A stretch of 64,000 nucleotides of DNA, taken from positions 1,184,001-1,248,000 of the forward strand of contig OZ223209.1 of the NCBI GenBank assembly GCA_965140415.1. The letters run 5' to 3'. Below, in pieces: positions 1 through 64,000 of this stretch. A program made the position numbers and the translations under genes. Numbering within the stretch: the stretch's first letter is position 1; every line of letters starts with the position of its first letter. Below the pieces are notes generated by a model that was not told where the DNA came from, did not search any database, and was given only the letters and a program-made list of their open reading frames with translations. The DNA comes from Myxococcota bacterium (GTDB lineage Bacteria > Myxococcota_A > SURF-8).

Positions 1-1503
1 TGGATGATAAAGCCCCCAAGTACTTGTGTCGGTATAATATTTCCATGTCCAGAATCCCCAGTGAATCCCTCTTTCGTTCAGTAGTTCCAGTACAAGATCC
101 ATCCCTTCCACCGAAACATCCGGATGTCCGTCGTTTCCATCCGCCGCATTGAATTCACCCAGATATATGGGACATTCAAAGCGGTCAAAGGCATTACCAA
201 ATTCTCTCAGATTGCGATCGATATTATTCAGATACTCCTGGGCTGTATCCCCACCCGGATAAAGGTGCAGAGAAAACATTGCGTTTTGCCAGCCCATCTC
301 TTTGGGCGAACGGATACTGGAAAGCGATTTATAGCCATCTTCGATCATGATGATATGACGAGAATCGACTTCGCGAATGGCCTGATAAATCCCATCATGT
401 ACACTGGCGTACGTCTCCACATCCGGCGACGCCATCGGTTCGTTCATCAGGTCGAGTATGGCAATATGCGGTTCATCTGCGAAATAACTGGCGATGGCTT
501 TCCAAAGGCGGGTCGTTTTATCGATGCAGGCTTGATTGGTCCATAGAAATCCACCGTTCTCCAATCCTTGATGCCACGAGGTGCTTTGCCCACCCGGTGT
601 ACCGTGCATATCGAGCATCAGATACACTTGATGTTTGCGCGCCCATCCAACCAAACGATCCAGTCGTTCCCAGCCATCCGGCTTGAAAGCGTTTTCGTCT
701 TCTTCATCGCTTTCGAGCGCTTCGTACCAGATCGGAACCCGGATCAGATTCAAGCCCAGTTCCGCAACCCGTTGCACATCCAGTTCGGTGATGTAACTAT
801 CCTGGAAGGTTTGTCGCAATTCCAGGTATTTTTCCTTACCGAAACGAGCATCAAGGTGTTTCCACAGCGAGCGTTCCTCGTAAATCCAGGGCTCGGATTC
901 GAACCATGCCCAGAACTGATCCAAGCCGGGAAGATCCTGCTCTGTAGCATTTTGATAAGTATACGGTTTCCACTCCTGCATCAACATCCAATGGGATTTC
1001 GATTCGATCAACCAATCAAATGCCGTTTGATCGCGTGCGGATTCTACCAACTCTGCTACACCGAACTCCTCCGCTTTTGTTGGGATCAGCTCTAGAAAAT
1101 CCCACTCAAACAGCAAACCGACACCGGAGAGCCAAGTTTCCATCATCATCCAACTTCCAAAGTTCACACCACGCAACATGATTTTATTGTCATCTTCATC
1201 GACGATGTCCGTTCCATCCACATGCAAAAACGGTAGGGTCGCTGCTTCGGCAGGTGTTGGCCGGATTGGAAAGGTCTGCGTGTTCGGCTGGCAATCCGCC
1301 CATTTCGTATGATCGAGAGAAACATCTGCAAAGTCGGCATCACTTTCAAAATCAACATCCCCTTCATTCTCGATATCCGTTTCAACGTCACCATCATAAA
1401 CATCCATGTCGCCGTCCGGGACGGTTTCCCTGCTGGTTGTGTTGCAGGCTGGCAACAGGACGATGCTAATGATAAGTAGCCATATCGCCGGGGTCGTTTT
1501 CAT
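1..1503 (-). CDS. GH5 (cellulase-family) glycoside hydrolase lipoprotein; runs off the left edge, absent from ORF track
   Basis: Manual translation from ATG 1503: MKTTPAIWLLIISIVLLPAC (lipobox), acidic DGD linker, then LRGVNFGSWMMMETW, LNLIRVPIWY, LDMHGTPGGQS, DLMNEP (acid/base), YLGEFN (nucleophile), WTWK. Confidence 0.9.
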   Translation of the reverse strand, partial: MKTTPAIWLLIISIVLLPACNTTSRETVPDGDMDVYDGDVETDIENEGDVDFESDADFADVSLDHTKWADCQPNTQTFPIRPTPAEAATLPFLHVDGTDIVDEDDNKIMLRGVNFGSWMMMETWLSGVGLLFEWDFLELIPTKAEEFGVAELVESARDQTAFDWLIESKSHWMLMQEWKPYTYQNATEQDLPGLDQFWAWFESEPWIYEERSLWKHLDARFGKEKYLELRQTFQDSYITELDVQRVAELGLNLIRVPIWYEALESDEEDENAFKPDGWERLDRLVGWARKHQVYLMLDMHGTPGGQSTSWHQGLENGGFLWTNQACIDKTTRLWKAIASYFADEPHIAILDLMNEPMASPDVETYASVHDGIYQAIREVDSRHIIMIEDGYKSLSSIRSPKEMGWQNAMFSLHLYPGGDTAQEYLNNIDRNLREFGNAFDRFECPIYLGEFNAADGNDGHPDVSVEGMDLVLELLNERGIHWGFWTWKYYTDTSTWGLYHP

Positions 1504-1515
1504 GTTGTCATCCCT

Positions 1516-3804
1516 TTAATTCTCATTGGTATAGTGTTCGGATTCGCAAACGAATTCCGCAATATCAAAACCCCAAGCCGTCGGCAAATCTCGTTTCATT
1601 CCTATAATTACAGTCCTGTAGAAACCACTATGGCTCGGATTCCATTTAACCCTGTTGTCTATTGCACGTGCATCAGCCAGGCCAAACACGACGAGGTCAA
1701 CCGCATCTTCACTTGGCGACCAAACCCAGTTTTCGTTTGTTCTGCAGTTCTGTTCGGGCTGATAAAACGATAAAGATGTCACATTTCGATCTGTTACGGG
1801 TAAGGCTCTTACAGCATCCAGTAATTGGGCAACCTTACCAATGCTAAACACAAAGCGATTTTCACTGGAGCGCTCGCGAGCTTCTTCGGCTTTCAGCAAA
1901 GCGTCGTTGCCCGATTCACCGCCCTGTTTTTCCGCCAGTGCGCGAAGCGACCACAATCCCATTTCACCTTCGGACTGGATCTTTTGAAGCGGAAAAGCCA
2001 GTTCATCAACCAGGTCAAACGCCAGGGCGCTGTGGTGAACTTCGAACCGGATGGCGGCCATCCGCCCGAACAATGGCAACAGGTCGAATACTTCATTGAG
2101 ATCCGGATCGGAATCGTATTTTAGTTTCTGAATCAAAGAATCGATGGCCGTTTCCAGTTTACGGTGCCCCGTGTCTTCCTGTGCGTGACCGTCAAAGAGT
2201 TCCATAACAAAACGAAGGGTATCGATATCATTTTCACTGGAATCGTACGGCCTGATTCCGTTTTTCCCCTCCAAATCCGCCGCCACGTCACGACCCTTTG
2301 ATGGCTTGTATGGTCCCGGATCCTGCATAAACATCGCAAAGCTGCCGATATTCAATCGCGACAACCCACCTTGAATGGAAGCGTTGTGCATGATACCGGA
2401 TACCGAAGATAAGAGCGGCTCGTCCCGCCCGGAGAACGCACCAAGCAAAATACGCCCGGTAAAACCGTCCCCACCATCGTTCGCCCAGAAGTTGTCCCAG
2501 ATCACCGGTTTGCGATCAAGCGCATCCACAAACGCATCCAAGTCGGAACCGAACATGTTCAGATTCGAAGTGCCGGGTCCCGTCCACATGACAGCGATTT
2601 CCCGGTCTAAATCAGCCAGCGCGTTCAAATAGCCGACACCATCATCAAACATTGCGATGCGCTCGTCGCTATACACGGTCGGAACAAACATCATATTGAC
2701 GTCAGGATCCAGCAATTGCAGTTCGCCGAACAGGCGATTGGCAACCGAGACATGATTGGCTGCCATCTCAGCATCCACGGGATATTCCGTATCGAATTCG
2801 ATATCGTCCGCCAATAGTGCGATTCCACTGGCTCCAAGCTGGACAAATTCAGTCGCTTTGTTTCTCAGAATGTCAAAATCCTCATCTTGAGACGCATCGA
2901 AATCGATATAGGGGCTGATGCCGAAAAGGAAGGTGATCCGGGATGCTTTACTGTATTCAAACAAGTCCTGAAACCGGCTCTTTTCCGATTCCGTGTAGGG
3001 TTCTCGCCAATTCTCACGATGTTTGTCGTCCCATTTCGGGCAATACAGATAGGTCCCAAGACCGGTTGCGGCGATTCGTTCGATCATGGCGAGCCGTTCG
3101 CCCCACGACCACGGAACCCCATAGAAGCCCTCAATCACACCTGAGAGGGGAAACAATGGATCTGTTGCATCTTTAAAAACATCCGGCTCAGGCGGAATGA
3201 AGGATTCAGGCGCCCATGCCTTTATTTTCAGACTGCTCAAAGAAGCCGAGCCCTGTGTTTGGAAAAGAAGCTGTATGCATCCCGCCTCTGACCCTGAGAG
3301 ATCGATTTCTTCCCCGATTTCCTCCCAAATCAGACTCTGTTTTGCTTGGCCTTGACAGGCATCCATCAAGGTGATTGTCAGTTTTGGGATTTCTCCTTCA
3401 ACAGCCAGTTCTGCGCTTTCAATGGAAACCTGCTCATGCAACCACGGTTGCAAGTCGATCATCAGCGTGGTTTCGTTATTTTCCGGAATCTTCCAGGAAG
3501 TCTCGGGATTGTCGTCGCGAATGGTCGCGATGGCGTCCTGGCTTTCGATCGGCCAGGGAAAGAAGTCTTGTTTCGTATCACTCGCGTCGAGACGGCTGTA
3601 TGGAATCACATCAATCAAAACGAGGCGTGCTTCTACGTCGCCTTCGTCATGTTCTTGAACATCACTTTCGGCCTGATCCAGATCCGAATCTCCGTCAATA
3701 TCTGGAAGATCAGAGGATTCACCACTCGTACAGGCTGCAATTACCAGACCTGCCAGGCTCAACAGAACTATCGACATCCAATGTTTCATCCAAGTGACAT
3801 CCAC
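1516..3804 (-). CDS. GH84 beta-N-acetylglucosaminidase/hyaluronidase-family lipoprotein (start may be ATG 3789)
   Basis: Lipobox IAAC; GVIEGFYGVPW, YLYCPKWDDKHRENWREPY, LLADDI (catalytic DD), WTGP, IWDNFWAND. Confidence 0.88.
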   Translation of the reverse strand: MDVTWMKHWMSIVLLSLAGLVIAACTSGESSDLPDIDGDSDLDQAESDVQEHDEGDVEARLVLIDVIPYSRLDASDTKQDFFPWPIESQDAIATIRDDNPETSWKIPENNETTLMIDLQPWLHEQVSIESAELAVEGEIPKLTITLMDACQGQAKQSLIWEEIGEEIDLSGSEAGCIQLLFQTQGSASLSSLKIKAWAPESFIPPEPDVFKDATDPLFPLSGVIEGFYGVPWSWGERLAMIERIAATGLGTYLYCPKWDDKHRENWREPYTESEKSRFQDLFEYSKASRITFLFGISPYIDFDASQDEDFDILRNKATEFVQLGASGIALLADDIEFDTEYPVDAEMAANHVSVANRLFGELQLLDPDVNMMFVPTVYSDERIAMFDDGVGYLNALADLDREIAVMWTGPGTSNLNMFGSDLDAFVDALDRKPVIWDNFWANDGGDGFTGRILLGAFSGRDEPLLSSVSGIMHNASIQGGLSRLNIGSFAMFMQDPGPYKPSKGRDVAADLEGKNGIRPYDSSENDIDTLRFVMELFDGHAQEDTGHRKLETAIDSLIQKLKYDSDPDLNEVFDLLPLFGRMAAIRFEVHHSALAFDLVDELAFPLQKIQSEGEMGLWSLRALAEKQGGESGNDALLKAEEARERSSENRFVFSIGKVAQLLDAVRALPVTDRNVTSLSFYQPEQNCRTNENWVWSPSEDAVDLVVFGLADARAIDNRVKWNPSHSGFYRTVIIGMKRDLPTAWGFDIAEFVCESEHYTNEN

Positions 3805-3817
3805 GATACACCAGCCC

Positions 3818-4837
3818 TTAACGCAAAAGCGATTTCAACTTACCCCGTAATTCTTCGGCTCTGCCTTTATCCATTCCCTTGTGATGATATATGCCATAGG
3901 GCAACTGCGTTTCTTGTTTGAGGAAATCAGGGAGTGCGACAAGAGTTTCGACTATTTCCTTTTCCGTAACGCCTATCTGTTCCGGTTTATACCTAACTTC
4001 GGCTTTATCCAGGAAGGACTTAATTGGAGTAACATCCTGCTCCTGGTATAGCGCCGTTATTAAAATCGCCAAGGCAATCAATTCGCCGTGAATGTACGAA
4101 CGGTGGGTGATCGATTCCAGGCAGTAGGCGAAGTAGTGCTCCGAACCTTCTTCTGGACGGCTGTTGCCGTGCGTTTCGCACAATGCTACTTCACCGACAT
4201 ACAGCTCTGAGATTAACTTCAATCCCCCATTATCACAGGCGCGAACTGCTTCCGGTTTGGCAAGCAAATCATCGAGAAGCTTCTGAGATGCATGCGCTAT
4301 TGATTCATCATAGTCTTCTGCGACGGTATCGGCTGCCAGTTTCCAGTCATGCAGGGCCGTGAAGATGGAAAGAATATCGCCGACGCCCGCGCGGTTGAGC
4401 CGCTTGGGTGAGCGTTTCAGCAAATGAAAATCGATCAGCAGTTTTTCAGGCAGAATCTGACCGACATAGCGGACGTGGTGATCGACGCGCACACCGACCG
4501 CGCTCGTGAACGCGGCATCCACGCTTACAATGGACGGCATCAGGATCAGGGGTAGCCCTTTCATCCAGGCCGCCATCTTCGCCGCATCGCAAGCCGACCC
4601 GCCGCCAATGCCGAATAATGCAGATACCTCGGATAAGGATTCGATTTGCACCCTTAACGCACCTTCTTCCATAGATTTTGGGGTAACCACGAATTCCGGT
4701 GCAGATGGAAATTCATCCGCTACCAGATCCCACGCTTCCTCAGCACAAAAAACACCACACGTTTCAAATAAGCTTGGGTCTAGAGTTTGAAGAAGCTTTT
4801 CTCCATATATTGGCTCAGCCTGCCGTACCTCAGCCAT
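3818..4837 (-). CDS. sn-glycerol-1-phosphate dehydrogenase-like (EgsA/AraM-type) metal-dependent dehydrogenase
   Basis: GIGGGSACDAAK, PSIVSVDA, AGVGDILS, SRPEEGSEH, HGE motifs. Confidence 0.8.
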   Translation of the reverse strand: MAEVRQAEPIYGEKLLQTLDPSLFETCGVFCAEEAWDLVADEFPSAPEFVVTPKSMEEGALRVQIESLSEVSALFGIGGGSACDAAKMAAWMKGLPLILMPSIVSVDAAFTSAVGVRVDHHVRYVGQILPEKLLIDFHLLKRSPKRLNRAGVGDILSIFTALHDWKLAADTVAEDYDESIAHASQKLLDDLLAKPEAVRACDNGGLKLISELYVGEVALCETHGNSRPEEGSEHYFAYCLESITHRSYIHGELIALAILITALYQEQDVTPIKSFLDKAEVRYKPEQIGVTEKEIVETLVALPDFLKQETQLPYGIYHHKGMDKGRAEELRGKLKSLLR

Positions 4838-4848
4838 TTGTCATCCTT

Positions 4849-6477
4849 TCATTTTCCGTTTACCGTGGTGTCGGTTTCCGCCAAGCGGTCGAATACAACT
4901 CGATATCCCCGCATCAATCTTGCTGCCACGGTGGGCCCTGAAGAATGTCCTTGGGACCAGTGATTGTCTGGATCCAATTGATAGTGGGGAAAGATGTACC
5001 CTATCTCCACATCGCATAATCCGGAGATGAAGCGGTTTGGGGTGGTGATAAACTGTTCCAGGTAAGGTTCCCGCTCATAATCGGCATACTCTCCCGGGAC
5101 AGGTTCCGGGTCCGGATATTGCCCGATTACCAGTTCGGGAGTCATTTCACCGGGAACGGATATCCAGGTCATGACGTCGCCAAACAAAATGGCGCTTGCC
5201 GGGATATCAATACACGCAAACAAGTCGCATTCGTCACCATCATCGTATAAGTAGCCATCAAAGCCGTCAATCATGCCGCTTACTAGACCCGCATAGAATT
5301 CGAAGTTTTCGAGTACCAGTTTCTGTCTGACCATCGCCGAATTTATGGAAACACAAACCGGAGGATCGCTGCTGCCCAATGCGGAACCAATCACCTCTGC
5401 ATAAGCTTTCCCGATGCGTTCCGCATCCTCAAAGCTTTGCGTGCTCGGCGTCTGCATCAATCCCAACGCACCGGAAAAATAGATCGCCATGCCGCCGAAT
5501 TCCGCTTCGATTTCTTCGCGTAGATAATGAGGATAGTCTGAAGACAGGAGCAGATTTTCAGATCCTGCCGCTTCCGGGTGATTGGCAATGCTCATCATGG
5601 TGGAGATGACATCTCCATTTTGTGCCACGCCCTGGATGATGCCGATTGTTGGATCTTTCACATCCGGCGGATCAATATCCACAACGACATCTCTGGGCTG
5701 AATGGCGGAAGCGAATCGCAACTCACCGGGTTGCATATCATCGAGAGCTTCCACAGCCGCCTGCGCTGTCAATTCAACCACTTGATCGAGGTATTCCGGG
5801 GGCATCAGATCCCAAATACCCTGTGTATCAGGCCCCTGGTGGGTATGAGTGCTTGCCCAGTGAACGGTTCTTTGAGCGATATCGGCTTCCGGACGCAACT
5901 CGCTGATTCTATCGACCAAGCCGTCATAGCGAGCCAAGCCCAACCCGATGAGATCACTGGCGCAAAACAGGTAAGCCTGACCGTTTGCCTCTACAGCCAT
6001 ACATCTGCTCCAGAGTGAATCATGAACTCCCTGGGCCTGCCGTGCTCCAAATCCGGCTAAATATACGGGATCGTATTGTCCGTTCTCATTCGTATCCGCA
6101 TAACTTTCCTCATTCTCGCGCCAGGAGTTACCGTTGGTATCCTCGTATGGTTCAACGGTAGGCGTGATGTTGCGCTTTGCAGCACCTATCCTCATCGTGC
6201 AGGTGAAAGGAGAATCCATTTCGCCATTTTCAATATCTGCATCTTCCGTCGCATCAGATTCAACTACCTCGTTTGAATCGAGGTCTCCATCCGTGTTTGG
6301 CAATGCTTCATTGGATGTGCAGGCGGTTATGCAAGCCATAACGAGCCCTAAAAGCATCAGCAAACAAACCCGAAAATTAATGAGTTCATCTTTTTCAATC
6401 ATGGCAAAGCTTATCTCCTGAGTCTGAAAACAAGGCAACAATGACGGCTGCTGTCTATTGACAGTTGCTGCCAACAA
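4849..6477 (-). CDS. Neutral/alkaline ceramidase-like lipoprotein (true start probably ATG ~6402)
   Basis: GVHDSLWSR, STHTHQGPDT, NHPE, LSSDYPHYLR, VPGE motifs; lipoprotein-type signal followed by DGDLD linker. Confidence 0.72.
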   Translation of the reverse strand: MLAATVNRQQPSLLPCFQTQEISFAMIEKDELINFRVCLLMLLGLVMACITACTSNEALPNTDGDLDSNEVVESDATEDADIENGEMDSPFTCTMRIGAAKRNITPTVEPYEDTNGNSWRENEESYADTNENGQYDPVYLAGFGARQAQGVHDSLWSRCMAVEANGQAYLFCASDLIGLGLARYDGLVDRISELRPEADIAQRTVHWASTHTHQGPDTQGIWDLMPPEYLDQVVELTAQAAVEALDDMQPGELRFASAIQPRDVVVDIDPPDVKDPTIGIIQGVAQNGDVISTMMSIANHPEAAGSENLLLSSDYPHYLREEIEAEFGGMAIYFSGALGLMQTPSTQSFEDAERIGKAYAEVIGSALGSSDPPVCVSINSAMVRQKLVLENFEFYAGLVSGMIDGFDGYLYDDGDECDLFACIDIPASAILFGDVMTWISVPGEMTPELVIGQYPDPEPVPGEYADYEREPYLEQFITTPNRFISGLCDVEIGYIFPHYQLDPDNHWSQGHSSGPTVAARLMRGYRVVFDRLAETDTTVNGK

Positions 6478-6558
6478 ATATCATTCCAAGAGACCTTTTG
6501 CAATGAAAATGGGTTATCGTAATCGTACGAAGGGATTCAGGCGGGGGACGAATGCCGC

Positions 6559-6639
6559 GAGGTTATAGAAAAGCACGAACGAATAGCAGTGGAAATTGTA
6601 AAGCTAGCTGAAAAAAGAAACGAGGAGCTAACGAGATGA
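6559..6639 (+). pseudogene. 3' remnant of a gene formerly upstream of ygjP, probably type I restriction subunit hsdR
   Basis: Reads EVIEKHERIAVEIVKLAEKRNEELTR*; its TGA overlaps the ygjP ATG (ATGA); ygjP-like genes usually follow hsdR. Confidence 0.45.
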
Positions 6640-7338
6640 ACAACACATCTCAAGACGATATTGATTACAAGGTCTTTCGAAGCGACAGAAAGACTGCAGA
6701 CATCGTAATCGAAAGAGATGGCCGTGTTCTGGTGCGCACACCTGAATGGGTAGATGACAGTCAAGTTGAAGCCATTATCGACTCCAAGAGGTACTGGATC
6801 TATAAGAATCTCGCTGAATGGCGAGATCTAAACGCCACCCGAATTTTGAGAGAATACCGCAACGGAGAAGGTTTTCTTTATCTTGGCCGCTCCTACCGGC
6901 TGTCGCTTGTTATGGAACAGGAAAAGCCGCTTCTTTTGAAGAACGGTCGTTTTTATCTACTCAGAGAACTGGTTGAACAAGGGGATGTTGAGCCTGCTCG
7001 TGTGGCGTTCAGGAATTACTACATCACTCGAGGCCTAGACCGCATCAGCAAACGTGTTGAATACTATGCACCTAAAGTCGGAGTGAAGTACTCCAGCATT
7101 GACGTACGCGAATTGGGTAATCGATGGGCGTCTTGTTCAAAAACGGGAAAGCTCGCTTTTCATTGGAAATGCATGATGGCTCCCCAAACTATTCGATTAC
7201 GTTGTCGTTCACGAACTCTGCCATTTGCATACCCGTGATCACACAGACGTCTTCTGGAACGAAGTGGATAAGATTCTCGCCGATTATCGCGAACGGAAAG
7301 AATGGCTACGTAAGCAAGGGGCGGGGCTGGATATATGA
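6636..7338 (+). pseudogene. YgjP/DUF45 (M48-like) metallopeptidase-family gene, frameshifted near 7192
   Basis: First frame to RWASCS...WKCMMAPQTI; continuation in another frame DYVVVHELCHL(HExxH)...DHTDVFWNEV...WLRKQGAGLDI* ending 7338. Confidence 0.85.
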
Positions 7339-7542
7339 CCTCGCTAATATCTGGGAAAAGTCCTTTATTTCAGCGCCTATATTCTTCGTGATTTCAATAT
7401 ATTCCAAGTTTTCACCAGTCCAGTACACCCCAATCAGAGAGAGTTTGTCGGTAACACTCGCACAACGTACCGGGAATCGAACTCGGGGTTTTATGGCATG
7501 GCTAACTATTTGGCGGAAGGGTATGATATTGTTAACGATTCT

Positions 7543-7796
7543 CATTTCGGACGGGCAAGCCCACATTTCGGACGGCGTCCGAAATAATAGAGAAACAGAG
7601 AGAGATTTGCGGAGAATTGGTGAGAAATGGGCAGGATGTGGAACAGGCTCGTCCTTTTTAAGTCCGAATTGAGAATGATAGACAGCGGCGAAAACCTATA
7701 GATATTCAGCACATATAGCGCGTTATCATAAAACGAAACAAGCTCCATGGAGTAACCATAGAGCGAGTTCGAAAAACAACTAATGGTGGAGGCGGG
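7543..7796. repeat. Island-end module 1 with ATTTCGGACG/GTCCGAAA motifs, a hairpin and a displaced tmRNA 3' fragment TGGTGGAGGCGGG (7784-7796)
   Basis: 13-bp identity to 32514-32526; motif spacing identical to 32273-32526. Confidence 0.8.
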
Positions 7797-7992
7797 ACAT
7801 TGCGTTGCGTATACACTAACCGACCTCCACTCTGTAAGTACATGTTATATCGAAACTATCTACGGAAAGCCAGCCAAAAAGATGAAAAAGAAGCGTCGAT
7901 GATTCACATCATATCCTGATGTCCACTACCTCGTTTTCTCTGCAAGATTGCCGACAGTTGCGTACAAGAATACAATTATCACGAAACCATCT

Positions 7993-9006
7993 TTAATGAT
8001 CCCAAATCACCCGAACCGAATCCACAAACACCCAACGGGGACCTGTGCCATCAAGGCAATCCACTCCGGTAGAACCGTGATCGTACAAAATCAAGGTATG
8101 ATCTCCAGGTTTCAGCCATATCACTCCACTGGAAAGATCCATCCATTGGTTTTTATATTGCGATGCGGCAAACGGACCGTATAGCCTGTCGCTTGCACCT
8201 TCTCTGATGAGACCATAATAAACATCATCTGCGTGTCGGTATGAAGCTCCATAATCACAGAGGTATCCTTCCGCCGGTATCTTTACCTGGATTTTGTAGA
8301 AACCTTCTACCGGCACACTAAAGTCCCAACGGGCGTTGTCGCCGGAATAGTCTGTAAGATCACTTGCATCCGGGATCTCGCAACCTGTAGTCCATGTCCA
8401 GCGAATATTTAGGTTGTTGACGGTCGGCCCATCGTGCCATCCGCCAGCTGTCGGATTGGCGCAGGTGGCACTTGTATCCACTGGCGTATTTTGACGATAT
8501 TGTTGGCCTTCGCGCTGATGTACGAAATCATCACATGTACGGAATCCGAAGTCTCCACTGCTGCAATCGAGGCAATAACCATCCGGATCGCAGGCCCAGC
8601 CTTCCTGGCAGTCTCCACAGTCGCAGTCGCCGACATCGCCGCAGCGGTTCTGGCAGCTGTCCTCACAATCGTTCTGGCATTGGCCACTCAGGCAAGTAGT
8701 CTCCGTATCGCAGGTCTGAGTTCCGGTTACTACATAGCATGAGCCATTCGTTCCGCAACTGGTGATAGTGCTGTCGTTACTGCACCAGGAGCCGCTGCCG
8801 TGGTTGTTATCCTGGCACCAGTTGGACGGGCAGGAGCAGGATACGCAGCCGCCGATGTCGTCATTGCAGCGACGGTTACTGGCGCAGTATTCGTAGACCT
8901 CGTAGGAGCCCCTTGACACAAGATCGCCGTTGCAGCTGGCGCTGGTACCCGAACAGTAGCGGTCGTACCACATGATGTACACGTCATCGCCGCAGGCGGT
9001 GCCATC
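7993..9006 (-). pseudogene. 5'-truncated Cys-rich surface protein with C-terminal golvesin/Xly-CBD-like beta-sandwich
   Basis: Frame opens right after a TAA (DGTACGDDVYIM...) with no signal peptide or RBS; C-terminal ARWDFSVPVEGFYKIQV...QWMDL...VFVDSVRV. Confidence 0.6.
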
Positions 9007-9049
9007 TTAACCCAGGATCCATCGTAGCCATGGACATGGGCTAGTCAGT

Positions 9050-12000
9050 TTACCGTTTTCCCAGCCATGACTCAAAAGTAGGCCAAACTAAACTATTTTG
9101 CTTCTCCAGAAGATAAATATAGGCCTTTCTTTCATCTCCCATAATTTGGATCAACCTGTCCAGATATGGCTTTCGGTTAATTCTAACTTCGGAATCTTTT
9201 TTTCGAGCGTGCCATCCTGCTAAAATCTTTCTTCTAAGTTCACTCTCTTCCGAATTAGTCTCGACGTATTGGATGGTGATACCTTTTTCGATTTCCTGCT
9301 GTTCCCAGTGTTGTCTTGCGGAGATTGGGGCTTGGAGACTATTTTCTTCTTCTTCCGCAATGTCGATTTGTTTAATAGCAAAGACTTTTCTCACAAGCTC
9401 TTCAGTGATCATCTTCGAGTCGGAATTGCCTTTATGGATATGGCAGGAATATGTGAAGTTTTTCAGTTCACGAACGTTCTCCGGCCAATGGTACAGATTG
9501 AGCAAGTATAACGCTTCTGCCGTGATTCCTTCGAATACAGGCTGTTTGCCATTTTTTCCTTCGAATACAGGCTGTTTGCCATCTTTCTCATACTGTAAAT
9601 TGAACCAGTTGATGAGAAGTGGTATATCGGATTTTCTTTTCCGCAATGGAGGAATCTCGATTCGACAAAGATTGATTCTGGAAACGAAGTCGGCATTGAA
9701 GTGTTCCCGGTTGTCAGTATTCTCATTTGTTGCGAAAATAAATCGCACATCAATCTTTTTCTCAGTGTCGCTTCCAACTTGCTTGATCTCTTTTTTATCC
9801 AGGACCGTATTCATGGAGGTCTGGATGTTTTTTTTAAGACAGTGGCATTCGTCGATGTGTATCGTACCACCTTTATTCTCTACGATAATACCTTTTCGTT
9901 CCTTACCCGCTCCGGTATAGGCACCTGGCTTATGGCCAAACAAATCCGACCCATTCAGTTCATCGGTAAGATTGGCCGCATTGATTTCACCAAACGGTTT
10001 ATGATATTTGCTCTGGGCACTGCAGGCCATAGCGACCTCTCGCTTTCCTGTGCCCATCTCGCCTACCAATAGAATCGGAAAGTTCAAACCGGCGTATTTA
10101 GAAATGTAATTATTCACTTCCTGCTGCGCTTTCGATACTCCGATCAGGCGATAGCAGTATGGGGTCTTACTTCTGTCTCTACTTTTTTCATCCTCATTAT
10201 CCTTTTCCATCATGCAGAACTGATTGAGGGTTTCCTCATCTACAAATCGATAATCGGAAAGGTGCATTTTATTACTCAGAAGTATTTGCAATGACTTCGA
10301 AAACAGTTTGATTTCTTCTTTTTCTTGTAGGGAAAACGCAAGATCATCACCCGTGCTGACACGTTCACGGAACAATTCGATTACCAGCATGATCTCGCCA
10401 GAGTCGTTTAGAATCGGAAAACCGAGATAACTTATGATCGTTTTATTAGAACCGGGATCGAAGTAAGGAACGTTAAGAAAGTAAGGACGCCCTCCTTCTT
10501 CAATTCTATGTTTCATGGATGGGCGTTCAACGATTTCATCTTTCCGTAATACAATTGAGATGAGATCGTTCTCTTCTTCCTCACTGGAGAAAAGATGCTG
10601 CTCCAATATCTCCCTATCTTTTTCGGAGATTATTTCAGCAAGTTTTCCCGTTATCGTATGTACCTTCGCTATGCGATTTCCCTGGTTGGGATAGCATTTA
10701 TAAATGATTCCAGAAATACCTGAACCGTCGGCATCGATTGAATTGGACAGGTGTTCGAGAAGATGATCGATATCAAGCCATTTCTTGTCTTGATTGAAAT
10801 CTTTCAGCCAATCGTGAGGACTGATAGAAATCTTTTTCTGTTCATCCTTGAATACATACCGTCCAACCACGCTGGCCCAGCTTTCAATCAGTTCTCTCCG
10901 CCCATCCTGCTTCAAGGAGGTATATGTTTCCATGAGCAATGAGCCAATCAAGCGGCCGTCGATGACAATAGGAATTGCCAATTTCGTGTCTTCTGAAACG
11001 GACTTCTTTCCTTTGCTCCACGAATCCAGAACCTTTTCCAATAAATCGGATTCTATTTTTTCCCTTTTCTGTCTTAAGCGCTCCGATTCAGGCTTACTAT
11101 CGAATTCGTTTTTAATGGGAAATCGATGAATGTTGCTCCACCATTGGGTTTCATCTGAAACAGCAGCCAGATTTCCAGAGACGGCTGCAAATTTCTTCAG
11201 AACAAACCATTTAATAGATATTGTGTCTTGAAGAATATGCAGCAACATCCGAGTCATCGCATCAACTTGCAGTGGCACATTCCCAACGAAGCTTAGAATC
11301 ATTGCCAGAAAGTTGCGAAAGTCGGTAGTCGAATCTTCAATTTGCGGTTTTGCGGCTTTATAGGCCATGTACAGGCCTGCAATCTGTGCATATTCCTCGT
11401 AGAGTAACTGCGTGATATGTTCATCATAAGTATTGCGATTGTTAGAACCGGCCTCTAGAGTTCCTAGAAGATTCTTTCCGAATATAATGGGAGTAACGAT
11501 CTCGGATTTTAATTCCTTATTCATTTCGTGATAGCCGATCCGATAGTCACCATCTCGTTCGTTGCCGTTCTGGTTTATCAGAAATTGTTTTCCATCGATT
11601 TTGTGAATGAAGCCCCGTACGGGTTTTGCATATTTGGCCACATGGCATGTAGTGGAATTGAGAGACTCTTCTTCGATATTCCATGAAATATCTTCCTCCC
11701 ACTTTGCACCGACTTTACAGACAACCCGCAATTCGTTGTCAGTATCGGTCTTTCCCAGAATCACTTTCGAAATCGATCCCCAGATAACCCAGCCTTCATA
11801 CCGTGGCTGACTTTCGATTGTTGCCTTAAGCAAGCGCTGTAAAATATCGAGATCCTCATCCGATTGTATATCTGGCTGGCTTTCTGCTTTTACTTCTTTT
11901 TCTTTTACTTCCTTCAATTGCAACTTGGAGAACAGCTCACTGTCCTGTATGAATCGACTGATTGACCGCCAGGCATTGGTATAGTGGATCAAGTCCAGTT

Positions 12001-13492
12001 GATGTCTCTTCTTCTCCTCTATGGTATTGGTGTCGTTGCCTTTTTCTCCTCTACCAAGGGAGCGGGTATCGAAATGGCGAACGAGTAATCCCAGGCAATC
12101 AGCAGCCAATTTCAATTTATCCAAATCGCCTTCTTCTATTTCCTCTTTATGCGTTTCCACATTGAGGATGCCCATTACCTCCTTATGCCAATATGCTTTA
12201 AAGGCGATATTTCTGCGTGTTCCAGGAAAAAGAATATGATGCTTATCGGTCCAACCCTTCTGGACTTCCATCTTAGTTTCATTTGGAGCACCTTCGGATT
12301 TTTGGTTTTTCTTCTTTTCCTCGTTCTCTTTCCATTCCAAGCTAGGTTCATCGTCTTCAAAAAGACGCCCAACTACTCCATGACCTTTTGGATATTCCGT
12401 AAGTAAAAGGAAACTACGACCAAGTTTTCCTGCAATGGCAGAGAGTTGCAATGAATCGGTTCCTGGAATTGGCTTATGAAAACTGAAGTTATAATTTGGA
12501 AAAGCACTGGATAGCGCAGCCAATGCCATTTGCAGCGATTCTCCTGGTCCAACAGAATTGTTTAAAAGGTAGATAGATCGATTTTGAGCACGGATCGCTT
12601 TGCGGCCTGGTCTTTTCAATTGCCAGCGACGAAAAATGCGCTGCAAGATCATGAGCGGCTCTTTCAAGCTCTCATAGATCGATTCGACCTTTGTTTTGGT
12701 GTCTTTTTGACTGGTGTGAAAGATCGGCTCGTTAAACACCAAGCTTAGAACTCCGATCGGTTTGATCACGGGAGTCGCCAGTTTTGCAGAATCAGGACAA
12801 GGTTTTGACCAGGCACATAAACATGAAGTCTTATTTTCATCTTCATTGATATCTGGATATACATCTAGCTTTTCTATCCCTGGCGGTAAAATCGGATCGA
12901 ATAGAGGAATGCTAAGACTGGCCTGCGCTGCAACGTTTTCCTTAAGTTTGGTCGGTTTAATATCGACATAGGCAGGGCAGGATTGTTTACTTGAAGCAAG
13001 ATCGACTGCACAGAGCTTTCCGGACAGTAAAACCTGCCCGGATAATCCCAGGCGGCGAATCTCTGGAACTCTTTTCTTTGGTATAGAGATTCGTGAAACG
13101 TGAGTGAGGCAGGCGGAAGGTCCATAGCGGCAGGGCTTAATTAGCAGTTCTCCCATAATTTCTTCCTTAAACACCTCCTGCATATATTCCTTTTTCAAGT
13201 CTGAGAGATGCAAGGTTCCAAGCACCATCATCGGTGGGTTTTCAAGATCCAGGATCTTGTTTCCAGAAAATAGGGAGGACATATAAATCAACAGGTGTTG
13301 CAGGGCATTGTCATAGCCTCGCCCCCGAAGGAGATAATTGTCGCTTTCCGTGTCTAGAAGCCAATTCAATCGCCTTTTTGCAATTTCACCTGCATCCACA
13401 GGGTTTTCATCTGCATATTTGTATAGAATATCTAATTCGGTGGTAGACCAGTCATCTAGGCTGATATTATATGGATTTATTGTCTTTTCCAT
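9050..13492 (-). CDS. Giant (~1480 aa) sigma54 enhancer-binding protein with multiple GAF-like domains
   Basis: ATG 13492 after GGAGGA; GAF-like strands (PIGVLSLVF, VMGILNVET, SEIVTPIIFGKNLLGTLEA, LAIPIVIDGRLIGSL, SYLGFPI); AAA+ GEMGTGK, LFGHKPGAYTGA, IDE, RFIFATNE, PPLRKRKSDI, WPENVRELKN. Confidence 0.88.
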   Translation of the reverse strand: MEKTINPYNISLDDWSTTELDILYKYADENPVDAGEIAKRRLNWLLDTESDNYLLRGRGYDNALQHLLIYMSSLFSGNKILDLENPPMMVLGTLHLSDLKKEYMQEVFKEEIMGELLIKPCRYGPSACLTHVSRISIPKKRVPEIRRLGLSGQVLLSGKLCAVDLASSKQSCPAYVDIKPTKLKENVAAQASLSIPLFDPILPPGIEKLDVYPDINEDENKTSCLCAWSKPCPDSAKLATPVIKPIGVLSLVFNEPIFHTSQKDTKTKVESIYESLKEPLMILQRIFRRWQLKRPGRKAIRAQNRSIYLLNNSVGPGESLQMALAALSSAFPNYNFSFHKPIPGTDSLQLSAIAGKLGRSFLLLTEYPKGHGVVGRLFEDDEPSLEWKENEEKKKNQKSEGAPNETKMEVQKGWTDKHHILFPGTRRNIAFKAYWHKEVMGILNVETHKEEIEEGDLDKLKLAADCLGLLVRHFDTRSLGRGEKGNDTNTIEEKKRHQLDLIHYTNAWRSISRFIQDSELFSKLQLKEVKEKEVKAESQPDIQSDEDLDILQRLLKATIESQPRYEGWVIWGSISKVILGKTDTDNELRVVCKVGAKWEEDISWNIEEESLNSTTCHVAKYAKPVRGFIHKIDGKQFLINQNGNERDGDYRIGYHEMNKELKSEIVTPIIFGKNLLGTLEAGSNNRNTYDEHITQLLYEEYAQIAGLYMAYKAAKPQIEDSTTDFRNFLAMILSFVGNVPLQVDAMTRMLLHILQDTISIKWFVLKKFAAVSGNLAAVSDETQWWSNIHRFPIKNEFDSKPESERLRQKREKIESDLLEKVLDSWSKGKKSVSEDTKLAIPIVIDGRLIGSLLMETYTSLKQDGRRELIESWASVVGRYVFKDEQKKISISPHDWLKDFNQDKKWLDIDHLLEHLSNSIDADGSGISGIIYKCYPNQGNRIAKVHTITGKLAEIISEKDREILEQHLFSSEEEENDLISIVLRKDEIVERPSMKHRIEEGGRPYFLNVPYFDPGSNKTIISYLGFPILNDSGEIMLVIELFRERVSTGDDLAFSLQEKEEIKLFSKSLQILLSNKMHLSDYRFVDEETLNQFCMMEKDNEDEKSRDRSKTPYCYRLIGVSKAQQEVNNYISKYAGLNFPILLVGEMGTGKREVAMACSAQSKYHKPFGEINAANLTDELNGSDLFGHKPGAYTGAGKERKGIIVENKGGTIHIDECHCLKKNIQTSMNTVLDKKEIKQVGSDTEKKIDVRFIFATNENTDNREHFNADFVSRINLCRIEIPPLRKRKSDIPLLINWFNLQYEKDGKQPVFEGKNGKQPVFEGITAEALYLLNLYHWPENVRELKNFTYSCHIHKGNSDSKMITEELVRKVFAIKQIDIAEEEENSLQAPISARQHWEQQEIEKGITIQYVETNSEESELRRKILAGWHARKKDSEVRINRKPYLDRLIQIMGDERKAYIYLLEKQNSLVWPTFESWLGKR

Positions 13493-13790
13493 AGAATCCT
13501 CCAAATTGAAGAATCGTATTATCGTAAAATAAAAGATAAAAAATAATAATATAATATTAGAAAAACTGAAATAAAAAAATAGAAAAACAGTAAAGTACAA
13601 AAATATAGAATAATACATCAAATAAAAATAAAGAATAAAAAATAAAAAACAATATAACAGGTAAAAATACCAATAATAATTTAGATAAACTATGCAAATA
13701 ACAAAATTATTATATTCAATATAAATACTATCCTAAAATGAAAATCCTATCATTATGAAATAACATGTAAAAATGTCGTTCATTTCAAAT

Positions 13791-13806
13791 TGGTATCCCG
13801 ATTGCA
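13791..13806 (+). promoter_or_regulatory. sigma54 -24/-12 promoter
   Basis: TGGTATCCCGATTGCA = GG-N10-GC; follows an AT-rich tract and is divergent from a sigma54 activator. Confidence 0.7.
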
Positions 13807-14015
13807 AATAAATAGCGATACGAATTTTGCGAAAGGGAGAAAATGAGATGCCAAGAGTTTGCCAGTGTCTAGCACACCGAAATTGCAAAAACACTCCGAT
13901 TCTGGAAAGACCGCCGCCGTCGGTTTCAGCAACGTTGGAGATCGGCGAGAAATCAGGTCATTCAGGTTTTTTGCGGACAGAGTCCGAAACCAGAAACTAC
14001 GAAAAGGAAAAAGCA

Positions 14016-16928
14016 ATGCTAACCACTTTTAAGTATTTCATGAAGGCCTTGATGATATTATTCATCATGAACGGCTGTAGCGGCCCCGAGATTCCCTTGG
14101 GCGAAGGCGACACCGACACGACATCAGGTGAAGAGCCGACCAGTGAAACCTCGGGAACATTTCTTCTTACATCGACTCTTGGAAACCTTCCCGAGGGTTT
14201 TACCGGGAACGGGACAGTTACGGCGTTCGATGAAGAAGGCATCGCCAGTCAATATGCGTGTCAGGTCGAAAATCGCGACAACGATTCCGGCAAGACCGTG
14301 TTTTCCTGCGGTCCATACAAGATCGAAGCGATACCACACCGCTTTATTTTGGAGGTCTTCGACGCCACCACACAACAGCTTTTCTGCCAGGCGAAAAGCG
14401 ATTTCGTTTCCATCGCTGCCGGTACGATTACTCCTGTGGATCTGGGACTCTGTGTGGGGGTAGAAATCGAGGGCGAGGACGGAGTAGGCGACGCCTACGT
14501 TGTCTTGTATTCCGAATACGAACCGATCTACCTCAGAACGCCGCCACTGAACACGGTCGTCAAAGAACTGACCCGTGAGTTCAGTGTGAGCACTCCCCTA
14601 CAGGAAGGCATCGAAACCTATCACTTCATCCTGGATCGACTTTCCATTCCCGGCATTGGTGAGGAAGTCGAAATCGAAACGTTGGGAAGCTGTGAAACAA
14701 CAGAGCCGACCTGTACGTTCTCAGACATCCCCTCCAAGAGCGTTTTCAATATTACTGGCTTTGTCAGCGCCCTTGGCGTTGATGGTCCAAGCATGACCGT
14801 TATGTTGGACACCAACGACTGGAGAGAAGACCCTGTCGACGGTGATGTCACTGACGGTGATGTCGTTGACGGTGATGTCACTGACGGTGATGTTATTGAC
14901 GGTGATGTTACTGACGGTGATGTCGTTGATGGTGATGTCGTTGATGGTGATGTCACTGATGGTGATGTCACTGATGGTGATGAAGAACTACCCACCGGAG
15001 GTTCAACCATCAACTTCATCGGCGCAATCGACAAACCTTTTGAAAATACATATGCCACACGATATTTTGCTCAAGAAACTGATCGTGGCGTACATTTAGG
15101 CCAGGATCTCCGTGCAGCAGTAGGAACCCAGGTTAGAGCCGGATGTACCGGCCCCGTCTCGTTTAGTAGCGATACGGTATCCGGTTACGGTTCCACTAGT
15201 GGTGCAGACGGAAGCGTCACCTTACAGAACTGCACCGACATCGACATAGCTGCGACGATGAATTACGGGCACTGCACATCAACTGGGATTGCGGAGGTTG
15301 GTGACGTTATACAACGTGGCGATGTTATTTGTGAAGTCGCAGAATTCTATGGGCCTGATGGTGTGACATCATGGGCTCATCTACATGAGGCTTGCCGCAT
15401 CGGACACTACGGAGTTGACCCGGGCAACTACCTGATCGGTTATGCCAACGGTGCAGAGCAGCCGATCTCCAATGGCGGAAGCTGGGTTGACCCGGCTACG
15501 CTCGATCCGGAGAACCTCGATCCCTGTGTGGGTCTCGACGACGGCACCTACTGTGGTGACAACGGCTTGTACAACTACGCGGGTGATGCCGAGGATCTGG
15601 TTGAATGTAAAGAGGGTGTCATTGTGGATTTGACGGCCTGTACCCATGGTTGCGTTCGTAACGAGCAGGGTTACAACGACACCTGCAACCAGGGTTCCTC
15701 TGAAACCTGCGATGGCGTGGACAACGACTTCGACGGTCTGGTTGATGAGGATTACGGCATTGGCACCGCTTGCCAGGGCAAAGGCGAGTGCGGCACCGGC
15801 ACGATGGAATGTGACGGTCCCTATGCGTCCCGTTGCTCCACCGATATCGGTGGTAGCGAGTATGCTGGTAGCAATGACGTTTGCAACAACCTCGACGACG
15901 ATTGCGACGGCAATACCGACGAGGATTACAGCATCGGCTCCAGCTGCCTGGGTAAAGGCGAGTGCGGCTGGGGTGTGTTCGAGTGCAACGGGATCTATGC
16001 CAATCGTTGCTCGACCGATGCGGGCGGCAGTGAGTACGATGGGTCGACGGAAGTCTGCGACGGTCTGGATAACGACTGCGACGGCTCCGTGGACGAGGGC
16101 TATAGCATCGGTTCCAGCTGCAACGGAGTCGGGGCTTGCGGCTATGGCGAATACGAGTGTAACGGCCTGTACGGCACGCGTTGCTCGACCGATGCGGGCG
16201 GGAGCGAGTACGACGGCTCGACCGAGCTCTGCAACAACCTCGACGACGATTGCGATGGCAGCACCGACGAGGGCTATAGCATCGGTTCCAGCTGCAACGG
16301 AGTCGGGGCTTGCGGCTACGGTGAGTACGAGTGTAACGGCCTGTACAACAAACGCTGTTCCACCGACATAGGAGGCAGCGATTATGACGGCACGACGGAA
16401 GTCTGCGACGGTCTGGACAACGACTGCGACGGCTCCGTGGACGAGGGCAGCTCGCTTTGCGGCACCGATCAGATCTGCCAGGCCGGTTCCTGCGTCGATT
16501 CTTACTACATCACTGCGGATTACGAAGACGACTACTCCCCCTCCGGCGTTTGTGACACGGCTGTCAGCCGTGCCCTTTACCGGATGCAAGTCATCTATAT
16601 CGATGGCAATTTTGTTACCCTACGAGTGAAGAAATGCACCGATACGGCCCAGAGCTCGGGACGCATTTACTGGATCGTGACAGGCGAGCACATCTATCCT
16701 CAGGAGTCACTGATCAACGCGTATGTGCCTCGGGTTTCCGGAACCTGGAGCAGCACGATCACCAAGACGATCTACAATGTTCCGGTGTGGCCGGATGTAG
16801 CCAGTCTTCGTGAAGCTGCCTGCGGAGAAACGAAGCGCTTGTTCGTTATCACCGATGGCTCCGACACGGTAGGGGAGCGGATTTGGTACCAGTACCGCAG
16901 CGTGCAATTCACCAAGGTTTGCCGATAA
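14016..16928 (+). CDS. Lipoprotein with M23 peptidase domain, (DGDVx)n linker and MopE-type Cys/Asp repeats (frame open from 13827; ATG 13848 also possible)
   Basis: Lipobox-like IMNGC; HLGQD (HxxxD), YGH, HLH (HxH); five CDGxDNDCDGxxDE-type motifs at 58-aa period. Confidence 0.85.
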   Translation: MLTTFKYFMKALMILFIMNGCSGPEIPLGEGDTDTTSGEEPTSETSGTFLLTSTLGNLPEGFTGNGTVTAFDEEGIASQYACQVENRDNDSGKTVFSCGPYKIEAIPHRFILEVFDATTQQLFCQAKSDFVSIAAGTITPVDLGLCVGVEIEGEDGVGDAYVVLYSEYEPIYLRTPPLNTVVKELTREFSVSTPLQEGIETYHFILDRLSIPGIGEEVEIETLGSCETTEPTCTFSDIPSKSVFNITGFVSALGVDGPSMTVMLDTNDWREDPVDGDVTDGDVVDGDVTDGDVIDGDVTDGDVVDGDVVDGDVTDGDVTDGDEELPTGGSTINFIGAIDKPFENTYATRYFAQETDRGVHLGQDLRAAVGTQVRAGCTGPVSFSSDTVSGYGSTSGADGSVTLQNCTDIDIAATMNYGHCTSTGIAEVGDVIQRGDVICEVAEFYGPDGVTSWAHLHEACRIGHYGVDPGNYLIGYANGAEQPISNGGSWVDPATLDPENLDPCVGLDDGTYCGDNGLYNYAGDAEDLVECKEGVIVDLTACTHGCVRNEQGYNDTCNQGSSETCDGVDNDFDGLVDEDYGIGTACQGKGECGTGTMECDGPYASRCSTDIGGSEYAGSNDVCNNLDDDCDGNTDEDYSIGSSCLGKGECGWGVFECNGIYANRCSTDAGGSEYDGSTEVCDGLDNDCDGSVDEGYSIGSSCNGVGACGYGEYECNGLYGTRCSTDAGGSEYDGSTELCNNLDDDCDGSTDEGYSIGSSCNGVGACGYGEYECNGLYNKRCSTDIGGSDYDGTTEVCDGLDNDCDGSVDEGSSLCGTDQICQAGSCVDSYYITADYEDDYSPSGVCDTAVSRALYRMQVIYIDGNFVTLRVKKCTDTAQSSGRIYWIVTGEHIYPQESLINAYVPRVSGTWSSTITKTIYNVPVWPDVASLREAACGETKRLFVITDGSDTVGERIWYQYRSVQFTKVCR
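14838..14981 (+). repeat. 15-bp coding tandem repeat, ~9.6 copies (DGDVT/DGDVV)
   Basis: GAYGGTGATGTY-NNT units read directly. Confidence 0.95.
15700..16446 (+). repeat. 174-bp coding repeats (MopE-like metal-binding motif plus Cys-rich spacer)
   Basis: Near-identical blocks such as GGCTATAGCATCGGTTCCAGCTGCAACGGAGTCGGGGCTTGCGGCTA recur 174 bp apart. Confidence 0.9.
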
Positions 16929-16974
16929 GCCAGAAGTCATTGAAAAGTAACGGCTATTGGTGACAGTAGCATAA

Positions 16975-17001
16975 AAAAGGCGGGAGTTGCTCCCGCCTTT
17001 T
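16975..17001. terminator. Bidirectional intrinsic terminator
   Basis: AAAAGGCGGGAG-TTG-CTCCCGCCTTTT. Confidence 0.85.
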
Positions 17002-17677
17002 CCTTATGGAGCAGACTGGTTAACATCTCGCTGAAAGCAAGAGAATTTCATCTGATCAAGAGGTCGACAGGTTGCTCAGGCAATAAAATACTGAGTCGTA
17101 GGGTTGCTACGGTGGGAGAAAGAGGAAGACGAAAAGGCACTGGGAGCAGGGTTATTCTTTTTTTTCTTCTTCTTTCAGCCACTTAACTTGGGGGCTGAAA
17201 ATATTGCGGGATCTGAACAGAGAAAGACCTTTCCGCGGTTTCAAGCGGGGGGCGTCGTCCTCAAGGTAGTCGAAGCGATCTTGCGGAGCCCACATACCGT
17301 GCTCCACGCCAGCGCCGACTTGTTCGTAACTAACCACCCAACTTTCAGGACGCTTCATTTTCAAGCGCATTCTTTGTACCGTACTGTCTTACGTGCCCGT
17401 AGACAGCCCTTCCTTGGTGGTTCGACAATCAGCGGATTTTCTCTTCCGCCTTTTTGCCATTCTACCACTCCCGTTAAAAAAAATCAAATAAATAGAAGCT
17501 AACGAAGCCTTTCTCCTGGTGTCTTCCCCTGATGAAGATTTTTCGGTTTTACCCCGTTTCGGCGCTTCTGATTTACTACTGCATAGAACCGATGAATATC
17601 AGTTTCGGAGTTTTCAACTCCGTTTAAATTCTTAGTGAATTTTTGCCAGATTGAACAGGTGTTGTCAACAAAAAAAT

Positions 17678-20326
17678 TCAAAGTTCGTTTCCTACGTCCA
17701 AGGAGGTGGAAGGGAAAGGAGGCTTGGAAGTCGATGTTTTTTCGTAGTTTTTTTCAAGCTCCCATTTTATTATCCCCTTGGCCCGTCTGCGCGAAAGGAA
17801 ATAATGGCACTCATATTTGTGATCGGCATCGGGGGCTAAATCTTGAACGGGAATGTCAGTCGGGGCCGTTTTAAAAAGTTGCGAAAAACGCCGGGTGCGG
17901 GCCTGAGCGGTGCGCTTTCCAAGCTCGCGGACAAAAAGCTGGTGATCGTCCGCGAGGGCGACGAGATCCCTTGCGCACAACGGTGCGCCGTCGTTGTGCG
18001 CCAGCCAGGCCGAGAAAAAAAGCTTGAAATCTGGGGACGTGACGGGAGAAGACGCAAGAAAACCGGAGATGCCATGCATGGCCAAGAGCCCGTCGAGCGC
18101 GTGCGCCCAAGTTTCGAAAGTGGAAAGGTGGGCCTTTCCTCTGGGCTGACCTGCAAGAAACCAGGCGCGGACCAATAACAGCGCAGCACGCAGGCCCTCC
18201 AAACGGTGACGGCGCAAAAATTGCAGCAGATCCGCATGGCGAAAGCTCGCGGGGTCTTGTCTTCTTCGGCGTTGAAGGCGAACACGTACGAGGCGACGGG
18301 CCAGCTCGGGCGTCGTACTAAGATGATTGGCCGTCAGACACCAGGAGCTGCGATTCGTAAGCTTGATTATTTCGGAGTGGCCCAGGCGGCGGGAACACCA
18401 CTCGGTGGAAGAAATCACGCTGGCCAGCGAGGGAGAATCAAGCAGGAAGGACAGGTTGTCGAAACAGATGAAGTCCGCCGAATCACACAACAAAGCTGTG
18501 ATCTGTTTGCGGCGCTCGCTTTCATCCTTGTCCAGCACGGTCATCGTCGGGCCATGACCCAATAAAATCGTGCCGATCGCCTGCACCAATAGGGTTTTAC
18601 CAACGCCGGGCTGTGGAGCTTCGATACTGAACAGCGGGGTTGGGGCGTGGAGCGCATCGAGCAAAAAAGGTTGCAGTAGCAGCGCGAACGCATGAGCCCG
18701 GTCACTTGCGGAGACGAAGGGGAAATCATGAAACAGATGTTCATCGAACCACTGCACGGCGCGGCGGCACTCTTCCGGAGATGGATTCTCGGGGATAGCG
18801 GGCAGTTCCTCATCGAGCGAGACGTACAAGCGGCTGTCGGCGTAGTAACCGGAACGCGCCAGCAGACGACCTTCCGAATCGAAACAGGGACGGCGGCGGA
18901 CTCCAAGAAGTTCCGGCCATTTCGGATCGGGATTTACACAGAGATCTCGGGCCAATTCGCGATTCGGGCGGGATGGGCGCCGGTTTGGATTTTCACCGCG
19001 CACCCAATCCGCCGCCCGAACCAGCAGTCCGAAGGACAAAGCCTCCGTCAGGGGTTTCAGTCGGCCTCCTTCTTGCTCGGAATCGAGCAGGAGGGATTGG
19101 CCATCCAACCTGAACAGGCGCGGCGGAGAACCATAGGCTTTTCGTAGCGCACGATGCGTGTCCAATAGGACATCGCGAAACTGGCGCCCGTCTACTCGGA
19201 TTTCAGGGTGCTTTTCATCCTTTTCAAGATCCATTGGCGGTGGGCAACCGGCCAGGTTGCCCACACGTTGCACGGCGTCTTTAAAATCCTGCGCCTGCCC
19301 GGTGCGTTGCATGAACGAAAAGACGGAAACCGTTTCGCCGGAACGAAACGAATGAAACGAGCCGCGTTCGGCGGGACCGCTACCATCCGCGACGCTGGCG
19401 GAAGGACGACGATCGCCGCTGGGACTGGCCGGGTCTCGGCATTCCAGCCAGCCGCCGGAGCTGGCTCTTCCGGTCAGCCACGGGCCATACACATCTTCCA
19501 ATGGGAGGCGGTCGAGGGCGTTTTGCCGCCAGTCCGGGAAAGAGTCGTACAGGGCTTGCAAATCGAAAGCGGGGGAGGGCAGCTCCGGCGAGGAAATGAC
19601 AGGCGGTTCTAGTTCCTCTTTCACCTCGGTTGTTTGGTTTAGCCGATCGGGAGGGTTGGGGCGGAAGTCGGCGGGTGAAACCGGCCTGAAGCCCTGCTCG
19701 GTAGGGCAGAAAAACCGGCAGGCGCCGGGCTGCGCACCCTGCCAACCCGGCAGCCAAACGAAATTTCCCAGTCCCTGTCGCGTTGTCAGCGCAGCCTGTT
19801 TGGGAAAAATTTCCACCCGGCGGCGCGTTGCCTCATCCAGCTTTGAGAGCAGCTTCTTAGCGAGACGGCGCAATCGATGCGCCTCTACAGGCTCGCTAAA
19901 GAGCAACCACACATGCCAGCCATGGCCCGAAGCGGAGCGCTCCGCCAGGGGAAATAGATGCAAGGTTTCCGTCGCGGCAAAAACCTGTTTCATCGTCGCG
20001 TCGGGATCGGGCAGGGCATCGGCGTGATCCGGTCCCCCATCGAAGTCCAGGCAAAGCCAGCGACTTCTACCCAGCGCGTCCGGTGCATAGCTGCCCAGCC
20101 GAAAGCGACCGAAGAGACGGCGGGTTTTCCCGTGCAGGGTGCAACCGGCCAGCGGCGCCTGCGGGCCGAGCAGATGCGCCGTGAGCAAGGCGTCCAGATC
20201 GTCGGGCCGAACCGGGTGTGGGCGGCCCCACGGCATGGCGGCGGCCACGATATCCGTGCGATTGAAAAAGAAATCTTTCAACAACGTCAGCCAGTCGATC
20301 ACAGCAGCAGGGGTCAAGTCGGTCAC
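17678..20326 (-). CDS. Archaeo-eukaryotic primase (TOTE-AEP-like) fused to a P-loop helicase-like domain; replication protein of a mobile element
   Basis: WLCLDFD, ERSASGHGWHVWL, EIFPKQ, GNFVWLP; C-terminal APQPGVGKT (Walker A), FDNL, LTAN; GTG start after AGGAGG; GC-richer than neighbours. Confidence 0.82.
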   Translation of the reverse strand: MTDLTPAAVIDWLTLLKDFFFNRTDIVAAAMPWGRPHPVRPDDLDALLTAHLLGPQAPLAGCTLHGKTRRLFGRFRLGSYAPDALGRSRWLCLDFDGGPDHADALPDPDATMKQVFAATETLHLFPLAERSASGHGWHVWLLFSEPVEAHRLRRLAKKLLSKLDEATRRRVEIFPKQAALTTRQGLGNFVWLPGWQGAQPGACRFFCPTEQGFRPVSPADFRPNPPDRLNQTTEVKEELEPPVISSPELPSPAFDLQALYDSFPDWRQNALDRLPLEDVYGPWLTGRASSGGWLECRDPASPSGDRRPSASVADGSGPAERGSFHSFRSGETVSVFSFMQRTGQAQDFKDAVQRVGNLAGCPPPMDLEKDEKHPEIRVDGRQFRDVLLDTHRALRKAYGSPPRLFRLDGQSLLLDSEQEGGRLKPLTEALSFGLLVRAADWVRGENPNRRPSRPNRELARDLCVNPDPKWPELLGVRRRPCFDSEGRLLARSGYYADSRLYVSLDEELPAIPENPSPEECRRAVQWFDEHLFHDFPFVSASDRAHAFALLLQPFLLDALHAPTPLFSIEAPQPGVGKTLLVQAIGTILLGHGPTMTVLDKDESERRKQITALLCDSADFICFDNLSFLLDSPSLASVISSTEWCSRRLGHSEIIKLTNRSSWCLTANHLSTTPELARRLVRVRLQRRRRQDPASFRHADLLQFLRRHRLEGLRAALLLVRAWFLAGQPRGKAHLSTFETWAHALDGLLAMHGISGFLASSPVTSPDFKLFFSAWLAHNDGAPLCARDLVALADDHQLFVRELGKRTAQARTRRFSQLFKTAPTDIPVQDLAPDADHKYECHYFLSRRRAKGIIKWELEKNYEKTSTSKPPFPSTSLDVGNEL

Positions 20327-20931
20327 GGGAAATCCTCCTAAATGCTTCAGGGCGGAAATCGCCCGAAAAAAACATCGGAGGAAAACGTTTTTTCAAAGGG
20401 ACGATTTTTTTATACCAAGAAATCCGGGGGGGCTGCAAGAGACGTAGAGCAGCAAAAAGCAGCGCAGCGGAGCATGAGGGTTGGCACAGCAGCGGCAGGC
20501 AGCGGGAAGGACAACAGGGACGGCAACAAGCGACCCGAGAGGCTGGAAGGATGTAAAAAAAGAAAGTGCGGATAGTATTCTTATAGTATTTTTTTCTCCC
20601 GGAAAATTGCGCGAAGGGAAGAAAAAAAACGTTGTTTTCGTCAAAACCAACCTAAGCTAATGAAATAAAAAAAGATATTAGGGGTGTAATAAAAAAAAGT
20701 GTTCCCGCCTTTCTCCCTTCATACCCCCTGAAAATCGTTTCGGAAGTAAAACTGGTTTTGAGTTAAAAACTTTTACATGATGTAAGGAATGTGAAAATTT
20801 ATTGCTCCATTTTTTTCATTCATTAGTTTGACTTTTAGAAGGTCTTGATTAGAATGGCCAGTCATGGTTTAAGTACAACCAAATCCCTCATTACCAAAAA
20901 TTCGTGGCGGACAACAGTAGAGGTATGCTTT

Positions 20932-23900
20932 ATGGCTCCAAGCAATGATCTCAATCGATGTAGGCTTAAAGATTACGGTCTGATGATGTCGTTTCATGCC
21001 ACACCGCCGGATCGAATCTTTAGCATTTTCGACGAACTCAAAGATCATTACGCCCGCTTTCGCGATCCCTTGTTTCTGACCTGTAAAGAATATGAGGAAA
21101 AGAGCAAGCGCCCGAGAACGAAGGATTTCAAAGAGAAGAAACGGGAGTTTGAAAAGTTTTTCTATCATCCGTTTTTCGCGTTTCTGTTCGGTCCCTTCGA
21201 CGCCATGAGCATGGCGCTGGTGGATCATTATGAGCTATCGATGTTTCTGCATCCTCCTTCTTCCTCTTCCCTCCAGGTCGCCTTTCACGCCGTTCCGCAG
21301 AATTTTCCTTCGAAGAGTCAGATAAAGGTGTTTTCAGAACAATGTCCTGCTCTTGCAGGTTTCGACCCGCGACTTCGGGAAAAGCACATCACAGAAACCG
21401 TAAAAAGCGTGTTCGTTTCGCCGCTGTCCATGTTCGGCAACGAGTTGTTCCCGACACAGGATTTTACGGAGCATTTGATCTCGAAATTACAGGCTCATGG
21501 GTTATTGAAAAAGGAACTTCCTGGGTTACCGGAGAAATATCCTCTCAATAAGCAAGTTCATTACATGCTGCATACCGTTTTTAAGCCCATACCCTACCCG
21601 GAATTGAGTAAACCCAAGCCCCCTTCCGATTCGCAATTAGGGAAGCTTTTCGACTTGATGCAGAGCGCCGATTTTATTGAGCCTGGTAGTTCTCTTGCGC
21701 TTTATAAAGATGTTGTCACTGCGGTCTATGTCAAATCCATTGACGATCTGAAAAACGAAAAACGCAACGAGCCGATCCACCGGCAGCGCAAACGCCTTGC
21801 CAACGAAATGCCGCTGATCGCCATTGTCAAGATCAAACTCAACGCCGTGCTGCTGCTTACCTTTGGGGCCTCGCTGGTACGTCGAATCAACCGGGCCATG
21901 CGTGCGTTGTTGCATACTTACCGCGACGAGGACGATGGGAGCCTCAGGTACAACCCTTTGGAATGCGATCTTAAAGTAAAAGTCACGGCGCTGGAGCCCA
22001 TGGGCTGGAGCGAGCTGAGCTTATGCTTAATATCAAATAATTACGAGGACTTGGCCGCGGCCATCCTTCGCATCCGCGAGGCAAAGCTCTCTGATTTGAT
22101 CATCGAACCCGATCCCGAAGCAACTGGGAAGGAAGCAGAAAACGAAAGCATCCTGAAACAGGCGGCCTATCAGTTAAAAGAACCCTGGTTCCCAACGGAT
22201 CTCAGCAGTTTCCCACTGTTGCGGCTCTTCCACGGCGACCGCAACAAGGCAGAAATCTTGTTTTCGACCTTCCTGCTTGAAGCTCTTGCCAACCCCGCCT
22301 TTGCCGATTTGGCTTCCGGTGGCTTCCGGCATGAATATCCCCATGTTTATGCGCGCCGCACCACGTCGGATGAGCCCTTGTATCAGGACGCACCGCTCGG
22401 CTTGTATTTTCGGGAGCTGTGCCATCTTTTCGGTGTACCCGATAAAGATGGAAAACATGATAATCCCAACTTGAGGGGCGAAATTGAAAGCGCCATAAAG
22501 GACTATCTGGCCCAGTCGAAAACCAATCCACCCAAGTCGCTGCTGAGTTTTTTGCGCCCGGTGTTTGAACGACCTACTATGGATGATCCACCTTCCCCCC
22601 ATGATTGGGAGGACAACGAGAAAAAAAATTTAGAACGAGAACAACGGAATTACCTGGGGCGCTGTTATCACGCGGTGCTCTCCCGCATCCTGGCGCACTT
22701 CGACGAATTGCCTCCCTTTCTTGCAAACGAGACCTGGAAACAGCATCTGGCTGGATACGATAAGACCGTCGAGGATATCATCAAAGAGATGCACCTGGCG
22801 GTGGATAGCAACGCGAAAGACATCAACCTGATCAGCATTACGCATTCCTTCTTCGGCGTGGGCCGTACATTTATGGAAACCTTGCGAGATTTCTGTTTTC
22901 AGCGTGGCGACTTCGAAGATTTGAATAGTAAGGACGAAGCGAAACGCGCGCAGGCGGAGCAAGCGAAAACGGAACTGCTTGCCTCGTTGGATAATATCAA
23001 CGGGTTTGTGCTGCCTTCGATCGGGTTCAATGCCCGCCCGGGTAAACTGAATGCTCTTTATAATAAACTAAATGAGTTGGCTTATGATCTGATCAATATT
23101 AATGCGGCCACCGATGAAAACTCCTCCTTTAACGATAAACCCCACTTGCGCCGATTGCTCAATGACCTGAAAAACCAGCCCATTCCAGTTCCGGAAGACT
23201 TTGGTGAGGGGAAGTACATTCTGGTTGAACCGGGCAAAACGGATATGAATTTGCAGTTTTCGTGGTTTAAGGAAAGCTCCAAAGACTGGATCTTCAATCC
23301 TCGTGCTCCAATTCCGACAAGGCTTTTCCTCTTGCTATTGATGGCGTCAATGACGACGCTAGCAAAACAGGAAGACAGCGAGGCCTCGCCCGCCTCCGTT
23401 CCCAAGAATTACCGCGCCTTCGCGTTGGAAATCTATCGGCAGCGCAGCTCGCTGGGGGTGTTGGTTGAGACCAAAAAAACCCCGGTCACGTTCATGGACC
23501 CAAAAAAACGGGCAGACGAGACGAAAAACGTGATGAACCCCAATTTTCAGTTATTGGAGCTTTTGCGACTGGGCGAGTTGTACGATCTGTATTTAAAAAG
23601 CAACATCCGCAAACTGGGAATTCCAAAGCATTTAAAAAACGAGTTGCGCCTGATGTTGGGCGTCTACGATTCGATCATTACCGATCCGATTCAGTTCGAC
23701 GCCATTTTGGAGCTTGGCCCCTCTTTGGTGCGTTCGCTAAAATACATTCAGGAATGTATGGATACGAAAACGCCCGGGAAGAAGATCCTACTCGAATCCA
23801 AAAAGCAGGAAAAGCTTATTGAAGATATCGAATTCAGCTTGAGACGTTTGCGCGACGGCTTTTCCAATCGCTATAGCAGTTCCTTCGCTCTAACGGAACT

Positions 23901-25596
23901 TTCCGATGTCACGCTTGAAGTAAAGGGCCCGATTCAGCATCTCCTTACAAGCCTCGATGGAATCCTTGCTTCGGCGCTACAAGATCTGCCTAACTTCGTA
24001 GATCACGCCGATCCGCTGGACTGGCCGATGCGTTCCGGTTTTGCCGTGATCGGCGAAAAGACCTCTGTAACTACCTTGCTGCCAATAGGGTCTATTACTC
24101 GCCAAAATATGGTGGAAATGTATCAGGCAGAGCACGTGATGACCTTGTATCACGAAGCGCTACATACCTTGCTTGTCATGTCCGAGTTCGACCCCTTACG
24201 CGAATTGCTTAAGCATTACAGCAACGGCACCTTCGGCTCCAATATCGAATATGAGAATAGGACACCGATTTTGGAAGAGATCATGTCGGATTGTTTGTTG
24301 GCGGAGAGGGTGTTTTTCCCTGAGCTGGGCGATCTCCTGAGCGACCCGAACGAAGAACAGAAAAATGATCGCGCCAACCGTTTCAAAGAAAGCAATCGTC
24401 ACTTTTTACGCTGGCTTTCGTTCAATTTCCTGCAAATCGGTACGTCTTCCGATCCGACCCTGCAAGAGTTGGAAAAGGATTTTTATCGCCGTGCCCGTTT
24501 CTTTGCCCGTTTGATTTTCGCCATGAATCTCGACGAAGAAGACCAGTTGGACCTCGCCGATAAGGACTATTTCAAGACCTGGGAAGAACGTTTTCATAGC
24601 CCGATGCGCATGGCAAACTATTTCCTCCCGAAACTTTCCGGTTTCAAGGATGAGTTGAGTGCGCACATTCCGCCCAGTGCCCTCTCAGAAGAGACTCTGA
24701 AGAACAAGAATGGTGTGGGTTGGAAGTTTTGGGTTCTGTTGCATCAGAAGTTCCAACACCTGGTTCTTGCGCCGGAAGGCTTGTTGAAACTCGAATACGA
24801 GCATCAGGTCCAGCTATTCGAGAAATTAAAAGAGAATTTCGACATCGAACAGGATATTGCATCTCAGGACGAGCATTTAAGAAAGAAATTCGAAACTCGG
24901 CTGGAAAAGATCAAGTGTCTGTTGCAAAATTTTGTGAACAAGGCGCACGACGATCTACCTCCCCCCATGCTGCATTTCCTATTGACGATGAAGTATTTGC
25001 TATGGGGATTTCGGAGCTACGACACCCACGAAAACCTGCCTTTGGTCGGTGCGGATAGATGGGAAACCCTTAGCAAAGAAGATTTTATCGATTACCGCCA
25101 AAATCGCCTGGCCGCCTTCACTCTCGATCCGATCCGTGACCCCGACTATCTTGGTCCCCTTGACGGCTCTCCCTCCATAAAGGATATCGATTGTCAATTT
25201 AGTCGAGGATATGGTTTCATCAGTAAGGTGTTCTCTCAATACCTGGAACATCTCTTCGATCCACCTATAAATAAAGGTGAAAATAAAGATTGGCCGCGAA
25301 CCCCTTTCAAGCGTTTGGGTCGCGCGGAAACAGACTGCTCCCCTGAATTTGAGGAAGGCGATCCGCCCCTGTTGGCCGATCCGGCTGGCGGCTCTTTTAC
25401 GCCTGACTTCGAGTATCGCCGCCTTTATTTTGGCGCTGGCGAGGTTTGCATGTTTTCGCTTTGGGATTATGGTTTATTTGCTCGCCGCCGGAAATTGTTG
25501 AACCTTTTATTGCGCCCCTTCGTTAAAGCTCAATCAGGAGATTACAAGGAGTTTTTGGGAGAAGACAAAAAGGTCGAGGAGGTGAGGGAAGTATAA
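20932..25596 (+). CDS. Large uncharacterised protein (~1550 aa) with C-terminal HExxH zincin-like motif (frame open from 20845)
   Basis: Long ORF; LYHEALHTL followed by EEIMSD; N-terminal recurring beta-G-x-x-D/E motifs (FGPFDA, MGWSEL, PGKTDM). Confidence 0.8.
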   Translation: MAPSNDLNRCRLKDYGLMMSFHATPPDRIFSIFDELKDHYARFRDPLFLTCKEYEEKSKRPRTKDFKEKKREFEKFFYHPFFAFLFGPFDAMSMALVDHYELSMFLHPPSSSSLQVAFHAVPQNFPSKSQIKVFSEQCPALAGFDPRLREKHITETVKSVFVSPLSMFGNELFPTQDFTEHLISKLQAHGLLKKELPGLPEKYPLNKQVHYMLHTVFKPIPYPELSKPKPPSDSQLGKLFDLMQSADFIEPGSSLALYKDVVTAVYVKSIDDLKNEKRNEPIHRQRKRLANEMPLIAIVKIKLNAVLLLTFGASLVRRINRAMRALLHTYRDEDDGSLRYNPLECDLKVKVTALEPMGWSELSLCLISNNYEDLAAAILRIREAKLSDLIIEPDPEATGKEAENESILKQAAYQLKEPWFPTDLSSFPLLRLFHGDRNKAEILFSTFLLEALANPAFADLASGGFRHEYPHVYARRTTSDEPLYQDAPLGLYFRELCHLFGVPDKDGKHDNPNLRGEIESAIKDYLAQSKTNPPKSLLSFLRPVFERPTMDDPPSPHDWEDNEKKNLEREQRNYLGRCYHAVLSRILAHFDELPPFLANETWKQHLAGYDKTVEDIIKEMHLAVDSNAKDINLISITHSFFGVGRTFMETLRDFCFQRGDFEDLNSKDEAKRAQAEQAKTELLASLDNINGFVLPSIGFNARPGKLNALYNKLNELAYDLININAATDENSSFNDKPHLRRLLNDLKNQPIPVPEDFGEGKYILVEPGKTDMNLQFSWFKESSKDWIFNPRAPIPTRLFLLLLMASMTTLAKQEDSEASPASVPKNYRAFALEIYRQRSSLGVLVETKKTPVTFMDPKKRADETKNVMNPNFQLLELLRLGELYDLYLKSNIRKLGIPKHLKNELRLMLGVYDSIITDPIQFDAILELGPSLVRSLKYIQECMDTKTPGKKILLESKKQEKLIEDIEFSLRRLRDGFSNRYSSSFALTELSDVTLEVKGPIQHLLTSLDGILASALQDLPNFVDHADPLDWPMRSGFAVIGEKTSVTTLLPIGSITRQNMVEMYQAEHVMTLYHEALHTLLVMSEFDPLRELLKHYSNGTFGSNIEYENRTPILEEIMSDCLLAERVFFPELGDLLSDPNEEQKNDRANRFKESNRHFLRWLSFNFLQIGTSSDPTLQELEKDFYRRARFFARLIFAMNLDEEDQLDLADKDYFKTWEERFHSPMRMANYFLPKLSGFKDELSAHIPPSALSEETLKNKNGVGWKFWVLLHQKFQHLVLAPEGLLKLEYEHQVQLFEKLKENFDIEQDIASQDEHLRKKFETRLEKIKCLLQNFVNKAHDDLPPPMLHFLLTMKYLLWGFRSYDTHENLPLVGADRWETLSKEDFIDYRQNRLAAFTLDPIRDPDYLGPLDGSPSIKDIDCQFSRGYGFISKVFSQYLEHLFDPPINKGENKDWPRTPFKRLGRAETDCSPEFEEGDPPLLADPAGGSFTPDFEYRRLYFGAGEVCMFSLWDYGLFARRRKLLNLLLRPFVKAQSGDYKEFLGEDKKVEEVREV

Positions 25597-28500
25597 TGCC
25601 TGTCGACTTCACCCAACTATTAGCTGATTTCAAGCCCGAATTTGTTGAAACCTTGGATCGTCTTCGATCCCAGGAAGAACAACCCATTTTTTCCAAATTC
25701 AATGTCAATAAAACCAAACTGGACTCCCACTACGATACTGGGACCGAAGAATACACACAGAAAAAGAAGCAACTGGAAGATACAAAAGAAAAGGAAATGA
25801 AAAGTGTTGAAAAAGATTACGATCTCTTGCTCCGCGAATACGATCGAATCTCCTCTCTTTCCTACCGACAGGAATCGCATGCAAGCGAGCAGATTATATT
25901 TCCCTATAAACTCCTCATTTTATCGTATCACTTGATGCTTGACTACGAGTTGAATAGGACCGTCTTCGGCCTCCCAATGCGCGATTTTCTCGGAAGAAGA
26001 GCCCGAGCAATTCTATGGCGGATTCTTAATCCGCCTCTGGGTATGACCTCGATTCCGCAGCGCCTGTATTTTTCCTGTTGGTGGCTTATTTTTTACAGTT
26101 ACGCCTCTTCCGGTAATGCCCTGGGACTGTTTCAAGCCCGCCGAATTATGCTTAAGACTCTATTGCTTTACTCTAAAACAGTGGGCGTCTCGCGTCATAC
26201 CGTTAACGTATTTTGCTGCATAGTGGATCTAAATCTAGTCATGCAAGCAAGAAAAGATCAGAAACTCAAAAAGCCGATTTCCCACACTGATCCTCATTAT
26301 GATAAATTAAACAGCTTAGTCAACCTCCTTAGCGAAGATCCCTCCTCTAAATACCTGCAACGCGAACTTTCTACTCTTATTTCTGAAGCGAATGACCTAT
26401 TGTTTTCTTTTAAGTTAGAAAATCCATCTCAGGATTTCGAAGTATTTTCCATCGATATCGATTTACAAACCTGTCTCAATAGTCTGAGATTATTGGATAT
26501 CAAGGCTATACCTCTTTATCAGGATCTCTACTACGAATTACAATCTTTTTCCAAAATCGGCAGTAATGACAACCTCTCAATTTTCGAGAATATGTTCAGT
26601 CGTTATGCCAATGAACTTCTTGCGGATAAATTCGCTCCTTGCAACTTTATCCAAAAACTCGGCGCAAGGAAAATTATCGAATCCTTGTTAAGAGGACATT
26701 TCGATGAAACCTGCCCACTCAATGCTAGATCGATGCGCAGCAGATTTTCTCGGACTAAGATTCCGCAGGAAAGTCCACAAACACCTTTACAAGTCGTGGT
26801 GATAAACTCCCACACTAACATACACTCCTATCCCTCTTCATTTCTCACCAACTTATTCTTATATATTGAAGAAAAATACGAAGACTACGATGCTTCGAAT
26901 ATTGACACCTACCTCCGCTATCTGGTTGCGGAAATCGCCGAATCTTGCCTGAGATATGAATTGGAACTTGCGGCGGAGTTGATGACGCTGGCCCGCCTTC
27001 ATTTTATCTACCTGGAAAAGAGCAAAAAGAACATTCCTTCCGGTTTTAAACATCTGGGTAAATTTCTCGTAAAAATTGCTCCTGGCAAAGATAAGCGGTC
27101 CAACAGCGAGGTCAAAGCGAAGTTTCAGGAATACTTGAGTTCCCTTTCCTGGCCGACTGGAATGCGCCATTTCCTGCTTTCCTTGTTTCCTTCGAGTGGC
27201 GTCGGTGCGGATCACCTGGCCCTTTTAAACCAACCTCGAGGTCTTACGGATTCGGACGACGAAATTCGCATTCACTGTCTTCGTCGTTGGGGTTCGGATA
27301 CATCCCTGTTTACTTGGAACCGCGAAAAGGAACAGAACTGGGGGGGCGGATTCTTTATTTATGCCGGCAAGGACAGAGGAGTTGCGGTTGATCCCGGTCT
27401 GGATTTTCTTGATCTATTTTATATGTACACACCCTATCGCTTTTCGAACATCTCCAGCTACCTGATTACTCATACCCATATCGATCATGCCGGAGAATTC
27501 GAGAAAATGTTCTCGATCAGTGTGAAATATGCAGAACTGGCTAACAATATCCTAAAACCGTTGCAGATCATTTCCTCCAGGGATCGTGGCCATTATATAG
27601 AATGGATGAGTTGGACTAAAGAGGAGTGCCGACGCTGGCAGAGGATCAGAAAACTGAAGAACCCTAGTTGTTGTCCCATTATCGAAAAAAAGGATCAGGG
27701 GTTGCCTGAGTTGTTCAAGCAACGCTGTACAAGTGACAATGAAATTTGTCCTCGCCAGTTTCCTTTTATAAACAAATTGGTTGTAGTAAAAAAGACGATC
27801 GACGAAACAAGTGCAACCGAAGATACAGTGAGTATTCCTCTTACAGACACGAGTCAGATCGATCGTAATCAATGGGCAAAAGTGGTTCCCTTTAAGGCCG
27901 AGCATTATGAATGGCCACTTTCTAAACTCTTTCCAAAGTCTCATAAATACGACAGCAACTCATCCTATCCGAAGAAACGTCGCTCGTATGAGTTTCCTCC
28001 TAAATACTGGACCCCAGATACACCCTCGGATTACAGTGTTGGCTATAAACTAAGCATTAACCCCCCCGCCTCGCAAATGGATTCCTGGTACAATATCCTA
28101 ATTACTGGCGATTTCAGCTACAATCAGGTCAGTGAATTTAAGAAATCAGTGAATTCGGGGCGATTGAATCTCACCGATACGCATGTGATGATTGCCAACA
28201 TCAGTTCGGTCAAATCCAGCGAGTTGGATGAACACAACGGCGATCGTAATGGGGGCAACCATCTGGGACTTTGCGGGTTGATTGACATTGTAGAAATTGT
28301 GAAACCGAAGGTGCTGGTGATCACAGAAATAAATCGGGAACAGTCATTCAAAGATCTTCGCTGCAATCTGCTTGATCTGATCAAGTATCGTCTTAATATT
28401 AAGATGGGGGACGAAGCTCCACCGGTTTTCTTGAGTGAGCTTGGTTTGACCTTCATTTTGCGCGATGGAAAAATCCTGGTGGAATGCGCCTGCTCCTCAC

Positions 28501-28847
28501 TCGCTGATGAGGCACGCGAAATCTATCCTAACCCAGTTACAGTTGAGCAAGTTAAATTCAACTCTTCCGAGCATTACAACAAAAATGGTGAGCTCGCTGT
28601 TTTGTGTGAAAAATGCAAGCCTCTATTCTCAACACCAGAGGACCAGCCACCTCAAGGTGGTGTAACAATCACTCCTCCTCCTCCTCCGGCAACTTCCCGT
28701 TCAATGGACATTCCCGCGGCCACCAGACAAAATAAAAAATGGGGTTCATCTCCTTCCTCCCCCACTCTCCCAGAAACAAACATAGAGGTTCCCTCTCAAA
28801 TTAACTTGGAAGATAAAAAAGATTCTGATCCAAAAACTGTGACCTGA
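25596..28847 (+). CDS. MBL-fold metallo-hydrolase with ~560-aa helical N-terminal extension
   Basis: LRRWGS...GGGFF...VDPG, THTHIDH (HxHxDH), AEH, ITGD, NHLG; TAATG overlap with the upstream gene. Confidence 0.88.
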   Translation: MPVDFTQLLADFKPEFVETLDRLRSQEEQPIFSKFNVNKTKLDSHYDTGTEEYTQKKKQLEDTKEKEMKSVEKDYDLLLREYDRISSLSYRQESHASEQIIFPYKLLILSYHLMLDYELNRTVFGLPMRDFLGRRARAILWRILNPPLGMTSIPQRLYFSCWWLIFYSYASSGNALGLFQARRIMLKTLLLYSKTVGVSRHTVNVFCCIVDLNLVMQARKDQKLKKPISHTDPHYDKLNSLVNLLSEDPSSKYLQRELSTLISEANDLLFSFKLENPSQDFEVFSIDIDLQTCLNSLRLLDIKAIPLYQDLYYELQSFSKIGSNDNLSIFENMFSRYANELLADKFAPCNFIQKLGARKIIESLLRGHFDETCPLNARSMRSRFSRTKIPQESPQTPLQVVVINSHTNIHSYPSSFLTNLFLYIEEKYEDYDASNIDTYLRYLVAEIAESCLRYELELAAELMTLARLHFIYLEKSKKNIPSGFKHLGKFLVKIAPGKDKRSNSEVKAKFQEYLSSLSWPTGMRHFLLSLFPSSGVGADHLALLNQPRGLTDSDDEIRIHCLRRWGSDTSLFTWNREKEQNWGGGFFIYAGKDRGVAVDPGLDFLDLFYMYTPYRFSNISSYLITHTHIDHAGEFEKMFSISVKYAELANNILKPLQIISSRDRGHYIEWMSWTKEECRRWQRIRKLKNPSCCPIIEKKDQGLPELFKQRCTSDNEICPRQFPFINKLVVVKKTIDETSATEDTVSIPLTDTSQIDRNQWAKVVPFKAEHYEWPLSKLFPKSHKYDSNSSYPKKRRSYEFPPKYWTPDTPSDYSVGYKLSINPPASQMDSWYNILITGDFSYNQVSEFKKSVNSGRLNLTDTHVMIANISSVKSSELDEHNGDRNGGNHLGLCGLIDIVEIVKPKVLVITEINREQSFKDLRCNLLDLIKYRLNIKMGDEAPPVFLSELGLTFILRDGKILVECACSSLADEAREIYPNPVTVEQVKFNSSEHYNKNGELAVLCEKCKPLFSTPEDQPPQGGVTITPPPPPATSRSMDIPAATRQNKKWGSSPSSPTLPETNIEVPSQINLEDKKDSDPKTVT

Positions 28848-28848
28848 C

Positions 28849-28930
28849 TGACCTGCCCCCCTAACGAGAATCCAGTAATGATGCTTTGCTCCCCTGACCT
28901 GACCCCGATAGTGACGCCAGTCATTGTGGT
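28849..28930. mobile_element. Two tandem IS3-like terminal repeat remnants
   Basis: TGACCTGCCCCCC...CCAGTAATGATG (28849) and TGACCTGACCCC...CCAGTCATTGTG (28895). Confidence 0.5.
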
Positions 28931-28971
28931 AGGCCCGGATCAGCCGATTGACTTTGGAGACCCCAGATATC

Positions 28972-30375
28972 CGTGCGTCCCGAAAACTCCGTCCAAGCTG
29001 AAATCACTTGCCTTTTCGTGATCATTCCGTAAAGCTGTTTTGCATGAAACTCTTGCTGATTATCACGATGTTGGCCGCCCTGAACCTCTTCCTATTCGGT
29101 TACGTCCACCGGAAACTGATTCTGCTCGTCGCCTTGCAACGTCAACAGCTCGTTGTTTACAAGCGGAAGATCAAACGACCGAGGCTCAAAGAACGGGACC
29201 GTCAATTCTGGATACTTCTTTCAAAGATCTGGTCGGAGTGGAAAGAGCACCTGGTCATTGTCAAACCGGAAACGGTCATCCTATGGCGTCGCCGGAAATT
29301 CAAGGACTACTGGCGGAAACTGTCAAGAGCAGACAGGAAAATAGGACGACCGCCCATCACCAAGGAACACATCGCCTTCATCAAACAGATTTCCGCTGAC
29401 CACCCAGGCTACAGTGGCAAACGCATCGCCGGGATGTTGAACACGTTGTTTGGTGTAAATCACGCCCCAAGCACCGTAGATCGCTACCGAGTGAAGCTGA
29501 CGAAACCGCCTCTTGGAAATCAGCAGTGGAGCACCTTTTTAAAAAACCATGCTTCCGCTATCTGGTCCTTTGATTTCTGTGTCCAGTTCACCTTCTTCTT
29601 TGCCCGAGTTTATATCCTGATCATCATCGAATTGGAAAGTCGACGGATTGTCCATCTCGCTGTGACACTGCACCCAACCCTGGCCTGGCTCAAGCAACAG
29701 ATCCGCAACGCCACCTGGGATAATTGCCCGAAGTTTCTGATCCATGACAACGACGGCATCTTCGGCCAACTGGGAAAGCCAGTGGCCGTTCAATTCAATG
29801 GCAAATCGGTTTCCTGCCGCTCGTCGTTGGATTATTGGCTGGTCACCATCATGGGCATCCGGGGAATTCCGACCCCGTTCCAAGCGCCCAATGCCAACGC
29901 CCATTGCGAGCGCGTCGTGGGCACGCTACGCCGGGAGTGCCTGGAGCACATGCTCTTTCTCAACGAATGGCATCTGATGCGGGTGCTGCGGGAATACAAA
30001 GACTATTACAACCACGAGCGTTACCATCAAGGCATCAAGCGGATTCCAAACCCAGCCGATGACATTGCCGATAGCCGGAAACTTGAGGGCAAAGGCAAGC
30101 TGGTTCCCAAGCCGATCCTGAACGGACTGCTCCACAGCTATCGGCTGGCGGCTTGACGTTTTAGCTGGTGATCTTAGAATGGGTCTCGGATTGAAACCTA
30201 TGGACAGGTCCATCCAATACTCGCCATTTACACGTTTCAATGAACAATTCGGTCATAGTGGGAGGGGAGTTCATGTCCCGCGCCGCCGAATTCCTTCTCC
30301 TCCAGACTCGCAAAGTGTTTTCTCATCGGGCGATCATCGCCAAATCATGTCCGGATGGAGTTTTCGGGTTGCACG
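28972..30375 (+). mobile_element. Insertion sequence (~1.4 kb) with rve/DDE transposase
   Basis: Imperfect inverted repeats CGTGCGTCCCGAAAACTCCGTCC and GGATGGAGTTTTCGGGTTGCACG; no target duplication seen. Confidence 0.85.
29044..30156 (+). CDS. Integrase core (rve) domain transposase
   Basis: IVKPETVILW, WSFDF, LIHDNDG, PNANAHCERVVGTLRRECL, YYNHERYHQG. Confidence 0.92.
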   Translation: MKLLLIITMLAALNLFLFGYVHRKLILLVALQRQQLVVYKRKIKRPRLKERDRQFWILLSKIWSEWKEHLVIVKPETVILWRRRKFKDYWRKLSRADRKIGRPPITKEHIAFIKQISADHPGYSGKRIAGMLNTLFGVNHAPSTVDRYRVKLTKPPLGNQQWSTFLKNHASAIWSFDFCVQFTFFFARVYILIIIELESRRIVHLAVTLHPTLAWLKQQIRNATWDNCPKFLIHDNDGIFGQLGKPVAVQFNGKSVSCRSSLDYWLVTIMGIRGIPTPFQAPNANAHCERVVGTLRRECLEHMLFLNEWHLMRVLREYKDYYNHERYHQGIKRIPNPADDIADSRKLEGKGKLVPKPILNGLLHSYRLAA

Positions 30376-30604
30376 AGTTGCGAATCAGTCCCTTTTTAAC
30401 TATGAAAAGAACGGTATCAACAGTCTTTTTCTCAAGCCAATAGAGCATGAGATCAATTGCAATTTTTGTTTTTCCGAGTCCTTGCTCGTGAAAGATTGCA
30501 GCGTACTCAAGTTCGCGGACAGCCTGAACAGCCTCGCTTTGGTAGGAAAACGCCTGATGTTTTGCATCAAGTCTAGGTTCTTTTTTCAGCTTAATCTTAG
30601 GCAT
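30376..30604 (-). pseudogene. SNF2/SF2 helicase N-terminal fragment truncated by the IS
   Basis: Q motif FSYQ, Walker A HEQGLGKT; homology stops exactly at the IS end (30375). Confidence 0.85.
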
Positions 30605-30627
30605 AATTCCTCAACCTGCATTTCTGT

Positions 30628-31038
30628 CTAGCAAGGGAGGTTGGCAATTACATCAATTGATACCGAACTAGAATTGGTTTCAATTTGAAGACGCTTGGTT
30701 AAAGCTCTCGCAAACCTGCTCATTGGCCATGGAACTGCAAATACAAAAACAGAGTTTCCACATGTGGAACCATATTTTAAGAAAGCTCTGATTTGTTCCA
30801 CCGAATGAGGTCTTTCAACGTCCCCTATTGTTTTGGCTTCACCAATAACAGTTAAGCCATTTGGTGCTGTTGCAGTGAAAACGTCTGGAACGTACCCGTT
30901 AATTTTAGGAGGTTTACTTGAAACGTTCATCGTAGGGTGATCGATTAATAAAAACCCTTTGTCTCCATTCAAATACGTCTTGGTAACCCAAGCCACTAAA
31001 TCTTCCACAAGTGTAACATGAGCCGCTGATTCTGCCAT
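30628..31038 (-). CDS. Small PD-(D/E)xK nuclease-like protein
   Basis: VPDV...IGEAKT; TAATG overlap with the upstream ParB-like gene. Confidence 0.7.
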   Translation of the reverse strand: MAESAAHVTLVEDLVAWVTKTYLNGDKGFLLIDHPTMNVSSKPPKINGYVPDVFTATAPNGLTVIGEAKTIGDVERPHSVEQIRAFLKYGSTCGNSVFVFAVPWPMSRFARALTKRLQIETNSSSVSIDVIANLPC

Positions 31039-32063
31039 TATTCTTCCGAATCAAAGCCGATATCTTTACAGAGGTCGCTAAGGGCATCTCTGGCATCACA
31101 AACCACGGAGACTTCTGGTGTGTCTTTCCTACTCCGAAGTTTCTGAAGATCAATATATTGAATTCCACTTATTCGCTTGCTAAGCTCTCTTGCCAGTTGC
31201 TCCAGTGTTGCATCCTGCAGGGCAGATTCTGGATTTGGCACATCCAAAGCCTTTATTGCTTCTTGGGCGCCATGTTTTAGAAAAATGGCCTTGGCTTTTT
31301 CATTCTGTAAGATTTGGGGTAGTTTACGAACAGTATTTAAAGGGAATATTTTTTGAGTATTGACCCATTCTGCGAAATCCTTTTTTGTGTAATTTGCTAA
31401 AAGAAGTGCATTGACTACTCGCGGACGCTGAAGCTCGACAAATGCACTAAAACGCGAGGGATCAAAATCTTGGTCGCTATCAAGCAGGGGTCTGTAGTTA
31501 GACTCCATGTCGTTGTAAGCTTCAATATAATTTTGTACTTCCCGTTTATCTCCACCACAAAAGTCCACTAGTTGAGAAAAAGTAAGATGCTCATTGTTTC
31601 TAAGAAGATTCAGATATTTCGCTTTTGAATAGGGATCCCATTCTCGTGTCCCAACCAAGTGAGCCTGCAATCGTATCGCATCAATTGAATCTGTGGGTAG
31701 CTCATCATGGACCATAGATGGGATCTTGTCCCAAGGTCCTTTGGGATCACTCGCTTTCAGCTCTCGATAAATGTGCGTCCTTGTGTTCCCTTCGATTACA
31801 ACAAGCTTTCCATCGCTCTCTCTATTCACAATAATTGGGTGGATAATTCCACAATTTGTTTGAATTGACTGTTTTAAACTTTGGTAGCTTGGACCTCCCA
31901 CATCATCTTGCCCTCCACCTGAGCGCAAGGCCAATTCAATCTGTGCGGAAGTTGGTGCTCCTTCATATATTTCAAGCCATTTGGCGATCCTTGGATTCTG
32001 TAAATCCAAATCGATCGAATCGACATCTAGCATTTCAAATCTTGCACCCGCAGGTTTAGACAT
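31038..32063 (-). CDS. ParB/Srx-like N-terminal domain protein
   Basis: LDLQNPRI, LKQSIQTNCGIIHPIIV, VIEGNTR. Confidence 0.8.
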   Translation of the reverse strand: MSKPAGARFEMLDVDSIDLDLQNPRIAKWLEIYEGAPTSAQIELALRSGGGQDDVGGPSYQSLKQSIQTNCGIIHPIIVNRESDGKLVVIEGNTRTHIYRELKASDPKGPWDKIPSMVHDELPTDSIDAIRLQAHLVGTREWDPYSKAKYLNLLRNNEHLTFSQLVDFCGGDKREVQNYIEAYNDMESNYRPLLDSDQDFDPSRFSAFVELQRPRVVNALLLANYTKKDFAEWVNTQKIFPLNTVRKLPQILQNEKAKAIFLKHGAQEAIKALDVPNPESALQDATLEQLARELSKRISGIQYIDLQKLRSRKDTPEVSVVCDARDALSDLCKDIGFDSEE

Positions 32064-32272
32064 ATGCGACTCCGTTCTTGTAATGGAACCAAAGGTGGCT
32101 CATCCTTGAGGTATGAGAAAGATCATAGTAAAGATGTGAAGTCTTCACAACAATTTTCTCTTTTCATTTCATTTTTAGACGTTCCCTCGCCATGTGCGCG
32201 AGGGAGTCGAACTCGGAGAAATTAGTCTCCTCTATCAGGATCGCGTAACCGTCCGTAAACAATCGGGATTCA

Positions 32273-32513
32273 CATTTCGGACGAGGTCGGCGAAATTTCG
32301 GACGAAGTCCGAAACCACGGAGAACAGAGAGAGAAAAACGGTGATTTCGGGTAGCGAGGGGAACGATGGGTGGAAGCCCCGTCCGAAATCGAGCGAGAGC
32401 GTGCCGACTAGAGAATCCAGAAAAACCATAGAAATCAAGCAGATATAGGCTACTCCAGAAACACGAAACCCGCTGCTCTGATCAAACAGAGAGCGGGTTC
32501 GATACTGAAAAAC
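32273..32513. repeat. Island-end module 2 (homologue of 7543-7783), including a hairpin just downstream of tmRNA
   Basis: ATTTCGGACG at 32274 and 32295, GTCCGAAA at 32307 and 32381; hairpin AACCCGCT...AGCGGGTT at ~32467-32499. Confidence 0.75.
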
Positions 32514-32861
32514 TGGTGGAGGCGGGGGGAATCGAACCCCCGTCCGAAATGCGTCTTGCGTGAGCGTCTACGTGCGTAGTTGATGGTTCAATCTCAATTC
32601 ATCCCTCACCCATCAACAAGAGAGCAATGAATCCAGTTCGATTGATCTCGCCTCAGCAGGCTCGAACAGCGCCCGCATCGGCCAGCCATTAAATTGACGC
32701 CTCTTCCCATGCAATGGCATCACAAGAGAGACGGACGGGCATTATGCCGCCATTTGGTAGTTGTTTTCGGCAATTGTATATGCCTGCCGGCTTTTACGAA
32801 GATCCGGCGCTCCGGCACGCGACCCAGGCCTTCTACACCCCGTCGAAGCCATGTCGCCCCC
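32514..32861 (-). ncRNA. ssrA: tmRNA; tag reading frame AENNYQMAA*
   Basis: 5' GGGGGCGACATGGCTTCGACGG; 3' GGGGGTTCGATTCCCCCCGCCTCCACCA; internal GCCGAAAACAACTACCAAATGGCGGCATAA; 348 nt. Confidence 0.97.
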
Positions 32862-32889
32862 AGTTGGAAAAGAACGAGAACCATCCACG

Positions 32890-32918
32890 AGCGTAGCGTA
32901 AAGTGAGGACGCCGTCAA
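32890..32918 (-). promoter_or_regulatory. sigma70-type promoter of ssrA
   Basis: TTGACG-17 bp-TACGCT on the minus strand, ~28 bp upstream of the mature 5' end. Confidence 0.7.
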
Positions 32919-33017
32919 TAAGTTACGCAGCAATCGACAAGATAATCCCGACTAATGCCGGATTTCCTTGAAATCGGATAGTACAGCTTCTTGTTGCGGG
33001 TTTGGTTTAAGTGGATC

Positions 33018-34991
33018 TCAATCCGCAAATAGCGCTGTGCTTTCACCCGATTCTTCCGTTTGCGCCGGTAATACGATGGAAAAACGCGCGCCCCCCTGCT
33101 TACTCGACTGGCAGTGGATGTTCCCCTGTAAATCGTTGATGATGTTTAGTGCCATCGCCAATCCCAAACCGGTCCCCTGCGATTTGGTGGAAAAGAAGGG
33201 ATCGAAAATTTTCTCGCGCATGGTCTCGGGGACGCCGGGACCGGTATCCTGGATGTACACCTCGCAGCTTTGCTGGTTGCGCAGGGTGCCCAGTTCCAGA
33301 ATGCCGCCTTCTTCCATCGCCTCGATCGAATTCTTGATCAGGTTGTGGAACACCCGTACCAGCTGGTTTTCATCTGCCTGAATGATCACCGGTTGATCGT
33401 CCAGATCCAGGTGGCAGGAGATGTTGTGTTGCGACAGTTCCGCCGCGTAAAAATCGGAGAGATTGGTCAATACCCGGTTCAAATCCACGGAGCGTCTGCT
33501 CTGCACCGGCATACGGCCCAACTTCAAATAATCCTCCGTAATCGCGTTCAGGCGTTCTACTTCGCGAATGATCGCCTGCAAAATCGGCAGCGTTTCGGGA
33601 AGATTGGGATTACCCGAGGAGAACTCGTCTTGCAACATTTCGGTGTTCAGTGCAATGGAGCTTAGCGGATTGCGTACCTCGTGGGCAATCTTGGAGGAAA
33701 TCCGACCCACTGCGGCCATGCGTTCCGATTGCAGCAGGCTTTCCTTCATGCGCAGTTCGTCGGTAACGTCCTCGCCTAAAATCAATAAACCGTTGACGCG
33801 CTCATTGGCCAGAATCGGCACGGCGGTAAAGGTCAGGCGTCGAATCTCGCCATTTTCCTGTTTCACTTTTATCGCTTCGCGCACCAAGGTCGCTTTGGTT
33901 TGCAGCACTTTATCAAAGGGTAAAACATCACCCAGAACGCCATCTGCAATGGGAACGGAAGAGACCGGCTGCGACAGGAAGTGCTGCAATCCTTCTCCCC
34001 ATATTCGCTTGGCGCCATGGTTCACGGTTTTCAAGCGCTGATTCACGTCCGCCACCAATACCGGTTGCCATAAGGTCTCGATAATATTCTCGTAATGCCC
34101 TTTCAGCATCCCCAACTCGACATTGCTGGTTTCTAGCTCACGAGCCTGATCTTTCAAGGCCAGATCGCGTTGTAATAAGGACTGCCGCATGCCTTCGAAG
34201 GCCTGGGCCAATTCTCCCATTTCATCGCCGGAATGAATCGCGACCGTGTAGCGATATTCTCCCTGACCGATGCGCCGGGCGGCTTCGACCAGGCTGCGCA
34301 ATGGGCGAATGAGGAAGCCGGACAATACCGTTAATATGACGGCGGCGACGAAGGCGACGGCAAACAGGAAAATGCCGCTCCAGGTGGCGCGATCTCCCTG
34401 TTGTTCGGCGCGCGCCACGATCTGGGTGACTTCACTGTCCAGTTTCATCGATAACATCTTGATTTTACGATTCAACTGCAATTCCAGCGCCCGCAGTTCG
34501 GACAAGCCCAGCCGGCGTTCCTCTTCTGTTGCGTCCTGCGCTTCCAAAAGGGTAACGGCGCGGGCGTGATAGCGTTCCGTCTGCGTACCGACTTCTTCCA
34601 GACGTTGTTGAATATCCTGGTAAAATTTCCGTTGTTCCTTATCGGAAACCACCAGCAGCAGCTTGTCGCAATGCGCCACCCCTTGCGTGATGTGCTGTCG
34701 TACCAGGCGCGGAAAGCGGTTTTTTACGATGGCGATGAACAATCGCCGGGTGTTGGAGTCCTGCACGTCCAGAATGCGCTCGATATCCGTTTTCTGGCTC
34801 TTGGTGGCGGCGTCGATCTGGGCGATAATCCGCGACAAAGGCATGTAGCCCATGTTCAACTCGTAGAGCGAACGGGTGGAGCTGCGCATCTGGTAGATCT
34901 GATAGTAGGTGACGCCGGTGAAAATCACGATGACGGTCGCAAACAGCAGCACGATTTTAGTGACGATGGACAGCTTCATGATCAGGCGCAT
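33018..34991 (-). CDS. Membrane sensor histidine kinase (HAMP-PAS-HisKA-HATPase, NtrB-like)
   Basis: Two TM segments; AHEVRNPL, NLIKNS, DTGPG, FFSTK, GTGLGL. Confidence 0.93.
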   Translation of the reverse strand: MRLIMKLSIVTKIVLLFATVIVIFTGVTYYQIYQMRSSTRSLYELNMGYMPLSRIIAQIDAATKSQKTDIERILDVQDSNTRRLFIAIVKNRFPRLVRQHITQGVAHCDKLLLVVSDKEQRKFYQDIQQRLEEVGTQTERYHARAVTLLEAQDATEEERRLGLSELRALELQLNRKIKMLSMKLDSEVTQIVARAEQQGDRATWSGIFLFAVAFVAAVILTVLSGFLIRPLRSLVEAARRIGQGEYRYTVAIHSGDEMGELAQAFEGMRQSLLQRDLALKDQARELETSNVELGMLKGHYENIIETLWQPVLVADVNQRLKTVNHGAKRIWGEGLQHFLSQPVSSVPIADGVLGDVLPFDKVLQTKATLVREAIKVKQENGEIRRLTFTAVPILANERVNGLLILGEDVTDELRMKESLLQSERMAAVGRISSKIAHEVRNPLSSIALNTEMLQDEFSSGNPNLPETLPILQAIIREVERLNAITEDYLKLGRMPVQSRRSVDLNRVLTNLSDFYAAELSQHNISCHLDLDDQPVIIQADENQLVRVFHNLIKNSIEAMEEGGILELGTLRNQQSCEVYIQDTGPGVPETMREKIFDPFFSTKSQGTGLGLAMALNIINDLQGNIHCQSSKQGGARFSIVLPAQTEESGESTALFAD

Positions 34992-35284
34992 ACTCCCGAA
35001 AAAGGGTTCTGTTTTCCAGACACTAGCAAAACTCCATCACCTTAGCAAGACTTCTGAAACCCATACTGTATCCCGTCGAAAAACAGCCGCAGACTGCTCC
35101 AGAAAATAAATTGACTCCATACCTTAAGTATGCTAGTGTCCCAAACTGCTTTCCAACAGTGCGAAAGTACTACGGAAGTATCCGAAGTGATTAACTATTT
35201 TCATAGAACCAGCCGATAATTTGGAGTAGGTCCACTAGCTAGTTAGCCTGAGATCGAGAAGTCTTGGACCAGGAGAGGACAAGG

Positions 35285-36862
35285 ATGAAAGCAATGCGAT
35301 GTAATGGTATTTGGGCCAAGGTCGTTGCTTACGCGGTCATCGTGACGATGAACATCATGTACATGCCGCTAATCAACCAGGCACCCGTTTATGCTGCAAA
35401 GTCGAACCCGAAAGTGTTCGTCTTCGGCGTTTCCCCGGATGGTGATAAAACACCGCTGGAATTGCAGGGTATGACGGAAGCGAAATTCAAGGAACTGTTC
35501 GACGGGGAGCGGCGTATCACGATTGTGTCCGCCAGAGACGCGCGCAAAATGCTGCGTCCCGTCAAGCGTCAGCCTCCCACCCCTGGGATCGAAGGCACGC
35601 AAAAAGAGTTGAAGAGATTCGAGAAATACCTTTCCCGGGCGGAAGAAGCGCTTGAGGAAGAGGAAGTCGAGGATCTTTACAGCAGCGCGAAAAAGGCTGT
35701 CAAGTACCTGAAACGCGCCGCGAATCTGGTGGAAGATTACGACCAGGCGCGTGATGCCTATCTCTATCTGGCCGCCGGTGCGGAAGAGATGGAAGAAGAT
35801 GGCGCGCTGGTAGCCATGCAGACCGCGTTGAGCTTCGATCCCAAATACAGCCCCAAAGGCGATCTCAAATCGATGACGCGCGGATTGTACAAGGAAGCGG
35901 ATCGTGCCCGTGGTAAAGGCGAATTGGAAATCAGCGCCGATCCCGAAGACGCCACCATCTGGGTCAACGGTATCCGTCATAAGTCCCCGGCTTCGCTAAG
36001 GAACCTGACGGAAGGCGACTATTACATCCGTGTCGAAGCACGTGGCTTTAAAGCCAACACGACCTTGGTTGAGTTGAGCGGCGATTCGAAAGAACTGAAT
36101 ATCGTGCTGGCCGGTGAAGGCGGCGACGCCCAGGCGGATAGCGGTATCGATAAAAAAGCCGTGATGAAGGGTCTGTATAAGAAAGTCCGCGCTCAGGATT
36201 TCGACAAAGCCTTCTTCGATGACGCCCAGCGCTTTGGTGAATGGATCGAAGCGGATTACCTGGTAGTTCCGGCTTTCAAGTCCAAACGGAAAAGTTCCAG
36301 GCTGTATCCGCTCGTGTTCGATGTGTCCAGCGGCAAAATGGGCCAGGTGGAAGTCACGCGCATTCGTCACAGTAAATCGAATCCGGTCGGCGACATTGAA
36401 GCGTCTTTCGAAGACACCCGCGACGCCATCCTGGAGGATTTCCCGGGCGTGCTGATTGTGGCCGGTGGTCCGATCGGTGCCGATGCCGTGGAAGCGGCTG
36501 AGGAAGATGACTACGAAGAGGACGAACCGGTTGCCGCCGCTGTAATCGAGGACGAACCGGAAGAGGATGTCTACGATGAACCGGCTCCGCGTCGCAGCGA
36601 ACCTGTTGCGGCAGCGATTAACCTGGATATTGATGAGAGCGTGTATTTCTCCGACGACGATCTTTCCAAAGCACAGGAAGATTCCGAAGGCGAAGAATCG
36701 ATTGCCCCGGTGGAAACCACTCCGCTCTACAAGAAATGGTGGCTCTGGACAATCGTCGGTGTAGTCGTAGTCGGCGGTACTTTGGGTGGTCTTGGTGGAG
36801 CTGGACTTCTCAGCACCACGGATAACAGCCAACCCAACCGTTTCGTTGCACCGCAGCGCTAG
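35285..36862 (+). CDS. PEGA-domain membrane-anchored protein
   Basis: GELEISADPEDATIWVNG...GDYYIRVEARGF; C-terminal PLYKKWWLWT plus TM helix. Confidence 0.85.
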   Translation: MKAMRCNGIWAKVVAYAVIVTMNIMYMPLINQAPVYAAKSNPKVFVFGVSPDGDKTPLELQGMTEAKFKELFDGERRITIVSARDARKMLRPVKRQPPTPGIEGTQKELKRFEKYLSRAEEALEEEEVEDLYSSAKKAVKYLKRAANLVEDYDQARDAYLYLAAGAEEMEEDGALVAMQTALSFDPKYSPKGDLKSMTRGLYKEADRARGKGELEISADPEDATIWVNGIRHKSPASLRNLTEGDYYIRVEARGFKANTTLVELSGDSKELNIVLAGEGGDAQADSGIDKKAVMKGLYKKVRAQDFDKAFFDDAQRFGEWIEADYLVVPAFKSKRKSSRLYPLVFDVSSGKMGQVEVTRIRHSKSNPVGDIEASFEDTRDAILEDFPGVLIVAGGPIGADAVEAAEEDDYEEDEPVAAAVIEDEPEEDVYDEPAPRRSEPVAAAINLDIDESVYFSDDDLSKAQEDSEGEESIAPVETTPLYKKWWLWTIVGVVVVGGTLGGLGGAGLLSTTDNSQPNRFVAPQR

Positions 36863-36927
36863 GGGGACGAACCATGATAGCGCGAAATGTACATGCTCGT
36901 CCGGAGCGAAGTAAGGAGAAAAATGAA

Positions 36928-39390
36928 ATGACGAAAAAGCGCACGATTTTGGGCTTTCTCGTGGTTATCCTGATTCTGGCCGCAGGTCTGATGGCTTGCG
37001 ATGACAAACCCGATCGGTCTCTGACCATTCAGGCCTATGCCCCGTTGAACCAGGAATCCGGTAAAACGACACCGGTTATGCAGGACGTCAAGCGCTTGCG
37101 TATCGGCGTGTTCGAGAAAGAAGAGAACGGCAGCTACACCAAGGTGACCACCTATCCCTTCCAGGGTCTGGTGCAGGACTACTACGAGTGTTCCGCTCGT
37201 ATCACCGTCGCCTCCACCGGCAATATCGCAGATAGTGTTACCTGTCAGCATTGCGTAGAGGGCGAATGCAAAACCGCCAGCGAATCTAGTGATTCCGATG
37301 GCGTGTTCAAGATTTTCAAAGCCACCTGCCAGGCTCCCACGGTTAGCGGTTCTTCGAACTGCGCCATGTTCAACGGCGAGAACGTCTGTGTTGAAATCAA
37401 CATCAGTGGGGAAACCGGTTCCTGCCAAGGCTATTACGAAATCGATCCTTCGTCCATCGACGAAGTCATCCTGGATGATTTGCCGACCTCGACCACCGTT
37501 CCTTATTACTACCTGGTCGAAGGTTATGGTAATGCCAGCGTGTATTCGCAGGTTAGCTGCGATATTGCAGGCACCAGCAGCGAGTGCGACACGGAATGGT
37601 ATTGCCGCACCAACCCCAACACCATGAACAACGTCTGCACGCGCACCACCTATCTGACTCCGGTCGCGCGCGGAATCAGCGCTCCTACCATTTATAATGG
37701 CGACGACGCTGCGGTGGCGGAAGTCTTCTTCTCGCTGGTCAGCAATTTCGGTTTCACCACGCTTCTCGACGGCAGCAATTCTACGCTGAACGGCGCGATT
37801 GCCACGACCGACAGCGGCACGGGTGGCGGCGGTCAAACCACCAGCAACGAACGTGCCTATCACGAATCGCTGGCGCTGCCCGACGGCAAGGTGTTGCTTG
37901 TCGGCGGTGAAGGTCCGGCTAGCGCCACCGGCGCGGCGACCTATCCGCTTAGCGGCCTGCTGTTCGACCCGGATACCAACGAATTCAATGAGATCGCCTT
38001 AAGCGGTCTGTCCCAGGGTCGTGCATATTTCGCCATGGTTCCCGTGGCGGAAGAAACCAGCTCGGTTATCGAGCCGACCGAAACCGACGGCGATACGTCC
38101 ATCACCACCGATGGTGATACCACGGTTGACGGTGATACGGCGGATGGCGACGCTGTGGTAGACGGTGACTCCACCGGCGGCAGCGTGTTCAGCAACATGC
38201 AGGAAGATGACACGACGACCAAGCGCTTCTTCATTATCGGTGGAAAAATCGCTACTGGCCCGACAGGCGAAGTGCTTTACGGAACCTATCAGTCCATCGG
38301 CGACGAAGCCGCCGTGGCGCTGCAAGCCATCAATGGCACCATTACCCCGGTGTTCCAACTCGCGACTGCCACCCTGCCGGATGGCAAGATTCTGATCACC
38401 GGTGGTTACAGCACCGAAGGTCCGGTCAAGAACGCCTACGTGTTGGATCCGTTCAACGCTGCCGGTCCCACCTTGCAACAGGTTGGTGCGATGCAAGTCG
38501 CCCGTTACCGCCATACCGCTACAACGCTGCCCAGCGGCCACGTCGTGATCGTCGGTGGTATGACTGCGGATGGTTCGACCATTTCCGATGTGGAAGTGTA
38601 CGATCCCGACACGATGAAGTTCAGCAGCTATGAAGCTTCCGAAGATGAGACGGCTTCCGATCCGCTGCTGACCAGCCGCGCCGGGCATATCGCCGTTCCG
38701 TTGGTTCGTTACAATGCCGATGGCACCGTCGATGCCGCCGGCAGCCGCGTTGCCATCTACGGTGGATATCGTGTGCTGGAAGGTACCAAAACCTACTTCA
38801 ATAACGAAAAAGCCAGCACCCGTGAAGTCGATGTGCCTTTGATCGACTTCCAGGGCAAAGTTTATCCGTACACGCCGACCTATAGCTCCGGATATTTTGC
38901 CGCTCAGAAACTGGATACCTTGAATCAGGGTCGTGCCAACACGCAGGTCAAAGTGACCTCCTATCATCTGTGTGTGGATTCGGAATGGGCCTGGTTGGGC
39001 GATTCCCCCAGCACCGTCATGGTATTTGGTGGTCGCGGTGGTTACGTCAACACCCAGGATACCGCCACGGGTTATTTCTACAGCGATTGGTTGGAAGTGC
39101 TGACCTTCGTGCAGGATGAATCCGCTGGCGGATTCAAGTTCGGAAAATTCCTGTTCGGTGCGGATGACAACGACAACACCCAGACGCCGTTCAAGCTCAG
39201 CAGCATGAACATCGGTCGTGGCGGCATGAGCGTCACTCCGCTGCAAAACGGGATGTATCTCGTTGCCGGTGGTAAGACCAGCCGCAACGGAGCCAGCGAG
39301 CAGATCACCAGCACCGGTGAAATCTTCAATCCGCCGGTTTACAACAGCTGGACCAACGACGTGCTTTCCGTGATCGAAAGTTACTATTGA
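36928..39390 (+). CDS. Kelch-repeat lipoprotein (frame open from 36874)
   Basis: Lipobox LMAC; RAYHESLALPDGKVLLVGG, ARYRHTATTLPSGHVVIVGG and similar repeats. Confidence 0.85.
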   Translation: MTKKRTILGFLVVILILAAGLMACDDKPDRSLTIQAYAPLNQESGKTTPVMQDVKRLRIGVFEKEENGSYTKVTTYPFQGLVQDYYECSARITVASTGNIADSVTCQHCVEGECKTASESSDSDGVFKIFKATCQAPTVSGSSNCAMFNGENVCVEINISGETGSCQGYYEIDPSSIDEVILDDLPTSTTVPYYYLVEGYGNASVYSQVSCDIAGTSSECDTEWYCRTNPNTMNNVCTRTTYLTPVARGISAPTIYNGDDAAVAEVFFSLVSNFGFTTLLDGSNSTLNGAIATTDSGTGGGGQTTSNERAYHESLALPDGKVLLVGGEGPASATGAATYPLSGLLFDPDTNEFNEIALSGLSQGRAYFAMVPVAEETSSVIEPTETDGDTSITTDGDTTVDGDTADGDAVVDGDSTGGSVFSNMQEDDTTTKRFFIIGGKIATGPTGEVLYGTYQSIGDEAAVALQAINGTITPVFQLATATLPDGKILITGGYSTEGPVKNAYVLDPFNAAGPTLQQVGAMQVARYRHTATTLPSGHVVIVGGMTADGSTISDVEVYDPDTMKFSSYEASEDETASDPLLTSRAGHIAVPLVRYNADGTVDAAGSRVAIYGGYRVLEGTKTYFNNEKASTREVDVPLIDFQGKVYPYTPTYSSGYFAAQKLDTLNQGRANTQVKVTSYHLCVDSEWAWLGDSPSTVMVFGGRGGYVNTQDTATGYFYSDWLEVLTFVQDESAGGFKFGKFLFGADDNDNTQTPFKLSSMNIGRGGMSVTPLQNGMYLVAGGKTSRNGASEQITSTGEIFNPPVYNSWTNDVLSVIESYY

Positions 39391-39427
39391 TTCGATAAAG
39401 CCCGCCTTTAGCGGCTTTGGATTCCGT

Positions 39428-39454
39428 AAGGGGCGCATTTGCGCCCCTTTTTTT
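39428..39454 (+). terminator. Intrinsic terminator
   Basis: AAGGGGCGCA-TT-TGCGCCCCTTTTTTT. Confidence 0.88.
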
Positions 39455-39509
39455 GTAGGTAGGTGATAGTCAATCGGGTAGCGACTGTTATCAAAATCAA
39501 GCGAATTTT

Positions 39510-39787
39510 GGTTTCCAGTGGTTGTAATTCGAATGAAGGGAAATGTAAACAAGTAGGATGGGCAATTGTTTTGCCCATCACCCGAGATTGAGTCTAATCA
39601 AAGAAGACAAACATTTGGAGCAGGGCAGGAGCCCATGCTCCAACGGAAGGTTTCCAGTGGTTGTAATTCGAATGAAGTGAAATGTAAACAAGTAGGATGG
39701 GCAATTGTTTTGCCCATCACCCGAGATCGAGTCTAATTAAATAAGACAAACATTTGGAGCAGGGCAGGAGCCTATGCTCCAACGGAA
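39510..39787. repeat. Tandem 139-bp duplication containing two REP-like palindromes per unit
   Basis: Units start GGTTTCCAGTGG at 39510 and 39649; contain GTAGGATGGGCAATTGTTTTGCCCATC and TTGGAGCAGGGCAGGAGCCCATGCTCCAA. Confidence 0.92.
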
Positions 39788-39847
39788 ATCCTGATCCATC
39801 GCTGGGAATGAATAAGAGAAACGATGTATTCGATTGTGGGAGGAAGC

Positions 39848-40720
39848 ATGTTCGATACGCTGACGCAGACCGGTTTAAAGGCCATGGCGCAACGCATCCG
39901 AAAGGATGTCTTGATACAGACCTTTGTGGCCAACTCCGGTCATCCGGGGGGGCCGTTGTCTGCCGCAGATTATTTGACGACCCTTTTTTTCCGCTATTTA
40001 CGCAGCGATCCACAGCGCCCGGACTGGCCGGATCGCGATCGATTCGTGTTAAGCAACGGGCATTGTTCGGCGTTGATCTACGCCCTGCTGGCTCGCCGCG
40101 AATTTTTTCCCTTGGAAACGCTTTTAAGTTTCCGACAATCCGGCTCGATCTTGCAGGGACATCCCAATCGCTTGAAAGTACCCGGCCTGGATGCCTCCAC
40201 CGGTTCGCTGGGGCAGGGGCTGGGCCTGGCTCACGGCATGGCGCTGGGGGCCAAGCAGACCGGCAAAAACATACGGGTTTTCGTCAACCTCGGCGACGGC
40301 GAACTTCAGGAGGGAGCAATCTGGGAAGCGCTGATGGCCGCCGGGCATTACAAAACGGAAAACCTGATCGCCATGGTGGATTACAATCAGGTGCAAATCG
40401 ATGGTTGTGTGGAAGATGTGATGGGTGTAGCGCCGTTGGCTGATAAAATGCGCGCTTTTCGCTGGCGCGTAATCGAAGCGGACGGCCACGACTACGACGC
40501 CATCGACGACGCCTTTTTCCAGGCGTTGTCACCCGCCGACCGCCCCAGCATCATTCTTTTCAAAACCTGCATGATGCACGGCGTGGCCAGTTTCGAAGAC
40601 GATGCCGCCTGGCATGGTCGTCCACCAAAAGAGGAAGAACTGGCGCAGATGCTGGCTGAGCTGGGTTTCGAGCTGACCGTGGAAGAGGCCGTAAGGCAAT
40701 ATCGGCAGGGGAGGGCATGA
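39848..40720 (+). CDS. Transketolase, N-terminal (TPP-binding) subunit
   Basis: SGHPGG, RDRFVLSNGH, TGSLGQGL, GDGELQEG. Confidence 0.95.
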   Translation: MFDTLTQTGLKAMAQRIRKDVLIQTFVANSGHPGGPLSAADYLTTLFFRYLRSDPQRPDWPDRDRFVLSNGHCSALIYALLARREFFPLETLLSFRQSGSILQGHPNRLKVPGLDASTGSLGQGLGLAHGMALGAKQTGKNIRVFVNLGDGELQEGAIWEALMAAGHYKTENLIAMVDYNQVQIDGCVEDVMGVAPLADKMRAFRWRVIEADGHDYDAIDDAFFQALSPADRPSIILFKTCMMHGVASFEDDAAWHGRPPKEEELAQMLAELGFELTVEEAVRQYRQGRA

Positions 40721-41685
40721 TGAAGATTTCGACGCCGGAACCTCAACCTTGGAAGATGCAGTTGACTCGCCAGGCCTTTGCTGATGCGTTGCTTACATTG
40801 GGCGAAGAAGATGAACGCGTGGTGGTGTTGGATGCGGATTTGTCGCAGTCCACCTTGACGAGCCAGTTTGCAAAACGTTTTCCCGAGCGCTTTTACAATA
40901 TGGGGATTGCAGAGCAGGACATGGTCGCGACCGCCAGCGGCATGGCGCTGATGGGCCTGCGTCCGTTTGTCACGTCGTATGCCATGTTCGTTGCCGGGCG
41001 GGCATGGGAGATCGTTCGTCAGCAGGTTTCATACGGTCAGGCGGGCGTGGTGGTTTGCGGTTTGCATGGTGGAATCTCAGTCGGAAAAGACGGCCCGACT
41101 CATCAAAGCATGGAAGATCTTGCCTTGATGCGCGTACTGGCCGGGATGAGCGTCGTCGTTCCTTGCGACTACTGGGAAACGTACAAAACCGTGTTGCACG
41201 CCGGTCGCAGTAACGAGCCTTTCTATTTTCGAATTGGACGAGAAACGGTGCCGAGTATCACGACGGAGAAATCGCCGTTTGAAGTTGGAAAGGCGGCGTG
41301 TCTGGCCGATGGCAAGGATGGCTGCATCGTGGCTTGCGGTTTGATGGTGAGCCAGGCGCTTGCCGCTCTGGACATATTGGCGAAGCGTAATGTTTATCCG
41401 CGCTTATTGAACCTGCATACCATCAAGCCAATCGATCGCGAGACCATTCTTCTTGCTGCCAGGGAAACGGGTGCCATTTTAACGGTGGAGGAACATTCTG
41501 TTAACGGTGGCATGGGCTCGGCAGTGGCGGAAGTCGTGGTGCAATCGAAATCGCCTGTGCCCATGCGTATAATGGGCGTTAAAGATCGTTACCTGGAATC
41601 GGGAACGCCGGAAGAGTTGATCGAACTGGCCGGACTGACGCCGGATGACATCGCTATTAATCTGCTGCAACTGAAGGAAAAATAA
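40717..41685 (+). CDS. Transketolase, C-terminal subunit
   Basis: GIAEQDM, DGPTHQ, EEHSVNGGMGS. Confidence 0.95.
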   Translation: MMKISTPEPQPWKMQLTRQAFADALLTLGEEDERVVVLDADLSQSTLTSQFAKRFPERFYNMGIAEQDMVATASGMALMGLRPFVTSYAMFVAGRAWEIVRQQVSYGQAGVVVCGLHGGISVGKDGPTHQSMEDLALMRVLAGMSVVVPCDYWETYKTVLHAGRSNEPFYFRIGRETVPSITTEKSPFEVGKAACLADGKDGCIVACGLMVSQALAALDILAKRNVYPRLLNLHTIKPIDRETILLAARETGAILTVEEHSVNGGMGSAVAEVVVQSKSPVPMRIMGVKDRYLESGTPEELIELAGLTPDDIAINLLQLKEK

Positions 41686-41699
41686 TACAAGCAGATGAA

Positions 41700-41816
41700 G
41701 GTCGGATAAAATTCTTGTCCGACATGAATCTAATCAAAGAAGGCAAACATTTGGAGCAGGGCAGGAGCCCATGCTCCAACGGAAGGATTGTCGATCAGAA
41801 AATCTGACCGACCTAT
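41700..41816. repeat. REP-like palindrome cluster
   Basis: GTCGGATAAAATTCTTGTCCGAC; third copy of TTGGAGCAGGGCAGGAGCCCATGCTCCAACGGAAGG; GTCGATCAGAAAATCTGACCGAC. Confidence 0.8.
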
Positions 41817-41859
41817 GGCTTATAGATCGCAAACTGTGACACGACGCGGCGGCAGACCT

Positions 41860-42060
41860 ACTAAATCCGCACTAAAACGACAGTAAACGCACACTAAAAC
41901 TACACTAGATGACCGTAGATGAGCACCAGATTTTAGGATTAGCGGCCCATAGTGAGCCATAAAACGCCCAAAGAGTGCCAGGATGCCGAGTTGCCGATAT
42001 GCCGCACGGTTTGGGCGCTTTTTACCGGTCGTTTACGGTCATGTAGTGTCATTTGCGGTT
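41860..42060. repeat. Inverted arrays of degenerate 10-11-bp repeats
   Basis: ACTAAATCCGC ACTAAAACGAC AGTAAACGCAC ACTAAAACTAC ACTAGATGAC CGTAGATGAGC; reverse-complement copies at ~42021-42057. Confidence 0.65.
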
Positions 42061-42122
42061 CAGATGGGATTTCGTCCAAAATGAAAGGCAACGCGATTGC
42101 CGATTTTGCGAATCTTTATCGC

Positions 42123-43940
42123 TTACGGAGAGGAGCTTTTTAAAATGTCTCGGGTCTTTTTGAGGTAGGTTTCCAACTCCACCATGCGTTCCACGTCGTT
42201 GTTTTCCAGCGCGCTTTTGGCGTTATCCACCACGGAGTGAATTTTGCCCAGCGCCGCACGGCTTTTGTCGTTGGCGTCGAACTGACCTTCCAAGGCAGGC
42301 AGCACCGTTTCGATGTAGTAGATCATCGATTCCACGTTGGTGCGCACCCGGTTGAGCATATCGTCGTATTCCTGCTCCAGCGCGTATTCGCGATTGTCTT
42401 CGATCATGCCCTGGATTTCGGTATCGGTGAGATAGCTGTAGGCGCTAACGGTGATGGATTGCTGCTGGCTGGTGTCCATATCGCGGGCGCTGACTTTCAG
42501 GGTGCCGTCGGCGTCGAGATCGAAAAATACCTTGATGCGCGTTTCACCGCGAGGCGCGCGCTTGATGTCGCTCATGGTGAATTCGCCAAGCACCACGTTT
42601 TCTTCCACGTTTTCGCCATCGCCTTGCAGAATCACGATGCGCACGGCTTCCTGGAAATCCCGTTCGGTGGTAAAAATGTGGCTCTTGCTGATGGGAATGG
42701 GAGAGTCTTTACTGATGATCTCCTTGAAATAACCACCCGTAATGGCAATGCCCAATGAATGCGGTGTCAGATCCAGCAGCAACATGCTTTGCGATTTGGA
42801 TTCGATCAGCATGTTGCCTTGAATCGCTGCTCCCAATGCCACGGCCTCGTCCGGGTTCAGGCTTTTTTGAGGCGCATTCTGGAAGAATTCAGTTACGGCA
42901 TCTTGAACCAGCGGCATACGGGTTTGCCCGCCTACAAGCAGAATGGAATCGATTTCCTCTCGCCGCAACTGCGAGTCGCGCACGGCTTTGGAGCAGATAT
43001 CGATGGTTCGTTCGATCAGATCCTCGACCATCTCCTCTAAATCTTCCCGGCTCAGGGATTTCTGAAGATGCAGAGGTTGTTGCTGGCTGCTTGTGGCGAT
43101 AAACGGCAGGTTGATTTCCGTATCGTTGACGCTGGAGAGCGAAATCTTGGCGTTTTCTGCGGCGTCTTTGAGGCGTTGAATCGCCATCTTGTCGTCGCGC
43201 AGATCGATGCCGTGCTCCTGGTAGAATTCATCCAGCAGCCATTCCATGATGCGGCTGTCGAAATCTTCACCGCCCAAAAAGGTGTCGCCGTTACTGGTTA
43301 GAACTTCATATACACCGTCGTTGATTTCCAGAATCGAAATATCGAAGGTACCGCCACCCAGATCGTAGATGGCGATTTTCTTGTTCGTGATTTTACCGTA
43401 ACCATAGGCCAGCGCGGCGGCGGTCGGTTCGTTGATAATACGAATGACATCCAATCCGGCAATGGTTCCGGCATCTTTGGTGGATTGCCGTTGCGGATCT
43501 TTGAAGTAGGCCGGAACGGTGATCACCGCTTTGTCTACCGTCTGGCCGACGTGTTCTTCGGCCACTTTTCGCATTTCAGCCAATACCATCGCCTGGATTT
43601 CAGGGATGGAATAGACTTTATTCTGCAACTTGATGCGAATGTCCTTGTTTGGTCCCTCGACCATTTCGAAAGGACAACTGATCTGTGCAGACTGAACGAT
43701 GGGAGACTCGAAAGAGCGCCCGATATAGCGCTTGGCCGCAAAAACGGTATTGGTTGGATTGGTAATGGCCTGTCGTTTGGCAGCATATCCGATCAGTCGT
43801 TTGCCGCTGGGTGTAATCGCGACAACCGAAGGAGTGATCTTGTATCCTGACTTGTTTGGGATGACCTTGGGAACTCCGTCGTCGATAAAGGCCACGCAGG
43901 AGTTGGTCGTTCCAAGATCGATACCAATCACGATGCTCAT
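42123..43940 (-). CDS. dnaK: Hsp70/DnaK-family chaperone (probably a paralog)
   Basis: [58 protein letters not shown]. Confidence 0.93.
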
Positions 43941-43994
43941 ATCTAATTGAGCCTCCACCTAAGAAGAAACAAGGCCGCAATACTCAACAAGCGA

Positions 43995-45269
43995 TTAGAA
44001 CCACTTTTTCGCTTCCTTGAGTTGACTTTTGGCCAATTCGTTTTTTGGATCTACTTCAAGTGCGGCCTCGAACTGCTTAGCGGCCTCATCCTTTTTTCGC
44101 AATCTTAACAGGATTTGTCCAAACAACAAACGATATTCTACATTTTTTGGATCCGATTGCACCGCACGCTTTGCGAACGGCTGTGCATCATCCCAATCCA
44201 TCTGATCGGCATAATGACGTGCGACCTTGATATTGTATTCGGCACCGGATGGGTAAATCTGAACCGCTTTTAGAAAAGCTTCCAAATAGCCGTCCTGACC
44301 GTAGGATTCCAATACCAGGCCTCTTTGATAAAATCTCTCGGCGGTGGCCTTTTCCGCGTTGTCGCGTACCTGCTCCAGTTTCAGCTTGTACAACTCGTTG
44401 TGAGCGTCGAATGAAATGGCCAGCTTCAGATTGCTGGCGGCGGAAAGCCAGGATTCTTTGGAAATATCATGCAGCGCGGCCTCGTAAAACTCGCGCGCTT
44501 TCTTGACCCGTTCCATCAATGGATTGCGGCTGGCGCGGCGTTGCCTGAATTCTTTTTTACGCCGCTGCTCGCGCTTGACCGGATCCTCCATAATATCTTC
44601 TTCACTCTGCTCGATTTCACCTTTCTCGATCAATTCGCGTCGGTATTCTCTGTGTTCCACCGAGTCCATCAGAAGATTGTGAGCTTCGGAGAACCGGTTG
44701 TAGATGCGTTTGATCTTTTCTCCAAAGGAACCAAGTTCTTTTCTGAAATAATTGTCCGGATGATAGCGTTTGGATAGTTTCAGGAATTGAGTTTTAACGG
44801 CTGCTGGATCTGCACTCGATTTTAAACCGAGAATCTCATAATGATTCATGTGTTCAAGGTTTTCGAAAAGATAGAGAATTTCCTTTTTGAAATTTTCATC
44901 CAGTTCAACATCTTCCTGTAACTGCGTCAGATCGAAAATGAATCCACCAAACTTGTAAGGCTTTAATACGCTTTCGGAAACTTCCTCTTCAACCTTGGGC
45001 AACGGGGTGATCTTGCCAGAGGATTTTTCGTTTTCCGAGGAGCCTTTTTCCTGGTCTTGAATCTCTAGAATGCCTTCATCCGCCAGTTTCTTGATAATCG
45101 TGGCCGTAGCGGATTTGTCCAGCAGGCTTAGAAGGTATATTTCACGAACGGTGATTGGCTGCGATATTCTGGAAAGAATGTAACCTTCCTGGGGGGAAAG
45201 TTCCAGATTAAGGATATCTACACCAGGTCGAACGCGAAGAACTGTGTCATCGTGGATGATTTTAGACAT
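43995..45269 (-). CDS. J-domain (DnaJ-like) plus TPR protein
   Basis: NHYEILGL...KRYHPD; C-terminal TPRs. Confidence 0.88.
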   Translation of the reverse strand: MSKIIHDDTVLRVRPGVDILNLELSPQEGYILSRISQPITVREIYLLSLLDKSATATIIKKLADEGILEIQDQEKGSSENEKSSGKITPLPKVEEEVSESVLKPYKFGGFIFDLTQLQEDVELDENFKKEILYLFENLEHMNHYEILGLKSSADPAAVKTQFLKLSKRYHPDNYFRKELGSFGEKIKRIYNRFSEAHNLLMDSVEHREYRRELIEKGEIEQSEEDIMEDPVKREQRRKKEFRQRRASRNPLMERVKKAREFYEAALHDISKESWLSAASNLKLAISFDAHNELYKLKLEQVRDNAEKATAERFYQRGLVLESYGQDGYLEAFLKAVQIYPSGAEYNIKVARHYADQMDWDDAQPFAKRAVQSDPKNVEYRLLFGQILLRLRKKDEAAKQFEAALEVDPKNELAKSQLKEAKKWF

Positions 45270-45585
45270 CAAGATCTATCTATTCATAAAGTTTTTCGAT
45301 TTAAAACGCACTACCATCTTGGGATTCATCCTTTCCGGAATTATGCTTCATTAGGTCTATAATGTCAAGGAAATCAAGGGATTCCTCGTTTTGTACGGCT
45401 GAATGCATTTCGGGTTCATCCTGAATCCCGGCAACCTGCAATGCATTTCCTGTTCTGTTGACTCGAAAAGTTGCAGATTCCTACAATCCTAGTTGATATT
45501 CTTGACCATCGAAACTCAATTTTGGTATGATGCGCAATCGCTGAAGGAAGTCATGAGATGCAATCTGATTGGGGAGATTAGAATA

Positions 45586-46449
45586 ATGAAGAAATCCGTA
45601 GTGTTTATCGCTTTGTTGTGTTGGGGGCTATTGAGTTGCGGGATCGGATGGGCTCAAGCCGAAAAGGAAAAACCGACTGAAGGTGACGCTCCGGCTCAAG
45701 CGGCAGCGCCATCCGCCGAGCAGGCCAAGCCGGCAGAAGAGGTCAAAACGCAATCCGTTGTCGATAAAGGGAAAGAACTGCTCAAGAAATCGGATGATTT
45801 ATGGCAAAAACGGCAAAAATCGGGTTGGGCGATGAAGTCTATCAAAGCCGCAGAAAAAGCCATGACATTCGACGCGGACGAGTTCGAGTGTCAGTGGCGT
45901 GTGGCGCGTGGTTGTTTCTGGGTGGCGGAGCGCAACCCGGATAGCAAGATAAAGGAATCCTTTGGGAAAAAGGGTTGGATTGCCGGGCAGAAAGCCGCCG
46001 AATTGCAGCCGCAGCGGGTTGAAGGCTGGTTCTGGGGCGTGGTTTCGCTGGGGCAGTATTCTACCGGCATTGGCCTCATGCGCGCCTTTTTCAAAGGAAT
46101 TGCAAGCGACTTCGAGAAAATGAACGAAAAGGCGATCAAGCTGGATGGAAAATATGAAATGGGTGGCCCGCTACGCTCTTACGGTCGCTACTGGTTCAGC
46201 GTTCCATCCGTCAAGCGGGATCTGGATCGATCCGAAAAATTGCTGAAGCAGTCGATTGCCGCTGCACCCAAAAAGCTGCGGACGCATTTCTACCTGGCGG
46301 AAACCTATCTTGAAAACGACAAGAAGGATCTGGCCAAGCAGGAACTGGAACTGTGCTTGAAACTCGATCCCAAAGCGGAAGAATACGCCGATGGCATCAT
46401 CTTCAAGAAGGATTGCCAGGCGCTATATGATAAGGAATTCAAGAAGTAG
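45586..46449 (+). CDS. Exported TPR protein (TatT-like)
   Basis: Signal peptide; KAIKLDGKYEMGGPLRSYGRYWF; TPR helices. Confidence 0.75.
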   Translation: MKKSVVFIALLCWGLLSCGIGWAQAEKEKPTEGDAPAQAAAPSAEQAKPAEEVKTQSVVDKGKELLKKSDDLWQKRQKSGWAMKSIKAAEKAMTFDADEFECQWRVARGCFWVAERNPDSKIKESFGKKGWIAGQKAAELQPQRVEGWFWGVVSLGQYSTGIGLMRAFFKGIASDFEKMNEKAIKLDGKYEMGGPLRSYGRYWFSVPSVKRDLDRSEKLLKQSIAAAPKKLRTHFYLAETYLENDKKDLAKQELELCLKLDPKAEEYADGIIFKKDCQALYDKEFKK

Positions 46450-46542
46450 GTTTCATTATCTGCTTCGGATGATCTAAAAAACCTTTGGTCGTTTCTTTGT
46501 ACCGGGGGTACAATCGCGGCATGCAGGAGGCGAAAGCACCGG

Positions 46543-47274
46543 ATGCGTATCGGTATACTCTCGGACATACACAGTAACCTCGAAGCCTTGCAGGTTGTAC
46601 TGGAAACCATGTCCCATCTTAAGGTGGATCGATACATCTGCCTGGGGGATCTGGTCGGGTATGGCGCAAGCCCCAATGAAGTTGTCGATTTGATTCGGCC
46701 ATTGGTGGATTATACCATCATGGGCAATCACGATGCGGCGGTGGCGGGCTTTATGGATTACGAGTATTACTACGACTCCGCCCGCGAAGCGTTGGACTGG
46801 ACTCGCGAAACACTGACTCCCGAAAACATGGAATACCTGAAAGGCATGCCGTATTTCCGTTTGGAAGGCGATGCCCAGTTCGTGCACGGGGAGCCGATGC
46901 GCCCGGAATTGTTCAATTATCTCTATACACTTGACCATGCAAGAAATTTGCACTCGCATTTCAACGCCATCCGCAAAGTCACCTTTGTGGGACATTCGCA
47001 TTTGCGCCGCGTCTACGAATTATCGGAGACAGAGGTAACCGAACTGCCGGTCGAGAACCTTTCCTTCAAACAAGACAAGAAATACGCCATCGCCATCGGA
47101 TCGGTTGGGCAGCCCCGCGATTACGATCCCCGCGCCTGCTTCGTGATTTTCGATCCGGATATCATGCGCACGGAGTTCTATCGTGTCGAATACGATGTCG
47201 ATCAAGCCGCCGAAAAAATTCTTCAGGCCGGATTGCCGGAATACTTTGCCAGTCGGTTGTATAGCGGGGCCTAG
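46543..47274 (+). CDS. Calcineurin-like metallophosphoesterase
   Basis: SDIHSN, GDLVGYG, GNHD, VHG, GHSH, GSVGQPRD. Confidence 0.93.
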   Translation: MRIGILSDIHSNLEALQVVLETMSHLKVDRYICLGDLVGYGASPNEVVDLIRPLVDYTIMGNHDAAVAGFMDYEYYYDSAREALDWTRETLTPENMEYLKGMPYFRLEGDAQFVHGEPMRPELFNYLYTLDHARNLHSHFNAIRKVTFVGHSHLRRVYELSETEVTELPVENLSFKQDKKYAIAIGSVGQPRDYDPRACFVIFDPDIMRTEFYRVEYDVDQAAEKILQAGLPEYFASRLYSGA

Positions 47275-47951
47275 TGACACGCTCGGTAACTTGGGAATAT
47301 CTCGGGGAATCTTCCGTTGTAGACGCTCACCAGCGCATGGCCTTGCGAGCACAGACCGTACAAGAAGACGAACGCACCATTGGCTGGCTGCAACTGCAAC
47401 AACACCCACCGACCTTCACCTTGGGACGTCGTCCCAATGAGAACAACCTGCATGTCGATACAAGCACATTGACCGATTTGGGTTTCGAGGTCGTTCAAAC
47501 CGACCGTGGGGGATTGGTGACCTATCACGGGCCGGGGCAGTTGGTGGTATATCCGATTGTCCACCTGGGCCGACTGGCTTGTCCGCGCATCCCGGATTTC
47601 GTGTCTAAACTGGAAACGGTGATGATCGAGCTTTGTGCGTTGGCGGGAATTTCCGCTTCACGCATGGACGGCTTTCCCGGTGTCTGGGTCGGTGAAGAAA
47701 AGATCGGTGCGATCGGTCTGCATGTCTCCAACCAGGTCGTGACACATGGATTCGCGTTGAATCTCGCGCCGGATCTGGGACACTATCAGTACATCACGCC
47801 CTGCGGTATCCTTGGAAAAGGCGTGACATCTTTTCAAAAACTCGGTAAGACAATACCCATGCGCCAGGCTGTAGAACACGCGGTTCGGCTGTTCGGGGAG
47901 GTGTTCCACATCGAGATGGTTGCAGCGGAGAAATCGAACGACTCTATTTAA
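47274..47951 (+). CDS. lipB: Lipoyl(octanoyl) transferase
   Basis: HPPTFTLG, DRGGLVTYHGPGQLVVYP, KIGAIG, HGFALN, ITPCG. Confidence 0.96.
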   Translation: MTRSVTWEYLGESSVVDAHQRMALRAQTVQEDERTIGWLQLQQHPPTFTLGRRPNENNLHVDTSTLTDLGFEVVQTDRGGLVTYHGPGQLVVYPIVHLGRLACPRIPDFVSKLETVMIELCALAGISASRMDGFPGVWVGEEKIGAIGLHVSNQVVTHGFALNLAPDLGHYQYITPCGILGKGVTSFQKLGKTIPMRQAVEHAVRLFGEVFHIEMVAAEKSNDSI

Positions 47952-47963
47952 AAGGAAAAATCA

Positions 47964-48611
47964 ATGATGCGTTCCAGGTTCCCTTTGCATGTTTTCGTGT
48001 TTGTGTTTGCTACTTTGCTTTTAATCAGCGCCTGCGTGACTGGCGATAAAAAAGCCGACAAAAACCCCGCTACCGATGCGCCTCGTAAGCAGCAGGCCCA
48101 AAAGGACCAACTGGATGGTTTCGGTACGCGCAGCCTATCAACCTTTCTGCCGCTGAATCTTGGCAATACCTGGGTGTATCGTCGCTCGTTTTTGGGGGAA
48201 ACGGGGCAACTGACCGTAACGATAGAGAAAAAAGACGAGCAGGGCTTCTATGTAGACAGCCAGGGCGGACGTTTCAAAATTACCAGCCTGGGCATTCGCG
48301 ACGACAATCGCTTTTTGATTATCCCGCCGACGGAAAAGGGAACCCGCTGGCAGGCCCAGGTGGCGCCCAACATTGCGGAGCATTTTGAAATTACGGAAGA
48401 CAATCAAACGGTGACGGTTCCTGCCGGCAGCTATGAACATTGTCTGGTGGTGCAATCCACTACGCGGCTGGATGCCAACACCCGCATGGTCATCACCGTG
48501 ACCTATGCGCCCAAGGTCGGGATTATCCGCAGCGAAACCCGCATGGAAAACAACCAGCGCCGGGTTGCCAACCAGGTCGTGCTGGAACTGGAATCCTACC
48601 AATTCCCCTAG
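47964..48611 (+). CDS. Hypothetical lipoprotein
   Basis: Lipobox ISAC; LPLNLGNTWVY, VTVPAGSY, YAPKVG. Confidence 0.75.
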   Translation: MMRSRFPLHVFVFVFATLLLISACVTGDKKADKNPATDAPRKQQAQKDQLDGFGTRSLSTFLPLNLGNTWVYRRSFLGETGQLTVTIEKKDEQGFYVDSQGGRFKITSLGIRDDNRFLIIPPTEKGTRWQAQVAPNIAEHFEITEDNQTVTVPAGSYEHCLVVQSTTRLDANTRMVITVTYAPKVGIIRSETRMENNQRRVANQVVLELESYQFP

Positions 48612-48640
48612 TGAGATCAGTGGTTTGTTTTAATTCGGGT

Positions 48641-48704
48641 ATGTCGGACAAATATTTTGTCCGACATAAATCGGATTGTCGGTCAGAAAATCTGACCGAC
48701 CTAC
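48641..48704. repeat. REP-like palindromes
   Basis: ATGTCGGACAAATATTTTGTCCGACAT; GTCGGTCAGAAAATCTGACCGACCTAC. Confidence 0.8.
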
Positions 48705-48770
48705 AGGGTAGGAATTATACCAATATCCCAAGTGATATCAGTGGATTATATACGGTGATAGCCGCTGTGC

Positions 48771-49115
48771 TTATTCTTTCGGCGGGTCGGGAATGAGTGG
48801 CTCTAACTGTGCGATCAGGGCGGGAATTTGTTCTTGTACCGTGACCCATACCTGTTCATTATCGACACCATCGTAAAAATGGATTAGTTTGTCCCTCATT
48901 CCGGCGATTTTCTTCCATGGGACTTGAACCTGCTTTTCCCTAAAATCCGCGCTTAAGCGTTTTACCGCTTCTCCCATGACCATGATCTGGTGCAGGACGG
49001 CGTGCACGGTCTTGTCGTCATTGATGAATGTGTCGTAATCGAGACCGTCTACGTATCTCAATATGTTGTGAGCGCAATGCCAGATATCCGTTAGGGTCGC
49101 ATCATCCCGATACAT
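48771..49115 (-). CDS. hepT: HepT-like (DUF86, HEPN) ribonuclease toxin
   Basis: GEAVKRLS, VPWKKIAGMRDKLIHFY (RX4HXY). Confidence 0.92.
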   Translation of the reverse strand: MYRDDATLTDIWHCAHNILRYVDGLDYDTFINDDKTVHAVLHQIMVMGEAVKRLSADFREKQVQVPWKKIAGMRDKLIHFYDGVDNEQVWVTVQEQIPALIAQLEPLIPDPPKE

Positions 49116-49419
49116 GGTATGGCTCCACCGATTCCAGGATGGCCTTTTTTCGGAATGGATTTTTAGACATTTCGATGCTGCGCCGGGTGACCAGATCGAC
49201 CTCCCGCCCGATGATTTCCTTTAACTCGTCTGTCATATCTACCAGTTCAAACAATCCCCATCCAGAATTCGGTGCAAAGGATACCATCACATCCACATCG
49301 GAATCGGGACCGAAGCGATCCGTCAGGACGGAACCGAACAAGGAGAACTCAGTCACCTTCCATTTGGCGCACCATTCGACGATTTTGTCTTTTGGTAGTT
49401 GCATCCGGGGTTCGGACAT
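49102..49419 (-). CDS. mntA: Minimal nucleotidyltransferase antitoxin
   Basis: LFGSVLTDRFGPDSDVD (GSX10DXD), GREVDLV. Confidence 0.92.
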   Translation of the reverse strand: MSEPRMQLPKDKIVEWCAKWKVTEFSLFGSVLTDRFGPDSDVDVMVSFAPNSGWGLFELVDMTDELKEIIGREVDLVTRRSIEMSKNPFRKKAILESVEPYHVSG

Positions 49420-49642
49420 CGTTTGCCTCCTAAGCTTGAAAACCATTATATCATCAAGAATCGACCGCCGCAACGACTCTTGAAAATGGGAAAATTATGG
49501 AGATTTCAAGAATGGAGCTGATGGCAAGTATTCCCCTTTGCCGGTTCGGGGTGTTCCGACCAAGAAGACAAATTCAGGGAGCAGGACGTGAGCCCTGCTC
49601 CTGCGTAAATAACCAGTATATATACGGTGATCGCCGCTGTGG

Positions 49643-50326
49643 TTATTCTTTCGGCGGGTCTTGTTCGCCAAGCTTGAAAATATCGTCTTCCTTGCCGATG
49701 ACGACTAGCACGTCTTCCGGGCGGATTGTGTATTCCGGTTCGGGCATGAACAGAAAGGTGCCCTGATCGGATTGCTTGACGGCGATGATAAAGACTCCGA
49801 AGCGTTTGCGCAGGTTCAATTCAATCAGTGTTTTGCCATGAGTGAAAACCGGAGCAGTCAAATCCATGACCCGGTAGTCCTGCTCGATGGGGAAGAAATC
49901 GATCAAATTCGGATTTAGAATCTGTGCGGCGACGCGGGTTGCGGTGTCGCGTTCCGGGAAAACGACATCCGTTGCGCCGACCGCCGTTAGAATCGAGGCG
50001 TGATCTTCGTTCGTGGCTTTGACCCGAATGGTTTCGATGCCGATCTGCTTGAGATGTAGCGTACACAGCACGCTGGCTTCAAGCGATTCCCCCATACTGA
50101 CGATAGCCTCATCAAAGTCCGCCGTGACCACCGCTTTCAAACTCGCCAGATCTCTGGCGTTCATGCACACCGCCCGCTGAACCTGATCCGCGATGCTGTC
50201 CACGCGCGGCTTGCTTTGATCGATGGCCAGAACTTCCGCATGTTTGGCAAGATCGCGGGCGATCTGTCCGCCGAACTGCCCAAGACCGATAACGGCGATC
50301 TGCTTCCGTTTTCTGTTATGTTTCAT
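49643..50326 (-). CDS. ktrA: TrkA/KtrA potassium uptake regulatory (RCK) subunit
   Basis: IAVIGLGQFG, GATDVVFPE, TrkA-C domain; ATG 50326 overlaps the ktrB stop. Confidence 0.9.
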   Translation of the reverse strand: MKHNRKRKQIAVIGLGQFGGQIARDLAKHAEVLAIDQSKPRVDSIADQVQRAVCMNARDLASLKAVVTADFDEAIVSMGESLEASVLCTLHLKQIGIETIRVKATNEDHASILTAVGATDVVFPERDTATRVAAQILNPNLIDFFPIEQDYRVMDLTAPVFTHGKTLIELNLRKRFGVFIIAVKQSDQGTFLFMPEPEYTIRPEDVLVVIGKEDDIFKLGEQDPPKE

Positions 50327-51672
50327 CCGATCATTACCTTTCCTTCCGGATAGCCGATTCGTTCCTTGCCCATGGGAATCGCCCAGAATGCCAGCGTCAA
50401 CGGTCCAAGCCGCCCGATGAACATCGTCAGAACGATCCAGAGTTGGCCTTCCACACTTAATTGAGGCGTCACGCCGGTAGATAGTCCTACGGTGGCAAAG
50501 GCCGAAATCTGTTCGAACAGCAGGCTTTCCAAATTCGCACCGGGAAGGGCGTGTTCGCTGATAAGGAGAAACAGCGTACCCAGTACATTCCAGATCAGCG
50601 CCAGGCCCATTAAAATAGAGACGCGACGCACGATGTCCACCGGCACGGAGCGTCCGAAAATGACGGTGTCGCTGCGCCCCATCAGGCGGCACTTCAGGCG
50701 AGCCAGCCAGATCGCGGTCGTGGTGGTTTTGATGCCTCCCGCGCAGGAACCGGGAGAGCCACCTACAAACATGAGAATACACATGAAAAACAGGCTGGCC
50801 AGCGGCAGTCGCCCGATCTCGACGGTGTTGAACCCCGCCGTACGCGCCGTCACGGATTGAAACAGAGCGCCCCAGAGACGATCTCCGAAGCCGCTTTCAT
50901 CCGGCGTCATGCCCAAGAGCAGCAGGGCAAGCGCACCGCCGAAAAGCAACACGCCCGAAGCAAGGAATACGATCTTGCTATGGTGGCTCAATGTAATCCG
51001 CGCGGCATCTCGTTTTCGTCTGAAAAAGCCCAGAAATTCGGTCAACGTGAGATGTCCGATGCCGCCCAGCACGATCAACAGCATGATAACGATTACCACG
51101 CCTTTATTGTCTCTCAAGCCGAGCAGGCTGTCAGAATACAGTGAAAATCCGGCATTGCAGAAGGCGGAAACGGAGTGGAACAGCGCCGATCCCAGAACAT
51201 TCAGAGCCGGTCTGTCATGCGGCAGGAAAACAAAGAGCAGCAGTGCGCCCAGGGCTTCTATCGAAAAAGTGAGGATCAGGATACGTTTGAAAAGCGAGTA
51301 GAACTGGTCGGCGGCGTCGCGCTGCAAAAAAGTGTCGGCCAGTGCCGCCTGGGAAGTCAAGGTCAAGCGTCCACCGAGGATTAAAATCGCCAGCCCGGCA
51401 AAGGTCATTACACCAAGTCCGCCGATCTGAATCAGTAGCAGAATCACCGTTTGGCCGAACAGGCTGAAGTCGGTTCCGGTATCCACGACGGCCAGGCCCG
51501 TCACACAGACGGCGGAAGTGGCGGTGAACAGGGCATCCAGCACGCCGACGCGATTCGTTTGATGCGCCCAGGGCAGGGAAAGCAGGAAGGTGCCCAGCCC
51601 GATCAACCCGGCGAAACCCGAGATCAATAAAGCTTGCGGCGACCCGACGAAAAATCGTTTGAAACCTGCCAT
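50323..51672 (-). CDS. ktrB: TrkH/KtrB potassium uptake membrane subunit
   Basis: SAVCVTGL, SAFCNAGF, RTAGF, GGIKTTT, SAFATVGLS. Confidence 0.93.
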   Translation of the reverse strand: MAGFKRFFVGSPQALLISGFAGLIGLGTFLLSLPWAHQTNRVGVLDALFTATSAVCVTGLAVVDTGTDFSLFGQTVILLLIQIGGLGVMTFAGLAILILGGRLTLTSQAALADTFLQRDAADQFYSLFKRILILTFSIEALGALLLFVFLPHDRPALNVLGSALFHSVSAFCNAGFSLYSDSLLGLRDNKGVVIVIMLLIVLGGIGHLTLTEFLGFFRRKRDAARITLSHHSKIVFLASGVLLFGGALALLLLGMTPDESGFGDRLWGALFQSVTARTAGFNTVEIGRLPLASLFFMCILMFVGGSPGSCAGGIKTTTTAIWLARLKCRLMGRSDTVIFGRSVPVDIVRRVSILMGLALIWNVLGTLFLLISEHALPGANLESLLFEQISAFATVGLSTGVTPQLSVEGQLWIVLTMFIGRLGPLTLAFWAIPMGKERIGYPEGKVMIG

Positions 51673-51863
51673 CTACCGTCTTTCCGAATGCTTTTAGGAA
51701 ATGGATGGATCGTCTGTTTAAACCGCTAGAGTCGAAAGTTTATTCCATAACTGGTATTATGCAACAGGAGCAGGACGGGAGCCCTGCTCCTGCGTAAGGG
51801 AATCCCATAATGTTGGAGCAAAGCTCCTGTCTCGCTCCAACATACGGTCCGTGTATGGATCTT

Positions 51864-53303
51864 CTACTCCATTTCGCTGAGCAGTTGTTCCAGGCTGCGG
51901 CCCTTTTCCTGCTCTTCCTGTTCGTATTCTTTCAGTTTGTACTGGATTTTGCGCGGGCTGATTTTCAGAACCTCGCTGGTCCGCTTGGTGGATTTACCCA
52001 TGGCCAGCCAGGTCTTAAGTAGTGCTTCCTGTTCGATTTCCTTGAGTGAGCGACCGACGATCATGCCGGTATTGCTAACGGATTCGCTCTCTTTGTGCAA
52101 GGTCGGCATGTGTTTGGGTAGGATGGTATTGCCGCGCGTCATGATGACCGCTCGTTCGATCACGTTTTCCAATTCGCGAACGTTGCCCGGCCAGTCGTAG
52201 CTCAGCGCCGTCGTCAAGACGTCGTCGTCCATGTCCTGCACTTCTTTTTTGTTCTTTTCCGCATACTTACGGATGAAGTGCTCGATCAGTAACGGGATAT
52301 CCGAGCGCCGCTCACGCAGGGGCGGCAGGTTGATCGGGATGACATTCAGGCGGTAATACAAATCCTCGCGGAAATGTCCCAGCGCGACTTCCTTGTCCAG
52401 CGGACGGTTGGTGGCGGCGATGACGCGGACATCGACCTTGATGGTTTTAGTGCCGCCGACGCGTTCGAATTCGCGCTCCTGTAAAAAGCGCAGAATCTTG
52501 ACCTGGGTGACTTCCGGCATCACGTTGACGTCATCCAAAAACAGGGTGCCGCCGTGCGCCAGTTCGAAGCGTCCTTCCCTGCGACTGAATGCGCCGGTAA
52601 ACGAACCTTTTTCGTGTCCGAAGAGTTCGCTTTCCAATAGCGTTTCGGTAAAGACCGCGCAGTTGACCTTGACGAAGGGACCGTCGGAGCGGGTGGAATT
52701 GCGGTGAATCGCTTCGCCGATCAATTCTTTTCCGGTGCCGGATTCACCGTAGATCAGCACATTGGCAGTGGAGGGCGCGACCTGCTCGATGATTTTGTAT
52801 ATTTCCTGCATATGTGGATGATTACCCACGAGCCGCTCGAACTTCTTGGTGGCTTTGAGTTGCTCGCGCAAATATTGCGTTTCCTCCAGCAGCTGCATTT
52901 TTTCAAAGGCGCGTTTGACGATCAGTTCCAGCTCATCCAGGTTCACCGGTTTGGTCAGATAGCTTTCCGCACCCAGGCTCATGGCATGCACCGCTTCCTT
53001 GATGGTACCATAGGCTGTGAAGAGCACGATCTGAATTGAAGGTCGGATTTCCTTAATCTTTCCAAGTAGTTCAATTCCGGACATTCCTTCCAGGCGAATG
53101 TCGGAAATCACGACGGAGGGTAGATGTTCCAATACGAGTTTCAAGGCATGTTCCGCACGCGCGGCTTCGAACACTTCGTAGCCGACATCGCGCAGATAAT
53201 ACGCAATGGTCGTTCGCGCGGAGGGCTCGTCATCTACCACGACGATGCGCTTGGTGATAAATTGGCGACTATCCAACCCGTCGGTCATGTCATTGTTTTC
53301 CAT
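51864..53303 (-). CDS. sigma54-dependent response regulator (REC-AAA+-HTH, NtrC/AtoC family)
   Basis: VVDDE, ISDI, GESGTGKE, ESELFGHEKGSFTGA, WPGNVRELEN, C-terminal HTH. Confidence 0.95.
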   Translation of the reverse strand: MENNDMTDGLDSRQFITKRIVVVDDEPSARTTIAYYLRDVGYEVFEAARAEHALKLVLEHLPSVVISDIRLEGMSGIELLGKIKEIRPSIQIVLFTAYGTIKEAVHAMSLGAESYLTKPVNLDELELIVKRAFEKMQLLEETQYLREQLKATKKFERLVGNHPHMQEIYKIIEQVAPSTANVLIYGESGTGKELIGEAIHRNSTRSDGPFVKVNCAVFTETLLESELFGHEKGSFTGAFSRREGRFELAHGGTLFLDDVNVMPEVTQVKILRFLQEREFERVGGTKTIKVDVRVIAATNRPLDKEVALGHFREDLYYRLNVIPINLPPLRERRSDIPLLIEHFIRKYAEKNKKEVQDMDDDVLTTALSYDWPGNVRELENVIERAVIMTRGNTILPKHMPTLHKESESVSNTGMIVGRSLKEIEQEALLKTWLAMGKSTKRTSEVLKISPRKIQYKLKEYEQEEQEKGRSLEQLLSEME

Positions 53304-53562
53304 AAGGCAATCCTAGTGATTTCAAGCAACTACAACCTATCATAGCCGGGAAGCAATCAAAGTGCAAGAAGAAAAAGAAGCTGATGCGAAAAAATTGCAC
53401 TGACATCTTCGTAGGCGCAATCCTTGCGTGTGTATTGTGCGCATCCAAGGTTTTCATTCTGCGAAAAATGAACGTGCAGTCAGTTTTTTGAGTGCTGTAT
53501 CCTGCTGTATTCATAAGGGAAATTCTAATATTAAGATCATTTAATACGGAAATCTGCATGGT

Positions 53563-53578
53563 TGGCACGGCGTTTGCG
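53563..53578 (+). promoter_or_regulatory. sigma54 -24/-12 promoter
   Basis: TGGCACGGCGTTTGCG, consensus match with GG-N10-GC; AT-rich tract just upstream. Confidence 0.85.
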
Positions 53579-53588
53579 TATAAATATG

Positions 53589-53820
53589 GGCGTCTGTACC
53601 GCAATGTTCATTGAACCATTTGCCTTTAGTTTGAATCCTTCGGTTGCCCCTACCGTTGGATTCTGCGGCGTTCCTGCAGTATGTAGTATGGAAGGGAACG
53701 TTGCAAGCAGATTCAACGTGCCCCCAATGTGTTGAATCTGTGTAGTACCGTAGCTCAATTAGTAATGTAGTAGACGAGCTGCGAAATTGGCGAGAGGCCT
53801 CCCCCAACTCTCGCCTTTTT
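53589..53820 (+). ncRNA. Candidate sigma54-dependent small RNA with five stem-loops
   Basis: Promoter, no convincing ORF, consecutive hairpins with repeated loop motifs, terminator GGCGAGAG...CTCTCGCCTTTTT. Confidence 0.7.
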
Positions 53821-54181
53821 CATTTTATGCCTATGATTTTTCATCTGTAGGATGGGCATTTGCCATGCCCATCTTTTCCGAGGTGATGGACAAAACAATT
53901 GCCTTCCGTTAGAGCCGGGCTCCCGTCCTGCTCTATACGTTTTGTCTTAGTGTTCGGGACAGGAGTCTCGCCTGGAAGCCGATGGTTCAAGACAGGAGCC
54001 TAGAACCATCCAAAAAGACTTTCCAGAATTGAAATGCTCATCCCAGCGGGGCTTGTCAAGCCCTGACAAAGCAGTTATACTGGGTTATGGAAGCGCTTAT
54101 TTATGTGTGCTGACTCTCGTAACCTCCGTTGCCGCTAGGCGTTTCGCGTATCGGCGTCGGGCCAGGAGAAAGGAGACCGTC

Positions 54182-54577
54182 ATGCAATGGGTGTACCGAT
54201 GTCCGTTCTGCCAGGCACATTTGAACCCCAGCGGGGAACGGGTGGTGCTGCTGGCGGATTGCGAACTGGGTCGGGGCTTGTTCCTTTTCGACGATGAGCC
54301 CGGCAACTACGAATTGACGCTCCCTCTGGATGTCGAGGTTCAACAGGGGCAGGTGTGGGAGTTTCTTTGTCCCGTCTGTCGCAAGAACCTGACCAGCAAG
54401 GCCGATGCCAATATCGCCATGATTCGCCTGACCGACGAGCACCAGGAGGACCACGCGGTCTTTTTTTCCAAGATCGCAGGAGAACGCTGCACCTTCGTCG
54501 TAACGGCGAAGGGCGTGCAGGTTTTCGGTCCCGAAGCGGCGATGTACGAACACCTGCTCTGGAACAAATTCTTCTAG
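54182..54577 (+). CDS. Hypothetical protein with two CxxC motifs
   Basis: AGGAGA RBS; CPFC and CPVC. Confidence 0.8.
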   Translation: MQWVYRCPFCQAHLNPSGERVVLLADCELGRGLFLFDDEPGNYELTLPLDVEVQQGQVWEFLCPVCRKNLTSKADANIAMIRLTDEHQEDHAVFFSKIAGERCTFVVTAKGVQVFGPEAAMYEHLLWNKFF

Positions 54578-54923
54578 GTAACGGGCGGCCATCCTTTTAT
54601 AAGGGGTGAGACAATATCCCTGCGCTTGCTTGTTTCCCCTGTTTGCAATTCAGATTTACGTTTGTGTAAATTTGCTTCTCCGCTACAATGCGTTTAGAGA
54701 TTTTCTTACATTGTGAAGCGGAGCCGAAGATGGGATTCAAGTGGTAGCAGTAGGGTGGTTTTCACTCGACATTTATTTAAACAATAGAAAATTCTTGGAA
54801 TTAGGGGGGAGGGGAGATTATGTTGATCATCGGAATGTGGTATTAACATTTACATGTTCGGATCGTTTCCACGGTTCAATCTTGCTTGTAAGAGTGCTTA
54901 TTTGACGAATTGCGGAGGATACA

Positions 54924-55625
54924 ATGACAAGAGACCGATCGAAGTTCTGGATGGTCTTGGGCGTTGTGGTGTTGATCATGAGTTCGGCGGCGTCCAGCCA
55001 GGGCGAAGTAAAAAGCGCTCTTGGTGAAAGTTGTGTGAGCACAGCGGACTGCATAAGCGGGTTAGTTTGCGCCAATTCAAAATGCGTGGGCAAACTTGAT
55101 GCTGCGAAAAGCTGCGCAAGAACGGCGGACTGCCCGAGGGGCTTGCGATGCATCGACAACAAGTGCATTGCTAAGCAAATATATGGCGCTTGGGTCGACC
55201 CCGTAAGCGGCCTGACCTGGCAGAATCCACCAGCGCAAAAGATGTATGATTGGAAGGATGCTAAAGCTTACTGTTCCCACCTGGAGCTTGGTGGCTATAG
55301 TGACTGGCGGTTGCCTACGATCAGCGAACTTCGGTCCTTGATTCGCCGATGTTCAGCCAATCAGACGGGTGGTAGTTGCAGAGTGACTGATACATGCCTT
55401 TCAAGTAATTTGTGTGACGAAAACTGTCACGCATGTGAAGCTAAAGAGGAACGCTATTACTGGCCGGACGAGATGGAAAAAGCAGGGAATGATACATGGC
55501 AGTTTTTTTGGTCGTCGTCGCCCGTCGAGGACCGCGTCTACAACGTGTGGCTCGTCGGCTTCATCGGCGGCATCGTGTACAACGGCAGCGTCGACGACCC
55601 CAGCAGCGTTCGGTGTGTGAGGTAG
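54924..55625 (+). CDS. Exported DUF1566 (Lcl C-terminal, CLec-fold) protein with Cys-rich N-terminus; putative DGR target
   Basis: DPVSGLTWQ, AKAYC, GGYSDWRLPTISELRSL, FWSSS...VRCVR*. Confidence 0.9.
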   Translation: MTRDRSKFWMVLGVVVLIMSSAASSQGEVKSALGESCVSTADCISGLVCANSKCVGKLDAAKSCARTADCPRGLRCIDNKCIAKQIYGAWVDPVSGLTWQNPPAQKMYDWKDAKAYCSHLELGGYSDWRLPTISELRSLIRRCSANQTGGSCRVTDTCLSSNLCDENCHACEAKEERYYWPDEMEKAGNDTWQFFWSSSPVEDRVYNVWLVGFIGGIVYNGSVDDPSSVRCVR

Positions 55626-55673
55626 TGGCGTAGTCGTAGGTAGGTTACTTTTCACCCGACATTAATTTGGATA

Positions 55674-55760
55674 GTCGGCTCCACTGGAGCCGACCTCCTC
55701 GTTGGAGCATTGACTCCTGCCATGCTCCACAGGTTTTGGTCGGGTCTTCTGACCCGACAC
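55674..55760. repeat. Palindrome cluster (REP-like) downstream of the DUF1566 gene
   Basis: GTCGGCTCC-ACT-GGAGCCGAC; TGGAGCAT...ATGCTCCA; GTCGGGTC-TTCT-GACCCGAC. Confidence 0.75.
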
Positions 55761-55931
55761 TTGAGAGCTTTGAACCATCAAACGTCGAGTGATGGGCAAA
55801 GCAATTGCCCCTCCTACCTAAATTACCCCTTCCAAACTCAGAAAAACCTTGGCCCAACTCCACCCAAGTATGTATAATCACGCCATTCATTTTCGTACCA
55901 CAGCTCGATGACGAATGCAGGAGGAGGCGGC

Positions 55932-57266
55932 ATGGCGACGCAACCCGATCGTGGGCATTGGGGAAGTAAACTGGGATTCGTTCTGGCGGCAGCCGGTTCC
56001 GCCGTAGGTTTGGGAAATATCTGGCGATTTCCATACGTTACCCAGGAAAACGGCGGTGGCGCGTTCGTACTCTTTTACATTCTGGCCATTCTGGTGATCG
56101 GCCTGCCGGTCATGCTAGGCGAATTGACGATCGGTCGCCATAGTCAGAAGAACCCGGTCGGTGCCTATCGCAAGATCGCTCCCAGATGGTCCTTCGTCGG
56201 CGTGTTGGGCGTGGTGACCGGTATTGCGATTCTCTCCTATTATTCCGTAGTTGCAGGTTGGACGCTGGGCTATGTCATCAAGTCCATCGGCGGCGATCTG
56301 GACCCGGCAGCTTTTGGCGGCTTTATCGGTAACGCCCCGTTACAAATTGGCTATCTACTTGTATTCATTACTGTTACCGGGTTCGTAGTTGCACTGGGCG
56401 TGCAGAAGGGCATCGAAAACATGGCCCGCGTGTTGATGCCGCTATTGGTGCTGTTGATGCTTGGCCTGATCGTTCGCGGCTTGATGCAGCCTACCGCCAT
56501 GGACGGGCTGGAATTCTTTCTGCTCCCCAATTTCAGTGCAGTAAGTGGAAAAACCGTATTGTACGCCGTGGGGCAGGCCTTCTTTTCGCTGTCATTGGGT
56601 ATGGGTGTGATGATCACCTACGGTGGTTACATCGAAAAGAAAGACAACCTTGTAACCAGCGCCATTGCCGTGGTCGGCTTCGATACGCTGATCGCCATCA
56701 TGGCCGGTTTTCTGATCTTCCCGCTGATCGGGCATGGCCTGGCTAAAGGCGGGCCGACACTGGTGTTTATCACCATGATCGAGCAATTCAACCAGATGAC
56801 CGGCGGGCGCTGGGTGGCGTTATTGTTCTTCTTCATGCTTGCCGTTGCCGCATTGACGAGCACCGTTTCGCTTTTAGAGGTCGTAACCTCCTATTTCGTG
56901 GACGAATGGAAGCTGACCCGGCGCAAGTCGGTGGTGATCGTGGTGGCCATTTCGGTGGCGCTGGGCATTCCTTCCGCCTTGTCGTTAGGAGCGGTGCCGG
57001 GACTGAGTAACGTGGTGGGCGGTATGGGATTTCTGGATCTGATGGACTTCCTGTTCGGGAACCTCTCGCTTTCTATCGGGGCGTTTTTAATGTGTATTTT
57101 CCTGGTGTATCGTTGGGGAATCCAGAACGCCGCCCAGGAAATACTGGGCAGCGCGCCGGGATTCGCCCCTTATGTAAAAGGTTGGCGAGCATTAATGGGT
57201 GGCATCGTTCCGCTGGCGATTCTGGCCCTGATTCTGTACATGATCGTTACCGGTGGCAGCCTGTAA
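55932..57266 (+). CDS. Sodium-dependent transporter, SNF/NSS family
   Basis: GSAVGLGNIWRFPY, GGGAF, GQAFFSLSLG. Confidence 0.95.
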   Translation: MATQPDRGHWGSKLGFVLAAAGSAVGLGNIWRFPYVTQENGGGAFVLFYILAILVIGLPVMLGELTIGRHSQKNPVGAYRKIAPRWSFVGVLGVVTGIAILSYYSVVAGWTLGYVIKSIGGDLDPAAFGGFIGNAPLQIGYLLVFITVTGFVVALGVQKGIENMARVLMPLLVLLMLGLIVRGLMQPTAMDGLEFFLLPNFSAVSGKTVLYAVGQAFFSLSLGMGVMITYGGYIEKKDNLVTSAIAVVGFDTLIAIMAGFLIFPLIGHGLAKGGPTLVFITMIEQFNQMTGGRWVALLFFFMLAVAALTSTVSLLEVVTSYFVDEWKLTRRKSVVIVVAISVALGIPSALSLGAVPGLSNVVGGMGFLDLMDFLFGNLSLSIGAFLMCIFLVYRWGIQNAAQEILGSAPGFAPYVKGWRALMGGIVPLAILALILYMIVTGGSL

Positions 57267-57412
57267 GGCGAGTAAGTCCGGCGTTGTGAGCCCTGGAATC
57301 CAAGCTTGGAAATGGACGTGCTTTTCGACCGTTTTTGCTTGACAATCTTCTGAAATCATGGTTGACTCACGCGCCTTTGAGTGAGACAAGTTTTTAATGA
57401 TCGAGGTGACAC

Positions 57413-57562
57413 GTGAAACCGACATATAATCCTCATAATAAACGACGGCTAAGAACTCATGGTTTCCGCCTGCGCATGTCGACTGCCAATGGCCGCAAGG
57501 TGCTGGCTCGTCGTCGCGCGAAAGGCCGCAAGCTGCTGAGCGTTACGATCGGGAAGAAATAA
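57413..57562 (+). CDS. rpmH: 50S ribosomal protein L34 (missing from ORF track)
   Basis: GTG start; [40 protein letters not shown]. Confidence 0.97.
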
Positions 57563-57574
57563 CCGCCGAACGGA

Positions 57575-57949
57575 ATGACTTTACACGGTTTTCCACGCTG
57601 CCGTCGTATTCTGAAGAGCTGGCATTTTCGCCTGCTCCAGAGTGAAGGCGAGCGGCTGGTGACCCGGCGAATGGTGTTTTTGGTACGTCCGAATGATGTA
57701 GGCTACTCCCGCTTGGGGCAGATCGTCAGTCGTAAAGTAGGAAACGCCGTGGTTCGAAATCGGGTGCGACGGGTCGTGCGCGAAGTGTTTCGCCTGCACG
57801 ATGACTTGGCGTTGCGTCCGCTGGATATCGTCGTCATTCCCCGTCCGGCCCTCAATAAACCTGCTTCCTTTCACGACGTGGCAGAGGAATTTTCCCGTTT
57901 TCTCGATCGATACGATCGCTTGCATAGCGAGAAAGAGGAGGCGCAATGA
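57575..57949 (+). CDS. rnpA: RNase P protein component
   Basis: [16 protein letters not shown]; gene order. Confidence 0.95.
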
Positions 57950-58200
57950 GCTGGTTGCGCAAAATCGTCCTTTTGCCGGTCCGATTTTACCAGTGGTTCA
58001 TTTCGCCCCTTTTAGGTCCGCATTGCCGGTTTACGCCGACCTGCTCCAACTACGCCATCGAGGCGGTGGAGCGTTACGGCATTATCATCGGTGGACTGAA
58101 AGCCATCACCCGGTTGTTGCGATGCCATCCCCTGTTTCCCGGCGGTTACGATCCGGTAGAAAACGGGTGGCCGCGCGTCGGAAAAGACCGAAAGCGATAG
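57946..58200 (+). CDS. yidD: Membrane protein insertion efficiency factor
   Basis: [14 protein letters not shown]...GGYDPV. Confidence 0.96.
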
Positions 58201-58209
58201 GAGAGTCTC

Positions 58210-60042
58210 GTGGAACGACGCTTTATTTACGCGCTGTTGCTGTCTCTGGGAGTGCTGTACCTGTGGAACGTGGTAATCAATCCACCGCCTCCTCCGCCTC
58301 CGGTTGAAGAAGGTCAGCCCGCAGCACAAGTCGCCCAGCCCGCTCCCAAGCCCGAAAAAATGGATGCGCCGCTGTTCGACGAGCCCAGCTCCGAGCCTCC
58401 CGCCATGCTGCCCCCGCTGGCCGAAAAGAAAGTGGAACCGGCCCCGGAACAAGATCCGGCCCAAGCCGACGACGCCACTGCCAAGCTGGATGCAGACCCG
58501 CAGGAAGGCAACGCCCCGACGCCGCCCGCTCCGGTCGTTCCCAAAGTGGAGCCGCCCAAAGAGCAGCCGGAACGGTTTATCACGCTTGAAAACGATCTGT
58601 TCAAAGCCGTCTTTTCGTCGCATGGCGCCAAGCTGAAAAGCTGCGAACTGAAAAGCAAGAAATTCAGCGAAGCCATTCCCGATTCCGATGAACGCATGCA
58701 GGTGGATCTGGTGACCACCGATCATGCGGGTCGATTACCTTATGCCTTGCTGCTTGAGCAGGCCAATTTCCAGTATTCACCCGATCAATCCTTTGAAGTC
58801 GCTTCTAAAAGCGCAACGTCCGTGACCTTCCGCAGCAAGACTCCGCAAGGCGTAACTATTGAAAAACGCTTCAGTATGACGGATAAAGACTACCTGCTCG
58901 ACATGAACGTGTCGGTCATCAACGGCGCGGGTGCGGCAGTCAGTTTCTTCCCCAAGGTGCGTCTGGTCGGTTTCCAGGACGATCGTCACGTTCAATCGGG
59001 TATGTTCGGCTCCATGCCGATGAACCTGCAAATTCCCAAGGCCTTTATCAGCGGGGAACTGTGGGAAGAGGAAGATCCCTCCAGCCTGGAACAGTTGCTG
59101 GTGAAAAAGGGCGATATCACCTGGACCGGCATCGACAACCGCTATTTCCTGATGGCCTTGATTCCACCGGAGGGTCAGCGCTCGCAGGTCGACATCAAGA
59201 CCGTGATCAAGCAGGCCAGCGACGAGCAGGGCAAGGAATTCAAGGAAACCTGGCTGGGAATCACCCACAGCCTGGCGAAACAGGAACTTCAGGCGGGGCA
59301 GAACGCATCGCTAGACTACAAGATTTATGTTGGCCCCAAAGGCTACGATCGCCTGCGCGAAACCGGCTATCACCTGGAAGAATCCGTGGATTTCTGGGTG
59401 TTGGGCGTGCTGGCCAAGCCGATGCTCTGGTTCCTGATTGCCAGCCAGTCGGTGGTTGTCAACTGGGGACTGGCCATCATCATCCTGACGGTGGTCGTCA
59501 AACTGCTGCTCTATCCGCTCACGCGCAAATCCTTCCAATCCATGCAGAAAATGAAGGACTTGAAGCCCAAGCTGGACGCCATCAAGGAAAAGGTCGGCGA
59601 CGACAAGCAGGCCTTGAACCAGCAGATGATGGAGTTATATAAACAGGAGGGCGTCAACCCGCTGGGTGGTTGTTTGCCGATGCTGCTGCAAATGCCGGTC
59701 TTTATTGCGCTCTATAAGGTGTTACAGAACTCCGTAGAGTTGTACAACGCCGCCTTCATTCCCGGTTGGCTGGACGATCTGGTTCAGCCGGACCCTTATT
59801 ACATCCTGCCGGTGCTGCTGGGTGTGATGATGTTCGTCCAGCAGAAAATGACGCCTACGCCCGATAGCCAGCAACAGAAAATGATGATGTACATGATGCC
59901 GGCCATGATGTTCTTCTTCATGCTCATGCTGCCCAGCGGCCTGGTGCTTTACATTCTGGCCAATACGGTTGTCAGCCTGGGACAGCAGTGGTGGATCAAC
60001 AAGAAAGCGCAGGAAGAAAAGGCCAAGCAGGCCACGGCGTAA
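58210..60042 (+). CDS. yidC: Membrane protein insertase
   Basis: YVGPK, NWGLAIIILT, NPLGGCLPMLLQMP, DPYYILP. Confidence 0.97.
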   Translation: MERRFIYALLLSLGVLYLWNVVINPPPPPPPVEEGQPAAQVAQPAPKPEKMDAPLFDEPSSEPPAMLPPLAEKKVEPAPEQDPAQADDATAKLDADPQEGNAPTPPAPVVPKVEPPKEQPERFITLENDLFKAVFSSHGAKLKSCELKSKKFSEAIPDSDERMQVDLVTTDHAGRLPYALLLEQANFQYSPDQSFEVASKSATSVTFRSKTPQGVTIEKRFSMTDKDYLLDMNVSVINGAGAAVSFFPKVRLVGFQDDRHVQSGMFGSMPMNLQIPKAFISGELWEEEDPSSLEQLLVKKGDITWTGIDNRYFLMALIPPEGQRSQVDIKTVIKQASDEQGKEFKETWLGITHSLAKQELQAGQNASLDYKIYVGPKGYDRLRETGYHLEESVDFWVLGVLAKPMLWFLIASQSVVVNWGLAIIILTVVVKLLLYPLTRKSFQSMQKMKDLKPKLDAIKEKVGDDKQALNQQMMELYKQEGVNPLGGCLPMLLQMPVFIALYKVLQNSVELYNAAFIPGWLDDLVQPDPYYILPVLLGVMMFVQQKMTPTPDSQQQKMMMYMMPAMMFFFMLMLPSGLVLYILANTVVSLGQQWWINKKAQEEKAKQATA

Positions 60043-60121
60043 AGAGCCGCTTGAAATCCTTGACGAATCAAGGTTGTGCTGCTAGGAAAAGAAGAGATTC
60101 GTTCTTTAAACGTTCAGATAT

Positions 60122-60198
<77 letters not shown>

Positions 60199-60208
60199 GA
60201 AAAAACAG

Positions 60209-60248
60209 CGAGCCGCCCTGCAATACCGGGGTGGCTCGTTTGTGTTTG
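60209..60248 (+). terminator. Intrinsic terminator after the tRNA
   Basis: CGAGCCGCCC...GGGTGGCTCG followed by TTTGTGTTT. Confidence 0.7.
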
Positions 60249-60461
60249 GAACTTGGAGTAGGTATTACTCATTTCTGTCCATCGAGTAATCACGATGTGC
60301 CATGGTCTCACGGAATGGAGATTCCGGGAGGCCGTGTGTAACTACAAGAAAACACACAACCTTCCACGATCTTCGATCGCGTAAGACTAAGCCACACATT
60401 CTTTAAATTAGTGGCCAAAAATGATTGAGAACCGATATAAATTTGTGGAATCCTGCTCCGT

Positions 60462-61745
60462 TCAGGGCAGTTTGCCGATTTTCAGATAGGCGTAGGCGGC
60501 GCGAAGCTGGTGATCGTCTTCCTCAATGGACTTGGGCGCGCGCACCGATTGCAGCAGTTTCAGTCCGGTTTCGTCGGTCAGATCGTCCATCGCGCCTTCC
60601 GGTAGTTTGTCCAGATCGCCCTCGGCCAGATGCAGCAGGGTTTCCGGTTGCATCACCGTGACATCCGGCGTGATGCCGTTGCCGTCGATGGCCAAGCGAT
60701 GCGGCGTGAAATAGCGCGCCACGGTGATCTTCAAGCCGCTGCCGTCGTCCAGATCGATGATGTTCTGCACGCTGCCCTTGCCGAAGCTGCGATTCCCAAA
60801 AATCAAAGCCCGTTGGTGATCCTTCAGTGCGCCCGCCACAATCTCGGAGGCGCTGGCGCTGCCACCATTGATCAAAACCACCAAGCGTCCTTTCAAAAAG
60901 GAACCGGTCGGATGAGCGCGTTCCGTTTCGATGTGCTGGCGGTTGCGGCCTTCGGTGGTGACGATCAGACCTTTTGCGATGAACTCGTCCACAATGCGAA
61001 TCGACTCTTCCAGCAGCCCGCCGGGATTGTCGCGCATGTCCAATACCAGCCCGCGTAAATCGCTTTGCGATTCGATGCTCAGCTTCCGCATGGCCGAAAC
61101 CAGTTGCGTGCTGGTGTGATCCTGAAAGGACTTGATATGGATGTAGCCCAGACCCGGCTCCAGCAGGCGCGATTCGACGCTGGTTACGCGGATGTGCCCG
61201 CGCGTGAGCACGAAATTCATGGGTTTGGTTTGGCCGTTGCGAGAGATCGTAAGCGTGACATCCGTGCCGACCGGGCCGCGCATCAGATGTACGGCATCCT
61301 GTAGTGACAAATCGGTGGTGTCTTTGCCGTCGATTGCAAGAATGATATCGTTCTTTTTCACACCGGCTTTGGAGGCCGGGGAATCTTCGATGGGATTGAT
61401 GACCGCCAGTCGCCGGTCGCGAACTTCAACAACCAGACCCAATCCCTGAAATTCGCCGGTGGTGTCGATCTTCATTTCCTTGTAAATTTCCGGCGGCATG
61501 AAAATCGTGTGCGGGTCCAAGGTGTCCAACATGCCTTTGATCGCGCCGTAAACCAGGTCTTTCTGCTCTACCTGATCTACGTAATTGGTTTCCACGTAGT
61601 GCAGTACCTTGGCGAAAATATCCAGCTTTTCGTAGATATCGCTTTTCGCTTTGGCGGCGACGCTGCTGCCCGCACCGGACAGATACCCGGCAAAGAAAAC
61701 CGCTACCAATAGCAGCACCAGGTTTCGGCGTGTTTTATCGAACAT
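60462..61745 (-). CDS. ctpA: S41 carboxy-terminal processing protease with PDZ domain
   Basis: LDMRDNPGG, SASASEIVAGAL, FGKGSVQ. Confidence 0.95.
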   Translation of the reverse strand: MFDKTRRNLVLLLVAVFFAGYLSGAGSSVAAKAKSDIYEKLDIFAKVLHYVETNYVDQVEQKDLVYGAIKGMLDTLDPHTIFMPPEIYKEMKIDTTGEFQGLGLVVEVRDRRLAVINPIEDSPASKAGVKKNDIILAIDGKDTTDLSLQDAVHLMRGPVGTDVTLTISRNGQTKPMNFVLTRGHIRVTSVESRLLEPGLGYIHIKSFQDHTSTQLVSAMRKLSIESQSDLRGLVLDMRDNPGGLLEESIRIVDEFIAKGLIVTTEGRNRQHIETERAHPTGSFLKGRLVVLINGGSASASEIVAGALKDHQRALIFGNRSFGKGSVQNIIDLDDGSGLKITVARYFTPHRLAIDGNGITPDVTVMQPETLLHLAEGDLDKLPEGAMDDLTDETGLKLLQSVRAPKSIEEDDHQLRAAYAYLKIGKLP

Positions 61746-61949
61746 CCAGTCACTCCTTTGCGCTCATCGCCCGCCCGCAGATGACTCTCGGGCGCAACGT
61801 GTCTCAATCCATCCATTCTACCATAAAGAACATCGCTTGGCTTGGATTATTCCGTTCGGCTCATTTCGGAATGTCGGAACATTCACCCTCCAACCCACGA
61901 TGATTTCGTCTGTCTTTTGGGAATTACGTAGGAATAACAGCCTGTTCCT

Positions 61950-62122
61950 CGTTGCCATCCCCGACGGAGCCGCCTCGCGTCATGAGGCGAAAGGACCGGG
62001 GCGGAAAAGGGAGGCAGTCAAGGCCGCAGCGAAGCGGAGTACAGTTCAGCCTTGACGGCTTCCCGCGCTCCGGTACAAGCCGAAAATGACGCGCGTGCGA
62101 GCGATGGAGGCGGATGGCAACG
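61950..62122. repeat. Structured intergenic element bounded by 11-bp inverted repeats (MITE or RNA)
   Basis: CGTTGCCATCC / GGATGGCAACG; internal stem GGGAGGCAGTCAAGGC / GCCTTGACGGCTTCCC. Confidence 0.55.
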
Positions 62123-62223
62123 GGCCATCCTCGATGGTGGGCCTTGGCCTGTCTTTTTGAAATGCCTTCATTTTCAACGTGTTGACTTTTGACCTTTACT
62201 TCGGCTTGTGATACGCCAATGCC

Positions 62224-64000
62224 ATGAGTTGGACGAAATGGATGAACTTCTATTCCGCGGGGGAGCGGGCGGCTTTTAGCCGATTGAAATCGTGGTGGCG
62301 ATCTCGCTATGCCGACAGCGATTCGTTCGATTTGCTGGCTAATAGCGTAGCCGAGATGGTGGCCTTGCGTTTGTTGCAGCGTTGGCATGCGGCAGGCTGG
62401 CAGCGGGATTCAGCAGAGCGAATTCTTCGTGAACGCTATGGTTTCTCCTCACCGGTGTTGGAAACGATTCTGCATCGAATCGAAAGCCACCTGCAACAAG
62501 CAGATTCACAAGACGTACAAAGTGTGCCGCGATTTCCTGATCTCCCCGATATAGCCGCGCCGTTTCTGGACGTCTTCGCTCCCAAAGCACCACGGCGCAG
62601 CATGGGGTTTTATCTCACGCCATTGCCGGTGATCCGGCAACTGCTGGAGCAACTGCACTTAAATAAAGCGGAATCCATTCCATCCCTTGCCGATGATGGT
62701 GCGGGTTGCGGTTCGTTAGCATTGCTGGCCTTGCAGACTGTGATGAAAGGCTGGTCGCATGAACGTAACGAACGGGCGCAGCGCTTGGAAACGCTGTTAC
62801 AAAGCTGGCGCATCTGCGAATTGCATCCCGTGCTGGCTGGCATTATCGACTTGCAATTGTTGTGGTTATTGCATGACGAGTTGCGGAATTCGGATAGGGA
62901 GCATTGTCATTGGCCGGTGCTTTGCGGCGATGCATTGCAGGAATTTCCGCAACGACAATTTTCACACCTGATCGGAAATCCGCCGTATATCGGGGAAAAG
63001 CAGGCGCGAGAACGGATAGCCAACGCATTATCGAACGCGCCGGAACTGGCTCAGGCCTATACGGGCAAAGCGGATTATCTCTTTCTGTTTTTATTCCGAG
63101 CAGTCCAACGCCTGCAACCAGGTGGACGTCTTGCCTTTCTGACCCCGGCGTATTGGCCGGGCGCAGATGGCGCAGCTAGTCTGCGGCGCGCCTTGATCGG
63201 TCTGGCGGATCTGCAAGCGTTATTGCAGCCGGTGGTTCCGGTGCCCAGCGCGGCGGGTGTCGATACCTGCGTGGTAGTTTTTCAAAAGCCAAGTGATGAT
63301 GAAAATGCAATTGCCGGAAACACAAACACGTCCGTAACGATCAGTCGGGCCAATGAGCAGTTCAGCGTTTCCGTAAGTCGCAAGAGATTGCAGGACGCTC
63401 CATGGCGCTTCATCGAACGTCCGCACGAACAACGCTGGCTGGACGAAATGGAGCGTAGCGGCAAGAAACTGGGTGGGGTAACAGGAGCATTTGATATTTT
63501 TACGGGGGTGCAGAGCGGACTGGATAAAATCACCCGAGCGCATCTTCAAAAAGGATCTGGCTTGAAAGAAGGGCAGGGGGTGTTCGTTTTATCCAATGAG
63601 GAAGCGGACGCGCTATTGCAGCGGGCCAGTGAATTGGAACGGGCGCTGGTGTTTCCGCTCTTCAAATCTCCGGCGATCGGTCCTTTTCTGATGGATCGGC
63701 ACCACTCCGGTTTTCTGATTTATCTGGATGGCTCCCAGCCAATCGAAGAGCTTGCAACGCTGCATCAACACTTGCTGCCTTTTAAAAGCTTACTGGAGCA
63801 GCGGCGGGAAAGCAGAAACGGGCGCATGCCCTGGTGGCGGCTGCACTGGCCGCGCAAGATAGAAAACCTTCTCGCGCCGAGTCTGCTGGTTCCCCAGCGC
63901 GCCGCATGGCCGCGCTTTGCGCTTGCGCCCGAAGGTGCGATGAGCAGCGTGGATGTCTATCACCTGCTACCCAACGAATCGGAACGGGAGCGTCTGTCGG
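62224..64000 (+). CDS. N6-adenine DNA methyltransferase (Eco57I/TaqI-like); runs off the right edge, absent from ORF track
   Basis: Manual translation: MGFYLTP, DDGAGCGS (motif I variant), LIGNPPY, GKADYLFLF, GGRLAFLTP, WWRLHWPR. Confidence 0.88.
   Translation, partial: MSWTKWMNFYSAGERAAFSRLKSWWRSRYADSDSFDLLANSVAEMVALRLLQRWHAAGWQRDSAERILRERYGFSSPVLETILHRIESHLQQADSQDVQSVPRFPDLPDIAAPFLDVFAPKAPRRSMGFYLTPLPVIRQLLEQLHLNKAESIPSLADDGAGCGSLALLALQTVMKGWSHERNERAQRLETLLQSWRICELHPVLAGIIDLQLLWLLHDELRNSDREHCHWPVLCGDALQEFPQRQFSHLIGNPPYIGEKQARERIANALSNAPELAQAYTGKADYLFLFLFRAVQRLQPGGRLAFLTPAYWPGADGAASLRRALIGLADLQALLQPVVPVPSAAGVDTCVVVFQKPSDDENAIAGNTNTSVTISRANEQFSVSVSRKRLQDAPWRFIERPHEQRWLDEMERSGKKLGGVTGAFDIFTGVQSGLDKITRAHLQKGSGLKEGQGVFVLSNEEADALLQRASELERALVFPLFKSPAIGPFLMDRHHSGFLIYLDGSQPIEELATLHQHLLPFKSLLEQRRESRNGRMPWWRLHWPRKIENLLAPSLLVPQRAAWPRFALAPEGAMSSVDVYHLLPNESERERLS

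Follow-up and report, generated by a model that had tools for sequence, protein, structure and literature searches.

Genes 1 and 2, an adjoining pair of very large genes in a 64,000-nucleotide stretch of DNA from a Myxococcota bacterium (contig OZ223209.1, positions 1,184,001 to 1,248,000; the whole stretch is referred to here as the window), quite possibly form a co-translated two-gene conflict module, probably directed against phages or mobile elements, which is carried on a decayed tmRNA island and combines a conserved core with an exchangeable metallo-beta-lactamase (MBL) effector. We favour this reading tentatively and would put it a little below an even chance. The pair comprises:

20932..25596, plus strand: gene 1 (ORF call; 1554 aa, intact)
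20932..23346, plus strand: N-terminal half of gene 1, aligned with the ferredoxin-like (beta-alpha-beta) domain array of the family
23539..25593, plus strand: conserved helical C-terminal domain of gene 1, residues 870-1554 (predicted model and conserved columns)
24151..24165, plus strand: HEALH motif of gene 1 (column counts over 107 members, regular-expression search over 150 members)
25577..25600, plus strand: coupling junction, a GGAGG-type ribosome-binding site followed by a TAATG stop/start overlap
25596..28847, plus strand: gene 2 (ORF call, ATG start; 1083 aa, intact)
27228..28625, plus strand: putative MBL-fold domain of gene 2, residues 545-1010 (motifs, Pfam, hhalign, ESM Atlas)

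The coupling of the two genes, described in the initial annotation as two very large ORFs joined by a TAATG overlap, is present as described. At the junction, GAGGAGGTGAGGGAAGTATAATGCC, the last A of the TAA stop codon is the first base of the ATG, and a Shine-Dalgarno-like GGAGG lies ahead of it. The ORF of gene 1 as called runs from 20845 to 25596 on the plus strand (TTG start, 1583 aa); translation is likely to begin at the ATG at 20932, because the N-terminus obtained in this way lines up with those of family members. Judged from stop-codon frequency, chance cannot explain frames that stay open for 1554 and 1083 codons at a G+C of about 47-49%, and both frames are open across 7.9 kb with their coupling signals retained. 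No convincing membrane segment was found in either protein.

The pair is located on a repeat-bounded island of 24.7 kb, of which the following features are relevant here:

7537..7796, no strand: distal boundary of the island, where the tmRNA 3' end and its downstream flank are directly repeated (families D4, D6, D13)
17678..20326, minus strand: AEP primase-polymerase gene, 882 aa, divergent from the pair (PF22548 AEP-TOTE, E 3.9e-17)
28972..30375, plus strand: IS481-like element (inverted repeat I4, rve_3/HTH_32), starting 125 nt past the gene 2 stop
32267..32526, no strand: proximal island boundary, a direct repeat overlapping the tmRNA 3' end

The two direct repeats are 260 nt long, 72-76% identical and 24,730 apart, and each closes with the 3'-terminal sequence of the tmRNA gene (TGGTGGAGGCGGG; gene at 32514..32861, minus strand), with positions 7784-7796 identical to 32514-32526; the earlier identification of a tmRNA island is thereby confirmed. 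No integrase was found in the island, and the ORFs at its ends (7993..8982 and 31038..32063, both on the minus strand) lack a recombinase match, the latter giving a weak match to ParB_N (E 0.0049). The sequence after the gene 2 stop codon had been taken for IS debris. An IS is indeed present, but it is apparently a whole element (inverted repeats of 23 nt at 28972-28994 and 30353-30375, a 382-aa transposase ORF) that matches the transpos_IS481 profile at E 1.8e-17, under the curated cut-off. Since it interrupts a minus-strand gene, a gene next to the pair has indeed been lost, as suspected, though from the opposite strand. The AEP gene further matches PADLOC PrimPol (2.2e-11) and PDB entry 7nqf_A (E 1.4e-7) and has a G+C content of 0.60, versus 0.43-0.50 for the pair; it is probably replication cargo of the island rather than part of the pair.

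Sequence comparison places gene 1, divergent and rich in insertions, in an undescribed protein family with a usual length of 900-1000 aa (about 950). The family profile, built from three sequences including gene 1 (which accordingly scores 1417 bits against it), retrieves 669 cluster representatives (50% identity) at E<=1e-3 and 322 at E<=1e-30, and gene 1 gives collinear BLASTP matches with the family member P0004. No Pfam or NCBIfam family matches gene 1 at E<=1, none of 51 family members matches any Pfam family at E<=0.01, PADLOC-DB 2.0 returned no family for gene 1 or for the member from locus L004, and no PDB sequence match was obtained for the family. The family is sporadic across genomes and common in Saprospiraceae: it occurs in 2/401 genomes of the window's own phylum, 1/13 in the order of genome G278, and, around genome G401, in 1/401 across the phylum, 7/401 in the order and 26/301 in its family, the Saprospiraceae. 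No gene 1 paralogue was found in the window's own genome. Relative to the family, gene 1 carries about 600 aa of insertions and is substituted at near-invariant positions (H599->E, P603->A, G550->P, N463->D, R973->G and H318->K in P0004 numbering), and it may therefore have altered or lost activity. In-frame stops have been reported in seven family genes of relatives, and one family gene (L058) is split.

The family fold consists of an N-terminal array of ferredoxin-like domains and a helical C-terminal domain, as judged from predicted structures. In the model of P0004 (pLDDT 80, pTM 0.87), residues 14-292 resemble the tandem barrels of the chlorite-dismutase/DyP/ABM type (1t0t_V, Z 11.1, rmsd 4.0, 205 aligned), and residues 301-404 resemble RAM/AsnC domains (Z 8.2-8.4). 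The hairpin motifs of gene 1, FGPFD (86-90), GWSE (358-361) and PGKTD (767-771), sit in its N-terminal half with long insertions between them, the matching family columns corresponding to residues 86-90, 358-361 and 768-771; HEALH (1074-1078) and EEIMSD (1115-1120) follow further downstream, and all motifs named for either gene in the initial annotation were found. Conserved residues in the C-terminal domain are N979-R980, E1075 (within HEALH), D1120, R1193 and D1483-x-x-G-G. The model of this domain (md2fa4a2c4098; pLDDT 63, pTM 0.69) gave no significant structural match, the best being a VIA Z of 7.1, to helical bundles only, and a Foldseek E of 0.58.

Gene 2 appears to encode a sequence-orphan MBL-fold hydrolase, an assignment based on its motifs and on a profile match of 92%. 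The protein is composed of an N-terminal region of about 545 aa, which matched nothing in the searches made, the C-terminal MBL-like domain, a stretch with 4 Cys and a tail rich in Pro. Its motifs are LRRWGS (562), GGGFF (583), DPG (599), THTHIDH (625-631), AEH (768), TGD (837) and NHLG (888), and the candidate metal ligands are D599, H626/H628/D630/H631, H770, D839 and H889. DPG and HTHIDH (626-631), as motifs 1 and 2, fall in the corresponding columns of 17 MBL domains from the same genome, and hhalign against the alignment of these domains (probability 92.3%, E 5.4e-7) places DPG, THTHIDH and TGD in register, TGD aligning to the GD column of the profile. Motifs 3 and 5 are placed without confidence, H770 and H889 being low-confidence candidates, and the roughly 137 aa between motif 2 and candidate motif 3 are unusually long. 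Pfam Lactamase_B_2 matches below its 27-bit cut-off (14.1 bits, E 0.035), the weakest of the genome's 18 matches, and the nearest clusters in the ESM Atlas are of the Lactamase_B_2/Apyc1 type (score 0.90). A word-based search of 5.8 billion proteins returned gene 2 only, and no homologue was found in 60 relatives, plasmids or phages, or, at E<=1e-3, among 400 genomes from the same phylum.

The genes beside relatives of gene 1 were sampled at 30 related loci (484.5 kb); most of these come from a single bacterial family, so the partner counts are not independent. A ThsB-like TIR gene lies downstream of and convergent to the family gene in 12 loci, in at least 5 differing flanking contexts, with PADLOC ThsB1 scores of 2e-36 to 1e-7. 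These partners recur far above the TIR background, which amounts to 3-7 TIR_2 matches per 6.4-9.7-Mb genome in five genomes. A calcineurin-like metallophosphoesterase on the same strand as the family gene is found in 8/30 loci: five of these genes share 4-14 nt with the family gene, one lies 12 nt from it and two have one small ORF in between. All eight retain the DxH, GD, GNHD and HH motifs and seven retain GHxH, and three of the four scanned with PADLOC match PDC-S60 (3e-22) and/or 'Effector, Endonuclease' (3.7e-14). The two partner types are mutually exclusive among the related loci and track family clades in a FastTree tree. Other neighbours include a Piwi (pAgo) gene directly upstream of the family gene (L081), HsdM (L080), NACHT-LRR (L047), and patatin and SLATT together with two TIR genes (L042). 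Since relatives of gene 1 adjoin genes of these kinds, the defence or conflict role proposed in the initial annotation is plausible, as a function read from the company that the family keeps. As to whether homologues of the two genes co-occur, the check named in the initial annotation, no gene 2 homologue was found and an MBL gene stands beside the family gene in 0/30 loci; the exact pairing has therefore been seen once, and what occupies the partner position in eight relatives is a different metal-dependent phosphoesterase.

If the pair is a conflict module, gene 1 would be its conserved core, with the ferredoxin-like (ACT/RAM-like) array binding a ligand or infection cue and the helical C-terminal domain, through an invariant Glu/Asp/Arg polar site, relaying or acting on the signal. 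Gene 2 would be the exchangeable effector, a metal-dependent MBL-fold phosphoesterase, most likely a nuclease or else a nucleotide phosphodiesterase, that stays silent until released by the core protein, with which it would be in physical contact. In relatives, a calcineurin-like phosphoesterase or a TIR protein would take the effector role. More broadly, and more tentatively still, the gene 1 family may form the core of a widespread, undescribed class of immune modules that join a ferredoxin-like sensing array to mutually exclusive TIR, calcineurin-like or MBL effectors, the window holding the first MBL-armed and most derived form.

Three other explanations deserve consideration. The pair could be cargo of the island whose role is regulatory, metabolic or akin to housekeeping (RNA or nucleotide turnover, for example), or it could be drifting neutrally towards decay. 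In favour of this, gene 2 stands as a singleton, several conserved residues are gone from gene 1, the island has an IS and a truncated neighbour gene and no integrase, and most relatives' family genes stand alone amid ordinary genes (aldo-keto reductase, ferredoxin reductase, transporters). We nevertheless consider this explanation unlikely, given two frames intact over 7.9 kb with their coupling signals kept, a patchy family distribution like that of mobile defence genes, and TIR and phosphoesterase partners that recur far above the TIR background.

Somewhat more doubtful is a signalling scheme akin to Thoeris, in which the gene 1 family would be the receptor or effector for a TIR-made nucleotide signal and the phosphoesterase of TIR-less loci would make, trim or destroy a small nucleotide. 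The ThsB-type TIR genes in 12/30 loci and the predicted N-terminal domains of the ligand-binding RAM/ACT type fit this scheme, and MBL clusters nearest gene 2 in the ESM Atlas carry Anti-Pycsar_Apyc1, a cyclic-nucleotide phosphodiesterase family (0.86-0.90; a lead only). A 2025 preprint (10.64898/2025.12.03.692087) reports 29 putative Thoeris types, many with unknown effectors. However, an HMM from the 12 neighbour TIR proteins found no TIR-like ORF in the window, Pfam found none among the island genes, and there is none in any of the eight phosphoesterase-linked loci; SLOG, Macro, SAVED and CARF domains are absent by Pfam from 51 family members, and the TIR genes are convergent rather than co-operonic. 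The mutual exclusion of TIR and phosphoesterase partners, moreover, fits alternative effectors better than two steps in one pathway.

In the model put forward in the initial annotation, gene 1 would be a gluzincin-type metalloprotease whose cleavage of gene 2, in its N-terminal region, unmasks an MBL nuclease. In gene 1 itself an E-x3-D lies 37 residues beyond HEALH, a combination that presumably resembles the thermolysin pattern; gene 2 has the long insertion between MBL motifs 2 and 3, and M48-type peptidases occur among the Foldseek rows, far short of significance. HEALH is a local variant of the family's [H/K]-E-A-x-N motif rather than a conserved zinc site: in 107 aligned members, position 1 is His in 64 and Lys in 30, the Glu is kept in 105, and position 5 is Asn in 82 and His in 4. 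No peptidase family profile matched gene 1 or 51 family members, and the pLDDT 63 model gave no significant zincin match (M48-type Foldseek rows at E 1.2-2.5; BepA, 3c37 and IRAP at E 1.2-3.1, all with probability <=0.13, the latter three absent from the VIA top 50). PMC12799240 shows that proteolysis activates gated MBL nucleases in Hachiman, AVAST and related systems, but in the modules described there the MBL gene lies upstream and a trypsin- or caspase-like protease is fused to a defence enzyme, the reverse of the order here. A reading of gene 1 as an HExxH protease is not supported by these results, and we regard proteolytic unmasking of gene 2 as very improbable.

Should the gene 1 family prove to be an immune core, a sizeable uncharacterised family would join the catalogue of defence systems, and it would offer a natural experiment in effector exchange, with TIR and two unrelated phosphoesterase folds on a single scaffold. 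Those of its members that are linked to TIR genes could represent another effector of the Thoeris type, one that binds its signal through a new domain. Gene 2 would illustrate how far an MBL domain can drift, its metal-site motifs being retained although it matched nothing at E<=1e-3 in the 400 genomes from its phylum. In practical terms the outcome is a short list of pairs that can be tested, among which the small TIR and phosphoesterase versions would clone more easily than the 7.9-kb pair.

The initial annotation recognised no named system with this pairing, and none fits: PADLOC returned 0 families for gene 1 and for gene 2. Thoeris (bioRxiv 10.64898/2025.12.03.692087) combines a ThsB TIR with a variable effector in types I-XI and in others that are predicted, and the gene 1 family could be among the 29 effectors predicted there. 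The relatives of gene 1 share with it the adjacent ThsB-like TIR in 12/30 loci and large proteins with putative ligand-binding domains, like Thoeris effectors, but the window lacks a TIR gene, the TIR genes of the relatives are convergent, and no SLOG, Macro, SIR2 or caspase-like domain was found. Protease-MBL nuclease modules occur in Hachiman, AVAST (Avs1), Lamassu, DRT and caspase-nuclease (canu) loci, where, according to PMC12799240, the MBLs are ComEC-like, encoded upstream and paired with a trypsin-like or caspase-like protease. The window likewise has a putative MBL-fold hydrolase gene adjoining a large partner in a possible defence setting, and the MBL insertions could gate the active site, whereas gene 2 lies downstream, is a sequence orphan with a 545-aa N-terminal extension and no PADLOC match, and has a partner without a protease fold. 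TOTE (TPR, OB, TBP, Effector) conflict systems, as defined in PMC12458937 citing Aravind et al. 2022, share with the window the AEP-TOTE primase domain (PF22548) of the divergent neighbour gene, but neither the pair nor the other island genes gave a match to a TPR, OB/CSD, S1 or TBP domain, and the AEP gene differs from the pair in G+C and strand. At the level of fold only, the N-terminal half of the family, a tandem ferredoxin-like barrel and a RAM-like domain, resembles chlorite dismutase, DyP and ABM monooxygenase and the RAM domain of Lrp/AsnC, whereas sequence identity is 5-14% and the family adds a 550-aa helical domain not seen there. Designs with a core and swappable effectors include the LmuB/LmuA variants of Lamassu, short pAgo with TIR, SIR2 or nuclease partners, and the N-terminal effectors of Avs. 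Although the gene 1 core has no detectable SMC, Argonaute/APAZ or STAND NTPase domain and no NTPase motif was found in it, the likeness to these designs lies in the arrangement itself: one conserved large protein with mutually exclusive effector-type partners, a TIR, a calcineurin-like phosphoesterase or an MBL.

Two very long open reading frames, called on the plus strand at 20.9-28.8 kb, form a coupled pair that is carried in a mobile island, and the first of them belongs to a core family with ligand-binding-type domains and defence-type neighbourhoods. The longest frame of gene 1 opens at a TTG at 20845 and an alternative ATG at 20932 gives a protein of 1554 aa; gene 1 was taken as 20932..25596, because the product read from this ATG lines up at its first residues with the N-terminal ends of related proteins. 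Gene 2, called as an open frame at 25596..28847, encodes 1083 aa. At their junction, GAGGAGGTGAGGGAAGTATAATGCC, a GGAGG-type ribosome-binding site is followed by a TAA whose final A is also the first base of the ATG; translationally coupled genes usually show such a stop/start overlap behind a ribosome-binding site. All motifs listed for the two proteins in the initial annotation were found, in the order it gave. No convincing membrane segment was seen in either protein, gene 2 resembles neither gene 1 nor the profile of the gene 1 family, and a promoter and terminator scan gave results at shuffle level. The features of the island and its right-hand border are as follows.

Features of the mobile island, by position in the window
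7537-7796: left copy of a ~260-nt direct repeat
9050-13621, minus: sigma-54 activator with a GAF domain, 1523 aa, inside the island and left of the AEP gene
Left of the AEP gene: MopE/M23-type protein, 1033 aa, containing repeats at 14808-14997 and 15702-16446
17678-20326, minus: AEP primase-polymerase, 882 aa (PF22548 AEP-TOTE, 3.9e-17; PADLOC PrimPol, 2.2e-11; PDB 7nqf_A, 1.4e-7)
20932-25596, plus: gene 1
25596-28847, plus: gene 2, MBL (metallo-beta-lactamase fold)-like
28972-30375: IS481-like element with 23-nt inverted repeats (28972-28994 / 30353-30375) and a 382-aa transposase ORF
30323-32063, minus: row of three genes (341-aa protein, overlapping 136-aa ORF, 93-aa fragment)
32267-32526: right copy of the direct repeat
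32514-32861, minus: tmRNA gene (ARAGORN)

The pair sits in a mobile island of 24.7 kb that is delimited by tmRNA-end repeats. The two repeat copies, 72-76% identical and spaced 24,730 nt apart, both terminate in TGGTGGAGGCGGG, and the right copy covers the first 13 bases of the tmRNA 3' end together with DNA downstream of the tmRNA gene, a reach that suggests successive or imprecise integrations. G+C is uneven within the island (0.40-0.60; outside it, 0.52-0.56), in which no integrase was recognised. The AEP primase-polymerase gene (AEP-TOTE or CRISPR-associated PrimPol-like) lies upstream of the pair on the opposite strand, with a G+C of 0.60 against 0.43-0.50 in the pair, and its family matches are confined to residues 69-193. 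The MopE/M23-like gene holds a coding 15-nt tandem repeat of ~12 units, (D-G-D-V-x)n, at 14808-14997, as well as three repeats spaced by 348 nt at 15702-16446, and the sigma-54-type activator matches PADLOC RtcR_PspF models in its ATPase part (2.4e-51), its N-terminal ~680 aa being without an assigned match. The sequence past gene 2 had been described as IS debris, but the IS481-like element that starts 125 nt beyond the gene 2 stop looks complete, with its terminal inverted repeats and transposase ORF. It interrupts a minus-strand gene, of which a 93-aa N-terminal piece is left at 30323..30604, so the accompanying concern over gene loss beside the pair was justified, although the lost gene belonged to a different, opposite-strand operon. 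We take this fragment, which has a GLGKT motif, to resemble the start of an SNF2-type helicase, a likeness that a PDB sequence search did not confirm. The 341-aa protein of the same row has a weak ParB_N match and a match to PADLOC PDC-M38A at 1.7e-6, and the row may be what is left of another defence system.

Gene 1 had no match in Pfam, NCBIfam or PADLOC, and a word-based search of 5.8 billion proteins returned only itself and one weak relative, P0004 (993 aa, E 3.3e-4), which BLASTP aligns with gene 1 end to end in four collinear blocks; a search with P0004 reached a further member, P0005. Exhaustive searching of 1.84 billion cluster representatives with a three-sequence profile then defined a family of 669 proteins at E<=1e-3 (508 at 1e-10 and 322 at 1e-30), mostly of 900-1000 aa, which gene 1 exceeds by ~600 aa because of insertions. 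No Pfam family was found among 51 members scanned, the family profile gave nothing significant against PDB sequences, tblastn of P0004 found no match in plasmids or phages, a viral-contig scan with A1 confirmed none, and the window's own genome holds no paralogue of gene 1. Nor did we find the family described in the literature searched, exclusive of bioRxiv supplements and figures. An AlphaFold2 model of P0004 (51 sequences; pLDDT 80.1, pTM 0.87) resembles tandem ferredoxin-like barrels of the chlorite dismutase/DyP/ABM type at residues 14-292 (VIA Z 11.1 to 1t0t_V, rmsd 4.0 over 205 aligned residues; Foldseek E 3e-3 to barrels of this type) and RAM/AsnC domains at residues 301-404 (Z 8.2-8.4); a search of BFVD for folds similar to the family model returned nothing significant, the lowest E being 0.018. 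The motifs FGPFD, GWSE and PGKTD, which the initial annotation had called recurring, align with family columns located in hairpins that connect the paired strands of successive ferredoxin-like units.

The family is distributed patchily: a member is present in 2/401 genomes of the window's own phylum (the window's genome included), in 1/13 of the order of the other positive genome there (G278), and, around a Saprospiraceae genome with a family member (G401), in 1/401 of its phylum, 7/401 of its order and 26/301 of its family. Several of the family genes in the metagenome-assembled genomes G874, G851, G862, G1004, G821, G1080 and G949 are reported with one or two in-frame stops, the copy in G947 has 8, and the family gene of locus L058 is split in two; all of these could be pseudogenes or assembly errors. 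In a FastTree tree the TIR-linked members described below form one clade, and gene 1 groups, on long branches, with the family member P0094 and the copy in G278.

Neighbours were compared in 30 loci (484.5 kb), made up of 22 family-level and 6 order-level loci, the G278 contig and one cut metagenome contig; from the 26 family-level positives G945, G1022 and G1038 (contig-end fragments) and G947 (decayed, 8 stops) were dropped. A gene for a TIR protein like ThsB of Thoeris lies downstream on the opposite strand in 12/30 loci, as called by Pfam TIR_2 and/or PADLOC ThsB1 (2e-36 to 1e-7) or a purpose-built TIR HMM; these loci have at least five different flanking contexts, and the TIR_2 background is 3-7 matches per genome of 6.4-9.7 Mb in five TIR-linked genomes. 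The TIR proteins of L043, L044 and L046 are small, at 159-181 aa. A calcineurin-like phosphoesterase of 529-621 aa is encoded on the same strand in 8/30 loci (530-565 aa in L040, L081 and L082), with a 4-14-nt overlap with the family gene in five, a gap of 12 nt in one and one small ORF in between in two; DxH, GD, GNHD and HH are present in 8/8 and GHxH in 7/8, and three of the four scanned match the PADLOC candidate PDC-S60 (2), a name not found in the literature, and/or an 'Effector, Endonuclease' model (2). No locus (0/30) has both partners, and together with the MBL-like protein of the window the partners of the family are mutually exclusive and fall into three effector-type enzyme classes. 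These counts overstate independence, because kin share neighbours. Small ORFs between TIR and family genes were considered as a third component, which is not supported because they are conserved only among close kin. The single locus from the metagenome scan, L003, is cut, with nothing downstream of the family gene, and in G278 the sequence stops 475 nt after it, leaving a partial 151-aa ORF that has no Pfam or PADLOC match and no likeness to gene 2. At L081 (5844-12351), in a genome that shares its order with G401, three genes run in one direction: one for a Piwi-domain (pAgo) protein of 701 aa, the family gene 31 nt after it, and a metallophosphoesterase gene that overlaps the family gene. 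An HsdM gene (L080), a TraG/TrwB-type protein (L078) and a NACHT-LRR protein (L047) are encoded near other members. L042 (5714-13361) is a dense defence island, in which the family member has patatin and SLATT genes on its upstream side and genes for a TIR and a pYEATS-TIR protein on its downstream side.

The favoured, if tentative, account of these arrangements is that the family protein would serve as the invariable component that senses and controls, with the partner protein as executioner, the window's partner being an MBL phosphoesterase, most likely a nuclease, that would be restrained until triggered. Both the MBL lead-in and motif 2 are recognisable in the C-terminal half of gene 2 (LRRWGS...GGGFF...VAVDPG...THTHIDH). 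Pfam Lactamase_B_2 matches residues 596-635 only, and its score of 14.1 bits stays below the cut-off of 27 bits; the genome has 18 matches of this kind, and this one is the weakest. A run of hhalign against an alignment of the genome's 17 other MBL domains gives a probability of 92.3% (E 5.4e-7), with DPG, THTHIDH and TGD in the expected columns. In the metal site, previously called intact, the histidines of motifs 3 and 5 were not placed reliably; H770, D839 and H889 are candidate ligands, and an insertion at residues 640-760 may cover the site. Past the MBL domain, two Cys pairs (C-A-C ... C-E-K-C; 28485-28625, residues ~964-1010) could form a small zinc knuckle, and are followed by a Pro/Ser-rich tail of ~75 aa.

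By the following searches gene 2 is an orphan: a word-based search returned itself only, no homologue was found in 60 relatives or, with the domain alone, in 400 further genomes of the phylum, tblastn gave no match in plasmids or phages, PDB sequences gave nothing significant, and the genome has no paralogue. For its N-terminal 545 aa there is no match at all, neither in gene 1 nor in the extensions of the phosphoesterase partners, whose non-catalytic parts show no similarity to gene 2. Co-occurrence of homologues of the two genes was likewise not borne out by the neighbourhoods, with no MBL partner and nothing resembling gene 2 in 30 loci. It is unlikely that the pair has no conflict role or is decaying. 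Somewhat more improbable is a Thoeris-like signalling scheme, in which the phosphoesterase would act on a nucleotide signal: in ESM Atlas features the nearest clusters to gene 2 are MBL clusters, some with the Apyc1 family (0.86-0.90; a lead only). Thoeris membership itself does not apply to the pair, because the window has no TIR gene.

The initial annotation had cast gene 1 as an HExxH protease that activates the gene 2 nuclease. Across 107 aligned members, the position of H1074 is occupied by H in 64 and K in 30, that of E1075 by E in 105, and that of H1078 by N in 82 but by H in just 4; because of these counts the family signature is [H/K]-E-A-x-N, and HEALH is, on this alignment, a local variant and not a conserved zinc site. 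The conserved polar residues cluster in the C-terminal domain (N529-R530, D542, G549-G550, N596, H599, E613, D658, R710 and D953-x-x-G-G; P0004 numbering), which likely contains some form of catalytic or binding site. Gene 1 keeps the strictly invariant residues of the family and departs from near-invariant ones at H599->E, P603->A, G550->P, N463->D, R973->G and H318->K (P0004 numbering). A model of this domain of gene 1 (residues 870-1554, 60 sequences; pLDDT 63, pTM 0.69) neither supports nor argues against any known enzyme fold: its top VIA hits (Z 7.1) are generic helical bundles, the lowest Foldseek E is 0.58, and peptidases of the M48 type rank no better than E 1.2-2.5, with a probability <=0.13. 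Protease activation of a nuclease has been demonstrated for trypsin-MBL and caspase-nuclease modules, according to PMC12799240, and the proposed activation mirrors that mechanism, but it fails the test of motif conservation in the gene 1 family and is very improbable.

The view that no named system fits has held, the pair matching no PADLOC 2.0 system. Nor does it belong to the protease-MBL modules or to TOTE (TPR, OB, TBP, Effector, as defined in PMC12458937), of which only the AEP domain of the neighbouring gene is matched. A 2025 preprint (bioRxiv 10.64898/2025.12.03.692087) describes 29 predicted Thoeris types, many with unknown effectors, and may already list the TIR-linked branch of the gene 1 family. 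Closest to the window pair in its proposed way of working are the designs that combine a core with swappable effectors.

Follow-up and report, generated by a model that had tools for sequence, protein, structure and literature searches.

The 3′ end of a gene for a DUF1566/Lcl_C protein, encoded in a 64-kb stretch of DNA from a Myxococcota bacterium (hereafter the window, 64,000 nucleotides), is very probably a variable region (VR) produced by the retrohoming of a diversity-generating retroelement (DGR), and the gene may still be served in trans by a DGR that lies outside the window. We give the statement as a whole, a DGR-written VR of an exported DUF1566/Lcl_C protein that is still supplied from elsewhere, a probability of roughly one half, while its first part, that codons 196–233 (55509–55622) were written by a DGR, stands considerably firmer. 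We infer the VR because of the codon signature of the segment, the NNC-limited pattern of its protein family, the third codon positions it shares with a gene of a second genome, and the lectin fold to which it belongs. The supply in trans would come from the same chromosome, from a DGR lying 55.5 kb or more upstream of the target or 8.4 kb or more downstream of it.

The target gene (Table 1) encodes, from N to C terminus, a signal-like segment, two small four-cysteine modules, and a DUF1566/Lcl_C domain with the variable region at its end. As read from the sequence, the putative signal peptide runs from a basic N terminus through a hydrophobic helix to SSAASSQ and has no lipobox cysteine; residues 6–20 form a helix in the AlphaFold2 model, and the protein is probably exported through this Sec signal. 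The Cys-rich modules gave only Pfam matches below the cut-off (DUF7107, 5.3e-5; EB and Dumpy DPY, 2e-4), and their DNA forms an imperfect direct repeat (D2) with a spacing of 81 nt (55027–55063 and 55108–55144). The Lcl_C family (PF07603, formerly DUF1566) passed its gathering threshold clearly, scoring 77.5 bits (E = 1.3e-21) where 34.9 are required, and the match covers profile positions 4–117 of 117; a match to Fib_succ_major (TIGR02145) was weak (E = 1.2e-4, 22.8 bits against a cut-off of 41.65). The AlphaFold2 model, built from 120 homologues, has a mean pLDDT of 85.8, with the C-terminal strands above 90, and its top PDB fold match is the C-terminal domain of Legionella Lcl (8q4e_A; Foldseek E = 1.2e-4, target-normalised TM 0.51), followed by the C-type lectin domains of the mannose receptor, snake-venom proteins, and langerin. 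Structural matches in BFVD were phage DUF1566 proteins and viral C-type lectins, and a PDB sequence search with the family profile returned 8q4e alone (E = 0.3). The C-terminal segment is thus placed by the model in a C-type-lectin fold. Genes neighbouring the target encode TrkH, NtrC-like, and SNF proteins, and an Rfam scan of 53300–56000 gave no match at E ≤ 0.1.

Table 1. Features of the target gene and its flanks, in coordinates of the window
Feature	Position	Strand	Basis or detail
Target gene, 233 aa	54924..55625	+	ORF; Pfam Lcl_C, residues 91–233; AlphaFold2 model
Putative Sec signal peptide, ~residues 1–26	54924..55001	+	Read from the translation
Two tandem Cys-rich modules, residues 33–83	55020..55172	+	Sub-threshold Pfam matches
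DUF1566/Lcl_C C-type-lectin-fold domain	55194..55622	+	Pfam; Foldseek
VR-like segment, codons 196–233	55509..55622	+	Codon switch; ungapped alignment to the gene of the second locus
5′ constant part of VR, W-S-S-S-P-V-E-D	55509..55532	+	24/24 nt identical in the second locus
Diversified core, codons 204–228	55533..55607	+	Column entropy in 116 homologues; mismatches to the second locus
3′ constant part V-R-C-V-R, candidate start of IMH-like sequence	55608..55622	+	Near-invariant in 116 homologues; similarity to the second locus stops here
Perfect GC-rich hairpin/cruciform	55674..55694	+	9-bp stem (7 G-C pairs), 3-nt loop ACT
Second hairpin	55739..55758	+	8-bp stem GTCGGGTC/GACCCGAC, 4-nt loop TTCT; repeat family D3
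Flanking imperfect direct repeat, upstream copy	54740..54778	+	20-mer core; MAFFT
Flanking imperfect direct repeat, downstream copy, ~45 nt	55624..55668	+	20-mer core; MAFFT

The codon usage of the gene is ordinary for the window over its first 585 nt and changes at 55509, the first base of codon 196, with a sharp boundary. Codons 200–228 (CCC to AGC) end in C in 25 of 29 cases, which is the maximum among the 17,320 windows of 29 codons in the 38 ORFs of the 64 kb, the runner-up having 24. A-ending codons are absent from the 38 sense codons that start at 55509 but account for 39 of the 195 upstream (Fisher p = 6.6e-4), and C-ending codons make up 25/38 of the segment against 52/195 upstream (p = 7e-6). 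Since the pyrimidine-ending codons stand at C:T = 25:2 in the segment and at 52:49 upstream in the same gene (p = 5e-5), the codon bias of the segment is synonymous. All 16 adenines of the segment fall at codon position 1 (eight) or 2 (eight), constant serines are coded by TCG and variable serines by AGC, and the 3′ end of the gene reads GTTCGGTGTGTGAGGTAG. The sequence-only reading had described this abrupt switch, down to the closing sequence, in a gene it called DUF1566; the codon counts were reproduced, and the family assignment is borne out by the Pfam match.

Variation in the protein family follows the same codons. Of 569 candidates in a homologue search, 289 proteins passed E ≤ 1e-3, and the comparison was made on the 120 listed, the closest homologues among the matches listed being 63, 62, 55, and 51% identical. 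The last 70 residues of these 120 were aligned, and dropping three with more than six gaps left 117, that is, the window protein and 116 homologues. Across the 116 homologues, W196, S197–199, W209, V211, F213, G216, and V229–R233 are near-fixed, while 18 columns exceed 3 bits of entropy and coincide exactly with the hypervariable codons of the window (204–207, 210, 212, 214, 215, 217, 219–222, and 224–228), every one of which is NNC. NNC codons cannot encode K, E, Q, M, or W, and these five residues fill 106 of 2077 cells at the hypervariable columns (5.1%) against 3796 of 23,942 (15.9%) elsewhere in the same proteins (p = 2.5e-49); 61 of the 116 homologues are free of them there, and each of the other 55 has between one and five. 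The commonest residues in these columns are Y, G, D, S, and N, a spectrum that, judged from the aligned sequences, is the one that mutagenesis of AAC would be expected to give; mutagenesis of the adenines of AAC yields 15 residues (PMC5758913). One listed homologue is a two-domain DUF1566 protein, probably a paralogue in the same genome.

When a degenerate pattern matching the VR of the window was scanned over the genome-contig collection, it found one locus, on the 58% GC MAG contig CAZFVN010000101.1 of an uncultured Myxococcales bacterium. The gene at 2643–3545 (−) of this second locus encodes a 300-aa DUF1566 protein (Lcl_C, 6.5e-17). The two genes aligned without gaps by blastn at 55509–55618, with no alignment upstream of 55509, and the codon comparison carried the segment to 55622. 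Over these 114 nt there are 33 mismatches, 17 at first, 12 at second, and 4 at third codon positions, and 28 of the 33 are inside the 18 hypervariable codons. Identity at the three positions is 21/38, 26/38, and 34/38 in the segment, as against 61/101, 67/101, and 40/101 in the upstream domain, with amino-acid identity at the same level in both (19/38 and 49/101). The excess at third positions is strong whether it is measured against the upstream domain (p = 9e-8) or against the 0.52 predicted from composition (p = 7e-7). The second gene has a codon switch of its own, with third-position C in 26/38 codons against 89/259 upstream, and adenine is kept at 13/36 variable positions in the window and 11/36 in the second locus. 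Third positions that are kept while positions 1 and 2 are randomised are the reverse of ordinary divergence, and such a pattern would be left by two independent copies written from near-identical templates. Shared genes of the two lineages are saturated at synonymous sites, the VR frame is common to them in its nucleotides, and no DGR was found close to the gene in either. An RT ORF begins 24 nt past the stop codon of the second DUF1566 gene; it was considered as a DGR reverse transcriptase (RT) and rejected, being that of a group II intron (Rfam RF02005, 172.7 bits; RVT_1 profile positions 1–106 of 205).

Within the VR-like segment, a constant part at each end encloses the diversified core. 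The 5′ constant part has G or C at 17 of its 24 nt, its three serines are adenine-free TCG codons, and it matches the GC-rich 5′ constant flank of the template repeat (TR)/VR pairs presented in PMC5758913. Fixed scaffold codons stand between the hypervariable ones in the core (W209, V211, F213, G216, and V218), and V223 is semi-variable. The 15-nt constant block at the 3′ end is nearly identical in the second locus, and an IMH could be delimited in it only against the IMH* of a TR. We propose the following mechanism. A TR of the DUF1566 class ('CLec2', category d), located outside the window, would be transcribed, a DGR RT prone to errors at template adenines would copy the transcript into cDNA, and this cDNA would take the place of the 3′ end of the target gene. 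Some 18–20 AAC-type codons of the template would thereby become NNC codons and the ligand-binding face of the protein would be randomised, while the scaffold codons that hold no adenine (TCG Ser, GTC Val, TTC Phe, GGC Gly, and TGG Trp) would remain fixed. Two traits of DGR targets were found in this gene: variation at positions 1 and 2 of AAC-type codons with fixed third positions and fixed, adenine-poor scaffold codons, as judged indirectly from the family and the second locus, and a VR at the C terminus of a C-type-lectin-fold domain, as given by Lcl_C, the AlphaFold2 model, and the PDB matches.

None of the searches for the other parts of a DGR found them in the window. With blastn at word size 7, matches to 55440–55700 in the window were confined to the query itself, the hairpin, and a flank repeat of 29 nt. 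An adenine-tolerant scan of the window with 55509–55622, in which a mismatch is forgiven where the candidate base is A, found no TR, as its closest approach outside the segment itself still had mismatches at 21 of 114 nt with a candidate base other than A; that position was rejected as a template, being part of an A-rich tract (~13524–13690). Pfam at 1e-5 gave no RVT family on 44 ORFs of the window (42 of the 46 picked, plus rnpA and yidD), and NCBIfam gave no RT and no Avd-type four-helix-bundle protein on 21 ORFs, namely those unexplained by Pfam together with 53290–53604 and 53541–53807. These profile scans covered ORFs of at least 80 aa, apart from 57801–58307, which overlaps rnpA and yidD. 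The group II intron RT of the second locus, used as a tblastn query against the window, found nothing below E = 1. Beyond the window, no TR was found in the 12.7 kb examined of the second contig, blastn of 55480–55640 had no match in the phage or plasmid collections, and tblastn of residues 89–233 found nothing in the phage collection and one unrelated DUF1566 gene, on a Fulvitalea plasmid, among plasmids. A phmmer search of the 44-aa C terminus against 1.84 billion representatives gave 40 matches at E ≤ 1e-3; six of the 40 were examined, and the three shortest (49–64 aa) were rejected as TR-derived short ORFs, being truncated VR ends and not Asn-rich template translations. Searching homologues of residues 190–233 for shorter proteins likewise gave no candidate for a TR-derived ORF. 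Because the window holds no TR, RT, or Avd, a DGR, if present, must lie beyond the 55.5 kb upstream and the 8.4 kb downstream that the window covers. The sequence-only reading had already noted that no RT or template repeat was visible in the window, which the searches of the window confirm. Its core proposal, a DGR variable region, stands as to a VR-type segment, a C-type lectin fold, and NNC-limited hypervariability, and the TR and DGR RT that would complete it are absent from the window. The two options it offered for their whereabouts, a DGR acting on a remote target and a fossil, are weighed below.

Downstream of the gene, two hairpins and one copy of a flanking repeat follow the VR. The first hairpin begins 48 nt past the stop codon and 52 nt past the VR, with no run of T after it; as a terminator it was rejected, since the terminator scan made no call and the T-tract is absent. 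Hairpins of phage DGRs have a GC-rich stem of 7–10 bp and a 4-nt GRNA loop, 4–34 bp from the VR (PMC3240598), and inverted repeats downstream are found in 127 of 372 curated DGRs (PMC5758913). The perfect hairpin that had been pointed out from the sequence is there, and its stem fits this pattern, whereas its loop size, its loop sequence, and its distance from the VR do not. The 64 kb contain 11 perfect hairpins, this one included, whose stems reach 9 bp or more, so it is not diagnostic alone, and we regard it as compatible with a DGR but uninformative. The flanking repeat surrounds the gene. Its 20-nt core lies at 54759–54778 upstream, 146 nt before the start codon, and MAFFT stretches the similarity between the two copies to ~39 nt; the downstream copy, whose start overlaps the stop codon, separates the VR from the first hairpin. 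Only these two occurrences of the 20-mer core exist in the window, and two matches were reached in 0 of 100 shuffles. A third, partial copy of the core is held in the 3′ arm of the second hairpin.

The strongest alternative, possible yet clearly less probable than not, is that the VR was written by a DGR and orphaned recently, the element having been lost or the gene transferred without it, so that the C terminus is now a frozen variant, subject to the same evolution as other coding sequence. The 64 kb without TR, RT, or Avd speak for such a fossil, as does the second locus, equally without a TR in its 12.7 kb. Most known DGR targets adjoin their RT, and non-adjacent targets are recorded in 45 of the 372 DGRs curated in PMC5758913. 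The 55 homologues with at least one K, E, Q, M, or W at the variable columns are what decaying VRs would show, and the loop of the first hairpin departs from the DGR consensus. Synonymous decay, however, is not seen: A-ending codons are still at 0/38 and C-ending codons at 25/29, and third positions equal those of the second locus in 34/38 codons against 40% upstream, so that any loss of the DGR must be recent. The reading frame is also intact, and 18 of 18 variable codons are still NNC. A frozen VR could drift freely at synonymous sites, yet the third positions have not moved toward the usage of the rest of the gene (27% C, 20% A), which, together with their match to the second locus, argues for recent copying. 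On this evidence we weakly favour a VR that is still served in trans over one that was recently orphaned.

An origin unrelated to DGRs is improbable. The segment could owe its codons to the amino-acid make-up of the C-terminal strands of DUF1566 combined with local codon bias, or it could be a mosaic 3′ end recombined from a GC-richer homologue. GC content does rise to 0.61–0.64 across 55500–55619 from 0.44–0.57 earlier in the gene, the nearest relative at the DNA level is on the 58% GC contig, and the ORF at 7993–8982 (−) reaches 22/29 C-ending codons without a DGR context. Against this, the bias is synonymous within a single gene, as the C:T ratios show, and the segment of the second locus is equally atypical of its own gene, so it does not simply reflect the codon usage of a donor. 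Recombination would also leave unexplained why third positions are conserved while positions 1 and 2 are randomised within the limits of NNC across 116 homologues. Least probable of all is a small cassette, mobile or duplicated, with the ~40-nt repeats (54740–54778 and 55624–55668) as its boundaries and with a VR written by the DGR of a previous host, a scenario suggested by a core found only at the two flanks, beyond the reach of the shuffles, by a downstream copy that starts at the stop codon, and by the partial third copy in the second hairpin, but opposed by the window-typical codon usage of the upstream 585 nt, by the lack of an adjacent integrase or transposase (the nearest is an IS481-like gene at 29008–30156), and by the fact that such repeats could equally be regulatory sites.

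If a DGR does serve this gene in trans, the organism would possess a secreted lectin in which ~18 codons of the binding face are rewritten. A matching template elsewhere in the chromosome would make the gene a clean remote target of a DGR, from a lineage that has been sampled poorly (its nearest YidC relative is only 59% identical, and YidC relatives labelled as Myxococcota and Deltaproteobacteria MAGs stand at ~40%), and would add to the few documented DGRs that act in trans, a type invisible to contig-based metagenome surveys. Targets served only in trans escape surveys that require RT and VR on one contig, and large DGR surveys acknowledge that remote targets are missed (PMC8144416). If no template exists, the segment would be a recently frozen VR and of limited interest. 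The checks used here do not depend on a TR, and an NNC-only alphabet among homologues, or third-position identity set against divergence at positions 1 and 2, could flag orphan or remote VRs elsewhere. More speculatively, and unlikely on present evidence, Myxococcota-like bacteria could have a lineage of chromosomal DGRs whose DUF1566 lectin targets are secreted, dispersed, and reached exclusively in trans; the ~40-nt repeat and the paired GTCGG-type hairpins would then together serve as a portable module for target recognition, unlike the IMH and GRNA-loop hairpin of BPP-1. We found no report of DGRs in Myxococcota in the literature searched, a result that bears on that literature set alone.

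Among proteins of known structure, the C-terminal domain of Legionella pneumophila Lcl (8q4e) belongs to the same Pfam family and is the best structural match, with marginal sequence similarity (E = 0.3). Lcl is a collagen-like adhesin and is not known as a DGR target. VRs of the DUF1566/Fib_succ_major type are nevertheless well represented among DGRs, in 51 of the 372 curated in PMC5758913, with Legionella LdtA as an example. Like the protein of the window, category d/CLec2 targets such as LdtA (DUF1566/DUF823/Fib_succ_major) are short DUF1566 proteins with the VR at the extreme C terminus, and they share with it a constant W-S-S-S...V-R-C-V-R frame, NNC variable positions, and Cys-rich surface or exported character (PMC5758913). 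Through DUF1566 and the weak Fib_succ_major match, the VR of the window is a candidate member of the CLec2 class, a class that forms a cluster on the RT tree (PMC5758913). LdtA is a lipoprotein encoded beside its own DGR (PMC5758913), whereas the protein described here lacks a lipobox cysteine, and the 55.5 kb upstream and 8.4 kb downstream of its gene contain no TR, RT, or Avd.

Bordetella phage BPP-1 offers another comparison. The VR of its mtd gene likewise forms the C terminus of a C-type lectin fold, and beyond it lies an inverted repeat that is GC-rich, 7–10 bp long, and lacks a T-tract (PMC3240598). The consensus in that account is a 4-nt GRNA loop at 4–34 bp from the VR, while ours has the 3-nt loop ACT at 52 nt, and a counterpart of the (GC)14-like IMH could be delimited here only with a TR. 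For the distance between target and RT, the closest parallels are the Treponema DGR with seven non-adjacent targets (PMC5758913) and Thiohalocapsa PB-PSB1, in which loci are diversified in trans (PMC10907252). PMC5758913 records 29 targets, belonging to ten DGRs, that stand over 100 kb away from the RT. In the Treponema and Thiohalocapsa systems, the TR has been identified and agrees with the VR at every site other than adenines, whereas here it is unseen and the target domain is of a different class (DUF1566). A remote target of the kind we propose would depend for its recognition solely on homology to a distant TR and on its 3′-end sequences. As DUF1566-class VRs and remote targets have both been described already, the gene in the window is probably a further example.

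An imperfect direct repeat flanks the DUF1566 gene on both sides, and a partial third copy lies further downstream (see table). In the window, the 20-nt core of this repeat is confined to two sites, both flanking the DUF1566 gene, and two matches were not reached in any of 100 shuffles. The downstream copy begins within the DUF1566 stop codon. The repeat could mark the edge of a cassette, act as a regulatory site, or belong to a target-recognition element.

At L001, a Myxococcales MAG locus carrying a homologous DUF1566 gene, the DUF1566 stop codon is followed, 24 nt downstream, by the start of a group II intron. We also observed that this intron occupies the position where the hairpin of a diversity-generating retroelement (DGR) would be expected. 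The intron's reverse transcriptase (RT) ORF is either truncated or misassembled, since its RVT_1 match is confined to the first half of that family.

The adenine-tolerant scan, in which the variable repeat was slid along the window and mismatches to a candidate A were forgiven, picked up a single site, a markedly A-rich tract between divergent ORFs. Of the codon runs in the window, the one ranking second for C bias (22 of 29, codons ~21-70) is found at the N-terminus of a Cys-rich ORF to which neither Pfam nor NCBIfam assigned a family; TGC, AGC, and GGC codons are abundant in this run, and a DGR-like frame is absent from it.

Elsewhere in the window, positions 17678-32448 look like a mobile or defence-related block, which also contains several small ORFs without a family. 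A three-copy palindromic hairpin element, GATGGGCA...TGCCCATC, with a 9-bp stem and a 5-nt loop, looks like a REP-type repeat.

Features in the window and at L001
Feature	Sequence	Position	Strand	Remark
Cys-rich ORF	window	7993-8982	-	329 aa
Giant sigma-54 activator-like ORF	window	9050-13621	-	borders A-rich tract
A-rich tract	window	13500-13780	+	~280 nt, between divergent ORFs
MopE-motif protein ORF	window	13827-16928	+	borders A-rich tract
AEP-TOTE/PrimPol-like protein	window	17678-20326	-	in block
Huge ORF	window	20845-25596		1583 aa, no Pfam family, in block
Huge ORF	window	25596-28847		1083 aa, no Pfam family, in block
IS481-like transposase	window	29008-30156		in block
Palindromic hairpin element	window	39557-39579, 39696-39718, 53851-53873		three copies
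Direct repeat	window	54740-54778, 55624-55668		~40 nt
Direct repeat, third copy	window	55746-55759		partial
rnpA-yidD-yidC	window	57575-60042		gene order
RT ORF of intron	L001	1280-2494	-	RVT_1 match
Group II intron	L001	2398-2619	-	Rfam group-II-D1D4-6, 172.7 bits

P0010, a DUF1566 homologue of 385 aa with two DUF1566 domains that is encoded outside the window, is probably a paralogue in the same genome. The lineage of the organism is sparsely sampled, as the nearest relative of the window's YidC shares only 59% identity and those relatives that carry a name, at ~40%, come from Myxococcota or Deltaproteobacteria MAGs. The order rnpA-yidD-yidC is the one classically seen near a chromosomal origin.
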